NCBI GenBank assembly: GCA_964234715.1
Contig: OZ174279.1
DNA: 64,000 bases
Direction: 5' to 3' (one strand)
From: Podarcis melisellensis
Lineage: Eukaryota
Within the stretch, counting starts at the first letter, position 1. Each line of letters opens with the position of its first letter. The position numbers and the translations under genes are program-made. The notes beneath the pieces are model-generated. The model was not told the DNA's origin. It did not search any database and saw nothing but the letters and a program-made list of their open reading frames with translations. Positions 1 through 64,000 of the stretch are shown here, piece after piece.

Positions 1-200
1 TTGGCTCCCGAACAAATTGGCTCCTGGACGATTGAAACCCGGAAGTGAGTGTTCTGGTTTCAAACATTCTGGGATTCCGTGGTTTCCGATTGGCTTCAGG
101 AGCTTCCTGCAGCCAATCAGAAGCTGCACTTTGGTTTCTGAACATTTTGGAAGTTGAACAGACTTCTGTAATGAATTCCGTTCGACTTCCAAGGTATGAC
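1..200. mobile_element. Tc1/mariner (Tigger-like) MITE fragment, truncated by the window start
   Basis: Ends in aattccgttcgacttccaaggtatgac, resembling the terminal repeat of squamate Tigger-like MITEs; internal agccaatc/gattggct inverted motifs. Confidence 0.5.
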
Positions 201-255
201 GCTATTGTTTTTGCCTAACATTGATGCCTCCTCCTATCTCTTAACTCCCAAATAG

Positions 256-3200
256 GGTGCCAGGTCCTGTGCTGATCAAGAAGTTCTCTGATACATCAAA
301 GGCCTTTATGGGGATCTTAGGCTCCCAAGCCTGTGGAGACTCCACCTCAGCCCTGCGCTGGGTAAGTGTTTCAGGAGAGGACTAACTGTGGGGCAGGAGG
401 GACATCTGGATATTGTGTGTGGGCAGCTGTTGTGGTTAATGGAATCCTTTATGTAGTGTGATGTGCCCTTGTGATTGTATTGTGAAATCCCTTTGAGATG
501 CTTCATGGGAAATAATGCAGAAATGAAATATAAATAAATAAAAAATGCATGTCCCGGTGTCAGGGGCCATTCTGCATAGCTTCTTGGTTTATTGCTTTTC
601 ACCCCACCACCCCGACAAGCAAGGTGTGTGGAGCAGTGCTGGGTTGAATGAATCCTGTTGATAGGCCCAAAGATAAAGGGCGTAGGTAGTGGTGTCAGAT
701 GCATCAGAAATTTTAAACTGAACCCCTGGCTTAAGGGCTCACTCGTGTATATGGAAGGATGTTTCTTGGCATAGTGATAGCACTCTATGGCCATTCTTAA
801 TCTGTCTCCTTTCAGGTGCTCTCCTGCCTAGCTACATTGCTGCGAAGACAGAACCTGGTAGCTTGGAATTACCCTGTGACGATGCAAGTTTTTCATGGCA
901 TTCTGAGCTTTACTGTCCATGTCAAGCCCAAGGTGAGTTCACATCACCTACCCTGCTCAGCACAAACCAGTCAGTTTCACTGCACTTGGCAGCATGCACC
1001 CCAACGCTGCCACAGTAACGTTCACTTTTGTTTCGTCTGTTAAACGTTTGTCCCACCTTTTCCATGTGGAATGCCCATGGGGGCTAACAATAAAGTGTAA
1101 TAAGAGATGTAGCCCATTTCCAGTATGTAACTGCTTGGAGTTGGGCATGAAGTACAGCCCAGCTCACCACCCTCTCTCCCTCCCCTTTCCTCGGTTGCAG
1201 GTTCGCAAGGCTGCTCAGCATGGCGTTTGCTCCATCCTGAGAGGTAGCGAATTCCTCTTTGGGGATGGGGCTCCCTCGCATCACCCAGCTGCATCTTCTG
1301 CTGCCAAGTTCTGCGTGCAAGAGATTGAGAAAGCTGGAGGTATTGGAGACGGGAGATTCATGAGTTGTGTTTTATTAATATTTGCAAGCTGCTCTGGGAC
1401 AAATCTCCCTGAAGGCTGGGCTGTGAGTTTTCTAATAATAGACTGTGTTGGAGAAGGTAGCAGTGCAAATCTCTTTGGTTTTCCAGGTGCCAAAGAGGCC
1501 ACAACCACTCTTCATGTACTCACTCTGCTCCGTGACTTGCTGCCCTGCCTGCCTGCCCCATCTGTCAAATCTTGCTGCGAGACCCTTCTTCGAGTTATGA
1601 CCCTCAGCCATGTGGTGAGCTTTCTTCTGTTGGTTAACAGTGGCTCTGTGGTGCTGCCTCTGCTCTGGCGATGCCAACACCGCCCAGTGGGGAGAGCCAA
1701 CATGCTTCAGTAAGAATGAAAGCATGAATAGTCTTTGTTTGTTACCAATAGGGGCTTGGTATGAATTACCTATGTACCTAAAGTCCCTCTTGAGGATGGG
1801 AAAAAATTGCCCTGTCACTTTAGGAGGTACACTCCATCACCATATTTGGCACACTGGCTTTTGTGGGGGAGCCAATGTATCTGGTGCTTTTAAAAGAACT
1901 TATTTTACACATCTTCTCTCCACCCCCAGCTAGTGACAGCATGTGCTATGAAAGCTTTCCACAGCCTCTTCGTTGCCCAGCCGCCCCCATCCTGCCTGCC
2001 AGCTGAACTCAATGCCCAGATCATCATGGTGAGTATTGTAAGAGTCAGACTAGATGAGTGGGAGGTGCATAACCAGCCCTGGGGGTTCAAATATTTAGTT
2101 ATTTCTTTTGGTACATATATATCCTACTTTTCAAGGCAAAAACCCTTCTCAAAGCAATTCACAAGCTAGTATCAATACAACTTTTAAACAATGCAGATTC
2201 AGTAAACAACCAATAACGCTATCTATTCTGCTTTACCAGGCCCTATATGACTATTTACCCAGTGAAAATGACCTGCAGCCTCTGCTGGCCTGGCTATCTG
2301 TCATGGAGCGGGCACATGTCAATCTGGCAAAGTAAGGAGGAGAGCAGTGGGGAAGATGGATGGGTGGTGTTGGGTCTACTCCCCAGCTGGTCCATAACAA
2401 AAGGTCTCTCCATTCTCTAGGCTGCAGTGGGATCTGTGCTGGGCTCACCTTTCCCGCCTCTTCAGTGCGGCAATGAACTGCTTCCTTTCTCCTCACACAC
2501 AGGTGGCGGCGGCTGCTGCTCAAACCCTAAAGGTACTGCCCCATCTTTTCTCCCAAGTGTACCATGTAGGGCTGTCAAGAATTGTGTGCTGCTGAAATAA
2601 AGATTTGTTTGGCATTTCAGTGAAAGTAAGCAGCCCCACTCTCCCCAAAAGTCCTGTTTGTGAATAGACACCTACAGAGAACCCGTGATGTAACAGGATA
2701 CTTGGACCTACAGCCATCTTGCTGCAAGCACTGATTGGCACTCACCGAAAGCCTGCTTAAAGCAGGCACCGGCTGTGCTGGTGGGGAACTCCTTAGCACA
2801 GTCCATCACTGCAGGCTTGCTGTATAGCCAGTCACCTGGCAGCACAAGTTTCTCTTGGCAAGGAATAACTGGAGCACTTTAATACTCCTGATTGTTTGGC
2901 ATCTATGTCACCATGTGGGTAAGAGGGCATGGTTTGAGGAAAACTGCCTTGTGGGCCCAATTGGGACACATGCTGGACTTTGCCCACCCCTGCTGTAAGG
3001 AGAGTGGGCTAGTGCTAAAGCTCTGTGTGTGTTTGTCTCTTGTTGTAGGTCTTGCTCAATGAATGTGTGGCCCCCCACATGGCAGAGCTGGGGCTGGTTT
3101 CCTCTGCCACCCCCTCTGGACCGGCTGCTCACGTCTGCAAGATGTTCAGGTAGAAGTGGCCCAGCGGGTTGAGGGAAAGAGGTCAGAATCCTGGTTTTGA

Positions 3201-5560
3201 AAGGCTGCGTGTTGAATAACTATTTGCTTTTCTCCTTGTAGGGCAGTGGAAGAGGGCTTGACATACCGATTCCATGCGGCATGGGCCTCCGTGTTGCAGG
3301 TTCTGAAGACTTTCTTTGAAGTGTGTGGGCATCAGTGCCATCTCGCCATGTGTAAGGTAAAGGGGTTTCTGTGGTGACAGCCCTGTTCCCTAAGAGACAA
3401 GAAGGGATCCCCATGGCAAAAGAACATTTGGACACTGAGGCCCTGCAAACTTCTGAGATGCATTGTTGCTAAACTTTTCTAGAGCTCTTAGGATCGTGAG
3501 CTGGAGATTCGTGGATGCATAAATGTGTGTTATATGGTGGATATAAAGAAGTCAGTGATAGGAGTCATTATAAGAGGGTAGGCTGTTTTATAACACATGC
3601 TTACTTGTGTGATGCTCTCTTTCGTTTTCTTTTTTCTGCAGTGCTTACAGTCCTTAGCTGACCTGCGTGGCTCCCCACACTTTCCTCACACTGTGCTGCT
3701 CGACCAGACTCTAGGGGCTGCAGTGACCGCTATGGGCCCCGAGGTGGTTCTACAGGCTGTGCCCCTAGATATTGATGGCACAGAGTGAGTATAGTCTCTG
3801 CCTTTCTGGGTTTCTGGTGTTTCTATACCTTCCCATAAGACAAGCCCAGCTGGATCAAGCCATCTAGTTCAACATCCTATTTTAACAGTGGCCATAGGCA
3901 GATTCAAATCGGATTTCGCTACCACCTGAATAGGATAGAAATGTGGCTGTCTGAATGGACATCTGCATCAGGGTTCATATGAAAAGAATAGTTGGGATCC
4001 CATACTCTTCCATTAATTAGGAATACTGTTGCATGTTGCAAACTCTTGTTTAGAAGGGGTTAGCAAAATCACATTTGAATCTGCCTTTGCCATTTAGTTG
4101 GATGCTCCAAGACCAGAAATTCTTGGACAGGATTGTAGGCTGAGCTGGGTGTTTACTACTTGGGGCTTTCACACCTCCACTATCTTACGGCATTGTTGTA
4201 GCTGAAAGTACTCACAAAGGTACATTGGCACCAAAATCCAACATACCCAGGTACATTGCTTCCCCAATCCTCTTAATTTTGTCATTTGTTCTTTCTTCTG
4301 CTTCCTCCACAAGGGAGACACTGGATTTCCCCCGTAGCTGGCTCCTTCCTGTACTCCGAGACAGTATCCGAGATGCACCCCTTGCCTTCTTCTCCAGTTA
4401 CTTCCTGCCACTGGCTGCCACTCTAAAGCACAGAGGTAACTGACAGTGTAGATGGGCAAGACCATGAGCACATACCAGCAGACCTGAGTGTTGGACCTTG
4501 AAAGAGCACAACAACAGCTCCATCTCTAGGGTTTAAGATTGCAGTAGAGCTGTGGTACATTCCGCCTGGAGAATCCATCAGAAAATCTACCATACTAGAC
4601 ATCCCAAAACAAAATCCAGCTTCTAATGAGATTTCCCCTACCCTTCAGCAAGTACCAGATTTGGGGTATTTGGGCATACAGAGTGAAAAAAATACAGATG
4701 TTAAAGCTCCACATTTGAAGTCTCTGTCTTGGGATTTAGTTATAGTTGATTGCTGCATACCAGTACTGTTTGCATTCAGCAAGCAGAAATTCATCCTTTG
4801 GGTCTGCACCAATTGTGGCTTTGGATACGGGTTAGATCTGCACAAATATATGGGTTATCTATTGTATGGAGTGCATCATGACAGCAGTTGCCTGTTAATT
4901 TCATGAGATTTTGTATAATGTGCAAACTCCAGGTGTCCTACAGGCAGAGTGCATTGATTTCCCCCTTAGGTTAACTTCTTCATATATACTAAGCTACAGT
5001 CACAGACCTCTCTCTTTCCTTTCTCCAGCCACAGAGCTTGACGAGGCTAAACGGAACTTAGAAGCCAAGATCTACGATACACTGCAGTGGCAGGTGAGGC
5101 AGCACCTCAACAGTTTTGCTTTGCGTGTTTTATGCATTTAGGACTGGGACCCTGTGATTAAAAGGTTTGGAGAGTAACTGTGGTTTGTAACAATGCCCCT
5201 TTCTCTGTCTTTCAGATCTGGACCCTTCTGCCTGGTTTCTGCAGCCAGCCTACCGATGTGGTATCCTCCTTCAAAGGACTGGCACGTACTTTGGGCATGG
5301 CCATCAGCGATCGCCCTGATCTGCGGCTCGTTGTGTGCCAAGCTTTGCGCAGGCTAATTAACAAAGGCTGTCAAACAGGTAAGATCTGTCTGTGGAAGTG
5401 ACCCTTGCTCAGTTTACTCTAGCCAAGTCACTGTGGCTGGAGCTGTTTCTGTGCTAGTTCTGCTTCTTGCTGAGGATGCAAGAGTGGCGAAAGAGGGGTA
5501 GAGAGCCTGGCAGGAGTCTTCTGCCGATTCCAACATTTTGAAGCATGCTTCACCAGCATC

Positions 5561-5625
<65 letters not shown>

Positions 5626-6105
5626 TCCATCCATTCTCTATATTTGCTTCTCTTTGCAGAGGCCGAGCGTGCTGAAGTTGGGCGTTTTGCAAAGAACTTC
5701 CTGCCCATTCTATTCAATGCCTATAGCCAGGAGGGTGGTGTCAGCGAAAGCCCCGTACAGCGGCGTTCTGTGTTGGACACTATAAGGGCCTACTTGACTG
5801 TGACGGAGCCAGGGGTGAGCAAAGCTCTGTGAACAAGACCAGACTTCTGAGATCATCACCACTTGCTTTGTCATTCCACCTTTCCTCTAGAAAGTGGGAA
5901 GCCAGCAGGGTTACTAGTTTCCAAATTCTCAAGACTTGGTTTTCAGGGCTTATTTTAAACTTTTTAAAATATTGTGTTTTAATTGTTGTAACCTGCCCTG
6001 GGACCTTGGAATGAAGGGTGAGTAATAGATTGTAATAGCAATATCATTCACCTCATGTGGGCCAGCTCTATAAGTGAACAACGTTGCTAGGAATAATACT
6101 ACTAC

Positions 6106-6141
<36 letters not shown>

Positions 6142-9100
6142 TAAAATAAACAATAATAATTTGTATGCCGTCCATCTGACTGGGGTGCCCCAGCCACTCT
6201 GGACAGCTTCCAACAAATTATAAAACCACAGTAAAACATCAATCCTTAAAAACTTCCCTATACTTGGCTGCTTTCAAATGTCTTCTAAAAGTCAAATAGT
6301 TGTTTATTTCCTTGATATCTGATGAGAGGGTATTCTACAGGGCTGGCACCACTACCAAGAAGGCCCTCTGTTGGTTCCCTGAAACTTCACTTCTTGCAGG
6401 GAGGGAACTGCCAGAAGGCCCTCGAAGCTGGACCTCGGACAAGGGCCATTCTCCTTATTTTAGCCTCTTAATATAATTAATATATTTTTGTAGTGATAAA
6501 ACAGGATGGATCGATGGGCAACAGTCTATACACATAAAATACATTTTCTTTTTCTGTTGTAAGTCCCACATATTAATATAAAAGCAGATGGGTGGATGTG
6601 CAGAACACTGACTATCAGCTCAAAATGAAAAGCCCTTTGCTAGAAAGGCTTCTCATCTGCCGCTTTGGAATGTTCACTCTTCAAGGTCATAGCAGAGAAC
6701 TGAAAGACTGCAGTGTTTGCTAGTATGGCTTCCAAAAGCACAAATCAAAATATTGTTTAACCCTGAAGTGTTCACGCAGGAGGTTTTATAGTTGAGTTCT
6801 CGTAGGCCTTGTCAGATCCAATATGGTTGCACTTCTTGCTTCAGACCAACTGGATACAAGCTGGTCACATCTCTAAGGTCTGCCAGTGCTAGGAGAGAGA
6901 GAGGGGCAGGTGTCTGTAGCTGGGTGGATCTCAAACATGGGGGGGAGGCCTTTCCCCATTAGGGCTAGGAGAATGGGGCTCTGACTGCTGACACCTACAA
7001 AAACTGAGGGTGCTCAGTTCAGTGGTTTGTGTTGGGGCAGGGTGCTACTGTTATTGATACTGATTTTTTTTGTATCCTTTTAAAGATTTTATAATAGCAT
7101 TTATGTGGAAATTGTTCAATTTGTGTACTTTTTGATGTTTTATTTATTGTTTATGACTGCGTTTGGTTATGTTTGTAATTATGTGTTTTCCCATGCTGTG
7201 AGCTGCCTTGCGCATGTTTTGAACTATGGAAAGACAGCATACAAATATAACAATGTATGTGTGGTGCAAAAGGAAAGCTCTGGGGATGACACTCTCTTTG
7301 TCTCTATTGCAGATGGTGCATGCTTTCCTAGAGAAAGCTAGTGAAAAACTGACCAGCTCTGATAGTTCAGAGTTCACTAGGTAAGGACACCCCAGAGTTT
7401 GGATCCTTCTTTTTCCATACAGTGGAGAAGAGCATCCTCAGATGGGTTACCCACTTTTCTGTTACATAAAGGTAAAGGGACCCCTGACCATTAGGTCCAG
7501 TCGTGAGTAATTCTGGGGTTGTGGCACTCATCTCGCTTTATTGGCCGAGGGAGCCGGCGTACAGCTTCCGGGTCATGTGGCCAGCATGACTAAGCCGCTT
7601 CTGGCGAACCAGAGCAGCACACGGAATCACCGTTTACCTTCCCGCCGGAGTGGTACCTATTTATCTACTTGCACTTTGACGTGCTTTCGAACTGCTAGGT
7701 GGGCAGGAGCTGGGACCGATCAATGGGAGCTCACCCTGTCACGGGGATTCAAACTGCCAACCTTCTGATCAGCAAGTCCTAGGCTCAGTGGTTTAACCCT
7801 ATGTGCATAGGCCTATGTAAATCAGTATTGTTTTCATCTTTCTGTGGAGTAAGCCCCTCTCTGCCCCACTCCTGTTAAGCTCCAGAGCACCTCATTGGAG
7901 GCCTGACTTTTTCCTCTGTTCCTCCCAGGTGCTCCCCTCTCCCTGCAAGTCAGAGAAGGCAGAGAGAGTGGGATGCACCTGGCCCTAGTAATTGTGGAAT
8001 CTGGTAGGTTTGCATTAATAAGTGGTTGGCTTTGTACTATTCCCAGGGAGAAGCAGAGTCCTAAAGATTAGCTTTTGTGTTCACGCTTGCTAACTGTGCC
8101 TTCCCTGTTGCAGGCTTTCTGTGTTGGACCTTGTTGTAGCCATGGCCCCTTATGCAGATGAGCCATCTCTGCATGATCTATATAGCACCATCCAATCCTC
8201 CTTACAGGTGAGCTGCCTTTCAGTTGGCTGTTGGAGTGTATGCTGTGGCACATTGCAAGCTCCAGGGCTGCTAGCTTTGACCACCATGATCCCTGCTCTT
8301 CCTAAGAGTGCCATATTGACATCCTTAAAATCAGTTTAGCTATTACATTTAGGGAAACAGTGTCTTAATCTGTTCAGAAGGAGGCTGCAGAGTTGTTTGA
8401 CCTTATCCATATTACTTGGCTTCTGCTCCCAAAGTTGTGTGGAATCAGTAGGGCATGTTTGTCTATGATCCATTGCTATCCTGGTCAGGCATAATCAGAT
8501 AATAACCTAGCTGTCTGCTTTGGGCAACCCTATGGTCTTTGTTTCATGTTGAGTGCCTATCCTTGCATCTTCTTGGCCACAGGGGTAACCTCCTAGGTGT
8601 TTTCCCAGCTGTGTGGGAGCTGCTTATCCTTGAACATTTTCTGTGTAGCAAAGAGAATGTTCAGATGATCCAACTGATGCTGATTCTGTGCAAAAGACTC
8701 ATGTAATTGTCCCTCACATTCCATACGCTTGTGACATTTAAACAGTCTCTTAACCACATGGAAACCACTGACAGATATTCAGCTCCTATGCAACTAAAAT
8801 ATCTAAATAGTTGGTCCTCAGGTCCCTTCTAACTTTGTAATTCTATGATTCTATAGATGTGGCCTCTACCTGGTTTCTGGAATACTCTTCCCCCAACTTC
8901 CATATTGTGCAGGCTGAGAGCCTCTGTTCTTGTGTGCATGCAGTTTGTTTGTGCTAACTAATTTGTCTGGTATAATCATCCTAGAACAAAGACCACAGGA
9001 TACAGAAGAAGGCTTATCGGGTGCTGGAGGAAATATGTGCCTCTGACAGGCCTGCCTGTCAAAACTTTGTTAGAAGTCATCTGGAGGAGTTACAGAGTGC

Positions 9101-12100
9101 CCTGCTAGGCTCTTTGCCCAGTGCCACTTCACCTGCCAAGAGGGTAAGGAAGGTGTCTGGGGAGAAGACACTTGTTGCTTTCCCCCCTGTGGTGGGTAGG
9201 GTGCTGAAGCACGGGTGGTGATAGAAATAAGAGATCGCTGTCCCTGCCTGTCTCTAACTCCACACTCCCATTCTTTGTTCCCAGCCCCGTTTGAAGTGCC
9301 TATTCCATGTTGTCAAGCAGCTCGCAGTGGAGCATGAGGACTTCGTTACTGCCCTGGTGCCAGAGGTGAGCAGAAAAGGCAGTGGCAGGCAAGGAATGGG
9401 GAAAGTAGGTGGGCATTTGTGCCCGCAGAAGATGGGGAGAAATAGTACTTCTGGGGCTAGAGGTGGGAGCATGCACGGAGCTAAATCTTCATCTCCAAAC
9501 AGAGCCAAGTTATGGTACAAGTTCCACTATATTCTGAATCCCCACATCTTTCTGGCCCATAAATGGAATTTTATCCTCTCCTACCTGCTGCAAACAAACT
9601 CAAGCCCTTTGGCAAGTGTAGCTATGCAGCATGGAAATCTTCTCTCATTCCTTGCTTGCCTTGTTTCTTTTGCATTACAAACATCTTGTTCTCATGCTGT
9701 GAATAAGCTGTTGTAATTCAGAATTAGGAATTTTGCTTCTCCTACCGTGCGATGAGGGAATAAATATATTCTCCCATCTGTGGAGGATGATACCCTGTAG
9801 TGGGTTGCTGCTCCCACTTCCTCCGACAGGCAGGGCTTATGCAGTTTTGTCTTAGTCCCTGACAGTTGAAAGTTACTGCCAGTTTCTGACCTGCCTGCTC
9901 TGCAGTGCTCCATCTTCAACGAACTAGAAATGTTTTCTCTCTCCTTGAATCTGGATTAGATAGCTACTGCCTTTGTGAAATCCTCAGAAGAAGAAGTTCC
10001 CTACTGCTGAAAGTGTTTTGTCTGTTGTCACACATTTAAAAAGATTATAGGTCAACTTGATGACTGTAGTTTTTGTGCTTGGGAAAGTCATAGATTGGCT
10101 GGAGCTCTGATTTGGTAATACATTTTAGACCAATGGCTTATATTTCAGTTCTCTCTGAAAGCTGATGCTGATAATACAGTGCTGTTGAAAACTGGGAGGC
10201 AGAGGTGGTATGGGGTGATGACAGGTACCTTTGTATTTAGGTCATACTCTGCACCAAGGAGGTGTCAGTGGGTGCCCGCAAGAACGCTTACAACTTGCTT
10301 GTAGAGATTGGTCATGCTTTCCTGCGCTTTGGCCCGACACCAAACGGTGAGTCCTGGTTTGGCCACATTGGGCTGTTACCAAAAAGAGATGGACTTTTCT
10401 GCCCTGTGTCAAATGCTGTGTTGGCTCCTATGTATACCCCTTCTATTTTTGACTACCTTACATTGCTTTCCATCTCTGCTTCATTTATTCCAGTAATTTT
10501 ACTCAACTCTCCTCTTATCACTGGTCCATATAACCTCTTCTGAGTTTTGCCAAATTAGCCAAATTTTGCATTTAATTGCTGAATTGAGACCTGGATGAAC
10601 TTTGTGCAAACTGAAAATCTCTACATATTGATTTTTTTGTGTAATTCTGTTTAGCAAAGGGCAATCTATGCAGGGTACTGAAGTCTAACCACCTGACTAC
10701 TAGAAATCCTCCTTAATCTCCTGTTTCAGAGATCTCATCAGGCAATGCCTACACATTTTTCAGATTATCCTTGAATCATAAGTACTAGAATTTTAAATTT
10801 GGCATCTGATATTAAATTCCACACTAATTAAAGAAATGCAGGATTCACTTAGCCCAGCCTGAGGCTTTGAATATGCCAGTCTTCCACCCTTGGACTGTAT
10901 AAAGGAGAACATATTTAACATTTCAGATTGGTTCCTGCTTTCAGAAGAAAGGTTTTCAGTAGTCAGAACATGGGGGCTTTTCTGTCCTTCCTAATTCAGT
11001 ATCTTATAACTGTTGCCTATTGCCTGTTCCCTTCCCAATGTTGCCTATCTACTATTGATATCTGCACTCTTGTCTTTTTGGTCTCTGATATTCCAGCTAA
11101 CTCAGAGACCTGGATGTTAGCATTGTCTCCATAGTGCCTGGGTTCCACTTTTGAAAACCTTTCCTTCACATTGGGTTTTCTGCATCATTGTAGGCATTTT
11201 CTGGGGGAGCCTCTTCAGCCCCAATCCCACTTGTGTTGGTATAGTTGGTATCTTACTTTTAGCAGTTTCAGTGCAATAACCCCCAGCATTTATTCCCTCC
11301 AGATGGAATGCAGCGTTATCTCCTCCTGGTTTATGCGGGCTTGACCGGTTCAGTCACCATGATCAGTTGTACGGTGCTTGCTCTTGCCCGTTTGCTCTTT
11401 GAGTTCAAAGGTGAGAGATCTGAATGCCAAAAACTTGCTGGATAATGCTTATACCCCCAGTAGTTTAGTACAGAATTCTCCTGCAATTGGCAGACACCAA
11501 AAGTTGGGAGGCACCAAACAGAGTTTGGAGACTATTTGAACTGAGCTTATTGCATGGATGCTAATGAATATGTCTAAGGGTAACATGAATGGCTGTATTC
11601 ACTATCCTGAGCAGAGAGCTTTGTGCCCTTGGGGCTCCAAGCACCACACAGTTGTAAGCACTGTGAGGCCTGTGCTGGGTTGCTGGTCAGTAGAAAACCT
11701 GCTGAAAGTAATCTGAGCCCTGTGTTGTCTGCCGCTCAAAAGAATCTGAAGAATTGAAGTATGTCTAAGATTAGCTTTAATCTACTGCAGAACACGTTGG
11801 GTCAGATGCCCTGGAGCAGCTCATGCAGCATGTCTGCCTCATGGTAGGCTCACGGACACGGGATGTCGTCAAGTCAGCTTTGGGCTTCCTCAAGGTCGCT
11901 CTCTTGCTCCTGGATACGGCACTGTTGAGTCGGCACTTGGAGACCATGGTGAGAAGAGGGAACACACTAGGGCAGCCTGTAGGAAGGAAGGTTCTGGGAA
12001 TAAGAGTAGCTTAGTTTGCGTAACTTAAAGGGAGTGACGCAGAAAGGTGCCTGAATTGTTGGAACCTATTTCTGCCCGTTGTCTTGCCTAGTTCCTGACT

Positions 12101-15100
12101 CAAGAGTTCATGGGTATATATTGGAATTAATGATCCACTCTTTCCCCAGCTTTGGTGAGGTGTTGTCCCACTTATTGTGCTGTTGGGAAGCAGTAGAAGC
12201 CCAGGGAGGGGGGCAGGTTTGCACACATGGATGAGAGAGAGAACCAAGGGAATTTATTTCATGAAAGGTGTGGTTGGGGGGGGGGCATCAAAATTCTAAA
12301 GCTTATGCTCTGCTTACAGTTAGAAGCCATAGGAGGATTGACAGACGACATGAGACGCCATTTCCGCATGAAGCTACGAAACCTCCTCTCTAAAATGATC
12401 CGCAAATTTGGGTAAGTTCTGGGGTTAGAGGGAGGACCGGGGAGATCCTGTGGCGTGATGCTCAGGAAGGAAAAGTTCTAAGATCTATATCACATTGCTC
12501 ATACACTGCTCACTCCAAAGCACTTGCTTCCTAGATGTGCTTGTCTTGAACTGTGCCATCCTGGATACAGCTTCATGCACACAAAACCTTGAGAGTGATG
12601 ACCAAGCACTTGAGAGTAGTCCAGATGTTGCTGGACTCCAACTGACATTAGCTCTAACCAATATGGCCAAGGGTCTGGGATTAACTGGAATTTTAGTTCC
12701 AACAGTTGGAAGGCCACAGGTTAAGCTCTGGTCTAATGCCTGTCTGACTTCTATGACTGGTAGTGGGGGATACGCGAGAGACTGGTTTCTGTGACACTGG
12801 TCTTCCGTCTTTACTTCCCAGGTTTGAGCCATTGCAGGCTTTGCTTCCTGAGTCGTATCGCAAGGTGCTGTTGAATATCCGCAAGGCTGAGGCAAGGAAC
12901 CGCAAGCGGCAAGCTGTGAAACGGGCAGCAGCCACTTCTGTAGAAGAAGGAGGACCATCGCAAAGACTCGTGGGGGAGAGGTATTGATGTAGTGCTGGTC
13001 TTGTCTTCATGTCATGCCATTGTTGAACCTAAAAGCTACAGTGTTTTAAGGCTAGAGCAGGAGGGGTGTCTGCCATGGCAAGTGCGTTAGAAGGTGAAGT
13101 GCTCTTTATGTTCCTCTGCACCCTCAGTAAGTACTACTTGCATTGCCTCTTGCCTTCTTGTTTACAGTATGGAGGAGGTCCTGGCAGACTCGGACTCTGA
13201 TCTTGAAGATGACATCAAGCAGCACAAAGGAAAAGAAACCAGGAAAGTGCTACGGCAACAAAGCCAGGCTTGGCTTAAGGAGGGAGAAGGCGATGAGCCC
13301 CTCAACTTCTTGGACCCTAATGTGGCCCAAAGGGTTCTGGGTAAGGAGCAGTTTGACAGTGGCACAATCTGCCTTTTCAGTTTGGGGAAAGTGGGAGATC
13401 ATTTATGCTGAGATAAAGGGGCTGTCCTATCTCCTTGTAAGTCTTTTGTGATCTTCTTTTATGCAGCTACCAAACCAGGCACGGGCCAGGCTGCTAAAAT
13501 CAGCCATGACTTCAAGGTATCAGCTGATGGCCGTCTCATTATATGTGAAGAGGAGGAGGAGGAAGAAGAAGGGGCTAAAGGTACTGGTGGATGGTCTAAT
13601 GTATTCAGCTGAAAACTGGCCATCAGTGGTCTACAAACTATGACTGGGCTTGGTATCCAAGCAATAGTTTATGTTAACCAGCTGTGAAGTCCAGTTCCAC
13701 TATGATAGTATCAATATTGTATACGTTTTTTGATCCCGATACTGTTTGATGGAATTGTTTGAAGTTAGATAACTTGGGCTTCATGTAGGCTGGTGAACAT
13801 GTGATTTATTTGTTTTACTTTCAACATGTGATTCACTCCAGGGCTTTTGACACTTTTAGCCCTTTCAAATTAAGACCGTTCACTGTCTTCACATAAAATT
13901 ATAATGTGCTTAAACATGTATTTACTTCAAACTATTTTTATACTGCCCTTCCATTAAAATAATTAAATAATTATGATGTAATAATATAATAATTTACTGG
14001 AAACATAAAGCAGTCCAGTAAAACATACAATACAATGTAGGTGCCACCACAGAGAAAGCACTCTTCCATGTAATGGAAGTTAGTGCCGTAGGATGGAGTT
14101 AGTGCCAAATGGAGTTGGTGCCTTAGGATGCAACACAAATCAGCAGCACCTCCTCCAAATATCTTAGGGAACATCTAAAATATGTTGCTCAGGGCTTACC
14201 AGCTGTTAAATGTTAACATAACTTACATTGTTTCCTGGTAATAAAAAACAGCAACCAAAATGTGTGTGGATTATTACAAAAATGAAGCACAAAGAGTGTT
14301 CTGGTGTGCTTGTGGCATGATTGCAGTCCTGTCCATACCCTTCTGGGAGTAAGCTCCTTTGAACACTTTGGTGTTTGCTTCTGATTAAAGTTTTATCAGT
14401 TCAATGTGTAAAAACATATTGAACAGCTGAAATGCATACTTTTAACTATAAATGCAAAAGATTTTACAAAGATGTTTTATGTATTGTTCTCGCGCTGATT
14501 TTTGTTCTCTGTTACAGGAGTGGATGAAGAGATGGCAGATCTTATGCAGGAAGTCGGGATCCGAAGTGTAAGTACTGAGAGACGGGCAGGAGGGGGGGGG
14601 GAATAGGAATTTCAAGCATTTTCTTTAAAGGCCCACACAGTTGCCAAGGTGACTTGCTTGCTGAAATCAAAGGGGAACTGAGCTTGACTGTCAAATACAG
14701 TTCTTGTTACCAAGCAGATAATGCAGGAAAGGGAGACGGCCTTGGAAACCCTAGTGAGAAGCCTAATTCATGTAGCAAGTGCTGATGCTTGGAAATTCTG
14801 TTGCAGAAAAAGGCTCAGAAGCGCAGATTCCGGGAAGAAGCAGATGATGAGGAGCTGGGCACTGATGCAAAACCACAGTATAAGGGTAAGTGCTTTTTTT
14901 CTGGGCTGGTGGTGTGGACTTAGCTGCCTTATCACATTGGATACATATCCCTGTAATAGGGAAGGGAAAGAGAATGAGATGCTGCTGCTTAAGGTTATTT
15001 ATATACCACCATCTCAGAAAATTTTAGGATGGTATACAATGAAATGTTTACATAAGACACCATTAAAAAGAGTACAAAATAATCATTTCAAGCAGCTGTA

Positions 15101-16614
15101 TAGGCCTGCTGGCATATGAGAGATGCCTGAAAGTCAAAAGCTAGGATACCTGCCAAATCTCTGCTGGAAGAGTGTTCCACACCATGGCCAACTTCTACTC
15201 AAGTCCAGTTGGACCTCTGAATCAGGGGATAATGTTTTGTGCTTATCCTACAAAACCACTCAGTGCTGTGTCTTGCTCCCAGTTAAACCTTAACACAGAT
15301 ACCCATCCACAGTATGCTTTCTCGTGCTGCTGAAGCACAATAATGTGGTGGGGGAAGTGTTTCAAACAGGCTCGCTGCACTTCAAGCGTTGTTGACTACA
15401 AGAAGCTTACAATCCAGTGGCGGACTGGGCAGAAACCTTTTTGTACAGCTGAGAGAAGCCTAGAAACTATTCCATTATTGTTTGTTCTTCACAGCTGGAG
15501 GTGTTGGAATCCATCGGCCTATTGGCAAGAATGCAGCACCTAGGCAAGCATACAAGGCAAAGGTAAGATTATGATGTGAATAATAGTTAGGACCTGGCAT
15601 TGTCATAACTCCCAGAAGTTGATTATTTGTATAGAGCCACTTTCCCCACATCATAGGAAGCCTTGTTTATTGGACTTACCAAGCAACTCAAGTACAGATT
15701 CATAGTCTCAAAGTATGTTAAAAGATGTCTTGGTACAGACAATGCAGATTTCTTGTCTCCTACCAGGAAATTTCCTTGGCTTACTTATGGCAGTCTTCTA
15801 CATAGTACTGCATTCTATTAACTCTCACCCTAAATACAGGGCTGCAGGCTGGCTCCCTTTTAAAGACGAATCTCTGTATCTCTAAGCTAGATCCGGTTTT
15901 GAATAATTGATCTGAATGTGAGGCATTGATAGATGTTGTGAAAGCTGATGTGAATGCCCATTTTGGTGGAAGTCTACCTTTTTCCATGTCTTGCTTCCAG
16001 TCACTAAGCATTGATTCCCTTCTGTTTCTACAGAAAGGCAAAGGTGATATCAAGAAGGGCCGCCTGGATCCTTATGCCTACATCCCACTGAACAGAGCCA
16101 AACTTAACAGAAGGTATGATATGGGGATGCTGTGGGGAGAGCATAGGAGAGCATTGTTAGTTCTGCTTGGACACATTGAAATTAATGGCCTTGACTAACT
16201 TAGGCCCTTAATTTCAATAGGTCTACTAAGAGTAGAACTTAACTCGATGCAACTCAGTGTCACTGTTCAGGATTTCTCTCTATCTGTAAAATGCTGCCAT
16301 GGAGTTGTGTGTGCTTGAAACCAGCTATGTTCTCTTATCTCAAGCACTCTGCTGGATATTCTTGAGATTTGAAGCTTCCTTTTTCACTGGTATCCCAGAC
16401 CTGCTTTTGCTGCAGAAGCAGGGCACCTAAAGCCTCCATGGGAGAACTACACATGTACTTGCTGTGCTTGTGGCAGTACTCATTCTAATCTCTTCTCTCT
16501 CTTTCTGGCAGGAAAAACGCAAAACTTCAGGGACAGTATAAGGGCCTGATGAAGGGGGCCCAACGTGGTGCCCAGGCAGGCAAGAGGCATCGTAAGAAGC
16601 AGCCCCATGTCTGA
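256..16614 (+). CDS. RRP12: RRP12-like protein (HEAT/ARM-repeat ribosome biogenesis factor), 3' 30 coding exons; 5' exons lie upstream of the window
   Basis: GT-AG exons with consistent phases: 256-361, 816-932, 1201-1339, 1487-1614, 1930-2028, 2240-2331, 2421-2532, 3049-3149, 3242-3356, 3642-3784, 4314-4435, 5029-5093, 5216-5378, 5660-5814, 7313-7380, 8114-8207, 8985-9143, 9285-9365, 10241-10346, 11303-11410, 11791-11948, 12320-12411, 12822-12980, 13168-13340, 13467-13580, 14518-14567, 14807-14885, 15495-15562, 16034-16113, 16512-16614 (TGA). Peptides [70 protein letters not shown] and [16 protein letters not shown] match vertebrate RRP12 as I recall it. Confidence 0.96.
5563..5626 (+). repeat. 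(CTTT)16 microsatellite in an RRP12 intron
   Basis: Read directly from the sequence. Confidence 0.95.
6092..6440 (-). mobile_element. L2-type LINE 3' fragment with (AAT)n tail
   Basis: (TAC/AAT)n tail, then ggcaccactaccaagaaggccctctg (reverse of the RAFLVVVP motif); same architecture as the 17951 copy. Confidence 0.65.
7468..7799 (-). mobile_element. Sauria SINE
   Basis: Reversed (ACCTTT) tail, ggtcatgtggccagcatgact, ggtacctatttatctact and a reversed B-box. It is the reverse complement of the copy at 52028. Confidence 0.9.
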
Positions 16615-16946
16615 AGGAGACAGATCCCATCAAAACTCCTCTAGGGTGCAGTTCCTGTCAAGGCAACCTGACTCTGGATCTGGTTGCTGCCACCTCACAA
16701 CCTGAGCTGCTCTTTGGAAGTGGAATGAGATCACTAATTCCACACAGTTGCAGTGTATACTTTTCTCAGCCAAAAAACGGTGAAGATGTGTATTCTAGCC
16801 CAGACTCCCTTCTACTATTTATGGAGCTACGCAGTAGGGCTCTTCTCACCAGATGCTACTGCCATGGGTTTTTTTTGCACAACTATGTGTGCTTCATCTA
16901 GCCTTGAACTTTGTGCAAGAGAGAGAAGTGTAATGAACTTCTGAGC

Positions 16947-16952
16947 AATAAA
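16947..16952 (+). terminator. Probable RRP12 polyadenylation signal AATAAA
   Basis: AATAAA about 330 nt after the RRP12 stop, followed by GT-rich sequence (ggaagttggttgtgt). Confidence 0.65.
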
Positions 16953-17483
16953 TGTAACCAATGGAAGTTGGTTGTGTAAAAGCTGCTGTCCCCATCTGTC
17001 TACTTTTTCCGGCTTGAAAACTGCCAGAACTAGCAACATAGTTGTGCTTTTGGGAACTATGCTAAACTTTCTAGGAAGTTTAACATTTCTCTGCATTTCA
17101 GGATTTATTCTATGAGGAATGTGACTGGTTGGTACTTGTGAAAATTAGAAAATAGTATTATAGTCAGAGGCAGAAAGCTATGAGAAATTCTGAACCAAAT
17201 TCCATGTGCTGATTTTGTATGTTCTCTTGCTTACATGCATCCCTGTCAAGGAGTGTACCAGTCAGAACACATGCACAGGGACAGAGCCAGTGAATCCACA
17301 ATGAAGAGAATGCCCACCCCACACACATGCAAAATCATTCCATAGTTCCTGCAATCAGTCCCAGTTGCTCAGGCAGCAACAACACACATCCCTTCACACA
17401 GTGAGTTTGAATCCCCCCCCTGCTGCTCACATGTCTTAATTAATTAACAAAGCACAGAGCATCCTTAACTTCCTTCATTGATT

Positions 17484-17693
17484 AGGTAAAGGTAAGGTAA
17501 AATATCCCTGGACGGTTGAGTCCAGTCAAATTAGATACTCATCTCTTTTGGGACAAGAGAGCAAGCGTTTGTCCGCAGACAGCTTTTCTGGGTGATGTGG
17601 CCAGCATGACCACAGCGGTACCTATTTATCTACTCAAGCTGGTATGCTTTCGAACTGCTGGATTGGCAGCAGCAGGGACAAAGCAATAGGAGC
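17484..17693 (-). mobile_element. Degenerate, truncated Sauria SINE
   Basis: aggtaaaggtaaggtaa tail, tgtggccagcatgac, gcggtacctatttatctact and tgctttcgaactgct. Confidence 0.75.
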
Positions 17694-17948
17694 CATTATC
17701 TCCTTATCTACAAGCTGAGGGTGGACCATGAGTACACTTGCAAGGCAGATGTCAGGAAAAAAAACCTCAGCAAAAGTTTGCATGGCAGTTCATGAGTCAC
17801 TAACCAGAGCAATAATCACCCAACCCTTTCTTATTTCAAAGGTTGACAAGATCTACAAAAGCCATAATGCACCAAACTATTTTTTGATGCATGTGAGTCA
17901 GGGATGGGGTTGCCATTTAATATCTAGCTTGCAACAGTGACATTTCAT

Positions 17949-17998
<50 letters not shown>

Positions 17999-18374
17999 TT
18001 TTTATTTATACCCCGCCCACCCCAGCTCAGAGCGGCTTACAAGCAATAATAAAAACAAGATGAATGATTACAACTTAAAAACAAAAATAAAATACAACAT
18101 TAAAATAATGGAACATTAAAATTTTAAATGTAGCCTCATCGCAGGAGGAGAAGGAAAAGAAAGGGGGGAAAAAGAGAGGGAGGGAATCAAATTGGCTCCA
18201 AGCCAAAGGCCAGGCGGAACAACTCTGTCTTACAGGCCCTGCGGAAAGAAATCAGATCCTGCAGGGCCCTGGTCTCATGAGGCAAAGCGTTCCACCAGGC
18301 TGGAGCCAGAGTTTAAAAGGCCCTGGCTCTGGTTGAAGCCAATCTAACTTCCTTAGGGCCTGGGACCACTAGGG

Positions 18375-19730
18375 CAGTGTTTCCCAACCGGTGTTCCGCG
18401 GCACACTAGTGTGCCGCCGGACGTGTGGGAGGGAGGCGGGCGAGTCGGGCTAATCCTCCGGCCCCGCTCCCCCGGGGAACGTGCCCCGTCATCCGCTTCT
18501 GCCTTGCTCCCTGTGACAGGAATTCCCCAAACTGCATCAGCATCTGCCGCTTGCCCAGCAGCCCCGGCGCTGCCTTGCGCCCGGCGCCCCCGCCACCCTC
18601 GGCGCAGGGAGCGAGGGGCGCGCAGGCAGGCGCTGCCCGGCGGAGCGACGGCTCCTTCCGAGCGGCTGGCAGTGTCTGGGCATGACTGGCCTCCCGCCTG
18701 GTCCCGCGGCGGCTGCAGACGCGGCCGAAGCAGCGCAGGGAAGGAGACGCCCGGCCGCCCAGCCCCGCCCCGCACGCTCCCACTCTCTCTCGGCGGCCGG
18801 GGAGCGGGGCCAAAGCGGGCCCCCACCTGAGTGGCGGCTGCGTGAGCCAATAGGCGAGCTGGGGCAGAGGGGGAGGCGGGGCTCCGGAGAACAAAGGAGG
18901 GAGGGGGCACCCGGGAGAAGGGGGCGGGAGGAGCGGGGAGCGCGGCGCTGCGCCCGGGACGCCCCAGTTCCGCCGGGTTAGAAGCCGGCGGCCTACCTCT
19001 GCTGGCCGTGGAAGGCAGCCGGGTCTGGGTCGCGCCCCGAGAGTGGCGGGGTCCGCGTACAGCCTGCCCTCCAGGCTGGGAAGTGGCTCCTAGGCTCCGC
19101 CTGAAGCCACGCAGAGCCCGCAAGGCGCCCTCGGTGCAATTTGGCCGGGGCAAAAGGCGAAGCTCTGGAGGGAAAGGCGGCCGGATTCCCCTCCTCGGTG
19201 GGTCCGGTGGTCTCCCGCCTCCTCTGAGGAAGGGTCTCTTCTTCAGCTTTTCTGATCCTTCGTGGCCCCGTTGGGAGAAGCCGAAATAAATAATGGCCGT
19301 GCCATTAAAGTTCTCTCTTTTATAAAAGGGATCCTAATAGAATCGTAGAGTTGGAAGGGATCCCCAGGGCTATCCAGTACTGTACAACCCCTGCAGTGCA
19401 GGAATCTCAGCCATAGCATCCATGGCAGACAGACATCCCACCTCTGCTTAAAAACCTCCAAGAAGGGAAAAACCTCCCGAGGGAGACCATTCCCCTGTTG
19501 AACAGCCCTTACCAGCGGAAAGTTCTTTCCCATGTTTAGTCAAAATCTTTATTGTAACGTGAATCCACTGGTTCGAGTCCTACCTTCTCTACCTTCTATG
19601 CTGTTACTATTTTTTTATTTTTTTTTACATAAGTAAAAAGTGACCTTTCCCCATCTGGCATGGTGGTGTGCCTCGAGATTTTTTTCATGAAACAAGTGTG
19701 CCTTTGCCCAAAAAAGGTTGGGAAACACTT
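18375..19730. mobile_element. Non-autonomous hAT (Charlie/Buster-type) DNA transposon carrying GC-rich internal cargo
   Basis: Left TIR CAGTGTTTCCCAACC (18375-18389) and right TIR GGTTGGGAAACACTT (19716-19730) match 14/15. Identical 8-bp TSD CACTAGGG (NNNTANNN) at 18367-18374 and 19731-19738. No transposase ORF. Confidence 0.9.
19337..19590 (-). mobile_element. CR1 LINE 3' fragment nested inside the hAT element
   Basis: Reverse of a CR1 3' end (atagaatcgtagagttggaaggg...). The minus-strand translation LVRAVQQGNGLPREV...LEVFKQRWD matches the CR1 ORF2 C-terminus pattern. Confidence 0.8.
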
Positions 19731-20639
19731 CACTAGGGTGTTGTTATTTATGGACCTTGAGGTTCTCCGTGGGGCATACCAGGAGAGGCGGTCCCGTAGG
19801 TACGAGGGTCCTAGGCCGTGAAGGGCTACATTTGTATTTGAGACAATACAGAGCCAGGCAGATTTGGTGTGAGGGCTGAGGAGAGAATTCCTCCTTTTGT
19901 AGATGCTTGTAATGGATGCTTTAATTGAGATCTCTGTATTGCAGGGGGTTGAACTAGATGATTCTCTGGGTTCCTTCCAACTCTATAATTCTATGATTTT
20001 ATGAAGATTTAATCCTAAAAGCTATACTATAAAGATAAAACTACTAACTCTGGAATAGTTCCAGTGGCATTACAGAAACAAGCACATCAGTTTACACTAT
20101 TTTAATTCTAATATTTGGGTAAAAGATGAGTCTTCAGTAGGCCTTGACTAGCAGCACATAGTAATTTTTTTGACATTTAACAGTTACATCCTGTGCAAAT
20201 GCATTCAACAAAAACAAATTTTCCCTTCCCCAGGCATTTGAAATCAAATTAATTTGTGCTATTTTGTTATAGCTAGCTGATGTGGAGTTGTAATAACTTG
20301 GGGGCGGGGAACCTCTACCCCTTTTTATAGTGCAAATAGCACTAGGTTTGCACTGCACAGTTTTAAAATATATTCAGCTTTTGGGGGAAAGACCATAATT
20401 CTGGTAGAATACAAATTTGTTGAACTGGTCCCTGTAGTTGTGCTTTCTCAGCCTATTTCTGTGTCTCAACTTACTAGGGAAGGTGCAAGAGCAGTCCTGG
20501 CCTGCTTATTTTAATGATTAGTTGGCAACCTTATTAGGACACCTACCAACTTGGAAGGGCAGAGAGCTCTCACACAAGTGGACCTTTTGCCACACCAGCT
20601 CTGCATCTCCCTGCCATGCCGACAACTACTACTTATTTC

Positions 20640-21450
20640 GTTAAGGGCGCAGGAAATATACGAGGGACGGGGGGAGAGAGCTGTTGCTTGTAAGGGCTGA
20701 AAGCGCCTCCTTTCGCCTACTAGGTCACAGCATAACACCGTAGCTGTCAAGAAGGCGTTGGAAATGTCGCCGAGAAGACTACAAGCCCCAGAAAGCTTAA
20801 AGCCCCATTCTGGGTTTGCTCTCCCCGCCCTCTTGTCTTTGTGGGGTATTTCTCCTCCCCTCTCCTCGGTTTTCAACGGCGCTTCCAGGCCTGACGGTCG
20901 TTAGGCGTTTGCCGTGTTCGAACAGGCCAATGGCTGCGCGGCCACGAGGCGGCGGCGGGTGGGACTATTTTGCAAACAGCCAATAGGCTTTTGCAGTTGA
21001 AGCGACCAATCGGAAGGCAAGGCGGCAGATATGAGATGGCGGCGGAGTCGGCTCTGAGGGGGAGAGGAGGAGAGAAACGAGTGGGCAGGTAGGTCGGTTG
21101 CTGTGTCCGCCGGGCGGGCCGAGGTTGCGTGGCCAGAAGACTTTGAGAAGCTGAAGTGGGTCAGGTGAGGGCGGGGTTGAGACAGAAACAAGGCATAGGG
21201 TATACGAGCCTTTCGCTGTGGTGCCTCAATCATTTGTGTGGCCTTGGGACGTGAGGCCTGTGGTCCTGCCTCTAGGGCAAGCTGTTTCATAGAGCGGAGG
21301 TGCGATGCTCTGAAGCCTATCCCGTCTGCTCTTGCTCTTTGCCCAGGGGCTGAGGAGAGCGAAGGAGGCGGATCTCCCTTCTCCCTCTAGACGCGCCTGG
21401 GCGAGGAGCAGAGACGGGAGTGAGTAAGGGGCGACATGACAGAAGAATCT
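20640..21450 (+). promoter_or_regulatory. ARHGAP19 CpG-island promoter
   Basis: CpG-rich. CCAAT boxes at 20927, 20980 and 21006; TTCGAA at 20917-20922; GC boxes; YY1-like AGATGGCGGC over the ATG. Confidence 0.8.
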
Positions 21451-24400
21451 GATAACATTACGCGTGGCATAACAGATAGAGGAAGGTTTTCTCCCTCTCT
21501 CAACACTAGGACGAGTGGCATCCAATGCAGCTGAATGCTGGAAGACATAGGACAGATGAAAGACGAGGTCATAATTGGTCAAATTATGGAACTCGCCCTG
21601 CCAGGAGGCAGTGATTGACACTAACCAGTATGGCTCGAAAAGAGGATTAGACAAATTCATGGAGGAGAGAGCTGTCAATGACTGCCAGCCATGATGTGGC
21701 TGTGCAATGCCTCCACAGTTGGAGGCAGCAGTGGTTCCAAATAGCAGTTGCTGGAAACTTCAGGAGGGAAGAGTAGGCTCACAGTGGTTTCCCACTGTGA
21801 GAACAGGTTGCTGGACTAGATCCAGCGGGCTTGTCTTATGTTCTTATGAAGGGAAATCCTAGTGATTTGGGACTGGGAAAGGTTTTGGGGTGGTTGTTGG
21901 GTGGGATGAAGGAGAGATACAGAGGATGTCAATGTTCCAATCTAGTTGACATGTGGTTCTTCTAGATATTTATTTTATTTATTGCATTTATATACAGTAC
22001 CAGTTTTTTCTCCAAGGAGCTCCGGGTGATGTCCATGGTTCTTCCCCTTCCTCATTTTATCCTCAAAAGAAGCCCATAAGTAGGTTAGTGCTGAGAGACA
22101 GTGACTGGACAGTGTCACCCAGAGAGCTTAATGGCTGAGTGAGGAATTGAACCCTTAGTTTCCTAGGTTCTAGTCTGGCACTAGCCACTAGGCCACACTG
22201 TCTTTCCATGTGCCAGTGTGCACACCTAAAGTACAAAGTGTGGTTTTTCTGCCCTAATATCAAAGGAATAGTGTTCATACAGAGCTAATGTGGTGTATTG
22301 GTTAGTGTAGGACTAGAATCTGGGAGACCAGGCTTCATATCTCTGCTTGACTCACTGGGTGACTGTGGGCCAGTCAACCTCTCTCAGCACTAATCTCAGG
22401 CTTGTTGTGAGGCTAAAATGGGGAGAGGAAGAAGTATGTATGCCATCTTTAGCTCCTTGCAGAAAATGTGGGATGTAAATATATCAAGAAATAAATGCAA
22501 TGTGTTAACAGGTTAATAATACAACCATTGCTACTTCAACCATTATTGGAACGATACATTTCAATACTATGCAAGAAACAAGTCAGAATAAAATTTCTTT
22601 TTTAAAATACATTTTATTAATTTTCCAGAAGACATTTCCAAAACAATTGGTTCCCCACTCCCCCAGAATGTGTCAAATTTTCCCATAAATCTATATGCAT
22701 AATTGGTGGGTGTCACTCATCAGGGCATTTATTTGAATATTTTATAATGGGATGCCATATTGCAACAAAATATTGGTTGTATCATTCAGGTCGTGTATTC
22801 TCTTAGTTAGTTTCTCAGATAAAGCAAGTGTCCACATATTCTGTTTCCATTGTGTGGTGTGTAGATGATCAAGTCCTTTGCAGTCTTTTTTAATAGTTTC
22901 TTTTTGCTATGAGTAGTTGCGCCACTACTAAAAGAAAGGTGGTAAGTTCCATGTGTAATAAAATAAAAATTTCTATTCTATAAACATCCTCCTTGCTTTG
23001 TGAGCTTTTGATTTTTTTTTCAGGGCTTTAGCATGTTTATTCTTCGCATCCTGTAGGTTAAATGGCTTCTTTGCTCAAGCTTGCTGGAGTCTGCTGTAGA
23101 GTTAATAGTTTATTTTCTACTGTATTTTTCAGGGAGCACCAGTTCTTTTTTTTAGGAACTGCAGTTGGAGCAATTCTGTTTGATCTTACAGTGTAATCTT
23201 CAAAGTCATCCATTAGCTTAGGCCTTTGATACAGACAGCATGACTACGGCTCTGTTTGTAAGAAATGCCAAAATGAATGCTTAGTATTCATTTCTCCACA
23301 ACAGGCATGTTTTATTAAGCAGTTGGTTCTTCCATAGTTTATTTTCTGACCACCTTTCACTGTTAAAAGGCCTTTCTTCGCAATCACTTTTAATCCCTTT
23401 ATTCCTTGAAATATGGTCCTGCAACGCTCTAATATTGATCCTCTGGAAGTTGGAGATTACAGGAGGAAAGTTTTCTTAACACTTATTTTATGGCATGACC
23501 TTAAAGGGCTGCAATCCTTCAGATGCATGAAGTGTTATCCTGAGTTGCAGGTATATGTACACATAGTTGGTGAGGATTAAAATCAGAGGAAAATGAAATG
23601 CAAAAAGTATGAACAATAATAATTATTAGCTTCTCATTCTTCAAACAGTAGTTGATGATAGCACAAGCATCCTAGCACTGATACAAATATACCATGGTTC
23701 AAACCACAGATTACAATTTGTCAATATTTTATATGTTAAGCAGACACTGTTCTGTGCTTAATCAATTCTTATCAATATTTCCCCCCTGGGCCAATTGCTC
23801 CTTGCAATATCTTTTATTGTTAAATTAACTGTTCTACTTATTAATATCCCTCTGTACCTGCCGTGACTGAACAATCATCTTCTACTGTGGCCTTACCTCA
23901 AATGCTTGTGGGTGTTCTTCACCTTATTTATATTTATATGTATTTTATAGCCTACTCCACCCTGTAATCCCATGTTGAATTACATACAAGTAACATGCCT
24001 TGCCATATATTGAAGCATATCAAAGCAAGCAGCATCAGTAACAACACTGCAGTGGAATGCATATTCTTAATTAATCCTGTACCCCCAAAGACCTATGCAA
24101 AGAAGTGTGTCTTGACCCACTGACAATGTAGTTACAATAATACGGCCAGATGCATCTTAGAGGAAAAGCATGGCACAAGTTGGGGGCCACATCAAAGAAG
24201 GCCCTCCCACACTCTGTCATGGCCCAAACCACCTGTAGGATCTACACTGCAGACCTTAACACCCAGGCGAATCAGTACGTATTAGAGCTGCTCTTCAGAT
24301 ATTTCAGCTCCAAGTATTAGGTACTTAAGCACAGGGTCCTAAGCACCAAGTTAAAAGTTCTGGAAGCTGTCAGAGGCTCAGCCTTGTGCATGACTGAAAA

Positions 24401-27400
24401 AATATTATATGCTCCTATAAGAAGCCTAGATGTTGCTTCAGTTAAAGTGATCACATAATTCCATTAGTCTGTCTTTCTATTGAGCCCAGCTCCCCTTTGT
24501 TTTGCTATGGCACTAGATCAAAGTCCTTGAGGATTTTATTCCATTCACAAAAGTCTTCTCATTCATGTCATTGTCACTCATCCTTCCCCGCCCCAACCCC
24601 TTCATGAGCAAAACATTGCCCTTGCTAATTTGGTTTTTCTTCAGCCTTGGTAACAAAAACCAAATAATGTTTTCTTCCTTCTCCTGGACACCCGCTTTCT
24701 AATTGGACACAAAGAATAGAGGGGGTAAAGCAGCAACACTGAAGGTTATTGCACTGATGATTGCAATACTATTGAAATAAAAGCGGAGAATCCAAGCTGC
24801 AAAGCAAACAAGATTGCTCCCCCTGCCCACATCAGTAACTGCTCTTTTCTAATATTATGCAAACTGGGGGACTGGGCTGTACACATCCTCCTCCTCCTTT
24901 AACATGGCTGCAGTACAGGGCTTTTTCTATTGTGCATGACTGGGCTGTCTGAGAAGGGTTCTGATTGTATGTGCTGTCTCGCATTTCCATTTCATTAGCG
25001 TTAATAATAGGCAGGCATATTTTTGTGCGGGGGAGTGTTGCTGATAAAGTGACCTTTCAAAACTACAAAGCCCAGTAAAATGTAGCACGGAATAAGGGGG
25101 TTTAGAGCTGTTTCCAACTGTGAGGTCTCTAATCATAAAATTGGGTTGGATTTTAGTTGTCAGGGCAAGACAATAAATGGACTGCAAGCCCATTTCTTTG
25201 TTACAGTATGCCCCAAATGCATGGGGGATTAAAGAATTAAAACAAGGGGAAAGCTGTACTCAAAAGACCCTTCAGGCTGGTTTCAGATGAGAAAAAGGCA
25301 ACAAGAAGAGATGGGATGTAACCTCTAATTATTTATGGTATTGTTTTCTTTTGATTGTTAGGTTTTTGAGAGTACCTAAAATAAAATTTAAAAATAAATT
25401 GGGTGGGGGAGACAACAAATGATGCCCCACGATCTTATGCAATGTTGCCCCACGATCTTATGCAATGTAGTTACACACTGGGGAATGAAAAACATGAAAA
25501 GGGGAGATTTTAAAAAGATTTCTTTTTATTAATTATTTTGATATTTTACTTGTAGCCAGCCTTTCACCAGCCCTTCTAACCAGGGCAGGTTAGAAAAATA
25601 TCACAACTAAAAGAGTACAATTGTATTAAAACCTCAAAAAATATAACCACAAAATTCATCAGTAATGCAATTGACAAAACAACACCTCAGGATAGTAATT
25701 GAAGAGGAGGGAGGATATCCACTCAACCAAAGGTCTGCATAAAGAAAAGTAGAAATGTGGTAAGTCTAGATGGAGATGATGCATTAAAGGTTTCTAGTAA
25801 CTGGGAATGGTGAAGTCAATGGAAGAAGTAAAAGATTTTGGGGTTAAGTGCTAAGGTTGCAAGCTTTTGGAAGTCTCCAGCAGTGAGTGACATCACATCC
25901 ACCAGGTAGGGTAGGTAGGGCACAGTCATGAAGTCACCAAGGCAAAGACAAGAATTTTATGCAGAAGATGTGGAAGGAAAGTCTGTAGAGATGAGAGTTT
26001 ATATATTGTGTGAATACACGCGCACACAGACACACCATGCATATACCCATAATATACTGGACATGAATGAGGGGAATATACCAGCATGAGTCCAAGAGCT
26101 ATTTTCAACTGCGATGTCTAAACTATTGTGAGGGTTTGCTTAAAATTGAAGAAATCTTAAAAGTAATTGTTTAAAATCATGGGCAGAGTCTGTCAATGAA
26201 TATGACAAGGACACTTTTCTCCATTCAGTGTTCAAGTCTGATGCAGGTGACATGACTAGCGTTCCATCTGTCACTTTCTGTGAGGTATGAAAAGTGGAGA
26301 AGAAGTTGGTTAGCCTGAGTTCTGCTTTGGCTCCATATCAAGGTTGATGCATTTGTGCCAAGAGGGCTAATAAATGAGTCTTTGTGTTGTTTAGTGTGCA
26401 TGGAATTTGCATAGGCTGTGCTGGAGCAGGCAGATCTGTTTCTGAAAACAAGGAGCAAGTTCTTCTCGCTGTGTCTCTGCTTCCCAATGCCTCATCAGAA
26501 GCTTTCTGCACTTGTGTAAGCAATCTGACTTTCTGTGTTTATTAAGTAATAGGGGCTATCAGATTTCCTAGAAGTTTAGATTTGAAACCCTACAAATAGG
26601 TATTGCATGAATGACAGTCAAATTTAGTTCAGTGGATTTTCTTTAATGTTTAGATCATGACTGGGACACACGGGAGGGAAGGGTGAATAACTGGCATAGC
26701 TATTCTGTGGAGTGATCAGTTTTATTGGGTGAAGACACTAACTACTGCATTAAGCAAGTAGAGAGAAGTTGGATCTAATTAGATTACAATGTGTTTTGGA
26801 CACAATGTACTTAGTGGGCTGACATGTATAAGGCAGCAGAATGTGCTGCAAGTGGGAGGTCAATCGACAATCATTCCCAGCTGCTTGAGCTGAACTGCTC
26901 CATCTTGTCCTCGGCTTGTTAAGCACGTCAAACTGCAGGGTAGTCTACCAAGCAGCACTGGAATCAGACTGCACTTGGCAGCCAACTCACCAAGTGGCTG
27001 GAGAAAGCGGTACTTCTCCATGCTTTGCTGCTTTTGGAGTGATTTTGCCAACTTAATTGCTCCAATTAAGAACCTACTGTCCAGTTACAACTCACCCCTA
27101 GGCTGGCACTGCAGCAGGGTATTACCTACAGGGGTAATCTTCGTAAAAATATCCCACTGCATCATGGCATTCAAGTGCATAAGAGATAATTTGGTTAAAT
27201 TCATGTGACAGCCTTTCTTCCTGTGTGTCTTTAAATGTTTGACTTGCAACAAATTTTTCATAATACTTCACCTCAAAGAAAACAGATAATTATATTTGTT
27301 GAGTCCAACCGAACCCCCTCATAAAACAGGAATTTGCTCTCTTTGCATAGAGAGAAACCTGGCACAGAATGTCACATCTCAGAAGATGATGCAATCTCTA

Positions 27401-30400
27401 CCTCAAATCTGTTCTAGATTATTTTCATACATGCTTAGTAATTTGGAATGTAAGTTAAATTGTTGGTCTTTTTGTTAAATATTTTGATTAGGATCTCAAT
27501 ACCAAACTTTGGCCAGTTATAAGGTCTTGCCCTCTGTAGGGTCTGATGTGTAATATGACAGGTGAGTGCATCCCTCAAACAGAGACCATGCTGAAGGACT
27601 ATCTCCAGGTTGTACTTGATTGATTGCTAAATGATGTGCTATCTGGTCATCCCCACCTGACTTGATTTATACATGTTGTGCTGGTATCTACAGCAAGGAT
27701 AAGAAGCCTCAGGCCCCGGGGACCAAATGTGGCCCTCCAAGCCTCTCTATTCAGCTCTCAGGATGGCCAAAGCCCATCACCAGCCCTGCATCCTCAAGTG
27801 CTTTTATCTGGGTTGAATCTATTCTTAATTATTGTAACATCACTTTATTGCCTTGCTGCAGAGCTGTGTGTGTGTGTGTGTGTGTTTTAGAAACTTTTAC
27901 GTGGTGGATGTACCTTATTGTATAAAAAGTCACATACCTGCCTCTGGCTCTACCCTCCACTGGTATGTGACTCCCAGGAAGACTGTCCATGAGGGAATGC
28001 TGTCCTTGGGCTGAAATAGGTTCCCTACCCCAGATCTGCAGGTGGCTACTGCGTAGCTGAGTATTTTAGTTTGTGTTCAGGTATGTCTCCCAAAGTAATG
28101 TATCTTTGTTTCTCTCCCTAGTGATGCCATTTGCAGTTTAGTTATCTGCAATGACTCCTCCCTTCAACGGCATCAGATCATCTTCAATCCAGACTTCTTT
28201 GTGGAAAAGCTGCGACATGAGAAACCTGAGGCATTCACAGAGCTTGTGGTCAGTAACATCACCCGGCTGATTGACCTGCCTGGAGCAGAGCTAGCCCAGC
28301 TGATGGGACAGGAGGACCCTCAGTTGCCTGGCACATCCTCAGGGTTTTTCCGTTCCCTGATGTCTCTGAAACGCAAAGGTGAGCCTGATGTGTTGGCTAA
28401 GATTTTCCCCTTAATTTTTTGATGTTAAGCCTTGGTATCCTGGGTACAGCCTCTGCTAAGTGTCCCACATATGTGGCAACAACTCCAAGGAAGTATGTGA
28501 AAACCTTTCTGGTCCAAGTACAGTGCTGACCAGTCCCTTATCAAAAGAAAATAAGGGCAGTACAGGCAATTCTCATTTTACATGGGGGTTCAGTTCTGGA
28601 CCCCTGCGTGTGTTGGCGTAGCGTGCATAAGCCCATTCTACTCCCACTCTGTTCCACCCCTGTTCTTCCCCTTTTCAGGAAATCTTTATGATGCTTCAGG
28701 GCTACTTCTGGGTTTGGCACTGTGTGCGTGATCATGCGTCATTCGGACAGAGCCAGTGTGGTATAATGGTTAAGAGCGGTAGTCTCGTAATCTGGGGAAC
28801 TGGGTTCACGTCTCCGCTCCTCCACATGCAGCTGCTGGGTGACCTTGGGCCAGTCACACTTCTTTGAAGTCTCTCAGCCCCACTCACCTCACAGAGCGTT
28901 TGTTGTGGGGGAGGAAGGGAAAGGAGAATGTTAGCCGCTTTGAGACTCCTTAAAGGGAGTGAAAGGCAGGATATCAAATCCAAACTCTTCTTCTTCTGCT
29001 AAATCGGTCATTGCCTGTAAGACAATGACAATGTTTATTTAAATACTTGATTTACACAAGGGGTGGGAAACCTGTGGCCCTAAGATGCTGCTGGACTCAA
29101 AGTCGCATCAGTCCCAGGCAGCATGGCCAGTGATGATCAGGGATGATGGGAATTGTAGTCATCAATATTTGGAAGGCCACAGGTTCTCCACTCATAGTTT
29201 TCTTTATCATCCCTTTCAATTCCATTCTTATGGAGGACAAAGCTCTTGTTTTGGCAGCCATAATGGTGCCACCCATGCTAGAAGGTAGTATATGCATCTT
29301 TATTTTTTTTAAAGCAGGTTAAAAAAAAAAGTCCCGAAACAGAAAGGGGAAAACTGCATAGGTGTGTGCTTCTATGGAGGGTGGGAAGAGGAGGTGGAAA
29401 GCAGCAGAGAGTGAGGAGGGTGTGGTGTGCAAAGATGCCTGCCCACATGAGATCCACTTTTGGGGGTAGTTTACTACATACAGCTGCAATAGTAACGGAC
29501 TGTGCCTCTTGTTTCATCTGGAATAGGAGAGCTGGGGAGAGACCTTAGCTTGGTGACAGAGCATGCACTTTGCATTTGGAAGGTTCCACATATAATCCCT
29601 GGCTTCTACAGTTAAAACTAATGTGCAAAATGTTTGCCTGAAATCCTAGACATCTGCTGCCAGCCAGACAAATAGTCTACTCTGATCTAGATGAGCAAAT
29701 AGTCTGAACAGTGTAGTCTATGCCTTATATCTTACCTAGAAAAGCAATCACTAGTTCAGCTGTCAACTGGTGTACCTTCTTCCTCCCATTGTGCTGCCTA
29801 CACTTTTGGGTGTGCCAGGTTTGGATGAATGTTGTGCTCCCACCCATACTTGTAAAACATTTATGTTTAATTCTTTGGTCAGCTGGTCATTCTGTGCTAC
29901 TAGCAGGCAAGAGGATTCCTATAGCTATACTCTCCTGCTTCAGCTGGCTCTCAGTCTCGGTTCCCTTTGAAGATACCCTTATTTGTATCTCCTCTTCAAA
30001 GTCTTAACTGGACCTATGTACAGTAGCTGCTAAGAGCAATGTTCCTATGGTGTTGCTTAGAGATGCTGAACAAGGAAACAGTCACTTAAGTTGGGAGAAA
30101 AATCTGGTAGACAACCAGCCTTGGACTCTCAACCTGCATTTCTACTTGTTTCTTTTCTGGCAAATTTATTTTGCTGGAAGACGATCAGAGTGGCTGGGGC
30201 AACCCAATCAGATGGGTGGCATATTATTATTATTACTAATTACTATTCATCTTCATCATCATCTAGGGATATATTCCTTCCAAACTGAATTAAAATATAC
30301 AGCCCTTATTTCCCACTGCAATATAACTTACAAAGGTTTCCATCTTGCCCTGGCAACAAAATAATTAACGTCACATTTAAAGGATGAAATGTGAGATTGC

Positions 30401-33400
30401 TTGAACAATCCTTTACCTGCCTAAATATGACTACAAATATCAGCCCAAATATCTAAGATGTAGTTTTTATACAGATGTTCTATGCCCTAGGAATATTGGG
30501 GTGGGAGGGAGTAGGCTTAATGAATGAATGAAAGAATGAAGAACCTTTGGGTTGGGGGGATGAAAACATGCAGGGTGATGTATAACGCTGGAGAGAAGAG
30601 GGATTAATTACTGGAAGGTGAATGATAAAGTTTTGGGTGGAAGAAGGATTTTAGATATGAGCAATAATTTTGCATGGTGTGTAACTGGACGTGCGCACAT
30701 GTCATGTGGCCCTTGAAGAGGTGTCCAGCCCTCAATGCCAAATAAAGTTAGCCACCCTGTTCTGGGGTATTTCCCTGTAGTGGGGAGGGGATCCTTGGAT
30801 AGCTTGTCCCTCCCCACTTGCTCCACTGGGCAGAATTATTCAAATGAGATAGCTCGTACCTTCCAGTGGGATGGTGACCCCTCCAGTTCCTTCCTGTCTA
30901 GCTCCTTGTGCAGGAAGAATGTCATGGGACTGGCAAATTGATTCCCTTTGTGGCCATGTATCAAAATTCATTTTTACTTTAATGCCAATCACATATTGGA
31001 AGTTACCATGTTTTTCTATTCCCCTTTAAAGCTGCTAAATGTATATGGCAGTGTTCTGCTAATGCTTCCTCCCACCCCTCCTCCGCCATGTGCTCCCCAC
31101 ACTCTCCCCAGAACTGCTCCAGAGAATTGAGGGAACACAGTGAACAGAATTTGGGGCATGTGAGGAGAGAAGAGAAACATCAGCCTACTGGTATCTAAAT
31201 GGAGTTCCATGTGCTGAGGCTGTGTCCCTATGAATTCCAGATGATGGAGACAAATAGGGAAGATTATCATTGCTATGAAATGTTCAATTAGGCCTGCTGG
31301 AAACAGAATGCTTGTCAAGATGGACTTCGGGTTTGCTCCAGGAAGTTAGTTTTTATATATTGCCTATCCTTCTGTGGAATATGTTCCTTTGGGTCATTTT
31401 GAAACAGATCCAAGTTTAGAAAACCTGTATCTGTTTTACAGCATACTTTCCTTCCCAGATCACAGTAAGCGTTTTTTTGTTTGCTTTTTTTAAAACCTGA
31501 GGAGTTGCATTTGCAAGAGAAAGGGTCGAAGTGAACACACAGTGAACTGGGGCTTTTTAATTCTGCCTTTTCAGTATAGTATGGAAATGCTTGCACATTT
31601 CTGGGTCTCACAACAGTTGATGATGTTGGCTACTCATTATCTCCTCCTTTTCATCTCTAGAGAAAGGGGTGGTTTTTGGAGCTCCACTGACTGAAGAAGG
31701 TATTGCTCAAATATCTCAACTGATAGAATATCTGCATAAGAGTAAGTGGCTTGTGGTTTCCTTTCAGTCGTTGTTTAGTCAAGGATAGTGGACTGGCCTG
31801 GGGACACATATTTAACTCATTTCTGAGCTGAGGAAGTCCTAGGAGCTATGTGATTCTAGACACTAACCTTTTCCTCCACCCCCCCATATCAAATGTTTAG
31901 TGATTCTTTTTGCACTAGACCTCTGTAGGATGTTCAGATAATGTGGCAGGAAGAAAAGGAAGGTATAAAAGGTTAAGAAGCTTTGTCAATATACTAGAAG
32001 AGGACAACATTTTATCTAACATATTCTTGATACCCCTCTTGTCTTTCTTCTCATGGTGCAGATCTGCGGGTGGAAGGCTTGTTCCGAGTGCCAGGAAACA
32101 GTACCAGGCAGCAGAACCTGAAAGAAGCCTTGAACAGTGGGACAGAAATTGACTTGGATTCAGGAGAGTTTCACTCCAATGATGTAGCCACTCTGCTGAA
32201 GATGTTCTTGGGAGAATTACCAGAGCCTTTGTTGACCCATAAACATTTCCATGCACACCTCAAAATTTCAGGTGAGTCAGCCTTGGAGGGAAGTGGGAAC
32301 CAGCCCACAGGATGTTAGCATCAATAATTTGGCGTTTGCCTTGTTCAGTGATAAAGCTGTTGGGTTAGGATCAGAGAAAGGCCTACTTTCTCTGCCCATG
32401 TCATAATAGAAATATATAAGCATGAAATCTTTGGGATTTCTGATTTATGCTGAGGAAAAAAAGAGTGCAAAGGAGTGTGATGGCAAGTTGGGAATGGGCA
32501 GTTGATAAAATAGTGTATAGTTTCCTGAAATGTGTGTGCAGATGAAGTTTCTTGAGATGTTTTCCTGTTACTAGATCTGATGCTGTTGGATGACAAGGGC
32601 AACAAGACCAACATACCCGATAAGCAGCGTCAGATTGAAGCACTGCAGCTCCTCTTCTTGATCCTGCCAGCCCCCAATCGCAGCCTGCTCAAATTGCTGT
32701 TGGATCTGCTTTATCAGACAGCCAAAAAGCAGGACAGGAACAAGATGTCAGCTCATAACCTGGCTCTTATGTTTTCACCTCACATTTTGTGGCCTCGAAA
32801 TGTAAGTGATGTTACATTTTTAGGCAGCAGTACAAAAAACCAGGCTGGGAAGGAGTTCGTCTGTCCTATCCCAGCTTGGCTGCTGTGTCCTAACTCCTGA
32901 AAATAACTCCCTACCTCTACCAGGGATCTTGCATCTTACCTACACTCTCCTAACAATTCTGCTTTGGTGTTTTCCACTATTGCCAGGTGACTGCCAGTGA
33001 CCTACAGGAAAACATTCCCAAGCTAAATAACGGGATGGCTTTTATGATCAAGCACTCGCAGAAGCTCTTCAAGGTAGGTGCTTCAAAAGGAAGGGACAAT
33101 CTCTATCTCTCTTTCAGTATCTGCTTAGCAAATGTGTCAGGCTGTCCCCTCCTGGGGGAAAATATGTTCTGTGCACAGTCCTGACACTGTCAAGCCTGAC
33201 ATCTTTTTATCTATTACTTCCTTGGAGGTGCTGTGTACTGTGCCTGCTCCCTTTGCTGGGTAGATCACAAGTGGCACTGATATGTGAAAACAAGGCCTCC
33301 TATTAAATTGGCAGGATATCCTGCACATGTGAGTGTCCTTGTAGTTACCGTGCCAAACTCTGCCTTAACCAGACAGTGCCCCTTTCCTGATCAGTTACTA

Positions 33401-36400
33401 TCATGGTCTCTGAGGCTGCTCTTTGGGTCCTCATCTGTCCCTCTTTGCCATTTAGCTTAATAAATACCCCTATTAATGGCTAAAATCTCTAGAAAACTAG
33501 GCAGGTTCACATTTAATTGTCAAAAAGTGAGACTCCTAAAGCATCTGGTAGCATACAACATATCTGAGATGATAAAGGACTGAATGTTTGCCCTGGGTGA
33601 CCCTCCTACCTATAAAGGAAGCACGCTTCAGAAGATTTTGCATGGATTACATTCAAAGATGAAGTTGCTGGTCTGGCGGGGTGAGTGCCTGGAGCAACTG
33701 CTATAGGATGGAACCTCAAAGTTGGGGAGACTTTGGCTTAATTGTGTCTGACTCCTTCTGTTTCACTCTCAAGGCTCCCTCATATATCCGGGAATGTGCA
33801 AGGCTGCATTACTTGGACTCCAGAACACATGCCTCAAAGGTAAGAGCAGTCCATGACATTGGTCATGAAAGGGAGCACCCAACATGGGCACCAGCAGGTC
33901 AGCAAACTGATAACTAAAACAGTCTTGTCATGAGAATTTCCAATAAGGGATTCTTTGGGGGAAATCTATTCCTTAGGAAGGCAGAAAAGACGTAATTCGA
34001 CCCCAATTTTGTCACTTGGACTGCTACATATCCCCTCTATTAAAATGTGTTCTAGTTAGGCTAAAATTCTAGAGAATGGAACAAATTCTCATTTAACTGT
34101 CAAAAATAGAACAACATTATTATAGCACATGCATATTTTGGGGGGAGAGGAAAAGATCGAGCCCTCAGCTGTTCACCCAGGTCTGACTTTGCTACTGGAT
34201 ATGAAGCTCAGACTGCCTTTATTAGTGTGATGAAAGGCAAGATAGCTTTCATTGGGAGTGGGGTGCTAATGGTCTTTATAGGACAAAACAGCCCGAAGTG
34301 CAGAGGGTTCTTTTGAATTTTTGCAGGATGACTTGGACTTGCCTGTGCCCCGGAATTTCAAGGACTTCCAGCTTCTGAAATTCAAGAAGCGAGGACTGGT
34401 GGATCCCTCTGCCCACCAAGAAGACACACAGCAACATACAGAAGAAGCACTGAAAGAGCTATTCCACCATGTTCATAATATGCCAGACTCTGCCAAGAAA
34501 AAGAAGCTCATTCAACAGGTAGAAGGGAGACTTGGGTAACTGACTGGAGCAAAGAGGCATGAATGGGGCTTTGTGCTTGGAATGGAAACCAGGATCAATC
34601 TTTGGGATAGATGGGCAATGCTGCAGAGTTAATTATGCTATAAAGTGTGTGTTCTAGTTTCAGAAGCACCCTGAAGCTCTCACTCCTCAGGCAGGTGTAC
34701 CCACACCCCGGACCCAGAAGCGGGCTCGCACTCGTTCCTTCAGTGGCTTAATCAAGGTATGGCTCTTTCTACCATTAACAATAACTTCAGCTGCAGTGGT
34801 GCTGCTCAAGTTACTTCTCGCTGGTGTATGTATTGGGCATATTGTCTGCTGTCCAAATGCATAAGCTTTCTGATGGTATGGGGTGTACATATTCAGGCTT
34901 CCATAAATAAACCCTATTCTGTTCTGTTGCCTTTTTCTTTCCGTTCCCCAGTCACAATCCCAGTGTTTTCCTTTTCTTCATACAGCGTAAGGTGCTGGGG
35001 AGTCAAGGGTCTTTGGATAAAAAAGGGAAGGATGCAGTTTTGGAATCAGCGGGCATGAAAGAGCAGAAGCACGGCAGCAAGGAAAATGTTAGCATGGTAA
35101 GGCCAGCTGGAAGAACAATCACTGTGCACTCATAATGGGGTTGGTTCATGAAGGGGGTTGGTGCTAGCTATTGCCTGCAGTTTATATCTGTCTGCACTGA
35201 TGTGGCGCCCTAAATTATCCTGAGCACAACAGGAAGTCTGGGAATAAGCCTAAAGCTCTAGATGCATCATTCACATGACTAACGGAGCAGCCCTAAGCTG
35301 TGTTGGTGCTGGGCCTGGAATATGCCACTGCTATGCGAGTGGAATGGCTACTAAATGCAGTACCTGCTCAACCCTGGACATGAGTGGGGAATGGAGGGAA
35401 GACACACCAGCCATGACCCCAACTTCCTTGGAAACACTGCTATTGTCCACCAGTTTCAGAATGTGGTAGAAATGATACCTCCCACGCTGCCCAGAAACAA
35501 AGAGAGCCAAACCACACTGGCAGGCTTGTGAGTGGAGCCATGCTAGCTACGACCATGCTTCCTCAATACACAGCATCCCAACATGTGAGCCTCAGTAGCA
35601 GAGCTCCCAAGAGGCCCCAGGCAGCCTTGTAGGAAGGGATCCAGCACTTCAAATACCCCACCCCACATAGTTGCACACCAGCCTCAGATCCCTGGCAGCT
35701 CATAGAACCAACCCCCAACCACCCTGTGCCTGATGGCTCTGCCTTCTGGGTAGCATCCCATCCCTCACTGACTGCCTCATATCCCCTGGCAGCAACACTC
35801 ATCCCCTTGGTGCATTCTCAGTGACCCATCTGTGGAGCCAGAGGAAACAGGAAGTGAGGGAGCCCAAGTCACATCCAACCTCCCTACCCACCCTCCTTCC
35901 AAGAGTTGCATCCTAAAGCCACTTGAACCTGATTCAATACTTATGGAACATTGATTTTTTTTATTGAATGGCACCTGACAGAGTGGATCTGAAAAGATAA
36001 AGAGGCATGTACATGGTTACTGACCAATCATCCCAGCAGAGTTTTTGTGCTGAGTGGCCAACCCTACAAAGGAGCAACTGGAAGGGAATTTTTCTGTGCC
36101 ATGTTTGGTATAAAGTGTTGGTGTTGATGTTGACATGGATGTGTATTGAAGGGGTACGGGATCCAGCATAAGTGCTGCTTGTCTCTGTTGCCCATAGCTG
36201 TGACACTTTCCAGATACGTATGTCACTGGCTGAGCGTTCTGCCAGCATATCTGTTATGGCAGTGACACATGTGGCATTCTTCCAGTGCAGCAGGGTTTCC
36301 ACTGAATCCTGTAGCCCCTGACCCAGTGTAGGAGTGAGCCCTAAGCCCATCTGCCCTGCTGCTCTTAGGCAGTTGAACTCTTTCTTTCCCAGTGTAACAA

Positions 36401-37514
36401 AAGGCTGTTTCTTTCCTTTCCAAATCTGGGGAATTGAACTTGATGCCTCTGCTCCTATTGGCTGATGGCCATTTTTGCATTTGGATGCTCCTTCCTTCTG
36501 AATTAAGGCTTCATATTTTTTTCTGGAGCAGCTTAATTTCCAGAAGTTTGGCAGACAAGTGTGTGACACGGCAGGCTAGTAAATCTATGCAGCATGAGTA
36601 AGATCATGTTAGAAGTTGACTTGAATTTAGGCAGGCCAGTTGCTGGCAACTGAACCATCCTATCTTAGAGAGTGACAGCAAGGTTCAGAGGTTAGAGTTT
36701 TCTCATCTTCCCTAGTTACAGAAACCTGCTTCCTCTCCAGCCATCAATGTGATTTGAGCAAGTCTTAGGTCCCCTGAGGACAGGAAAGGGGAGTTCAATT
36801 CTGTATGTATACATTACTATGTATAAGCAGCAGCAGCAGCAGCAGCTTGCAATCTCATGTTCTCCTTTTTGGTATGAAGCCTGTGGACTTACCAAACTGC
36901 CTTTTGGAAGAATAGAATCATAGAATTGTAGAGGGGGAAGGAATCCCAAGGGTCATCTGGTCCAGCTCCATGCAATGCAGTTATCCTGCCCACAGCCACC
37001 CCTGGGTGGGCCTGAACCATCAACCTCTGGTTAACATCCAGACACATTGACCCATTGCATCACAGAGGCTGCAAAGATTCTTTTTAAGTGTGTGATGTGT
37101 GTCTATAGCTTGATGCCTAAACTCATTGACAAGAAGTGACCAAGAAGCTGCTGTCAGGATGGTTAACTTTTATCTGACAGATAAAACTAGTGAATAGATT
37201 TAAAGTGTTAATGTTAGTCCTCAAACTGCCTTGAGTAGGCTATTTCTGTTGGCAGCATCCGTGAATGAAAGGAAGATGTGCAGAGAAGCAATCAAGCTAG
37301 AAGAGTGGGTTAAAATGGTCCTTAGCCTTAAATCTGGTCTTCTCAACAGGAAGCAGAGGTGTAATGTGGCGAAATGTGTCGGTGGCTTCCTTTCCTTTCC
37401 TAATGCTTGCAAGCACAGCTCAGTACAAATGTACTAATTATTCTCCTTCTGGTACAGGACTCCCGTAAATATACTCGATTCCATGGTTCCTCGACAAAGG
37501 AGTCTTCCATTTGA
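21036..37514 (+). CDS. ARHGAP19: Rho GTPase-activating protein 19, 12 coding exons; the penultimate exon contains an in-frame TGA
   Basis: Exons 21036-21088 (MAAESALRGRGGEKRVG), 28122-28378 (DAICSLVICNDS...FNPDFFVEKLRHEKPEAFTELVVSNITRLIDLPG), 31661-31741, 32062-32271 (EGLFRVPGNS; arginine-finger codon 32085-32087), 32575-32801 (NKMSAHNLALMFSPHILWP), 32987-33073, 33774-33839, 34327-34518, 34658-34756, 34986-35096, 36716-36802 (TGA at 36755-36757) and 37458-37514. All introns are GT-AG and phases are consistent. The last two exons are less certain than the rest. Confidence 0.93.
21465..21848 (+). mobile_element. CR1 LINE 3' fragment in ARHGAP19 intron 1
   Basis: ttatggaactcg..., aaaagaggattagacaaattcatggagg and a terminal (TTCTTATG)2 repeat. 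Confidence 0.75.
21965..22500. mobile_element. Two oppositely oriented, degenerate tRNA-derived (MIR/L2-tailed) SINEs (about 21965-22200 minus, about 22285-22500 plus)
   Basis: gtgactggacagtgtcacccagagag versus ctcactgggtgactgtgggccagtca; A-box-like gtggtgtattggttag. Confidence 0.5.
25423..25468. repeat. Perfect 23-bp tandem duplication
   Basis: tgccccacgatcttatgcaatgt x2. Confidence 0.9.
28563..29017. mobile_element. Tc1/mariner-type MITE with a nested SINE
   Basis: TA|CAGGCAAT ... ATTGCCTG|TA inverted termini with TA target duplications. Confidence 0.55.
28750..28997 (+). mobile_element. tRNA-derived SINE with L2-like 3' end and (CTT)n tail
   Basis: A-box gtggtataatggtta, B-box-like gggttcacgtctcc, gggtgaccttgggccagtcac core, agccgctttgag...aaggcaggatat and a cttcttcttct tail. 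Confidence 0.8.
36912..37060 (-). mobile_element. CR1-tailed tRNA-derived SINE
   Basis: atagaatcatagaattgtagag (reversed CR1 tail) plus a reversed tRNA-like head (ctgaaccatcaacctctggttaaca). Confidence 0.55.
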
Positions 37515-38168
37515 AGATCCACTCAATGGTCGGTCTCTCTCTTTATATCAGTATCTATCTACACACAGCAAAGACTTGCAGCTCTGTGGATAATGCCTGC
37601 TACTCCCAAGCTGTGAGTCAGGACTCGCTTATCCCTCTAACCTCACTTATTGGAGCCTGGCCTACAACTGTGTGTCTGCCAGAATAACAGACTCTTCCAT
37701 TGAACATGAGGAAACCACTATTCAACCACTTGTCTAGCCTGAGAATGGACTGGACAGTATCTGCAGTATAGCCTCTCTTTGGAGAGGTTGCTTTGTATGC
37801 CTTGTTCTCTCAGCTGTCCATCTTTCTAACAGTTCTTTGGGACTTGGCTTACACTGTCCTGTTTTGTGGCTGGTGTTTGTTTGTTTGTTTTTTGATTTTG
37901 GCTTTTAGTGTGTACGCACACTGTTTCTTTTACCCCTGCAATTCCCATTAGCATCCACAGTAGAGTCAAGCTTTCAGATCCCCTTGGCAGCTAGGCTCAT
38001 CTCAGCCTCTCTTTGTATGGAAGTCTCTCTGTTGTGGTTACTGATGGGATTTGAGAAGTAGCTGTGCTCTTAGCTGCCTCTCCCAGATTGCAGGGATCTC
38101 CCTCAGGCCTGTGGCTCATCTGTCACAAATCCCAGCGTCGGACGTATCCGAACTTAGACATCTTAAAC

Positions 38169-39335
38169 CAGGGATGCAGGGAGCCTGTGGCACTCCAGAT
38201 GTTGTTGGATTCAGTCTCCAGTTAGCCCAGCCAGCATGTCCTATTCTTGGGGATGATTGGGAGTTGTAGTCCAGCAATATCCCTCATTTAAGAGCAGCGG
38301 TAGCAGGAAAGAATTTCTGCAAACTGCCCCTTTAAAAAAATAGAGCCCAAGGGCTCCTTGCCTGAATTCTAGCATGTCTGCTGAATCACCTGCAATGTGA
38401 TTACATCTTTCTCCCCTCAAAGGCCGCCAGTTCTGTTGCCACAGACACTTGCCTTCCGCCTGCTACAATTATTCTTCCATCAGCGCTGATTGCCAAGACA
38501 GCGTTTTGGCTGAGGCTCTGCCTGATGGAGTCTGTTTCACTGCCCCCTACCTGTCACATTCCCATTGTCTGTGGCCCAGGCTCTGACGTACGTTGCTTAG
38601 GCAGGACAGGGGGCTGACAGTTTAATGACTAACAATCTGCTGAAAATGCACTGGAAGAGACGAACTTGCAAATACAGAAGGCTAACTGACTTGCTCCTTG
38701 GAAAGGAGGAGAGGCTGTCAAGATGAATAAAAGAAATGTTCCTGTTTCCTTCCATCAACGAGAAGAGGGCAGGTGGGAGGGTAGTGCAATGCTATAGCAA
38801 TACTGCTATTTGCAGCTCTGTATTTGCTAAGCTTTCCCCTGCACCTAAAGGAACAAGTGTCTGTCTGGGTCAGGGGTGGTGAACCTGTGGCCCTCCAAGT
38901 TGTGTTGGACAAAACGCCTATTAAAACTCCCTATTACCAGTACACTGTCATCAGCCCCAGCTAATGTGGCTGAGTTGAACAACATCTGGAGGGCCACTTA
39001 CTATTCCTGATAACTGGCTTCTGCCTTAGTCTCAGATAGATTCGGCTCAAAGGCTTTTGCAAAGGCACTGTATATTTGAATTTCCTAAATATGTGAGGAT
39101 TGAGCTTCTTTTTATTATTCTAAAAAGACTGTCGTAAATCTGTGTCAGGGACCCTGTCAAATGGTCTTCTGATGTGTAGAGATGTATACACCCCTGTTAA
39201 AGCAGGTATGGGGAACCTGTGGCCTTGCAGGTGGTGTTCAACTCAACCTCTTGTCACCCACAACAAGTAGCCATATGGTCTGGAGCTGATAAAGAGTTTG
39301 GGGTCCGACCACATCTGGAGACTCACAGGTTAGCT
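38169..39335. mobile_element. Three short palindromic hAT MITEs in the ARHGAP19 3' region (about 38169-38280, 38871-39000, 39203-39335)
   Basis: Each starts CAGG..GAACCTGTGGCC-like with internal inverted arms (ccagatgttg / caacatctgg). Related copies lie at about 29057-29190, 40070-40175, 43115-43230 and 55840-55930. Confidence 0.6.
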
Positions 39336-39743
39336 GCTTCTATGTTCCTCATCTCCCCAACATTGAAGCTGGTATGTAGCTTCAACCAAAGAAGTAGAAA
39401 ACTGCTAACACTTGGGAGGTCATAGGCAAGACTGAAAAGTGCCAAAAAAAATGTCAGGGGAAGCAATCATAGTGGGCAAAACCAGTTTCGGTTACTCTAG
39501 ATCTTAAGCTTGGGTCATTCAAATCTTAGCGGTATTGTAAGTGAAAGCAGGACTGCCCCCATTGTTGTGTCAGCGTTGCTTGTGCAGGTTCTCTGACTGC
39601 CCCCAATGTTTTTCATGTTTTACTGTTCTCTTAACTTATCCTTATGTGGACAACCTTTACTTATTTATGCAATGTAGTGATGTAAGTAAAATAATATGTT
39701 GTTTCTTGTGGTGTATTGCCCTCTGTTAATGTGAAAATCCTAC

Positions 39744-39749
39744 ATTAAA
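39744..39749 (+). terminator. Candidate distal ARHGAP19 poly(A) signal ATTAAA (proximal AATAAA alternative at 38726-38731)
   Basis: ATTAAA after an AU/GU-rich 3'UTR-like stretch and followed by tggtggttattggtg. Which signal is used cannot be read from the sequence. Confidence 0.45.
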
Positions 39750-42700
39750 TACTGGTGGTTATTGGTGCCTTCTTAACAGACTCTTGGCTAATTTTATTTT
39801 TTATGCAGAATGGAGATCGGATTTAAGAGACGGAGAGTCTGTTACCATAAATATAATGACTTTAAAAGTGTGTGCTTCTGGAGCTGGGCTTGACCAGGGG
39901 ACTCCTGTGCCCGTTCCCTTCCAACTATCAACAACCCACTTCTTTTCCTCTTGCTCTTTCCCATGATTCTATATTCTTCCCATTACTGGCCCATCATTCC
40001 ACAATGGAATAGAAAGTGGGCATCACACTAGTCCTCATAGACATTGTAAAATGGAAGGTCCTCCATTCTGTTATTGGAGGACAACTCTCATCTGCTGTAG
40101 CCAGCACAGCCGGTGGTCAGGGCTGATGGGCATGGTGGTCCACTAACAGCTAGAGGGTCACTGGTTCCCCATCCTCTGTAGAAGGGCTTCTGAAAAGACA
40201 TTTGAGAAAAGAGGGAGCCTGTATTAGATGATCACTATGGAAAGAAGGTTCTTCCCACGGACTGAGTTAATGGAGTAGAGAACCAAGACAACAATGCAGT
40301 CAGAATCCACCCCACTTCTCCACAAGGCTTAATTAGAGGGGAAGGCATAGTTAGGTTTCCTGCTGGCATTGACCCCTGTTGAAAACCCCTGGAGAGCCAC
40401 TGCCAGTCAGCCTAGACAATGCTGGACTAGCTGCACCATTTCTCTGGCTCAAGGCAGCTCTTCATCCAAGTTATTTCAGAACAAAGTGATGGGGAAAAGG
40501 TTATACCTTGCAATCATCCAGCGAGCTACCAATAACTACCTTCTGCCAACCCATGTAGGCAATGCTACTTCTGAAGCATTAACATTGTTAAAACCCAGAG
40601 AAGTTATTTGTTGTCATGTGCTGACAGTCAAAACTGAGGGAATCGGAGAGATCCTGAACTCAAACTACTTCCCTGGAGACTGACCTTAGGAAAGGTCCCA
40701 AAGCTATTTCTCCTGGAAAATGAAATTTCGTGACAGTTTGAAAAGTCACGGCAACAGTGATGATAGGATGTGAAACCTGGTTGCCTTCCCATGCATGCAA
40801 GTGTCTGTCTATAACTGGTGGAAGGACCTGATCCTTGTTTGCCAATTCCCTTTCTCCAATATTAAAATCTAAGCAAACAGTACTTTATTCTTGGTAAAGA
40901 GAGGAAAAAACTTCTGCTACAGAGCCACAAGAGGGAGCTATTTGCTCATCCATGCCTTGTGATTTCCTGTCCACACACCTTAGCATGATCAGCTGGTAGG
41001 TGAAAGGGATTGTGACATGAGAGGTGATGGAGCAAAGGATTGCTATTCTCATTCTTGGTTTGGCCAGTTTTCTCTGTTTTAGCAGATGGGGCCCTGTGAT
41101 TTATTTTCTCCATTGCCTTCACTTGATGCAAACTGCTCCAGATTCCTTAAGCCAAGCAAAATGGGGCCCACACACCAACCCGATGACATGCTGTAATGCA
41201 GTTCCTAATGCAGATGAAACGCAACAGCCCTGTAGCAGTTATTAATGACTCCCATCCCAAGACCACCTTCTAGCTAGCCATAAATACAGAGAAGACAACT
41301 CCTTGGCATCTCTATCAATAAAGCAGGACAAGACTATTATGCCTCCCTCTCTTGTCGGGCCAGGGAAAGGGTTTGGTGGGCTCCATGCAAAGGAAAATCC
41401 AACGGAGTTGAAGAGAAGCAATGCGATGCCCAGTGTACTTCCTTTTGAATCCTTCCTGCCCCCTTCCGGGAGCCAAGGCAATCAGGAAAAACCCTTGGGA
41501 ACCAAGTCCTCTCCAAAGAGGCATGAGTTTATTGCAGTAAAACTGCAGTGTTTGACACTATGGAGAAATATGCCAGACATACTTGGCAACAGCAAGTGGA
41601 AAGTTAGCCTAATAAGCAGTAAATTATCCTACTCTTTCCCTGAGGAGGGATAATGAATTTCTCCAAGTAAAGGAACAGAGAAGGAGAGAGAGGAAGAAAG
41701 TGTAACAGTGAGTACAAACAGGGTCTCTGGCTTAGAGATTCTACATGGAACAGTAACCAAATTCCCACAAATTTGTCACATGTGTGTGGAATTTGATCCA
41801 TTTTGTGTAAACGATGGCTAGAATGCGGTGGGGGAATAGCTGGCACATTCTGCAGCATCTGTTAGGAAAGCTATTGTAATAAGAGTCTCTGAGGGTTCCA
41901 GGACAATAACCATCTCAAGTCCACGTACCTGCAGTTGAAGCCAGTTTCCTGAGCCACCCAAGTGGTGGGATCTTTCCTTTTGCCCGTAGGAAATAAACTA
42001 AGAATCAAGATTACAAATAAATACTTTCTCTGGGCTGGGAGACTGCTACAGTCAATTACCCAAACAACCGTGAAGGCCCTTGGTAGGACCGAATAACAAA
42101 TCCCAGAAGCTACGACCAAAATAGGCTTCCGTTGTAACCAATAATGTGCTGCATTATGGAACTCTGGATGGCTTTAAAGGCTGGAATAAAGCCATATTGG
42201 AAGGGGGAGGTGTTGTGCGTCCTCTGACTTGAAAATATCAGAACTAAAGGTGGCGGAAATCCAAGTATTTAGCAGTTACTAGGAATGCTTTTAACCTACC
42301 TTTCGAGGGCATATGTAAATTCCACCTCCACACTTGCACATGTTGTTGGCCACCATGTCGAATCAACAACCAATGGCTGGAATTGAGACATATTTTGAAA
42401 AATGTACTCTCTTTCAGAACCCAGTAGGACACAAGCAAATCCCCTAGTGGTTAGAGGCCACTGAAAGGAGGCAAGATGGGTCTCACTTGGAAGGGAGTTC
42501 CAAATTCTAGGGCCGCCCAGAGCCTTTCTGCTATTTATTACCTACTTTTCTTCCTCTACATTTCTCATGGGTACGCAATATGCCGCACCTTATAGCTATA
42601 AAGCAAAGTGGTTCATGCGGTAGCTAAAACATGTTTGTTAGTGTGAACAAGAGCTGTGGAAGCTGCACATTCTGAGCTAGAAGTCTTGTTTATATCTGAG

Positions 42701-45700
42701 CTCAGGGTGATGAGAGAAATTATCCTGCAGGTCCAGCACTCATTTTCTGTTTTAGCCACATGTTCCAAGGCTCAGCCTAGGACTGGAAAAAAGACTCCAG
42801 AACTGATCCCTGTCTCAGGTAAGTCCTACTTTTTCTAGCCCCTTTTATTTGGTCTTCCTACTCACACATACCATGCTGCTCACAAGTGCTCAGAGATGCT
42901 TTTCCCTGACATCTTCTGGTTCTCTGTGTTAGTAGCTGTAAGTCAAAGTTGTTGGAGATAACCTTTTACACAAAGAGCTCATGATAGGGGGCCTTGCAAA
43001 TAAACAGAGGACTTTGAGCCACACCTTTCATTGCATTTTCTCAGTCGTTTCATCAGGAAAGAGACTTTCAGAGTACATCTTGGATGCTATGGCTAAAATT
43101 CCATCTCTTTTTATGGCAGGGGTGGTTCTCATGTTGTTGGACTACAGCTCCCATGATTCTTGATCATTGCCTCTGCTTGTGGGGGCTGATGGGAGTCATA
43201 GTCCAGCAACACCTGGAGGGCTCCCCCTGCTTTATAGAGAACATTGTGTGCAATAATTTTGCCAGCCTCAAGAGGCTGCTGGTGTGACAAGACAAAAAAT
43301 GAATAGCGGTAATGATTGTTGAAATTACTTTCCTAATGGCATATAATGTAGAACCTGATGTATTCCATTAAGGCAGCAATCAAATTATAGTCATGTAATG
43401 ACACATCTCAAAGTTCTATAAAGGGACTTTGTAGGAAAGGAATGGTGGGAAGAGATTTCTATAATAAATTATGAAGAGAACTAAAATTGGTGAAAATTTT
43501 AATTGTGCCTCCGCCAGGAACATGAGAGAGGAATAATGTACTGCCCTAGTTGAATATGAAAGCAAGGTTCTGCTTCTGTCGTAAAAAAGCAATTGATTTC
43601 ACTGGTTTCACTAAGGGGTAAATATGTGGATAATGACTGGTGGGACGGGGAAAATGGGCTCAGAGCTTTTGAGGATCTCTTTGAATTATGTTAGTCTTGT
43701 GGGAGAATAAAGGATTTGATCGATCAATACAGATCCAGTACCTGGTCTTGTGTGAAGCAAATGAAAAAGCAAGGCAAGGCACAGTACACAATACATTTGT
43801 CCAGGGTCACCCAATCTGCTTTTTGGGTGAATGGGAATTTGAAACCGGATCTTCCCAGACCAAGTCCAGCACTCAAACTATTCCACCACTCCATGTCAAC
43901 TACCGGTAAATACTTAATGATTTGGTTAATGTTGCATCTGTGGTGTTGCTATTGGCAAACTTCCTGCATCAGAAAACACTGAAGGGTTAGCAAATCTTAA
44001 TTCTTTCACAAAGACCATCTAGTGGCAAAGGCATTTCAATCATGAGTTTAAAAAATCAGTAACAAGCCAGTTGTCTATAGCTACAATCAAGACTTGGTGA
44101 TCTACAGCCAGGTACATTACTGCAGAAAACATGTGCTGTGTTGTGTGACTTTCAGTTGTACTTGTGTCTAATCTATCTGCATGTGAGCTACAGTATTTGA
44201 TACTAATATTGTTATTCAACAACTTTTGAATCTTGGTCTTCATTATCTCCAGATGATGCATCACAAGCAGAGGTTTTGTGACCCACTTGTTATGCATGTT
44301 GAAAGTTGAACATGAGGAAGCAATGATGGATTAGCCTAGTGGAAAAATGTGCAGTATGTGCAGTGAATGGTAGCCAGACCTCTCTCTGAGCTTCTGGCAG
44401 GACTTGCTGGCTTTTCTACAGAAGGCTTTCCAATTACATTGTAATAATCCAATCCAAAATTGGTAACTGATAGACAAAAAGCTCAATTTCACTTACTAAC
44501 CCAAAAGCTTATTAAAGTCGTTAATAAATTGTTGGTCTATAGTTTTCTGATAGTTCTTATTTGTTAGTGTTGTAACCTGCTCTGAGGTCTTCTGACCAAG
44601 AGTGGGATGTAAAATTTAAAAATTAAGAAATGAAAATCCATTGCCGCATCTCAATATGAGCAGCTTGTTGTTCTGCTTGAAAGTGGAGGGTAGAGTAGCC
44701 TCTTACATTCAGTATGCTTTTTGCTTCCTCGACATTCCTACATTCAACCCTGAAATCTTCAGTGACCCCCCCCCTTCTTTTATTCTGGTGGGAACAGACA
44801 GGGACACCCACCATAATCAGTAAGGAAGGAATAGTTCATAGATCCACTGTGGGGAGTATAGGAGTCCTGAGCATCTGGCAGGGCTGGCCTGAGAGGATTA
44901 TATGCCCTGGAGGAAAAATAGCTCTGCACCCATCCTCAGCTTTGGGTCTCTGCTTTCCCCGGTTCTACACACACACACATCTACACCTTCCTTGTCCTGA
45001 CTGTCACTGACTTCTGAAGCTGTGCTGCCCAGCAAGGGAATGTGTATTACAGTTGCTAGGTAACTGCAAAGCTCAGTCCTCAAGGATCTGGTTAAGCGTG
45101 GGTGGGGGTATACATGCCCCAGTCCCTCTGGTATCCCAGGTTAGGTCAGACTCCTTGTTTATCTAAGTTAGCACCAGCGAGCTTCCGTGGGGCCTGTCCC
45201 ACATGTTGCTATTCTGACTCCAGCTGCACCGATATGCACAGGAACAGCTTCCCCTCCCACATCTCGAGAGCCATAGCAGGGCCTGCTCCAAACCCAAAGC
45301 CCTTTGAAGTGTGTCAGAAGCATTAAACAAAGAATGCAGTCTCCATGGAGATGGTACCCCACAAACTTGACCAATCTGCCTCAGCTCCCTCCCCCTTAAC
45401 CGCACAGCACTCCATGTCCAATTATAACAAATCAGATAGGAAGAGAGATGGTTGGGTAGGATAAATGAGATGGAGGACTGTTGCAAAATGCTAAACTACA
45501 CGAGGAAGCTTAATCTGCAGATACAAATAGTTATTCAGAGGTGTGTGTGTGTGTCTGTGTGTGTGTGTGTGAGAGAGAGAGAGAAAGATCTGTTGTTCCT
45601 ATCTAGCAACCTATTCAAGGTGCATAGTATTTGTGTCTACGCCCAAACCTATTGTCCAGCCTACAGCTGATTATGTAATGATAATGCAATTGGTTCCCTC

Positions 45701-45965
45701 TTCTCTATGTCCACTGTTACTGTATCCCAGCACCAACACCATTTTCCAAGTCACAACCACACCACACATTTATAGCACATAGCTTCATCCAAAAAATCTT
45801 GGGAATGGTAGTTTGTTAAGGGTGCTGGGGAACTGTAGCTGTATGAGAGGTAAATTACAGTTCTCAGAATTCTTTTGTGGAAGCCATGTGCTTTAAATGT
45901 ATAGTGTGAATATTCCTGCAAACTAGCTCCCTTCAGAGTGAATGGTGTGTGCTTGTGTATATATA

Positions 45966-46192
45966 CAGTGGTACCTCGGGTTACAGACGCTTCAGGTTAC
46001 AGACTCCGCTAACCCAGAAATAGTACCTCGGGTTAAGAACTTTGCTTCAGGATGAGAAAAGAAATAGTGCTCCGGCGGCGCGGCAGCAGCGGGAGGCCCC
46101 CATTAGCTAAAGTGGTGCTTCAGGTTAAGAACAGTTTCAAGTTAAGAATGGACCTCTGGAACGAATTAAGTTCTTAACCTGAGGTACCACTG
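45966..46192. mobile_element. Tigger-type (Tc1/mariner) MITE
   Basis: TIRs CAGTGGTACCTCGGGTTA / TAACCTGAGGTACCACTG with TA target duplications at 45964-45965 and 46193-46194. Confidence 0.9.
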
Positions 46193-48716
46193 TACCAGGT
46201 AAGGAATAAACAGCATTAAACTGGCTTGTAGGAATTGAGATGTCTTCCTTATCAAGGAAAGTTTTGGGGTGCAGAAACCTAAGTAGGAAGCCCAAGGTTG
46301 AGGAAGCAGTGAAATATGAAGATAGACTAGCTAGACTCCCAAATTTCTGTCGCTGGCCCCAGGGACCAAGAGCAAAGCATGCCAGTTGTGTTACTTTTGT
46401 GTTGTAGTAGTTACATGGTGCAACAAGGCCCAAACAGTTTTCTCTTTGGCTGCAGCATTTGTGAACATTGTGCATGAGGCTTAGCATTCCAGCCTTTCCT
46501 CATACACCTTTCCTTCCATAACGTTCCAGCGTTTTTATTAAGAGATGGAAGTGGGAAAGCAAAATAGCACAGCTACTCACCAATGAAAGGGGTGGGAAGG
46601 TGTTGCTTAGTTAATTGCCTATTGTTAGAAGAGCTGCCCCAGAGTCTGAGATAGGAGATTGTGCACCCAAGAGAGGAAGGTAAGTACTGAATATTTAGCA
46701 TCTTTTAACAAAGTAGCATATTCTAAACAGAAGCCTTTTCAGGAGTTAAGAGTTCCTTCTCTTGTGCACTGAAATCCAACACAGCAAACTCCTGTGCACA
46801 CTTTCTAATATTTTCTTTTGCCATGAAAATAATTCAAACTAAGGGCCCATGGAGAGGTTTGGGGCTGGAGCCACTATAAGCTGATGGTTCAGACTTCAGC
46901 CGTTTCAGTCCCACTTGCCTCCCAGGTCCCTTTCTCTCTATATTGCTTGTTCTGTTGGGTTCTCTCCAACAAAGAAGCCTTGCAGGGTTATTTTACTGAT
47001 TAATAGACTAGCTTTCTACTTGCTGCTGCCAAAACTGCCTGCTGTATTTCTTCATGCTGTCACTCTGTGTTGCCTTCAGGACAAAAAAAAAAAAAAAAGA
47101 GTCTAGCCCACCCTAACTGAACTTCTGCACAGTTACTGACTTCCATGATTAAGAATTACATTTTCTACAGCAGCAAGGCCTCTAAAAGTCTCTGTGGAAC
47201 CAGATAGTGCACAAACCCCATTGACACTTCAGCAATTAGAGGGTGAGATCCTGGCTAACTCCTGCTGTCTCTTTCTGGATCTGCCATTTCTGAAGGGGGC
47301 TAATAATGTTCTCTTGCTTCTCACCTAACTGTGGAAGAACTCATGAAGCCATCATTGGGTGACCTACCTCATAGGATTGTTCTATAGATTACATGAGTGG
47401 AGTCTGGGGACACAGACACCATCCTGAGCTCCTTGGAGGAAAGGCAGGGTAAAATTTAATTAATTAATTAATTAACAAGTCAAGCTCTTTCCCTCGTCCC
47501 CTGCCTCATGTTTTACAGTTGTGGTGATACGATTCTGACTGACAGAAGTTCCTAAATATTTTTTATTTAATAATTTGTTTAATTCTCCCAACCAAACTGT
47601 GTTACAAAAGTAATATTGATTATTGTATAAATGTAAATGTAAATATAAATATTGAATATAAATTGCCCCTCCCCCATGAGGATATCAGGATTCAGATTAC
47701 ATTTCTTTAAAACATAATATAGTTTACAAGTCTAATTTAAAATATTATATTTAGCATAATATTTGATATTCTATAATATATAACACTAATTTTTCCTTTA
47801 CAGTGTTCATTATTTTCTATGAAGTTCCTAAATAAGTAGTGGGACCTCTTTTTAAAATGTTGTGGTTTATCTCTTTAGGATTCCAGTCAGACCCTACCCC
47901 AACATTTTCCCAAAAGCTGTGGAGTAGAGGCAAAACTTGGTCATGGTTTAAGCAGGCCTAATTTTTTGTCTTGAGGGCAGAAATGTCCTCTGCCTGTTTT
48001 CTGCAATGTTAAGATATAGAAATTGCTGACAAGGCCTTAGTCAAATTAAGAAAATACACCATTGTGAAGAAGTTACAATATTTTTACTCAATTGCAGCTG
48101 GCAGCTCTGAGTGACCTTCACAAGTCTCCTTGCGCCCTGATAAGGCTCAAAGACATGCCAGTTCCTCAGAACAATGGAAACCTGTTTCTGCAGGTGTCTG
48201 CCCCATGACCTTTCATTTACTGTTTTGCCTTCTCTTTGAGAAAAGGGGTTTCTTGCTTTAAATTTGTCCCTTCTTCAGGTTCGGAGCTGCTTATGGCCAT
48301 TTTCTTTCTTAACTAGTCCTTTGAGGCTGGGGCTTTGGTTTATGAACAATCTTAAGTTTTATATACACAATTTTCTTATTTTATTTTTGCTTATTGGCTG
48401 GTGAGAGTTAAACGTAAACATTTTATTATTCAGCCTTTTCCCTCCAAACAAACATTCATCCAAATCCTACCAAAGTATCTAGAATTTATCTCTTAACACT
48501 CCTCCGAGTCCACAGAAACCTGTTCCTTTGAACCTCTGCTTGGTTGGTAGCCTTAATATTCTTTTTTTAATTCTTTCCTTACTATTTAGGGTAAGTTACT
48601 GTAGAGCCATAGCATAGCAAAGTTCTTAACTAGTTGGGAAAGGTGGAAGTGCTAGGTGGTAAGTCAAAGAAGAGCTGAATAGTTAAAATTGTTGATAATT
48701 TTGCATGTCGTAATTA

Positions 48717-48976
48717 CCATATTTTTTGCTCTATAAGACTCACTTTTTCCCTCCTAAAAAGTAAGGGGGAATGTGTGTGCGTCTTATGGAGCAAATGCAG
48801 ACTGCACAGCTATCACAGAAGCCAGAACAATAAGAGGGATTGCTGCTTTCACTGCGTAGCGATCCCTCTTGCTGTTCTGGCTTCTGAGATTCAGAATATT
48901 TTTTTTCTTGTTTTCCTCCTCTAAAAACTAGGTGCGTATTGTGGTCTGGTGCGTCTTATAGAGTGAAAAATACGGG
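48717..48976. mobile_element. Tc2/pogo-type MITE
   Basis: TA|CCATATTTTTTGCTCTATAAGAC ... GTCTTATAGAGTGAAAAATACGG imperfect TIRs flanked by TA. Confidence 0.8.
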
Positions 48977-50843
48977 TATGTTTCGTTGTTTCGATGGTTT
49001 TCTCCCTTCACTGTGCCTAGATCACTTTGGTCTCAAGCTTTGTACACCTGTCACAGGAGAACTGTGGAGGAAGCCAATTCCACTGCTCCCTGGGAAGGAC
49101 AGGTGTAGGCTGGATGCATCCTCTCCTCCCATAACTCAAAGTTATTACCCATAACCTTGAAAATCATCCTTACCTGAGGTTCAGAGGAACAGGTGGGCTG
49201 GGAGTTGTATATTGTATTTCACTTTTGCATCTGTTGGGTGCTCTGCCACAAGTTTTACCTTGGTGTCATAGACCGACTATTTCCTAGTAAGGTTTGGACT
49301 GATGGCAACAGTCCCCCCTTGCTGTGTGGAGGACTAGTTGCTCCCAGAAACTTGGGGAAGCCAAGGGATTGCTGAATGCTATGGGAGGATTCTCCATGAC
49401 TGGCCCTGGTCTTGCTGTGTAATGGTAAGAGAAACATTAACATAGTTGCTCATGAGGCTGCACTCTCCAGCAGTGTGGAGGAACTCTGACGGATGAAACA
49501 AGCAGGATGGTGGCTAAGGTGGTACAAATATTGTATCAAATGCAAACAAGCATAGTCAAGATTGCATAATCATGCCTACCACATAGCAGTGAAGGAGGCC
49601 TTGAGAAGTTGTCCAGCAGAACTTTTATTAGAGATGATGGGGTTGGTGGGAACTTCCCTGAAGGGCAATAGACTGGACTCCTGTTGAGACAGGTTTGCTA
49701 GGCACTTTTGTGGCAAAGTTGCTCACAACTGGGCTGAGCTTATGACAGGTCTAGTGGGGTGTCCAGAACACTGGTCTTCAACCTAATCCAAGGTGGGTTG
49801 CAGCAGGAGCACTCTACCACCATGCAAATATATGGTACAAGATTACAAAATGGGTCTCCAAATGCATGTTGGGCTTAAAAGTGGGTCCTGGGCCTGAAAA
49901 GGTCTAGACTACTGGTCTAGATTGCTCTTATCTGGTTTGGGATGAGTTTCTCTTGAAGAGACTCAAGGTTGTAGATAAGATACTTTAAAGCATTTGGCCT
50001 ACCACCTGAAATCTCAACCTTTGCACTTGGCTTGTAAGAGCTAGTCAAGGGGGAATGACTGTGGGTGGCTAATTCCACCTTTCAGGAAGGGAATGTGCCA
50101 ACTGCTTTGGAAGAGGCAGTGCTGTACTCCTTCCTCAAGAAGACCTCCCTGAACCCGGGAAAGTATAACAATGATGAGTTTTCTTTGAGCTTGATCTGGG
50201 AGTGAAAATGGTACCTTTCGCAGAACAAAAATTAGTGAGTGTGTTTCCACAGTGAGCCTACTGCTCAAATTATGCATGTCTTTATGCATGCTGAACACAC
50301 CTTAATTGTATCTAGGATACCCATGTGCTTAAAGATAAATGGACAGCCCTTAGCAATTTAGAGTAAACAGAATAAAAAGTGGAGAAAGCTATATATTGTT
50401 GTATAGGTATTCATGTTTTGAGCACCTTAAAAATGTCACTAGCCTTATCAGGCAGTCATATTCAACAAAATAAGAACTCTGTAGTTTAATCTAGAATTTG
50501 CTTTTTTGTTGACTGATGTGATAACACCAAGTTGGCTGTGTCTTTCTCAACCCTACACATGTGCATATGGTTAGCCTCTCTCTCTAGCTGTCATTAAGGA
50601 AGACTTCCAAGTTGGTGCTGTATCTGCATTGAATGCAAATAGATGTTTTCTCCTCGCTGCCAAATTTGCACCTGCTTCTAGTAAGGAAAATGTACCAAAA
50701 GATTGCCAAATCTAGTACCGTAGGCTCCAGATTTACCACCAGTCAGAATCTAAGACTGCCTAATGACTGTGTCTGCCTTTTTGCATAATGAATAGGTATG
50801 TGGGATGTAATATACACCTAAACAGACAAATAAATTGTGGGCT

Positions 50844-50887
50844 ACCCTAAATAGTAAGCAGAATGACCCTAAATAGTAAGCAGAATG
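50844..50887. repeat. Perfect 22-bp tandem duplication
   Basis: accctaaatagtaagcagaatg x2. Confidence 0.9.
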
Positions 50888-51104
50888 CTACCCATGGATT
50901 GGTTGTGGAGACCAACATTTGTGGCAAACAAGCAGGATCTTTGGAGATGGGATCAATCAGCAGCATTTGAAGAGTTATTGTTGCTGTTTAGAGGCAGAAT
51001 TGCTCAGATTTGGACAAAATTGGATACCACAATTTGAGCAAGTCCAATGAGTACTGTCTAGAGTACTGTCTGTTCCATCTATACTGGATTAGTTTACATT
51101 AGTG

Positions 51105-51850
51105 CAGCCTGAGAATGTGGACAAGTTGCTTCAAGAAGTGCAGCCAATCACCTGCCTCCTTGTGCCTTGCCCATCTTGGTTTCTTAGAGCTAGTCGTAGT
51201 GAGTAGACTGGGTGGGTTCCAGGACTGATTAATACTTCACTGGAGAAGGGGTAGATGGAGGCAGTGGTTTGTCCCATCCTTAAGGAGACCTCCCTGGACC
51301 CAGAAATGTTAACAGTTATTGCTGTGGAGAATAGAGTTGACAGTCAACTTTCAGGCCTGCTTGGAGGAAACTGATTACAGTAGTTGGAGACATTCAAGTC
51401 TGGCTTTAGGTCTGCTTGTGGCACTTAAGCTGCCTTAATCAACCTGGTTTATTACATTTGTCAGGAGAGAGATATGAGGGGAGTATGACCCTGGCTCATT
51501 CTCCTCAATCTCTCAGTGGCTTTTGATACTGTTAACCACGGTTTCCTTCTGGAGCATCTCAGGGAGGAGGTGGGGCTTGAAGGCACTGTGCTTCACTGGT
51601 TGCACTCTAGAGCGGTTTCCAGAAAGTATATATGGGGGGCTACAGTCTGGCATGATGGGAGGTGTCCTGTAGTGTCTGTCCCACTGGATTTCATCTTGCC
51701 CCAATGCTATTTAACATTTATATGAGGCTTCTGGGAGCTGTCATTAGGAGATTTTTGGTGAAGTGTCATCAATAAGCAGATGACACCCAGATTCTAGTCC
51801 ATTTGAATCTGGAGAGGAGGTTGAGATGTTAGACTGGTGCTTGGAAACTC
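51105..51850 (+). mobile_element. Decayed L2 LINE ORF2 (reverse transcriptase) fragment
   Basis: LLNLSVAFDTVNHGFLLEHL resembles the L2 RT motif LDLSAAFDTVDH; FKSGFR and EAVVCPILK motifs are also present, with many stops and frameshifts. Confidence 0.8.
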
Positions 51851-52027
51851 TTATTGGGAGGACACCAGAATGCCCAGGTGGGTGTGTCACCTGTCTGTAA
51901 TAGACATCAATAGGAGTAGACGAGAGATAATCAGTGGTGGTCTGGTATTGGGCTTGGACAATTATCTGCATGTGAATATCCAAATGGTAGTGTCATATAT
52001 AGGTAGGGTAAGGTAAGGTAAGGTAAA

Positions 52028-52385
52028 GGGACTTGGGTGGTGCTGTGGGTTAAACCACAGAGCCCTAGGGCTTGCTGATCAGAAGGTCGGCAGTTCAAAT
52101 CCCCGTGATGGGGTGAGCTCCCGTTGTTCGGTCCCTGCTCCTGCTCACCTAGCAGTTCGAAAGCACATCAAAGTGCAAGTAGATAAATAGGTACCGCTCC
52201 GGCGGGAAGGTAAACGGCGTTTCCATGCGCTGCTCTGGTTCACCAGAAATGGCTTAGTCATGCTGGTCACATGACCCGGAAGCTGTATGCAGGCTCCTTT
52301 GGCCAATAAAGCGAGATGAGCGCCGCAACCCCAGAGTCAGTCACGACTGGACCTAATGGTCAGGGGTCCCTTTACTTTTACCTTT
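52028..52385 (+). mobile_element. Full-length Sauria SINE
   Basis: tRNA-like head (B-box-like gttcaaatcc), agtagataaataggtacc core and a tttactttaccttt tail. Confidence 0.9.
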
Positions 52386-52929
52386 GAGGTAAGGTAAGGG
52401 CATATGTGGACCCCATTCTCTCATCATCAGTTTGACCACCTTCAAGTTAAATTCCAAACCCCAGCAGCTGTGGATAGTCTAGTTTCCTGTAGATTAAACA
52501 CGCCCACACCCACCCTACTAGACCTGAGAAGCTGATGCGATTCCAGGTATCTTAAGGTTACATCCCTTTGTTTTTCAGCCCCATTTATACTGAAAGCCCA
52601 GGGTGTTCTCAGATTCCCTTCTGTTCCTCAAAGGGCATGGCACCATAGCTTGCCAATTCACTTTAGAAGAGTCTTCCTTTGAAACTTACACCACCCTGGC
52701 AATCGAACTAAAAAGCATGCATTTATTCTAGGGGAGTTGGGTGGACTCAATGATGGGGTGAGATGATGGGAAAAGCCAATATGGTTTGTTTTGTGTTCTT
52801 GTATAGATCGGATTGTGACCTCAAAGAGCTTTACATCAAAACACAACCTATCGACAGAAATCATACACAAAAAAACCTGTTTATCACAAAGGACCCCTCA
52901 ATCCCATTGTGTGTGTGTCTTGAGTACGG

Positions 52930-54520
52930 AGGGCGACTCTTCTTCTCTGGGCCTGTGTGTCTCTGTCCTGCTACTTTCGGACGCTCTTCGCCAGTTTTTC
53001 TGTGTGTGGATCTTTACAGGACGCGTGACTGCGTGTCTACACGACAGACTCTCAGAGCGTGTGCTTCGCTGGGTGGGTGTGTATACACACGTACGTGTGT
53101 GTACACGCGCGTGTATAGCTCTCTCTTCCGCGGAGGTGTCTTGCCAATTGGCTGGTGATTCCGCGAGTGCGTTATGTGGGAGCCTCCTCTCTGCTCCCTG
53201 GGCAGACAGTGCGCGCCTTTCTTGTCCCGTTTCGCCCCCTCCCGGCCCTCTGTCGGAGAAGAGGGTGGGTGGGTGGGTGGAGGTGGCGGGGAGAGATGTG
53301 TGCGCCCGAGGCGGGTGAGGAGACTGAAGGGGGGACGGGGGCGGAGCCAAGGCTGCTCCTGCTGTCTGGGCTTGATGGATGAGACGGGGGCTCCCGATGT
53401 GTGTCTTTGAGAGCGAGGCAGCGAGACGCGAAGGCAGCGCGTGTTCCTGCGCTTAACCCTCCCGGGCGGCCGGAGCTTCTTCCTCCTGCGACCCGGACAG
53501 GCGACGAAGGCGCGAAGTGGAAGCAGCAGGAGCCGGGGTCGCCCGCCTGCGCCAGAAGGCAGCCTCTCCACGCCGCCTGGGCGAGCGCGCCGTGCGATCA
53601 TGTGCGGGGCAGCCCCTCGCTAGCCAGCGCAGGCAGCATGGCTCCCGCGAAGCGAGCGGCGTCGGGCGGCGTGTGGCTGCGGGCGGGAGCCTGCCTCTTG
53701 GCCTGGGCGGCCTTTTGCCGGGTCCGGGCGAGCGCCTGTCCCGCGCCGTGCGCCTGCAGCGGCACCACCGTCGACTGTCACGGGCTGGGGCTCCGCAGCG
53801 TCCCCAAGAACATCCCGAGGAGCGCAGAAAGGCTGTAAGTGCTGGGGGGCGGGGCGGATCGCGGGCCTCGGAGGGGGAGACGTTTGCGACCCTGGGGGTC
53901 CTGGGGGTGGCCCCTCTCTCGGGCAGGGGCTCCGCCGGTGCCGGGCGCCACACCCCCTCTCCCGCCCTCACAATGGAGCCCCGCCGCTTAGGATGTGCCG
54001 CTGCGAGACGCGCTCAGACGGTCCGAGGTGGGGGGCAGACAATGATCCCTCTGGGGGAAGTCGGGACGTGGGGAGGGAGTTGGGTCGGGCTGAGGCAGCC
54101 GCCGCAGATCCCTTCGGAGTCTCCGGGAACAATCACTCGATTGCCTTTGTTAGGGAACTGCGGCGCGCGCCCGTGCGGGTGTGCCCCCCTCCCAAACCAT
54201 TGGGTGGGTGTGTAACGTCTCCTCAACCCAAACCGCCTCTCACACGTGCACCAGAGTCCGGTGGCCTGCAGGTCTGGGTCAGGTTTAGAGCAGCGCGGGT
54301 CGGGGGGGGGGGGCCGCGGGATTCCTGCTGGGCGCGATCCGGCCGTTGCGCTGCGCCTCCTTGCAGCGCGTGAGATGCCCGGGACCAGGCTAACTTTAGC
54401 TGCACGAGCTGGCTGCTCGGCGAGGTTCCAGAAACGGGGAGCACGCACCGTGGACGTGTATGCGTGTGCTGGCGCGTTCACGCGGGTGTGAATCTCCTGT
54501 GGGCCGGCTGGCGGGGGCTG
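52930..54520 (+). promoter_or_regulatory. SLIT1 CpG island / promoter and 5' UTR
   Basis: Dense CpG and high GC around exon 1; CCAATTGG near 53144, GC boxes and a (GGGT)4 tract. Confidence 0.8.
53638..53834 (+). CDS. SLIT1: Slit homolog 1, coding exon 1 (signal peptide plus LRR N-terminal cap); the rest of the gene lies beyond the window
   Basis: Strong Kozak cagc[37 protein letters not shown] reads as a signal peptide, followed by [33 protein letters not shown] (LRRNT). The 197-nt exon ends at a phase-2 donor ct|GTAAGT. Position downstream of ARHGAP19 matches human synteny. Confidence 0.93.
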
Positions 54521-57282
54521 CTTATTTTCTCCAATTATCTGCATGCAGTGTGTGTGTGTTCGTGTTCTGTCCGCTCTAGTAAGACTGTCTGGGGAAACTG
54601 CCTCCTCTTCTGTGGAGCTAGATGGATGCCTTTTGGGGGCCCGTCCTTGGAAATGGGAGCTTACGAGTGAGAGGAGAGGGTCAAGTCCTCTTTAGGAGAG
54701 TAACCCCCTTTCCCACCCCTTGTATAACTACTGGCCACACCACATAAGTGTATCTGACACGATAAGGGTGCACCCACGCTATACATTGATTTTCCCCAAA
54801 CAATCATGGGAACTGCAAATTGCATACCCCGAGCTACAATTCCCAGCACCCTTAGCAAACTACAGCTCCCAGGATTCTTTGAGGGAAGAAATGGGCTTGA
54901 ACTGAGGATGTGACCTTTGAGACAGCTCCGTGGAGCCAGAGGAGGTGGGTGTGGAGGATGGAATCTGGACCGTGGAGTCTTGAGTGCCCCTTGCCGCCTC
55001 TTCCAACAGAAGGGGGCTTGCTGTCTCTAGCCAAGCCTGCAGCCCTGGTGGCTGTCCTTTCCCATCTCTCCCTCTGCCCCCTCTTTCGACAGTTTAATGA
55101 GGGGTGAAGAAAGAGGATCCATGGGGGGGGGGAGAGAAATCCTCTCCCCATGATCAACCCTTCCCACTCAGGCAATATCCATGGCAAAAGCAGAATACCA
55201 GGCAGATAAAGGGGAGATCAATTGGGGAGGGGTTTGAACATGGGGTGGAAGAGACAGACAAGGGAATGGCAGCCCAGGCACTGTTTCATCTCTGCATGTG
55301 AGGTTCTGAATTATCCAGAATAAAGGCAGGAGGGGAGGGGAGGGAATGGGAGCTCAACTGGAACAGGGGCTGATCATTAACGCACACACAGACCCCTCCT
55401 CATTACACACTTACTTAATGCTGGCTGGAATGCTCCTCATTCCTCAGCAGCAGCAGCAGCAGCCTGACGGTGTCCATTGCTTTGGTGGGGGGTGCAAAGG
55501 GAAGTAAAAAGCTGGAGGGGATGCTAAATAATTCACCAGAATGCAGCACTGGAACGTGCTGTTTAGGCTGGGGGGAAACAAGGGGGCTGAGTGGTTGGAT
55601 TTATTGCAGTCAAGCAGGATATTCCCTCCTTGCACCTCTTAAGGCCTTGCGATTCTTTCCGTTTCTTTTCTGCAGAAAGCAGCTTGAAACGGAACGGACA
55701 AAGTCTGTAGGAAAGAGTCAGGACCCCTGAGCCTGCCTTGCAGCTCCTGTGCAATTGCTGTCTGGGCTCCCCCAGAGCCTCTGCTCAAGCCCCTTAGTCT
55801 CTGTTCCTAGCTTCCCTCCAGCCTCCCCCAACCTGGCGCTCTCCAGATGGCTTGGACTACAACTCACGTCAGCCCCGGACAAGTACAGCTTGTTGCGGTC
55901 CCAAACATCTGGAGTGGGAGGAAGGCTGACCTACTGCTCTTCCCACCACCACCACCCAATTTGCTGTCTCTTGATCTCCTCTGAGGAATGTCTCCCTCTG
56001 ACGCCAGACAGGCTGGGACGGGGCTTCATGTGTAGGATACTCTTTCAGATTTATGCTTGACTGCAGGGTAACCTAGAAAAGAATGGGGATGGCATGTGGT
56101 GTAAAATGTGAATGTGGAAGATTCCTATGAGCATCAGGTGCAGCAGAAACTTGGTGGGCAGGCAGGGGGTGCTCTCCTAGCTACCCAGAGAGATGCTGAA
56201 CCTGAAGTTAAGCAACTTTGCATAAAAGGCAGTACCATTAATATTCTCGCAGCGGGTAATTATAGCAGTTTTATTTAGATGCAGCCCTTTTCCTGGTCTC
56301 TTGTGAGGGTAACATCTTGTCTCTGGTCAGCATGGTACAAGAAAACTCCACATCAAGGCACTAAAGCTTTCCTGCTTCTGGCTACCATCTTCTTTGCTCT
56401 CGTCTGAGCTCATTATTGGACCAGGCATGGAGATATGATCCATCTACCCAGCTCCAAGTGCAGCAGTGCAGTGGGAGCACAACAGTCCCCCCTTCCCTTG
56501 AAGTACTGCAGATTCTAAGAGTTTCAGAAGCCATATCCCAGGTGCTAAGGCAGGCCTGGTCCGTTGTGTGTCGTGAGGATCTCTTACAAGGCAATCCACC
56601 CATTCCTATTATCATTTCTTCTACAAACCAATTAGTCCCCTCAGAGTGAGCCTAATTAGGTCAGGGCCCTGTAGATGCTCCTATGCACGACAAAGCAAGC
56701 TTGGTGAACTCAGTTAGTAGCACCGCGGGACACCTTCTTTAAAAGGGCACCTTCTTTAATGGCATTTCCTTCTCTGGCACCTTAATTACCTTCATTGAAG
56801 TTGTTATCATGGCACAGCCATGGGGAGCTGCTTTGTGAGTACAGAATGAGTGTGCTGCCCACAAGCATGAAACTTGGCTCAGATCTGAAATGCCAGAACA
56901 CCAGGAAGGGCTACCATTCCTGTTTTGACAAGAGGGACCTCAATTGCCACTCGCAGTTGGAGCACTACTTCTCATGTTCATCCTACTTCAGAGGTGGGGA
57001 ATCTTTTTGACCAAGGGGGCCAGATTCTGTATCTGTCTCACTCTTCCATGGACTAACTTTGACAGGTGGGCAGGACAGCCCATTGAGAGGGTAAGACCTG
57101 CCCACTCTGTATGGGCATAAAGAGGAATACATCTTCCCTGTATCCCACACATAGACTGGCCCCAGAAGTTTTACCGACATCTCTCCTTGAGAAAGAAATG
57201 GGGTGGGGAATGGTGTTAGGATTACAAAAGCACTGAAAACTTCCTTCCACCATCTGATGAGAAATCTGACCATTAGATATCT

Positions 57283-57405
57283 CTAACTCGGCTGGTTAGA
57301 GTGTGGTGCTGATAACGCCAAGGTTGAAGGCTCGGTCCCCATATGTAGCAGCTGCATCCTCCTGGACTGCAGGTGGTTGAACTAGATGATACTCAGAGTC
57401 TATGG
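57283..57405 (+). mobile_element. tRNA(Ile)-like-headed, CR1-tailed SINE
   Basis: ggttagagtgtggtgctgataacgccaaggtt head followed by a ggttgaactagatgat CR1-type 3' motif. Confidence 0.6.
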
Positions 57406-60400
57406 TTCTAATCCAGAGGCGTTACCTTGCCCTGTTGATCCTAGCCAATGAAAGATTTGGGTGTGTACACACTGTACAATAATGTGCATTCAATGCTGGA
57501 TGCCAGTGCCTTTTCGTAATGCTGCACATTACAATGCCATCCCTGTCCCACACTATATGGCAACCTAAAGCACATTCTACCAGAATGGCTATAAACAGTT
57601 TTGTACCAAGAATGCCCTTCTCAAGTGCTTGCAGCATGCATGTGTGCACAAGAGAGTGCTTTCTCAGGTCACCTGTTGGGGCAGGCCTACTTGCTGTTGC
57701 AGGGCTGCCTCCCCCTCATCAAGCTCACCTTGTCTATGAATGAAAGAAGCAATTAGGAAACAGGACAGCAACCTAGCTGTCTCTTTATACTCTTATATAT
57801 CTTCTGAATATCATCATACCAGCGTTCAGCCCCTCTCTTTCAAAAGGCGGTTAAAAATATTTATTCTTTGAAAAAAGGTCCGTGGAAACACTTAATTGAC
57901 AGGAGGGGTGTAGAGAACACTATTGAGCACTAGTCTGAAAACGTGCCCACCTGCACTCAAAATTTGCCAGGCACCAAGCTCATTTTGCACCTGGGTATCA
58001 GCCACTTGTGACAAAGTGAAGGTGCCTGGGCGCTAGGATGTCTCTAGACGTCTCCACCATCTGGAGGTGCATGCCTGGGAATCCTTGGGTCATGACTATT
58101 TTCGAACACTAGCAACATTTCCTGTAGAATTCTATCTGTTATACTTTATCCACACAATCAGAATGAATTTCAGGAACCAAAAAGTTGTATTGAAAAATAC
58201 AACTTTTGAGTTGTCTAGCCCTAAAGAACAACTAGGCATTCTGTTTTGGTGACTGTAACCTTGGTTTAAGGAGCCATTTGCCACCTAACTTATACATGTG
58301 AGTTTCTAACACTGTACAAATAGCACAGATGATAACTGCCACTTTAGATAACACTTGTTGTGTAAAGGTTTGTACAATTGCGAACCGTAATGTACAAAAG
58401 CCCACTGTGTGGGGTGGGTGGTGGGATCCCTGTGCACTTCAAAGGCTACGTGTGTGTACACAACCATAGAAGAGAGGATTATAGTTGGTTGGTTCTGATT
58501 TGCTGTAAATGTTCAAACTTCCAAGGATCCTTTGTCAAGACAGAGGATTGAAACACAACACAGTTAACTGAACGATGTGGAATGATGTATGTGCAGAGAA
58601 ATCATTTTGTCACACAATTTTGGACAAATGATATCTGGTAACTCAATATCTGAAGAGAAAATTACACATTTCAGGGCAAGGTGTACATTTATGCATTTAT
58701 TTAGTTAATTAGGTGTTCATAATCCATGAAAGGTTTGGATGAAAAATGATGGCTTCTTTATTCACTTTATTATATATTTATACAATCCATCCTAAGATTC
58801 TTAATATATGCTAAATCTAATATTTAACTGTTAAATGCATTGTAATTTATTGTAATATGTTTATGAAATAAAGGATTTTTTTCTTCTCAAACAGAAACAA
58901 AAAGCACCACCACGTGGGCAGATGTAAAGTATAAATTTGGTAATAATGGATACAGCTGGAAGCAATTCCTGTGATCACAGTGGCACTTTCCCCAGTTGCT
59001 GTAATTGCTGCTGGTTGAATCTGCAAAGGCCTGCTAACATGCTATAATGCCCATGCAGATTCATACTTTGAAAAAGAATGCAGGTGTTTATTCTGAGAAG
59101 GAAATGTGTTGTAGAAATCAGCCCTTAGTCTGATGCGATGAAAAGATGGCTCAAGGCTCAAGGTATGCCAGGCCATGCTTAATGAAGTTTAACCATGGTT
59201 TGTCTTGACGTCTGAATTTACAAACTCGGTAGCAGTTTGTGTGGTGGGAAAGAACCATCCTCTTGATGATGGCATTGCTACTGCTTTATTTGGTTTGGTG
59301 TGGGTTGGCAGTGAGGTTGAGGACATGTGGTTGCATCAGTGGGACTACTGCCACCCATCTCAGACTGCTTCAGCTGCAGCCACACATTCCCAATCTCACT
59401 GCGTCTCTGTCCTGGCAAAAAGCAACAGCACTAGTGTTAGATGGTGGCTTCAAAGCTCCACCTCAGCATGTACTTGGCTACTGGACAAACCATGGCTTGT
59501 GATCTGCCAGCAACCAGAATCAGAAACAATGATTTGAAGTGGGCTGTTAAACCATGGCCTGGCATATTTATATTTACAAACCATAGTTACGACCATCAGT
59601 CTGTCTATAGAGAGTTTGCTGCATTATGGAGACAGGAGTGAACTTAGGAATTTATGAAGCTGTGTGTATGTGTCGGGGTGTGTGGGGGGGATAACAAAAG
59701 GAGACAAGCATTTCTACATCATGGTTTGCTTGTTGTACATTTGTACATGTACTGCAGTTTGAGTTCTAAACTATGGAAAGAAACAATCAATGGTTTGGAG
59801 TGATATCTGAACGGAACCAATAACTCTTAAGTTGGTTTCCCTTGGTCCAAGTTTTGCATTTTTGCAGCGGAGGAACAATCTTCCCTAAATGGTGACAAAC
59901 TGAAAGTTTGACTAAAAATGGCTCTTCACCATTTAGAAAGCTGCTGAGCCTTGAGCAAACACTTCTTAATTTTGGCCATCTATGAGATAATATTCACTTC
60001 CTCTCCACCCCACCCTGCTTTTGCCTGATTTGAAATCCTATATTTCTCTAGTTCTTTGGGCAGTTGCCACTGTTGTCCTGCCTTGGATGTTGCTGGGCAG
60101 CTAAAATGTTGCATTGTGCACGTTTTATTTTTATTTTTGAGAGAAATGGCTTCTGATCACTGAAGCTAGATCTCTAGGTGCCGCTTACATATATAATGTT
60201 TTGTTTCTCTTTGACTGTTTCCCAGTGATGAAAATATATGGGATCCACTCTTTAAAACTGTGTGCCATCATGTTGTCTGTCTTTAGAAATAAATAAATCT
60301 CAAGCTTGTAAAGGTGTGTGGAGGGCAATATTTTGGCAGGAAAGCAATGCATGTGAGAAGCAACAACAATCTCAGGATGTTGTCATGCCGTTTGGAACAA

Positions 60401-61850
60401 ACTACATTCTGCAAGATACTAAAACCAAATTAAATTTAGTACCCAGTACCCACACAGATTGGCATGCATCGAACCAGGCACAGAAAATAAAATAATGCAA
60501 ACATATGCTATTGGCTAAACACTAAGGACCAGATTCAAACGAGTAGTTTTGCTAGCAGGAGCCCCCGCAAGGGCTCCCCCTAGAGCAGTAGGGCTTTCCA
60601 CTCTCGCCCTGTGTGCCTGTCCATCAAATCAGTCCTGCGGGGGTCAGGATAATCCATTGAACAGTGTGCAGGGGGAGGAGGGGGGAGGTTCTTCTGCTGG
60701 GCAAGCAAAAATACTTGTGCGGTTGAAATTGGTTTAGTGCAATGTTGAATTCTTCCCTCTTAGGTTGTATTTAAGAAAGTCATGTTCATTGACTTCAGTG
60801 GGTCTTTTCTGAGTAAGAGTAGCATTGAATGCCACCCTAAGCTTTGACTTAGCAGTGCAAAGCTATCCATGTCTACTCAGAAGTAAGTCCCTTTGAGTTC
60901 AGTGGGGCTTAATCCCCAGTGGTTGGACCTAGGAGTGCAGCCTTAGCCACCACTGGCAGGCACAATGGCAGGACACAGATGGTGTGGGAAGTTACTCAGT
61001 CTAGATGTTCTGGTCAGAAGCAGAGCCTGTGACACAGTATTTTTGGTCTTAGAGGTATGGCATGCATGACACATGGTCAGTTGACAACTTATCAAGTGAA
61101 AAATGAACCCTTGTTCGAAACAAAACCCAAACATTGTGAAAGGCCCAATTCTTTTAAAACCTAAATGGACAGGAGGCAGACCCACTGTGCTGTGGTGCTC
61201 CCCATGCTGCTTTGGCAGTGGTGGAAAGGAGACAACCAGGCCAATGGGCATGATAGCTTTCCTCTGCGGCGTCACCAGCAGAGCAATGTCAGAATGGGAA
61301 GTGGCCATTTTTCAGGCGGCCTGTGCATGCATTTCTTCTCTTTGCATGTTGCCAGAAAGGTGTGGGAAATGACCAGGCTACAGTGACTCCTATGTCCCCA
61401 TACTGTTAGGACAAGAATATACATTGAACCATTATTCAGCCCTGGACTGTCTTTGTTCATGTAAACCATCGTGCTGTGTGTACTTCAAAAGCTTTTCAAG
61501 ATAAGAAATTCTTCAAATTTCACTGTGATTCACATGGAAGGTGTTTGTCTAACTGAGGCCTGTTCTTGATGCCTTAGAACTATTGTTCTCTAAATCATGG
61601 CAGCCTGCTGAGAGGACTTGAATATTTAAATGTTGAAATGGCCCACATGCGTAAATTAGGTTTTGTACATTCCGGAAATTAAACCTCATGTAGAAGAGAT
61701 GGCCTTGTCAGAACAAAGACTCTCATTTGAAATCGGCCAGGCATACCAAAGGATACCTTTTTGGGATACATCAAATATAGATGTTCTTTATATAATGCAA
61801 GAATAGAAATACACAACAATTATCTCCTAAAGCTACCTTACGCCATCAAC

Positions 61851-62150
61851 CAGTGGTTCCCAGTTGGCGGTCTGAGGACCCCAATAAGTTTGTGGCACAT
61901 ACCCATCAACTGGCCAGGATATCCCATTTTGGGGCACCATGCTCTTGTATGGCTCACATGACTCATGTGGGAATGTAGTCTGGAAGACCCACGATCCGGT
62001 TTTGCATTAGGATGTGTTGGAGGGTATGGTGGCACCATTCACATTACAGAAGCTATCACAGAGAGATCAGCATTTTCAAAAGTAGGGGTTCCATGGCTTG
62101 GCTTATGAAAAACGGGGGGTTCTCTGTACTTAGTTAGTTGGGAACCACTG
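61851..62150. mobile_element. Older hAT MITE
   Basis: TIRs CAGTGGTTCCCA / TGGGAACCACTG; degenerate 8-bp TSD ccatcaac / ccatagac. Confidence 0.7.
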
Positions 62151-64000
62151 CCATAGACAATTAAGCACGTAGGTTCTTCTGCCTTGTCCACATATCTGTG
62201 TTATGTATCTTCTGAACTCATCCCCATTCTGTCCTGTGTTACACTGAATGTATCCCTCTGGAGCACGTGGCCTCAGTGCAAAGTCCAGGGATGCGGTGGG
62301 CACTCTGGAGAGCCCCCCAAAAGAAAAGCGGGTGGCAGTGATGGGCAGGTAGCAAGGCAAGCGTCTGAGGGATGAAAAATGACTGCTGACCAGGGCAATT
62401 GCCCCAGTCTGCCTAATGGAAGGGATGGCCCTTTGGAAGTGCCATGATGCTGCTAAGCTTACCACAGGCACCTGGTTGGCCACCATCAGCACAGAATGCT
62501 GGACTCGACAGGCCTTTGGCCTGATCCAGCAGGGACCTTCTTATGATCTCACTTCATGTTTTCTCAAGAGTTTAAAAATGAGCAGCCTCTTCCCCAAGAT
62601 TCACACCTGTCACTTCCATAGTCTAGCGAAGCTCTCTTTCCTACCCTTTCCTCTTGTCTTGTATCCCTGCTTCATGGCATGCTGCTTCCCTTGTGCAATA
62701 TGTGCGCTGCCACAGCCATCCCCTGATCTAGGCAACAGTTGCAGTATGTTCCCGCTCTCCCTTTTTGTCAGAGTAAAGCTGTCTCTTATCGTGCAGCTTC
62801 ACCGATTCCCGTATGTTCCATTCCAAGTTGCTTGCTGTTTGAATAGTGAAAGGCTGCTTCAGAGACTTTGAGGGTTGAGTGTCTCCTTAATCTCTGGATG
62901 GATTAGGCAAGAAATCCACAGAGTGTAGGATGCTGCTCAAAAGGGAAGCATGGGAAGTAAAATTGGAATGGTAAAAAACTGCCTTCTGCCCACATTTAAT
63001 GCCAGCCGTGCTGGAGAGAGCAGAACGGCAGGTGTGGTGCTGGAACGAACCCAGAAGTGTTTCACAGCTTTGGCAGCTATCAGACTCCAGCCTGCAACCT
63101 AAAACATAGAAATAAGGGTGTGTGTGTGTGTTTTTTTGTGTGTGTGTGTGTATAGAGAGAGGGGTGTGTGAAGGCTGAGCATGCTTGGATAGCATTTAGC
63201 CTCCCAGATGATTGAGGTTTCTGGCCCTTTCCTCATATTGCTTTGGAACTGGGCACAGGATTGCCAATGGCATGCCAGACGCCTAGGGATTAAGCTGGCA
63301 TCAATTCTAAACAAGCCGCTTGGGGGCAAGAGTTGGTTGAGGTGCATTGGGCTCCTGCTTTGCTAGCACTGCCACAGCCCGCAAGTTCTGAATTTCTGTG
63401 CTTGTTAGTATTGTGCGCCTAGGTAAATGGATCAGATTTCAAGGGAAATCTTTCCTCATTTTTCCCTTCTGTTGCTTTGTGGTACTACTGAGGAGGGGGA
63501 GAGTTTGTATTGCAATGGTTAGGAGCCAAGAGAAAGTCCCCTTTCCCGGTATTCGCTCACATATGTTCACATTGATGTATTGCAGTAAGCTAGGCATCGC
63601 AAGTAGCAAATGAATAACAGGCCCTCTGGTTTCCTATTGGACTTTATGTGAGTGAGTGAGTGAGTGAGTGAGTGAGTGAATGAGTGCGTGAGACAGACGG
63701 ACAAGGCAGGCAGGCAAGTACATCTAGCTTATCTAGCTGAAATGGGAGTTCAGATCCCACCAGGGAGCTTCCTAGCTTGGCAGAAGGTGCTCCCGTGTTG
63801 AAACAGTGTGGTAGGCTTGTGGTGGATCACACTGGCAGTCATGTTGCATTTCCTTTCCTTCAGATCCTTCCCTGGGTTGTGGGGAATTTGCAATTCTATT
63901 CCAGTTTCTCCCTTCAGCTACTTCCCAGGCAGATGCTGTCTATGCATTGCCATGGCAACGCTGTGTTCGCCTCTCCATGGAATTGCATGCTGGAAAAATA

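Follow-up and report, generated by a model that had tools for sequence, protein, structure and literature searches.

A young hAT-type transposon copy with a CpG-island-like interior and its apparent amplification in lizard genomes

Pack-MULEs prefer GC-rich sequence. These elements of rice and other plants are DNA transposons that take up and amplify the GC-rich 5' regions of genes (PMC8277862), a habit that the element described here may share. Cargo-carrying DNA transposons have been well studied in plants, and in animals they have been catalogued as mostly single-copy relics (PMC8277862). The animal Pack-TIRs are mostly hAT elements, and multicopy ones are rare (4 of 370 in 100 genomes; PMC8277862). 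hAT-N8_XT of Xenopus tropicalis, for example, carries 291 bp of the CAPSL 5' UTR and is present in three copies (Tan et al. 2021, PMC8277862). Animal Pack-TIRs or Pack-hATs resemble our locus in their non-autonomous hAT shell, terminal inverted repeats (TIRs), 8-bp target site duplications (TSDs) and interior of 5'-end or promoter type, which at our locus is probably not transposon-like, amplified to unlinked sites (PMC8277862). In addition, the Mar MITEs of Drosophila, which belong to the Buster group, are similar to it in having short CAG-initial TIRs and an 8-bp TSD of the form nnnTAnnn, and in being noncoding, high in copy number and recently mobilised (PMC3517528). The words 'lizard' and 'Anolis' are absent from the main text of the Pack-TIR survey (PMC8277862), nothing specific was found in the literature on hAT capture in lizards or Podarcis, and the TIR string of our element had no match in the literature searched.

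The window analysed here is a 64-kb stretch of DNA without N, and the interval 18375-19730 within it is a young hAT-type cut-and-paste transposon copy that lacks a transposase (Table 1). hAT elements are recognised by an 8-bp TSD and by TIRs of 5-27 bp (PMC3517528). The present copy is bounded by a perfect 8-bp TSD, CACTAGGG, at 18367-18374 and 19731-19738, with a central TA, and its left TIR (CAGTGTTTCCCAACC, 18375-18389) is complementary to 19716-19730 at 14 of 15 positions, the sole mismatch being the outermost base, T at 19730. A TIR length of 15 bp lies within the hAT range, and the 15th position is restored in the family majority. Only one inverted pair of 12-mers in the 64-kb window abuts perfect 8-bp direct repeats, and 20 shuffles gave none, so that the 15-bp TIRs and perfect TSD described in an earlier note on this DNA are upheld as a pair unique in the window; a TIR pattern search of the window otherwise returned only a different, older MITE at 61851-62153. 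The TSD consensus of the Buster family is nnnTAnnn (PMC3517528, PMC3499496), and the element's one TSD, CACTAGGG, fits it, as far as a single TSD can be set beside a consensus that needs many copies. Judged by sequence, the target site would be classed as Buster/Charlie-like and the element as a non-autonomous hAT, a class that the earlier note had also proposed and that the nnnTAnnn-type 8-bp TSD, the short CAG-initial TIRs and the absence of transposase bear out.

Table 1. Features of the element and its flanks, with positions in the window.
Feature	Position	Strand	Remark
Older, very abundant LINE-type repeat (left flank): end of the ORF2 C-terminal tail, 3' UTR, A/T-rich tail	18000..18366	-	frame ...RARAF*TLAPAWWNALPHETRALQDLISFRRACKTELFRLAFGLEPI*
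Left TSD CACTAGGG	18367..18374	.	direct repeat
Left TIR CAGTGTTTCCCAACC	18375..18389	+	inverted repeat, CAG-initial
Left subterminal region, palindrome 18393-18422 with GGCACAC/GTGTGCC	18390..18424	+	common to large hAT family
CpG-island-like, promoter-like interior	18425..19290	.	composition; collapsed contigs
AT-rich linker within multicopy interior	19291..19336	.	same contigs as GC core
Doubly truncated fragment of another abundant interspersed repeat	19337..19588	.	contig depth, joints, loose ends
T-rich stretch with short tandem repeats, still subfamily-specific interior	19589..19632	.	contigs reach 19587-19615
Right subterminal region, two GTGTGCC motifs	19633..19715	-	common to ~10^4 elements
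Right TIR, outermost base 19730 = T, family majority G	19716..19730	-	inverted repeat; contigs
Right TSD CACTAGGG	19731..19738	.	direct repeat
Split LINE tail, upstream continuation (right flank), truncated at 19827	19739..19827	-	...LHGLGPSYLRDRLSWYAPRRTSRSINNNTLVVPGPKEVRLASTRARAF crosses join

The segment 18420-19290 has a GC content of 0.72 and 89 CpG, with a CpG o/e of 0.79 as compared with 0.27 for the whole window and 0.20 for the left flank, and one CCAAT box and three GC boxes are present in the GC-rich interior. An earlier description of the interior as rich in GC and CpG holds for this segment but not for the interior as a whole, in which 19337-19588 is a repeat fragment and 19589-19632 is T-rich. 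In the contigs, the family of that fragment has a depth of about 5-8 x 10^3 single-copy equivalents, and loose ends at 19397 and 19588 mark the points where other copies extend further. The right flank holds a second member of this family in inverted orientation, at 19912-19990, and opposite-strand joints at 19388/19968 and 19424/19912 link the two copies.

Neither a coding exon nor a splice signal or protein homologue could be made out in the cargo, and a 266-aa minus-strand ORF had no match in a protein word search at E<=0.001. Matches to Rfam at E<=1 were at chance level only and all outside the element, and a tRNA search found none; these blank searches rule out rDNA, snRNA or a tRNA-SINE head as the cargo. 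Raw RNA reads on the GC core reached a depth of at most 2.8 (about 12% of one run), in one mate orientation, and were assignable to no single copy among about 30. The suggested likeness to a host promoter or first exon can be kept in part: the segment is a promoter-like CpG island, but no exon is recognised in it and the RNA bears no sign of promoter activity. As to the surroundings, a further CpG island (20600-21600) is found 0.9 kb away on the right side, and a SLIT first exon is situated about 34 kb downstream of the element.

Copy numbers were obtained by dividing contig k-mer depth by single-copy depth, a rough measure that is distorted by GC bias, with depths taken from the whole-genome contigs of three organisms (runs X1, X5 and X7). 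In all three organisms, the interior from 18425 to 19615 collapses into contigs at 22-35 times single-copy depth. With the single-copy depth read from bin 20059-20100, X7 (11.4) has one contig spanning 18431-19463 at depth 404, X5 (8.0) has one spanning 18431-19368 at depth 246, and X1 (40.6) has two, at 18425-18722 (depth 1027) and 18704-19364 (depth 907); further contigs extend to 19587-19615 at depths of 469, 334 and 992. The interior contigs match the window at about 99.5%; each kb of them holds 5 differing letters and one indel of 5 bases. Because a contig of depth 738.8 in X1 runs from the interior into at least 35 bases of the left terminus, the multicopy interior is joined to a hAT end. 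The element is one of roughly 20-40 near-identical copies per lizard genome in these three organisms, which form a multicopy subfamily sharing the whole interior and the termini. At position 18734, T is the majority letter in organism A (907 of 972) and C the sole letter in organisms D and C, which points to amplification after these lineages split.

The earlier note had implied a cargo special to one site, a view that gives way before some 20-40 near-identical copies per genome with the whole interior in common. It had also named an invariant consensus of a multicopy hAT family, with no host donor locus, as grounds against its own reading, and the shared interior in three organisms agrees with the first half of this. 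Its idea of a hAT family mobilising CpG islands survives insofar as a multicopy hAT carrying a CpG island is present; the interior is not unique to this site, and a Pack-type origin is one that we infer.

The origin that we prefer, unproven but in our judgement somewhat better supported than not, is a single ancestral capture followed by amplification. The element as it stands has a shell, which takes up about 50 bp at the left end and about 100 bp at the right end and comprises the TIRs and subterminal GTGTGCC/GGCACAC motifs common to about 10^4 elements, and an interior of about 1.2 kb, in which 870 bp resembling a CpG island are followed by a linker, a truncated piece of an unrelated interspersed repeat and a T-rich tract. 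A short hAT element would have acquired this mosaic of host DNA once, in a capture of the Pack-TIR type, perhaps while repairing a gap or switching templates at a promoter-like locus. The composite may then have been amplified by transposition, partly separately in different lizard lineages. A hAT transposase, with its BED finger, DDE/RNase-H-like core and C-terminal dimerisation domain, would have been supplied in trans by an autonomous partner and have moved the present copy by cut-and-paste into an older LINE, where it split the 3' tail and duplicated CACTAGGG. A contig of X7 (record 19), at a single-copy depth of 8.7, matches 18492-18694 at about 85% and is a candidate donor or old relative of the interior. 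Together with the CpG-island composition, the CCAAT and GC boxes and the embedded truncated repeat, this contig lends support to a probable host origin of the interior.

The main rival to this account holds that the copies are internal-deletion derivatives, in which the GC-rich interior is an autonomous hAT's own 5' or internal non-coding sequence, for instance its promoter and 5' UTR, and that no host DNA was captured. One interior is common to all of the 20-40 or so copies, the 64-kb window yielded no donor locus and the cargo no host exon or protein homologue, and a MITE-like shell that outnumbers longer derivatives is usual for hAT families such as Mar (PMC3517528). However, no Pfam family was detected in eight ORFs of the cargo and flanks, and remnants of a transposase, a BED finger or a hAT dimerisation domain are absent, so that the interior is indeed free of transposase, as had been claimed earlier, to the extent that none of its ORFs matches Pfam; the window as a whole likewise holds no transposase. 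Moreover, a GC content of 72% and a CpG o/e of 0.79 are unlike the AT-richer termini, and an autonomous parent does not readily explain an interior that holds a doubly truncated, unrelated interspersed repeat. We regard deletion as an unlikely origin of this interior, and continue to prefer a single ancestral capture.

The termini, measured in bin 19633-19703, reach about 0.75-2.5 x 10^4 single-copy equivalents and are about 300-1000 times commoner than the interior at 18425-19615. Since the termini so far outnumber the interior, most shell copies must carry something else or nothing. This excess is by itself no proof of capture, as MITEs set against longer deletion derivatives give the same ratio. 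One could speculate that the hAT shell, with about 10^4 copies in this lizard lineage, has captured and amplified CpG-island promoters time and again, with many cargo subfamilies of tens of copies each and with activity that went on after related species split, as the lineage-specific majority letter at 18734 suggests, a possibility that we regard as doubtful.

The abundance of the shell (about 10^4 copies) might also be thought to favour a composite or 'macro' transposon, in which two short hATs came to flank a host CpG island and their outer ends moved the whole block. Two nearby insertions are conceivable, given that TcBuster prefers transcription start sites and CpG islands and that Buster-type hATs would favour such places (PMC3499496). 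Inner TIRs and second sets of subterminal motifs are lacking, however: the GTGTGCC/GGCACAC motifs are confined to the terminal 50 and 65 bp of the element, at its outer ends only, and internal self-similarity is nil beyond a 28-bp palindrome. A composite of this kind is very improbable and we reject it.

Equally, the earlier note implied a unique capture, in which a single-copy Pack-hAT carries cargo that is found elsewhere only as the donor gene. Animal Pack-TIRs are mostly single-copy (PMC8277862), and no second copy or donor is present within the 64-kb window, where blastn of the element and its joined flanks gave self-hits and simple repeats only. Interior contigs at 22-35 times single-copy depth in three organisms, one of them joined to the hAT left end, stand against this, and we reject a unique capture as extremely unlikely.

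The place of insertion gives a relative age. The flanks belong to a LINE-type repeat, for which the contig depths in the left flank add up to about 4-5 x 10^4 single-copy equivalents, and loose contig ends at 19827 mark where other copies run on; Pfam was silent on this host LINE, of which the C-terminal tail alone is present in the flanks and which, though named L2 in the earlier note, may belong to L2, CR1 or another clade. When the element and one TSD are taken out, the C-terminal frame of its ORF2 on the minus strand reads through the junction without a break. In the contigs of the three DNA runs and in the RNA reads, other copies of the LINE skip exactly 1364 bases (18366 to 19731), with 8 letters fitting either side, and each of these empty paralogous sites has one TSD copy. 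Because the frame rejoins and other LINE copies are uninterrupted at this point, the element is younger than the LINE that it split. Both an insertion inside an older LINE with a rejoining frame and the view of 18375-19730 as younger than the split repeat, and not ancestral local DNA, were put forward in the earlier note, and the exact empty forms and uninterrupted copies confirm them. An ancestral CpG island lying by chance between unrelated inverted sequences could be imagined in a promoter-rich neighbourhood with a CpG island at 20600-21600, but it is rejected as having a negligible probability, as TIRs with a perfect 8-bp TSD occur nowhere else in the window and in none of the shuffles, paralogous LINE tails have exact 1364-base empty forms, and family similarity stops at the TIR.

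The window copy also carries changes of its own. Almost every other copy has G where this one ends in T at 19730 (in X7, G makes up 10328.8 of 10344.1 depth, and X1, X5 and the RNA agree), so that the T for G remarked on in the earlier note is private to this copy. In addition, the copy lacks 13 bases after 18424 that are present in the family majority and include one GTGTGCC motif, a loss recorded in X7 by 7 contigs that have a loose end at 18424, with an agreement of 0.97, and it has five further private substitutions, two of which are CpG>TpG. A single-copy-depth contig with the private left junction of the window copy (place 18423) is present in X7 only. The terminal T, the 13-base loss and the substitutions plausibly make this copy a poor substrate for transposase, and taken alone it is probably an ordinary, immobile member of its family. 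Its youth, at about 0.5% from the family majority, and not a demonstrably unmethylated state, accounts for the intact CpGs; the recent insertion once offered as one reason for them agrees with this divergence.

With its 870-bp CpG island now at about 20-40 places, and with amplification that apparently went on when related lizard lineages had already parted, this hAT subfamily shows that cut-and-paste transposition can scatter promoter-like DNA in a vertebrate genome. Were there many subfamilies of this kind in the genome, they would provide a natural experiment on the methylation, decay and promoter recruitment of new CpG islands. Serial capture, if true, would have scattered hundreds of portable, young, CpG-rich and promoter-like islands, some of them near genes, and would be the first large-scale parallel to the Pack-MULEs in a vertebrate.

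How, then, does this locus compare with the systems already described? With respect to animal Pack-TIRs, our element is a candidate member, and its 20-40 or so copies far exceed the surveyed multicopy cases. In contrast to hAT-N8_XT, the cargo is a full-size CpG island together with a repeat fragment. Pack-MULEs are plant elements of the Mutator superfamily, with a 9-bp TSD and long TIRs, whereas the present element is a hAT in a vertebrate. Mar MITEs arose from their autonomous parent simply by deletion, whereas here a 1.2-kb CpG-island interior is unrelated to the termini. An amplified, cargo-bearing hAT family is a known kind of element, and one that has rarely been seen at such a copy number in vertebrates.

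The element at 18375-19730 belongs to a multicopy, cargo-bearing, non-autonomous hAT subfamily. The anatomy described in an earlier note, with terminal inverted repeats (TIRs), a target site duplication (TSD) and an interior rich in GC and CpG, proved real on sequence inspection, a window scan and composition counts. Two identical copies of the TSD, CACTAGGG, enclose the element; the left TIR, CAGTGTTTCCCAACC, lies directly inside, and its arms pair at 14 of 15 positions, the sole mismatch being the outermost base, T at 19730. Across the whole window, which holds no N bases, this was the only pair of inverted 12-mers at most 5 kb apart with a flanking perfect 8-bp direct repeat, and the pattern occurred in 0 of 20 shuffles. 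An 8-bp TSD and TIRs of 5-27 bp define hAT elements, and the TSD consensus nnnTAnnn marks the Buster family (PMC3517528, PMC3499496); the element fits both lengths and nnnTAnnn, the latter as a single TSD from which no consensus can be drawn. In addition, a GTGTGCC/GGCACAC subterminal motif is confined to the outer 50 bp (left) and 65 bp (right), and the terminal regions alone are far commoner than the interior, reaching approximately 0.75-2.5 x 10^4 single-copy equivalents (depth relative to single-copy flank) in bin 19633-19703. Because the termini far outnumber the interior and the motifs sit only at the ends, the element is a widely shared shell around an interior that only a small subfamily carries.

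Features of the element and its surroundings, and interior contigs in three whole-genome contig sets
Feature	Window coordinates	Description
TSD copies	18367-18374; 19731-19738
TIRs	18375-18389; 19716-19730	inverted partners
Interior, composition	18420-19290	GC 0.72; 89 CpGs; CpG observed/expected 0.79
CpG-island-like segment		870 bp; one CCAAT box and three GC boxes
Linker		short, AT-rich; between CpG-island-like segment and repeat fragment
Fragment of another abundant interspersed repeat	19337-19588	ends cut at both sides
T-rich stretch		after the 19337-19588 fragment
Inverted copy of the same repeat family	19912-19990	in flank; orientation opposite to 19337-19588
Microsatellite	17950-17998	perfect (TAA)16
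Second CpG island	20600-21600	GC 0.57-0.60; observed/expected 0.65-0.86; 0.9 kb right of element
ORF (+)	53401-53838	within CpG island 52900-54800
MITE-like element	61851-62153	~300 bp
X7 (organism D) contigs	18431-19463; 19434-19615	depth 404; 469; single-copy depth 11.4
X5 (organism C) contigs	18431-19368; 19340-19587	depth 246; 334; single-copy depth 8.0
X1 (organism A) contigs	18425-18722; 18704-19364; 19337-19609	depth 1027; 907; 992; single-copy depth 40.6

The element was also said to split an L2 whose reading frame rejoins on its removal. Indeed, when the flanks are joined minus one TSD, a minus-strand open stretch, ...LHGLGPSYLRDRLSWYAPRRTSRSINNNTLVVPGPKEVRLASTRARAF, crosses the join, and past one in-frame stop the frame goes on as TLAPAWWNALPHETRALQDLISFRRACKTELFRLAFGLEPI*. 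By sequence the joined flanks look like a LINE ORF2 C-terminal tail, to which Pfam coverage does not extend, followed by a LINE 3' end. In three DNA runs and in RNA, public reads and contigs compared with the window at 80% likeness show other copies of the LINE tail passing from 18366 straight to 19731, so that exactly 1364 bases are skipped and 8 letters can be placed on either side; contigs arriving at 19731 from the right run on into left-flank sequence. All the DNA enclosed by the TSDs thus inserted later, and the split and the rejoined frame both stand; the host repeat is a putative L2. It is present at approximately 4-5 x 10^4 single-copy equivalents, and the microsatellite adjoins its A/T-rich 3' tail.

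The interior is itself repeated in all three contig sets (approximately 1.2-1.3 Gb each). With single-copy depth taken from bin 20059-20100 (further single-copy flank contigs: 8.2-12.4 in X7 and X5, 41-49.5 in X1), the depth ratios give approximately 22-35 interior copies per genome, a figure to be taken as approximate, since contig depth gauges copy number only coarsely and sequencing usually under-represents GC-rich DNA. Per kb, five substitutions and one 5-base indel separate the collapsed contigs from the window, and the copies are thus approximately 99.5% alike. One X1 contig, of depth 738.8, spans the boundary between the interior and the left terminal region and covers at least 35 bases of the latter; the multicopy interior is thus joined to a hAT end and is not a TIR-less host repeat. 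At 18734, most organism A copies carry T (depth 907/972), while C is the only letter seen in organisms D and C. For this near-fixed difference between related organisms' copy sets, the best explanation is that different master copies were amplified once the lineages had diverged.

The interior is a mosaic, and its CpG observed/expected ratio compares with 0.27 for the whole window and 0.20 for the left flank. Other copies of the interspersed repeat run on where the embedded fragment stops, which marks it as truncated at both ends. This repeat, at approximately 5-8 x 10^3 single-copy equivalents, gives a strong, asymmetric RNA-read signal, the mate-on-minus depth reaching approximately 800. Within the interior, a Pfam search found no transposase or any other domain, no Rfam family or tRNA was detected, no coding first exon was recognised, and a large protein word index held no protein resembling the longest ORF.

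We consider it rather likely that the interior has a Pack-type origin, in which host DNA was captured once and the composite then amplified. Its CpG-island/promoter-like composition, in contrast to the termini, favours a host source, as does the embedded, doubly truncated foreign repeat. Two diverged relatives of the cargo, at about single-copy depth, could represent either the donor locus or old copies: one in X7 (record 19; depth 8.7), approximately 85% similar to 18492-18694 and lying where a 1.4-kb contig ends, also counts in favour of host origin, and one in X1 (record 5), approximately 90% similar over 18704-19363, lacks 18909-19045. A Buster-family hAT is known to favour start sites and CpG islands (PMC3499496), a further point for a host source; a like preference would bring elements to sites at which promoter DNA could be copied during gap repair. 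That the interior is instead the own sequence of an autonomous hAT, kept in deletion derivatives, seems unlikely; the uniformity of the copies and the lack of a recognised host feature in the interior speak for it. A composite of two elements would call for inner ends, of which the element has none. Unique capture at this locus is contradicted by the multicopy interior contigs in three runs, one of them joined to the hAT left end, and chance arrangement by the LINE-tail copies skipping 1364 bases. Of the earlier proposal of a non-autonomous hAT mobilising CpG islands, the hAT type, the CpG island and the lack of transposase hold, and the interpretation as a whole finds support in part.

This copy is young and probably immobilised. 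Its GC core carries five private substitutions relative to the family majority, two of them CpG to TpG (19135 and 19199), which fit ordinary methylation-driven decay, and it lacks 13 bases after 18424, including one GTGTGCC motif. At 19730 almost every other copy carries G (X7: depth 10328.8/10344.1), so the terminal mismatch noticed earlier is a private mutation, which may plausibly disable excision. Of the two causes offered for the intact CpGs, recent insertion or an unmethylated germline state, youth is the explanation, and the second finds no support here.

Elsewhere in the window, the MITE-like element has TIRs CAGTGGTTCCCAGTT... and ...AGTTGGGAACCACTG and is flanked by CCATCAAC and CCATAGAC, a decayed 8-bp TSD matching at 6 of 8 positions; it represents an older hAT-like family resembling the 18375-19730 element in its TIR only. 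The second CpG island lacks TIRs, does not resemble the cargo, and may be a local promoter. The end of the ORF at 53401-53838 may be part of the first exon of a SLIT-family gene, resembling its signal peptide and its first leucine-rich-repeat cap; the hAT element lies approximately 34 kb upstream.

The element is a further example of an already known kind of transposon, and the family-wide question of whether its shell has a habit of capture matters more than this single copy. Our literature search on cargo-bearing hAT elements in lizards found no paper. A survey of animal Pack-TIRs covered 100 genomes and recorded 370, of which 208 were hAT and only four multicopy; its example of the latter is a 5'-UTR fragment present three times in Xenopus (Tan et al., PMC8277862). 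Compared with these, and provided that its cargo came from the host, the present subfamily would stand out as unusually successful.

Follow-up and report, generated by a model that had tools for sequence, protein, structure and literature searches.

Probable remnant of a lost penultimate exon of ARHGAP19 in Podarcis melisellensis, with an in-frame stop codon and a deleted splice donor common to three lacertid assemblies

In this study, the organization of ARHGAP19, and of an exon-like segment near its 3' end, was investigated in a stretch of 64,000 nucleotides from Podarcis melisellensis, which is referred to here as the window and is free of N runs. The exon coordinates were obtained by tblastn with orthologues together with inspection of the AG/GT borders, and the annotated P. 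muralis protein was used as the reference for the exon comparison, with the exons handled singly. The coding exons are laid out as follows.

21036-21088 (+): exon 1 of ARHGAP19, coding part, with the ATG at 21036; in agreement with exon 1 at both the P. muralis and the P. raffonei locus
28122-28378 (+): exon 2, from tblastn and AG/GT borders
31661-31741 (+): exon 3, from tblastn and AG/GT borders
32062-32271 (+): exon 4, from tblastn and AG/GT borders
32575-32801 (+): exon 5, from tblastn and AG/GT borders
32987-33073 (+): exon 6, from tblastn and AG/GT borders
33774-33839 (+): exon 7, from tblastn and AG/GT borders
34327-34518 (+): exon 8, from tblastn and AG/GT borders
34658-34756 (+): exon 9, from tblastn and AG/GT borders
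34986-35096 (+): exon 10, 37 codons with the end ...KENVSM, AG/GTAAGG borders, 100% identity to the P. muralis protein
37458-37514 (+): last exon, coding part, 18 codons ending in ESSI, with the stop TGA at 37512-37514

The original prediction had taken this gene to be ARHGAP19, and the identification is borne out by the orthologue matches, as the window exons display 89-100% identity to P. muralis ARHGAP19 per tblastn segment, most of them 95-100%, the lowest-scoring segment being one that extends past the exon 4 donor into the intron. The RhoGAP domain lies within exons 2-9, PF00620 is precomputed for the P. muralis ARHGAP19 cluster, and every exon from exon 5 on is of phase 0-0. Exon 2, used as a query to test the ARHGAP19-specific N-terminal region, retrieved ARHGAP19-type proteins only. 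The neighbourhood of the gene also supports this identity, given that the RRP12 HEAT gene is found immediately upstream of ARHGAP19 at the P. muralis locus. We observed in the window, upstream of ARHGAP19 at about 3000-16500 (+), open reading frames that resemble RRP12 exons, which fits the P. muralis neighbourhood. Over 5 kb, the window shares 97% identity with both the P. muralis and the P. raffonei locus and is identical to neither. Between exons 2 and 3, a stretch of 54 open codons (31028-31189, +) shows 96% identity to the extra exon that sets Podarcis isoform X1 (532 aa) apart; no counterpart was noticed among the other squamate proteins, and the stretch is possibly a lacertid-specific alternative exon of ARHGAP19.

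Between exon 10 and the last exon, the original prediction had described a segment at 36716-36802 (+) that reads as 13 codons, a TGA at 36755-36757 and 15 further open codons in translation, preceded by a polypyrimidine tract with AG and followed by GTATGT, and the sequence agrees with this description. The distance of 45 nt from the TGA to 36802 is likewise as it had been given, and translation confirms that the frame stays open past the TGA and runs on into 37458-37514, with its ESSI end. The proposed exon boundary was only partly right: the segment does correspond to a phase 0-0 penultimate exon, but the ancestral exon measures 75 nt (36716-36790) and not 87 nt. The features of the segment are listed below.

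36697-36715 (+): polypyrimidine tract and AG acceptor (AG at 36714-36715) of the presumed dead exon, intact and conserved with Rhineura
36716-36790 (+): remnant of the ancestral penultimate coding exon, 75 nt, 25 codons, phase 0-0, in gap-free alignment to Rhineura, Eublepharis and Tiliqua
36755-36757 (+): in-frame TGA from an ancestral CGA (Arg), C to T at a CpG, with TGA in three lacertids against CGA in the outgroups
36791-36792 (+): site of a 2-nt deletion removing the GT of the ancestral 5' splice site, from the DNA alignment
36803-36808 (+): GTATGT, a conserved part of the intron lying 12 nt beyond the ancestral donor, also present in the Rhineura and Tiliqua introns

A (CAG)7 microsatellite was also noticed at 36829-36849 (+), just downstream of the remnant, and contig breaks seem to fall there.

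For the comparison at DNA level, the loci of the window, P. muralis and P. raffonei, representing the lacertids, were aligned with those of Rhineura, Tiliqua and Eublepharis as outgroups; the lacertid sample consists of Podarcis-like genomes, with no Lacerta or Zootoca protein among the matches listed. The remnant aligns base for base to the annotated penultimate ARHGAP19 exon of all three outgroups, so that the orthologous exon whose existence the original prediction had proposed to check is indeed there. At the position of the stop, the window, P. muralis and P. raffonei carry TGA whereas Rhineura, Eublepharis and Tiliqua retain CGA (Arg), which confirms the earlier suggestion of a CGA to TGA change and, by parsimony, places this arginine-to-stop change on the lacertid branch. 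The second lesion is found at the exon end, where the exon and donor read GAG/GTGAGC in Rhineura, GAG/GTATGT in Tiliqua and GAG/GCAAGT in Eublepharis, while all three lacertids display GGG/G--AGTTC, the last codon being changed from GAG to GGG and the GT deleted. As the outgroup exon ends in ...AAAGAG immediately before the donor, the true ancestral exon is 36716-36790. In Rhineura and Tiliqua, the GTATGT at 36803 recurs inside the intron, 12 nt beyond the donor that is really used, and since species splicing at the upstream donor already have it, it represents old intron sequence and no new splice site. As an observation in its own right, the penultimate exon of Eublepharis appears to use a GC donor (locus about 24090-24100) where other squamates have GT.

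Both disabling lesions, namely the deleted donor GT and the CGA to TGA change, were tested and found in the three lacertid assemblies, and because they are common to P. muralis and P. raffonei, they represent neither an allele nor an assembly slip. A check for a C or an error at 36755 had been proposed; a Logan contig from a DNA run of the organism that the window comes from showed 0 differences over 34800-38208, so the TGA is not an assembly slip. Along the lacertid branch, 9 substitutions were counted by parsimony in the 75-nt remnant, 7 of them non-synonymous including the stop, against 2 on the Rhineura branch, the numbers being small; exons 8, 9, 10 and the last exon together recorded 22 lacertid and 16 Rhineura changes, which are again small numbers. 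The ratio of 9:2 against 22:16 (lacertid to Rhineura), that is, faster change in the remnant than in its neighbouring exons, is only suggestive of relaxed constraint on the remnant.

For the protein comparison, an exhaustive search with exon 2 led to a sturgeon isoform and a pipefish protein. A word search with the full-length pipefish protein retrieved teleosts only, while the sturgeon isoform, and then Tiliqua, reached the squamates, and together these searches yielded the ARHGAP19 of about 300 vertebrates. The C-terminal layout consists of the end of exon 10, of the type ...KEN-x-x-[LM], a squamate penultimate exon of 25 residues, of the type LQ-x-P-x-SSP-x-INVIRARLKS-x-EHRKE, and a last exon of the type DS-x-K...ESSI. 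An end of the type E-S-S-[IV] was noticed in coelacanth, sturgeon and chimaera and in most of the sauropsid proteins; judged from these alignments, the C-terminal exon layout of ARHGAP19 is old. The remnant matches the penultimate exon residue for residue in about 20 sauropsid proteins. This exon is found in most of the non-lacertid squamate models (Rhineura, skinks, Hemicordylus, Elgaria, iguanians, most snakes and geckos), as well as in the turtles, crocodilians and birds sampled; the non-lacertid squamate models lacking it are those of Naja and Varanus, which are aberrant or partial.

For Podarcis, five distinct RefSeq isoform models were retrieved (three of P. muralis and two of P. raffonei; XP_028586369-71 and XP_053245449-50), and in every one of them exon 10 is followed directly by the last exon. 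These five models correspond to seven database entries and the cluster representative, all reading ...KENVSM/DSRKY...ESSI, and the 18-residue tail of the window is identical to that of the Podarcis proteins. Among fishes, the annotation of sturgeon, bowfin, bichir, arapaima, whitefish and a shark likewise includes models that lack the penultimate exon, and these indicate that in-frame skipping is viable. In mammalian ARHGAP19, the sequence of the penultimate exon is kept and the protein ends soon afterwards (...KGFL and similar), with no ...ESSI; the same region seems to have been remodelled independently in mammals.

With regard to what the 25 lost residues carry in other vertebrates, we observed a conserved S-P motif followed by a basic R-x-[RK]-L-K patch, and this S-P site with its basic patch is the sole tail motif conserved from sharks to mammals. 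The CDK1 site Thr476, which times cortical recruitment, belongs to human ARHGAP19. It falls in the homologous segment (PMC12646654, citing Marceaux et al. 2018); biallelic loss of the human gene leads to a motor neuropathy (PMC12646654). The human Thr476-Pro477 align to the Ile-stop of the window, and since other sauropsids have I/T-R at this position, the CDK1 site is mammalian. By alignment, the loss in the lacertids affects the S-P motif and the basic patch, which are widely conserved, and not the Thr-Pro CDK1 site.

The RNA evidence comes from the assembled contigs of two runs, of two species related to the window's own organism, generated in two separate studies. Both runs, which bear no RNA label on record, were taken as RNA from their behaviour as cDNA, the exons having a depth of 25-184 and the introns of 0-6. 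Among the joints listed, a single GT..AG joint is present in both runs, from 35095/6 to 37457/8, skipping 2361 nt, at a depth of 35.8 in one species (run X1) and 110.2 in the other (run X4). In these contigs of related species, the segment is absent from the mature mRNA, and the flanking phase-0 exons are joined in frame. The expectation that skipping would yield the ...ESSI end is confirmed by this joint. Of the three junctions that the original prediction had proposed to count, 35096-37458 was seen, whereas no joint into 36716 or out of 36802 was found among those listed in the contigs of the two runs. The remnant itself is covered only at a depth of 3-6, by unspliced contigs continuous with the intron on both sides (36078-36804 at 5.8x in X1 and 36689-36931 at 3.2x in X4), and the X4 contig crosses the proposed GTATGT donor unspliced. 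Single contigs also span 37457-39000 at depths of 52 and 184, and as one contig thus runs from 37457 past 39000, the 3'UTR of ARHGAP19 is longer than 1.5 kb. Within this 3'UTR, two high-copy repeat pieces were noticed at 38180-38260 and 38870-39000 (+), with DNA-run depths of hundreds to thousands and many chimeric joints in the DNA contigs.

One further feature lies in the intron close to the remnant.

36906-37081 (-): tRNA-derived SINE, about 115 nt downstream of the remnant, with an Rfam tRNA match at 36997-37069 (-)

In the DNA runs, the depth over this SINE reaches about 60,000 at 36912-37055. The element is present in P. muralis and P. raffonei and absent from the same spot in Rhineura, the Rhineura alignment jumping from window position 36905 to 37082 with no gap in the Rhineura locus. 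The SINE may have contributed to the exon loss or may have arrived afterwards.

Taken together, these observations indicate that the segment is very probably a dead exon, left over from the ancestral penultimate exon of ARHGAP19 (75 nt) and no longer spliced into the message. It would be an ordinary case of lineage-specific exon loss and not of a truncating mutation. In the sequence of events that we propose, a C to T transition at a CpG turned CGA into the in-frame TGA, and a 2-nt deletion erased the GT of the 5' splice site; either lesion may have come first. The donor deletion would enforce skipping, and the TGA would be a consequence or a companion of relaxed constraint. The spliceosome would then pass straight from the end of exon 10 (35096) to the start of the last exon (37458). 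As the lost exon is symmetric (phase 0-0), the reading frame and the ...ESSI end are kept, and the resulting protein would run in frame from ...KENVSM to DSRKY...ESSI with 25 internal residues fewer. Such a loss was probably tolerated because exon-skipped forms occur elsewhere, being annotated in several fishes, and skipping may itself have been the route to the loss.

Several other explanations of the segment were weighed against this exon loss. The 87-nt segment might still be spliced in through the GTATGT at 36803, in at least some tissues, so that the TGA would give an NMD-escaping message, a C-terminal switch or a poison exon, and the protein would end in ...SSPAINVI and lack ...ESSI. The intact acceptor and polypyrimidine tract speak for this, as does the usable-looking GTATGT lying in frame 12 nt past the old donor; eight weaker joints exist besides those listed, and assembled contigs drop rare isoforms. 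Nevertheless, the skipping joint reaches a depth of 36-110 with no inclusion joint among those listed, the coverage of the segment stays at intron level and runs on into the intron at either end, the segment is missing from each of the five distinct RefSeq isoform models of the two Podarcis species, and the GTATGT occurs equally in the introns of species whose upstream donor is in use. We consider such inclusion quite improbable, and the protein lacking its last 34 or so residues, which had been expected from the stop, falls with it, since that product needs inclusion of the exon whereas the only GT..AG joint listed for the RNA contigs is 35096 to 37458 and the Podarcis models skip the segment. 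The earlier alternative of a nonsense allele or a fixed truncation holds in so far as the TGA is fixed, being common to the three lacertid assemblies, but not as regards a truncated protein, because the exon is skipped in the RNA contigs.

An error of assembly or sequencing at the TGA, or a nonsense allele segregating in an otherwise functional exon, would accord with the single-base CpG transition, since errors and polymorphisms are both most commonly of this kind. Against this stand the identical DNA contig of the same organism over 34800-38208, the same TGA and the same donor deletion in the P. muralis and P. raffonei assemblies, and the absence of the exon from the mRNA anyway, which together make this account very improbable. 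If the exon were included, decoding of the TGA through readthrough or as a selenocysteine codon might draw on the 15 open codons after the TGA and on the frame that continues into the last exon. However, a run of 15 open codons is about what chance would give, the ancestral codon was CGA for arginine and not one for selenocysteine or cysteine, the exon is not in the mRNA contigs, and a search of 34000-41000 for SECIS elements or other Rfam families at gathering score returned only the tRNA-like match of the SINE; such recoding is extremely improbable. With the donor GT deleted and the only GT..AG joint listed running from 35096 to 37458, neither the C-terminal switch nor the readthrough that the original prediction had raised is supported, for the ancestral donor is gone and the GTATGT bears no sign of use in the one case, and the segment is absent from the mRNA contigs with no SECIS or other RNA element found in the other.

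This study acknowledges that the mRNA structure of Podarcis ARHGAP19 is already in RefSeq, and that the new part is the recognition of the intronic fossil and of its two lesions. Exon loss accounts for what looked like a premature stop in a cell-division gene of relevance to disease, leaving a protein that is predicted to be intact save for a clean internal deletion of 25 residues, and the locus offers a clear example of exon death in which the splice donor lesion and the nonsense lesion are both visible and common to several species. It also calls for caution, as intronic exon-like open frames with good acceptors can be fossils. Again, the tail of ARHGAP19 is seen to be evolutionarily plastic, the lacertids having lost the penultimate exon and kept ...ESSI, and the mammals having kept the exon sequence and ending in ...KGFL. 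Two more far-reaching readings, namely that the exon loss rewired the mitotic control of lacertid ARHGAP19, and that the remnant serves as a tissue-restricted stop exon through the cryptic donor, removing ...ESSI, are unlikely when taken jointly. Should the rewiring be true, lacertid ARHGAP19 would be a natural deletion mutant that could reveal the role of the 25-residue segment.

We know of no description of exon loss in lacertid ARHGAP19. The Podarcis RefSeq models have the same junction between exon 10 and the last exon and the same 18-residue tail as the window, so the correct mRNA structure is already in public annotation; unlike the present study, that annotation marks neither the intronic remnant nor the loss of the ancestral exon. 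Like a poison or cassette exon with a premature stop, the remnant resembles an exon, lies between two coding exons and carries a stop in frame. Nevertheless, both splice sites of a poison exon work and its inclusion can be measured, whereas here the ancestral donor is deleted, leaving only the cryptic GTATGT, no inclusion junction was found among the joints listed, and no annotated isoform includes the segment. Lineage-specific exon loss by splice-site decay is an established category (review PMC12992808, citing Wang et al. 2015), and the present case agrees with that account in that an exon coding in relatives goes unrecognised after a change in its cis splice site, the intronic remnant gathers lesions and the symmetric phase keeps the frame. 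It differs from the cases as outlined there (PMC12992808) in that the lacertid ARHGAP19 donor GT is deleted outright and not merely weakened, with a shared nonsense codon besides. The closest analogue is exon 3 of TNNI3, which shrews and moles have lost or inactivated (Joyce et al. 2024, as given in PMC12992808) and which is likewise a short in-frame exon, known in mammals to carry regulatory phosphorylation sites. The present case differs in that the Thr-Pro CDK1 site of ARHGAP19 is mammalian and absent from other sauropsids, and what the lacertids gave up is the more widely conserved S-P motif with its basic patch.
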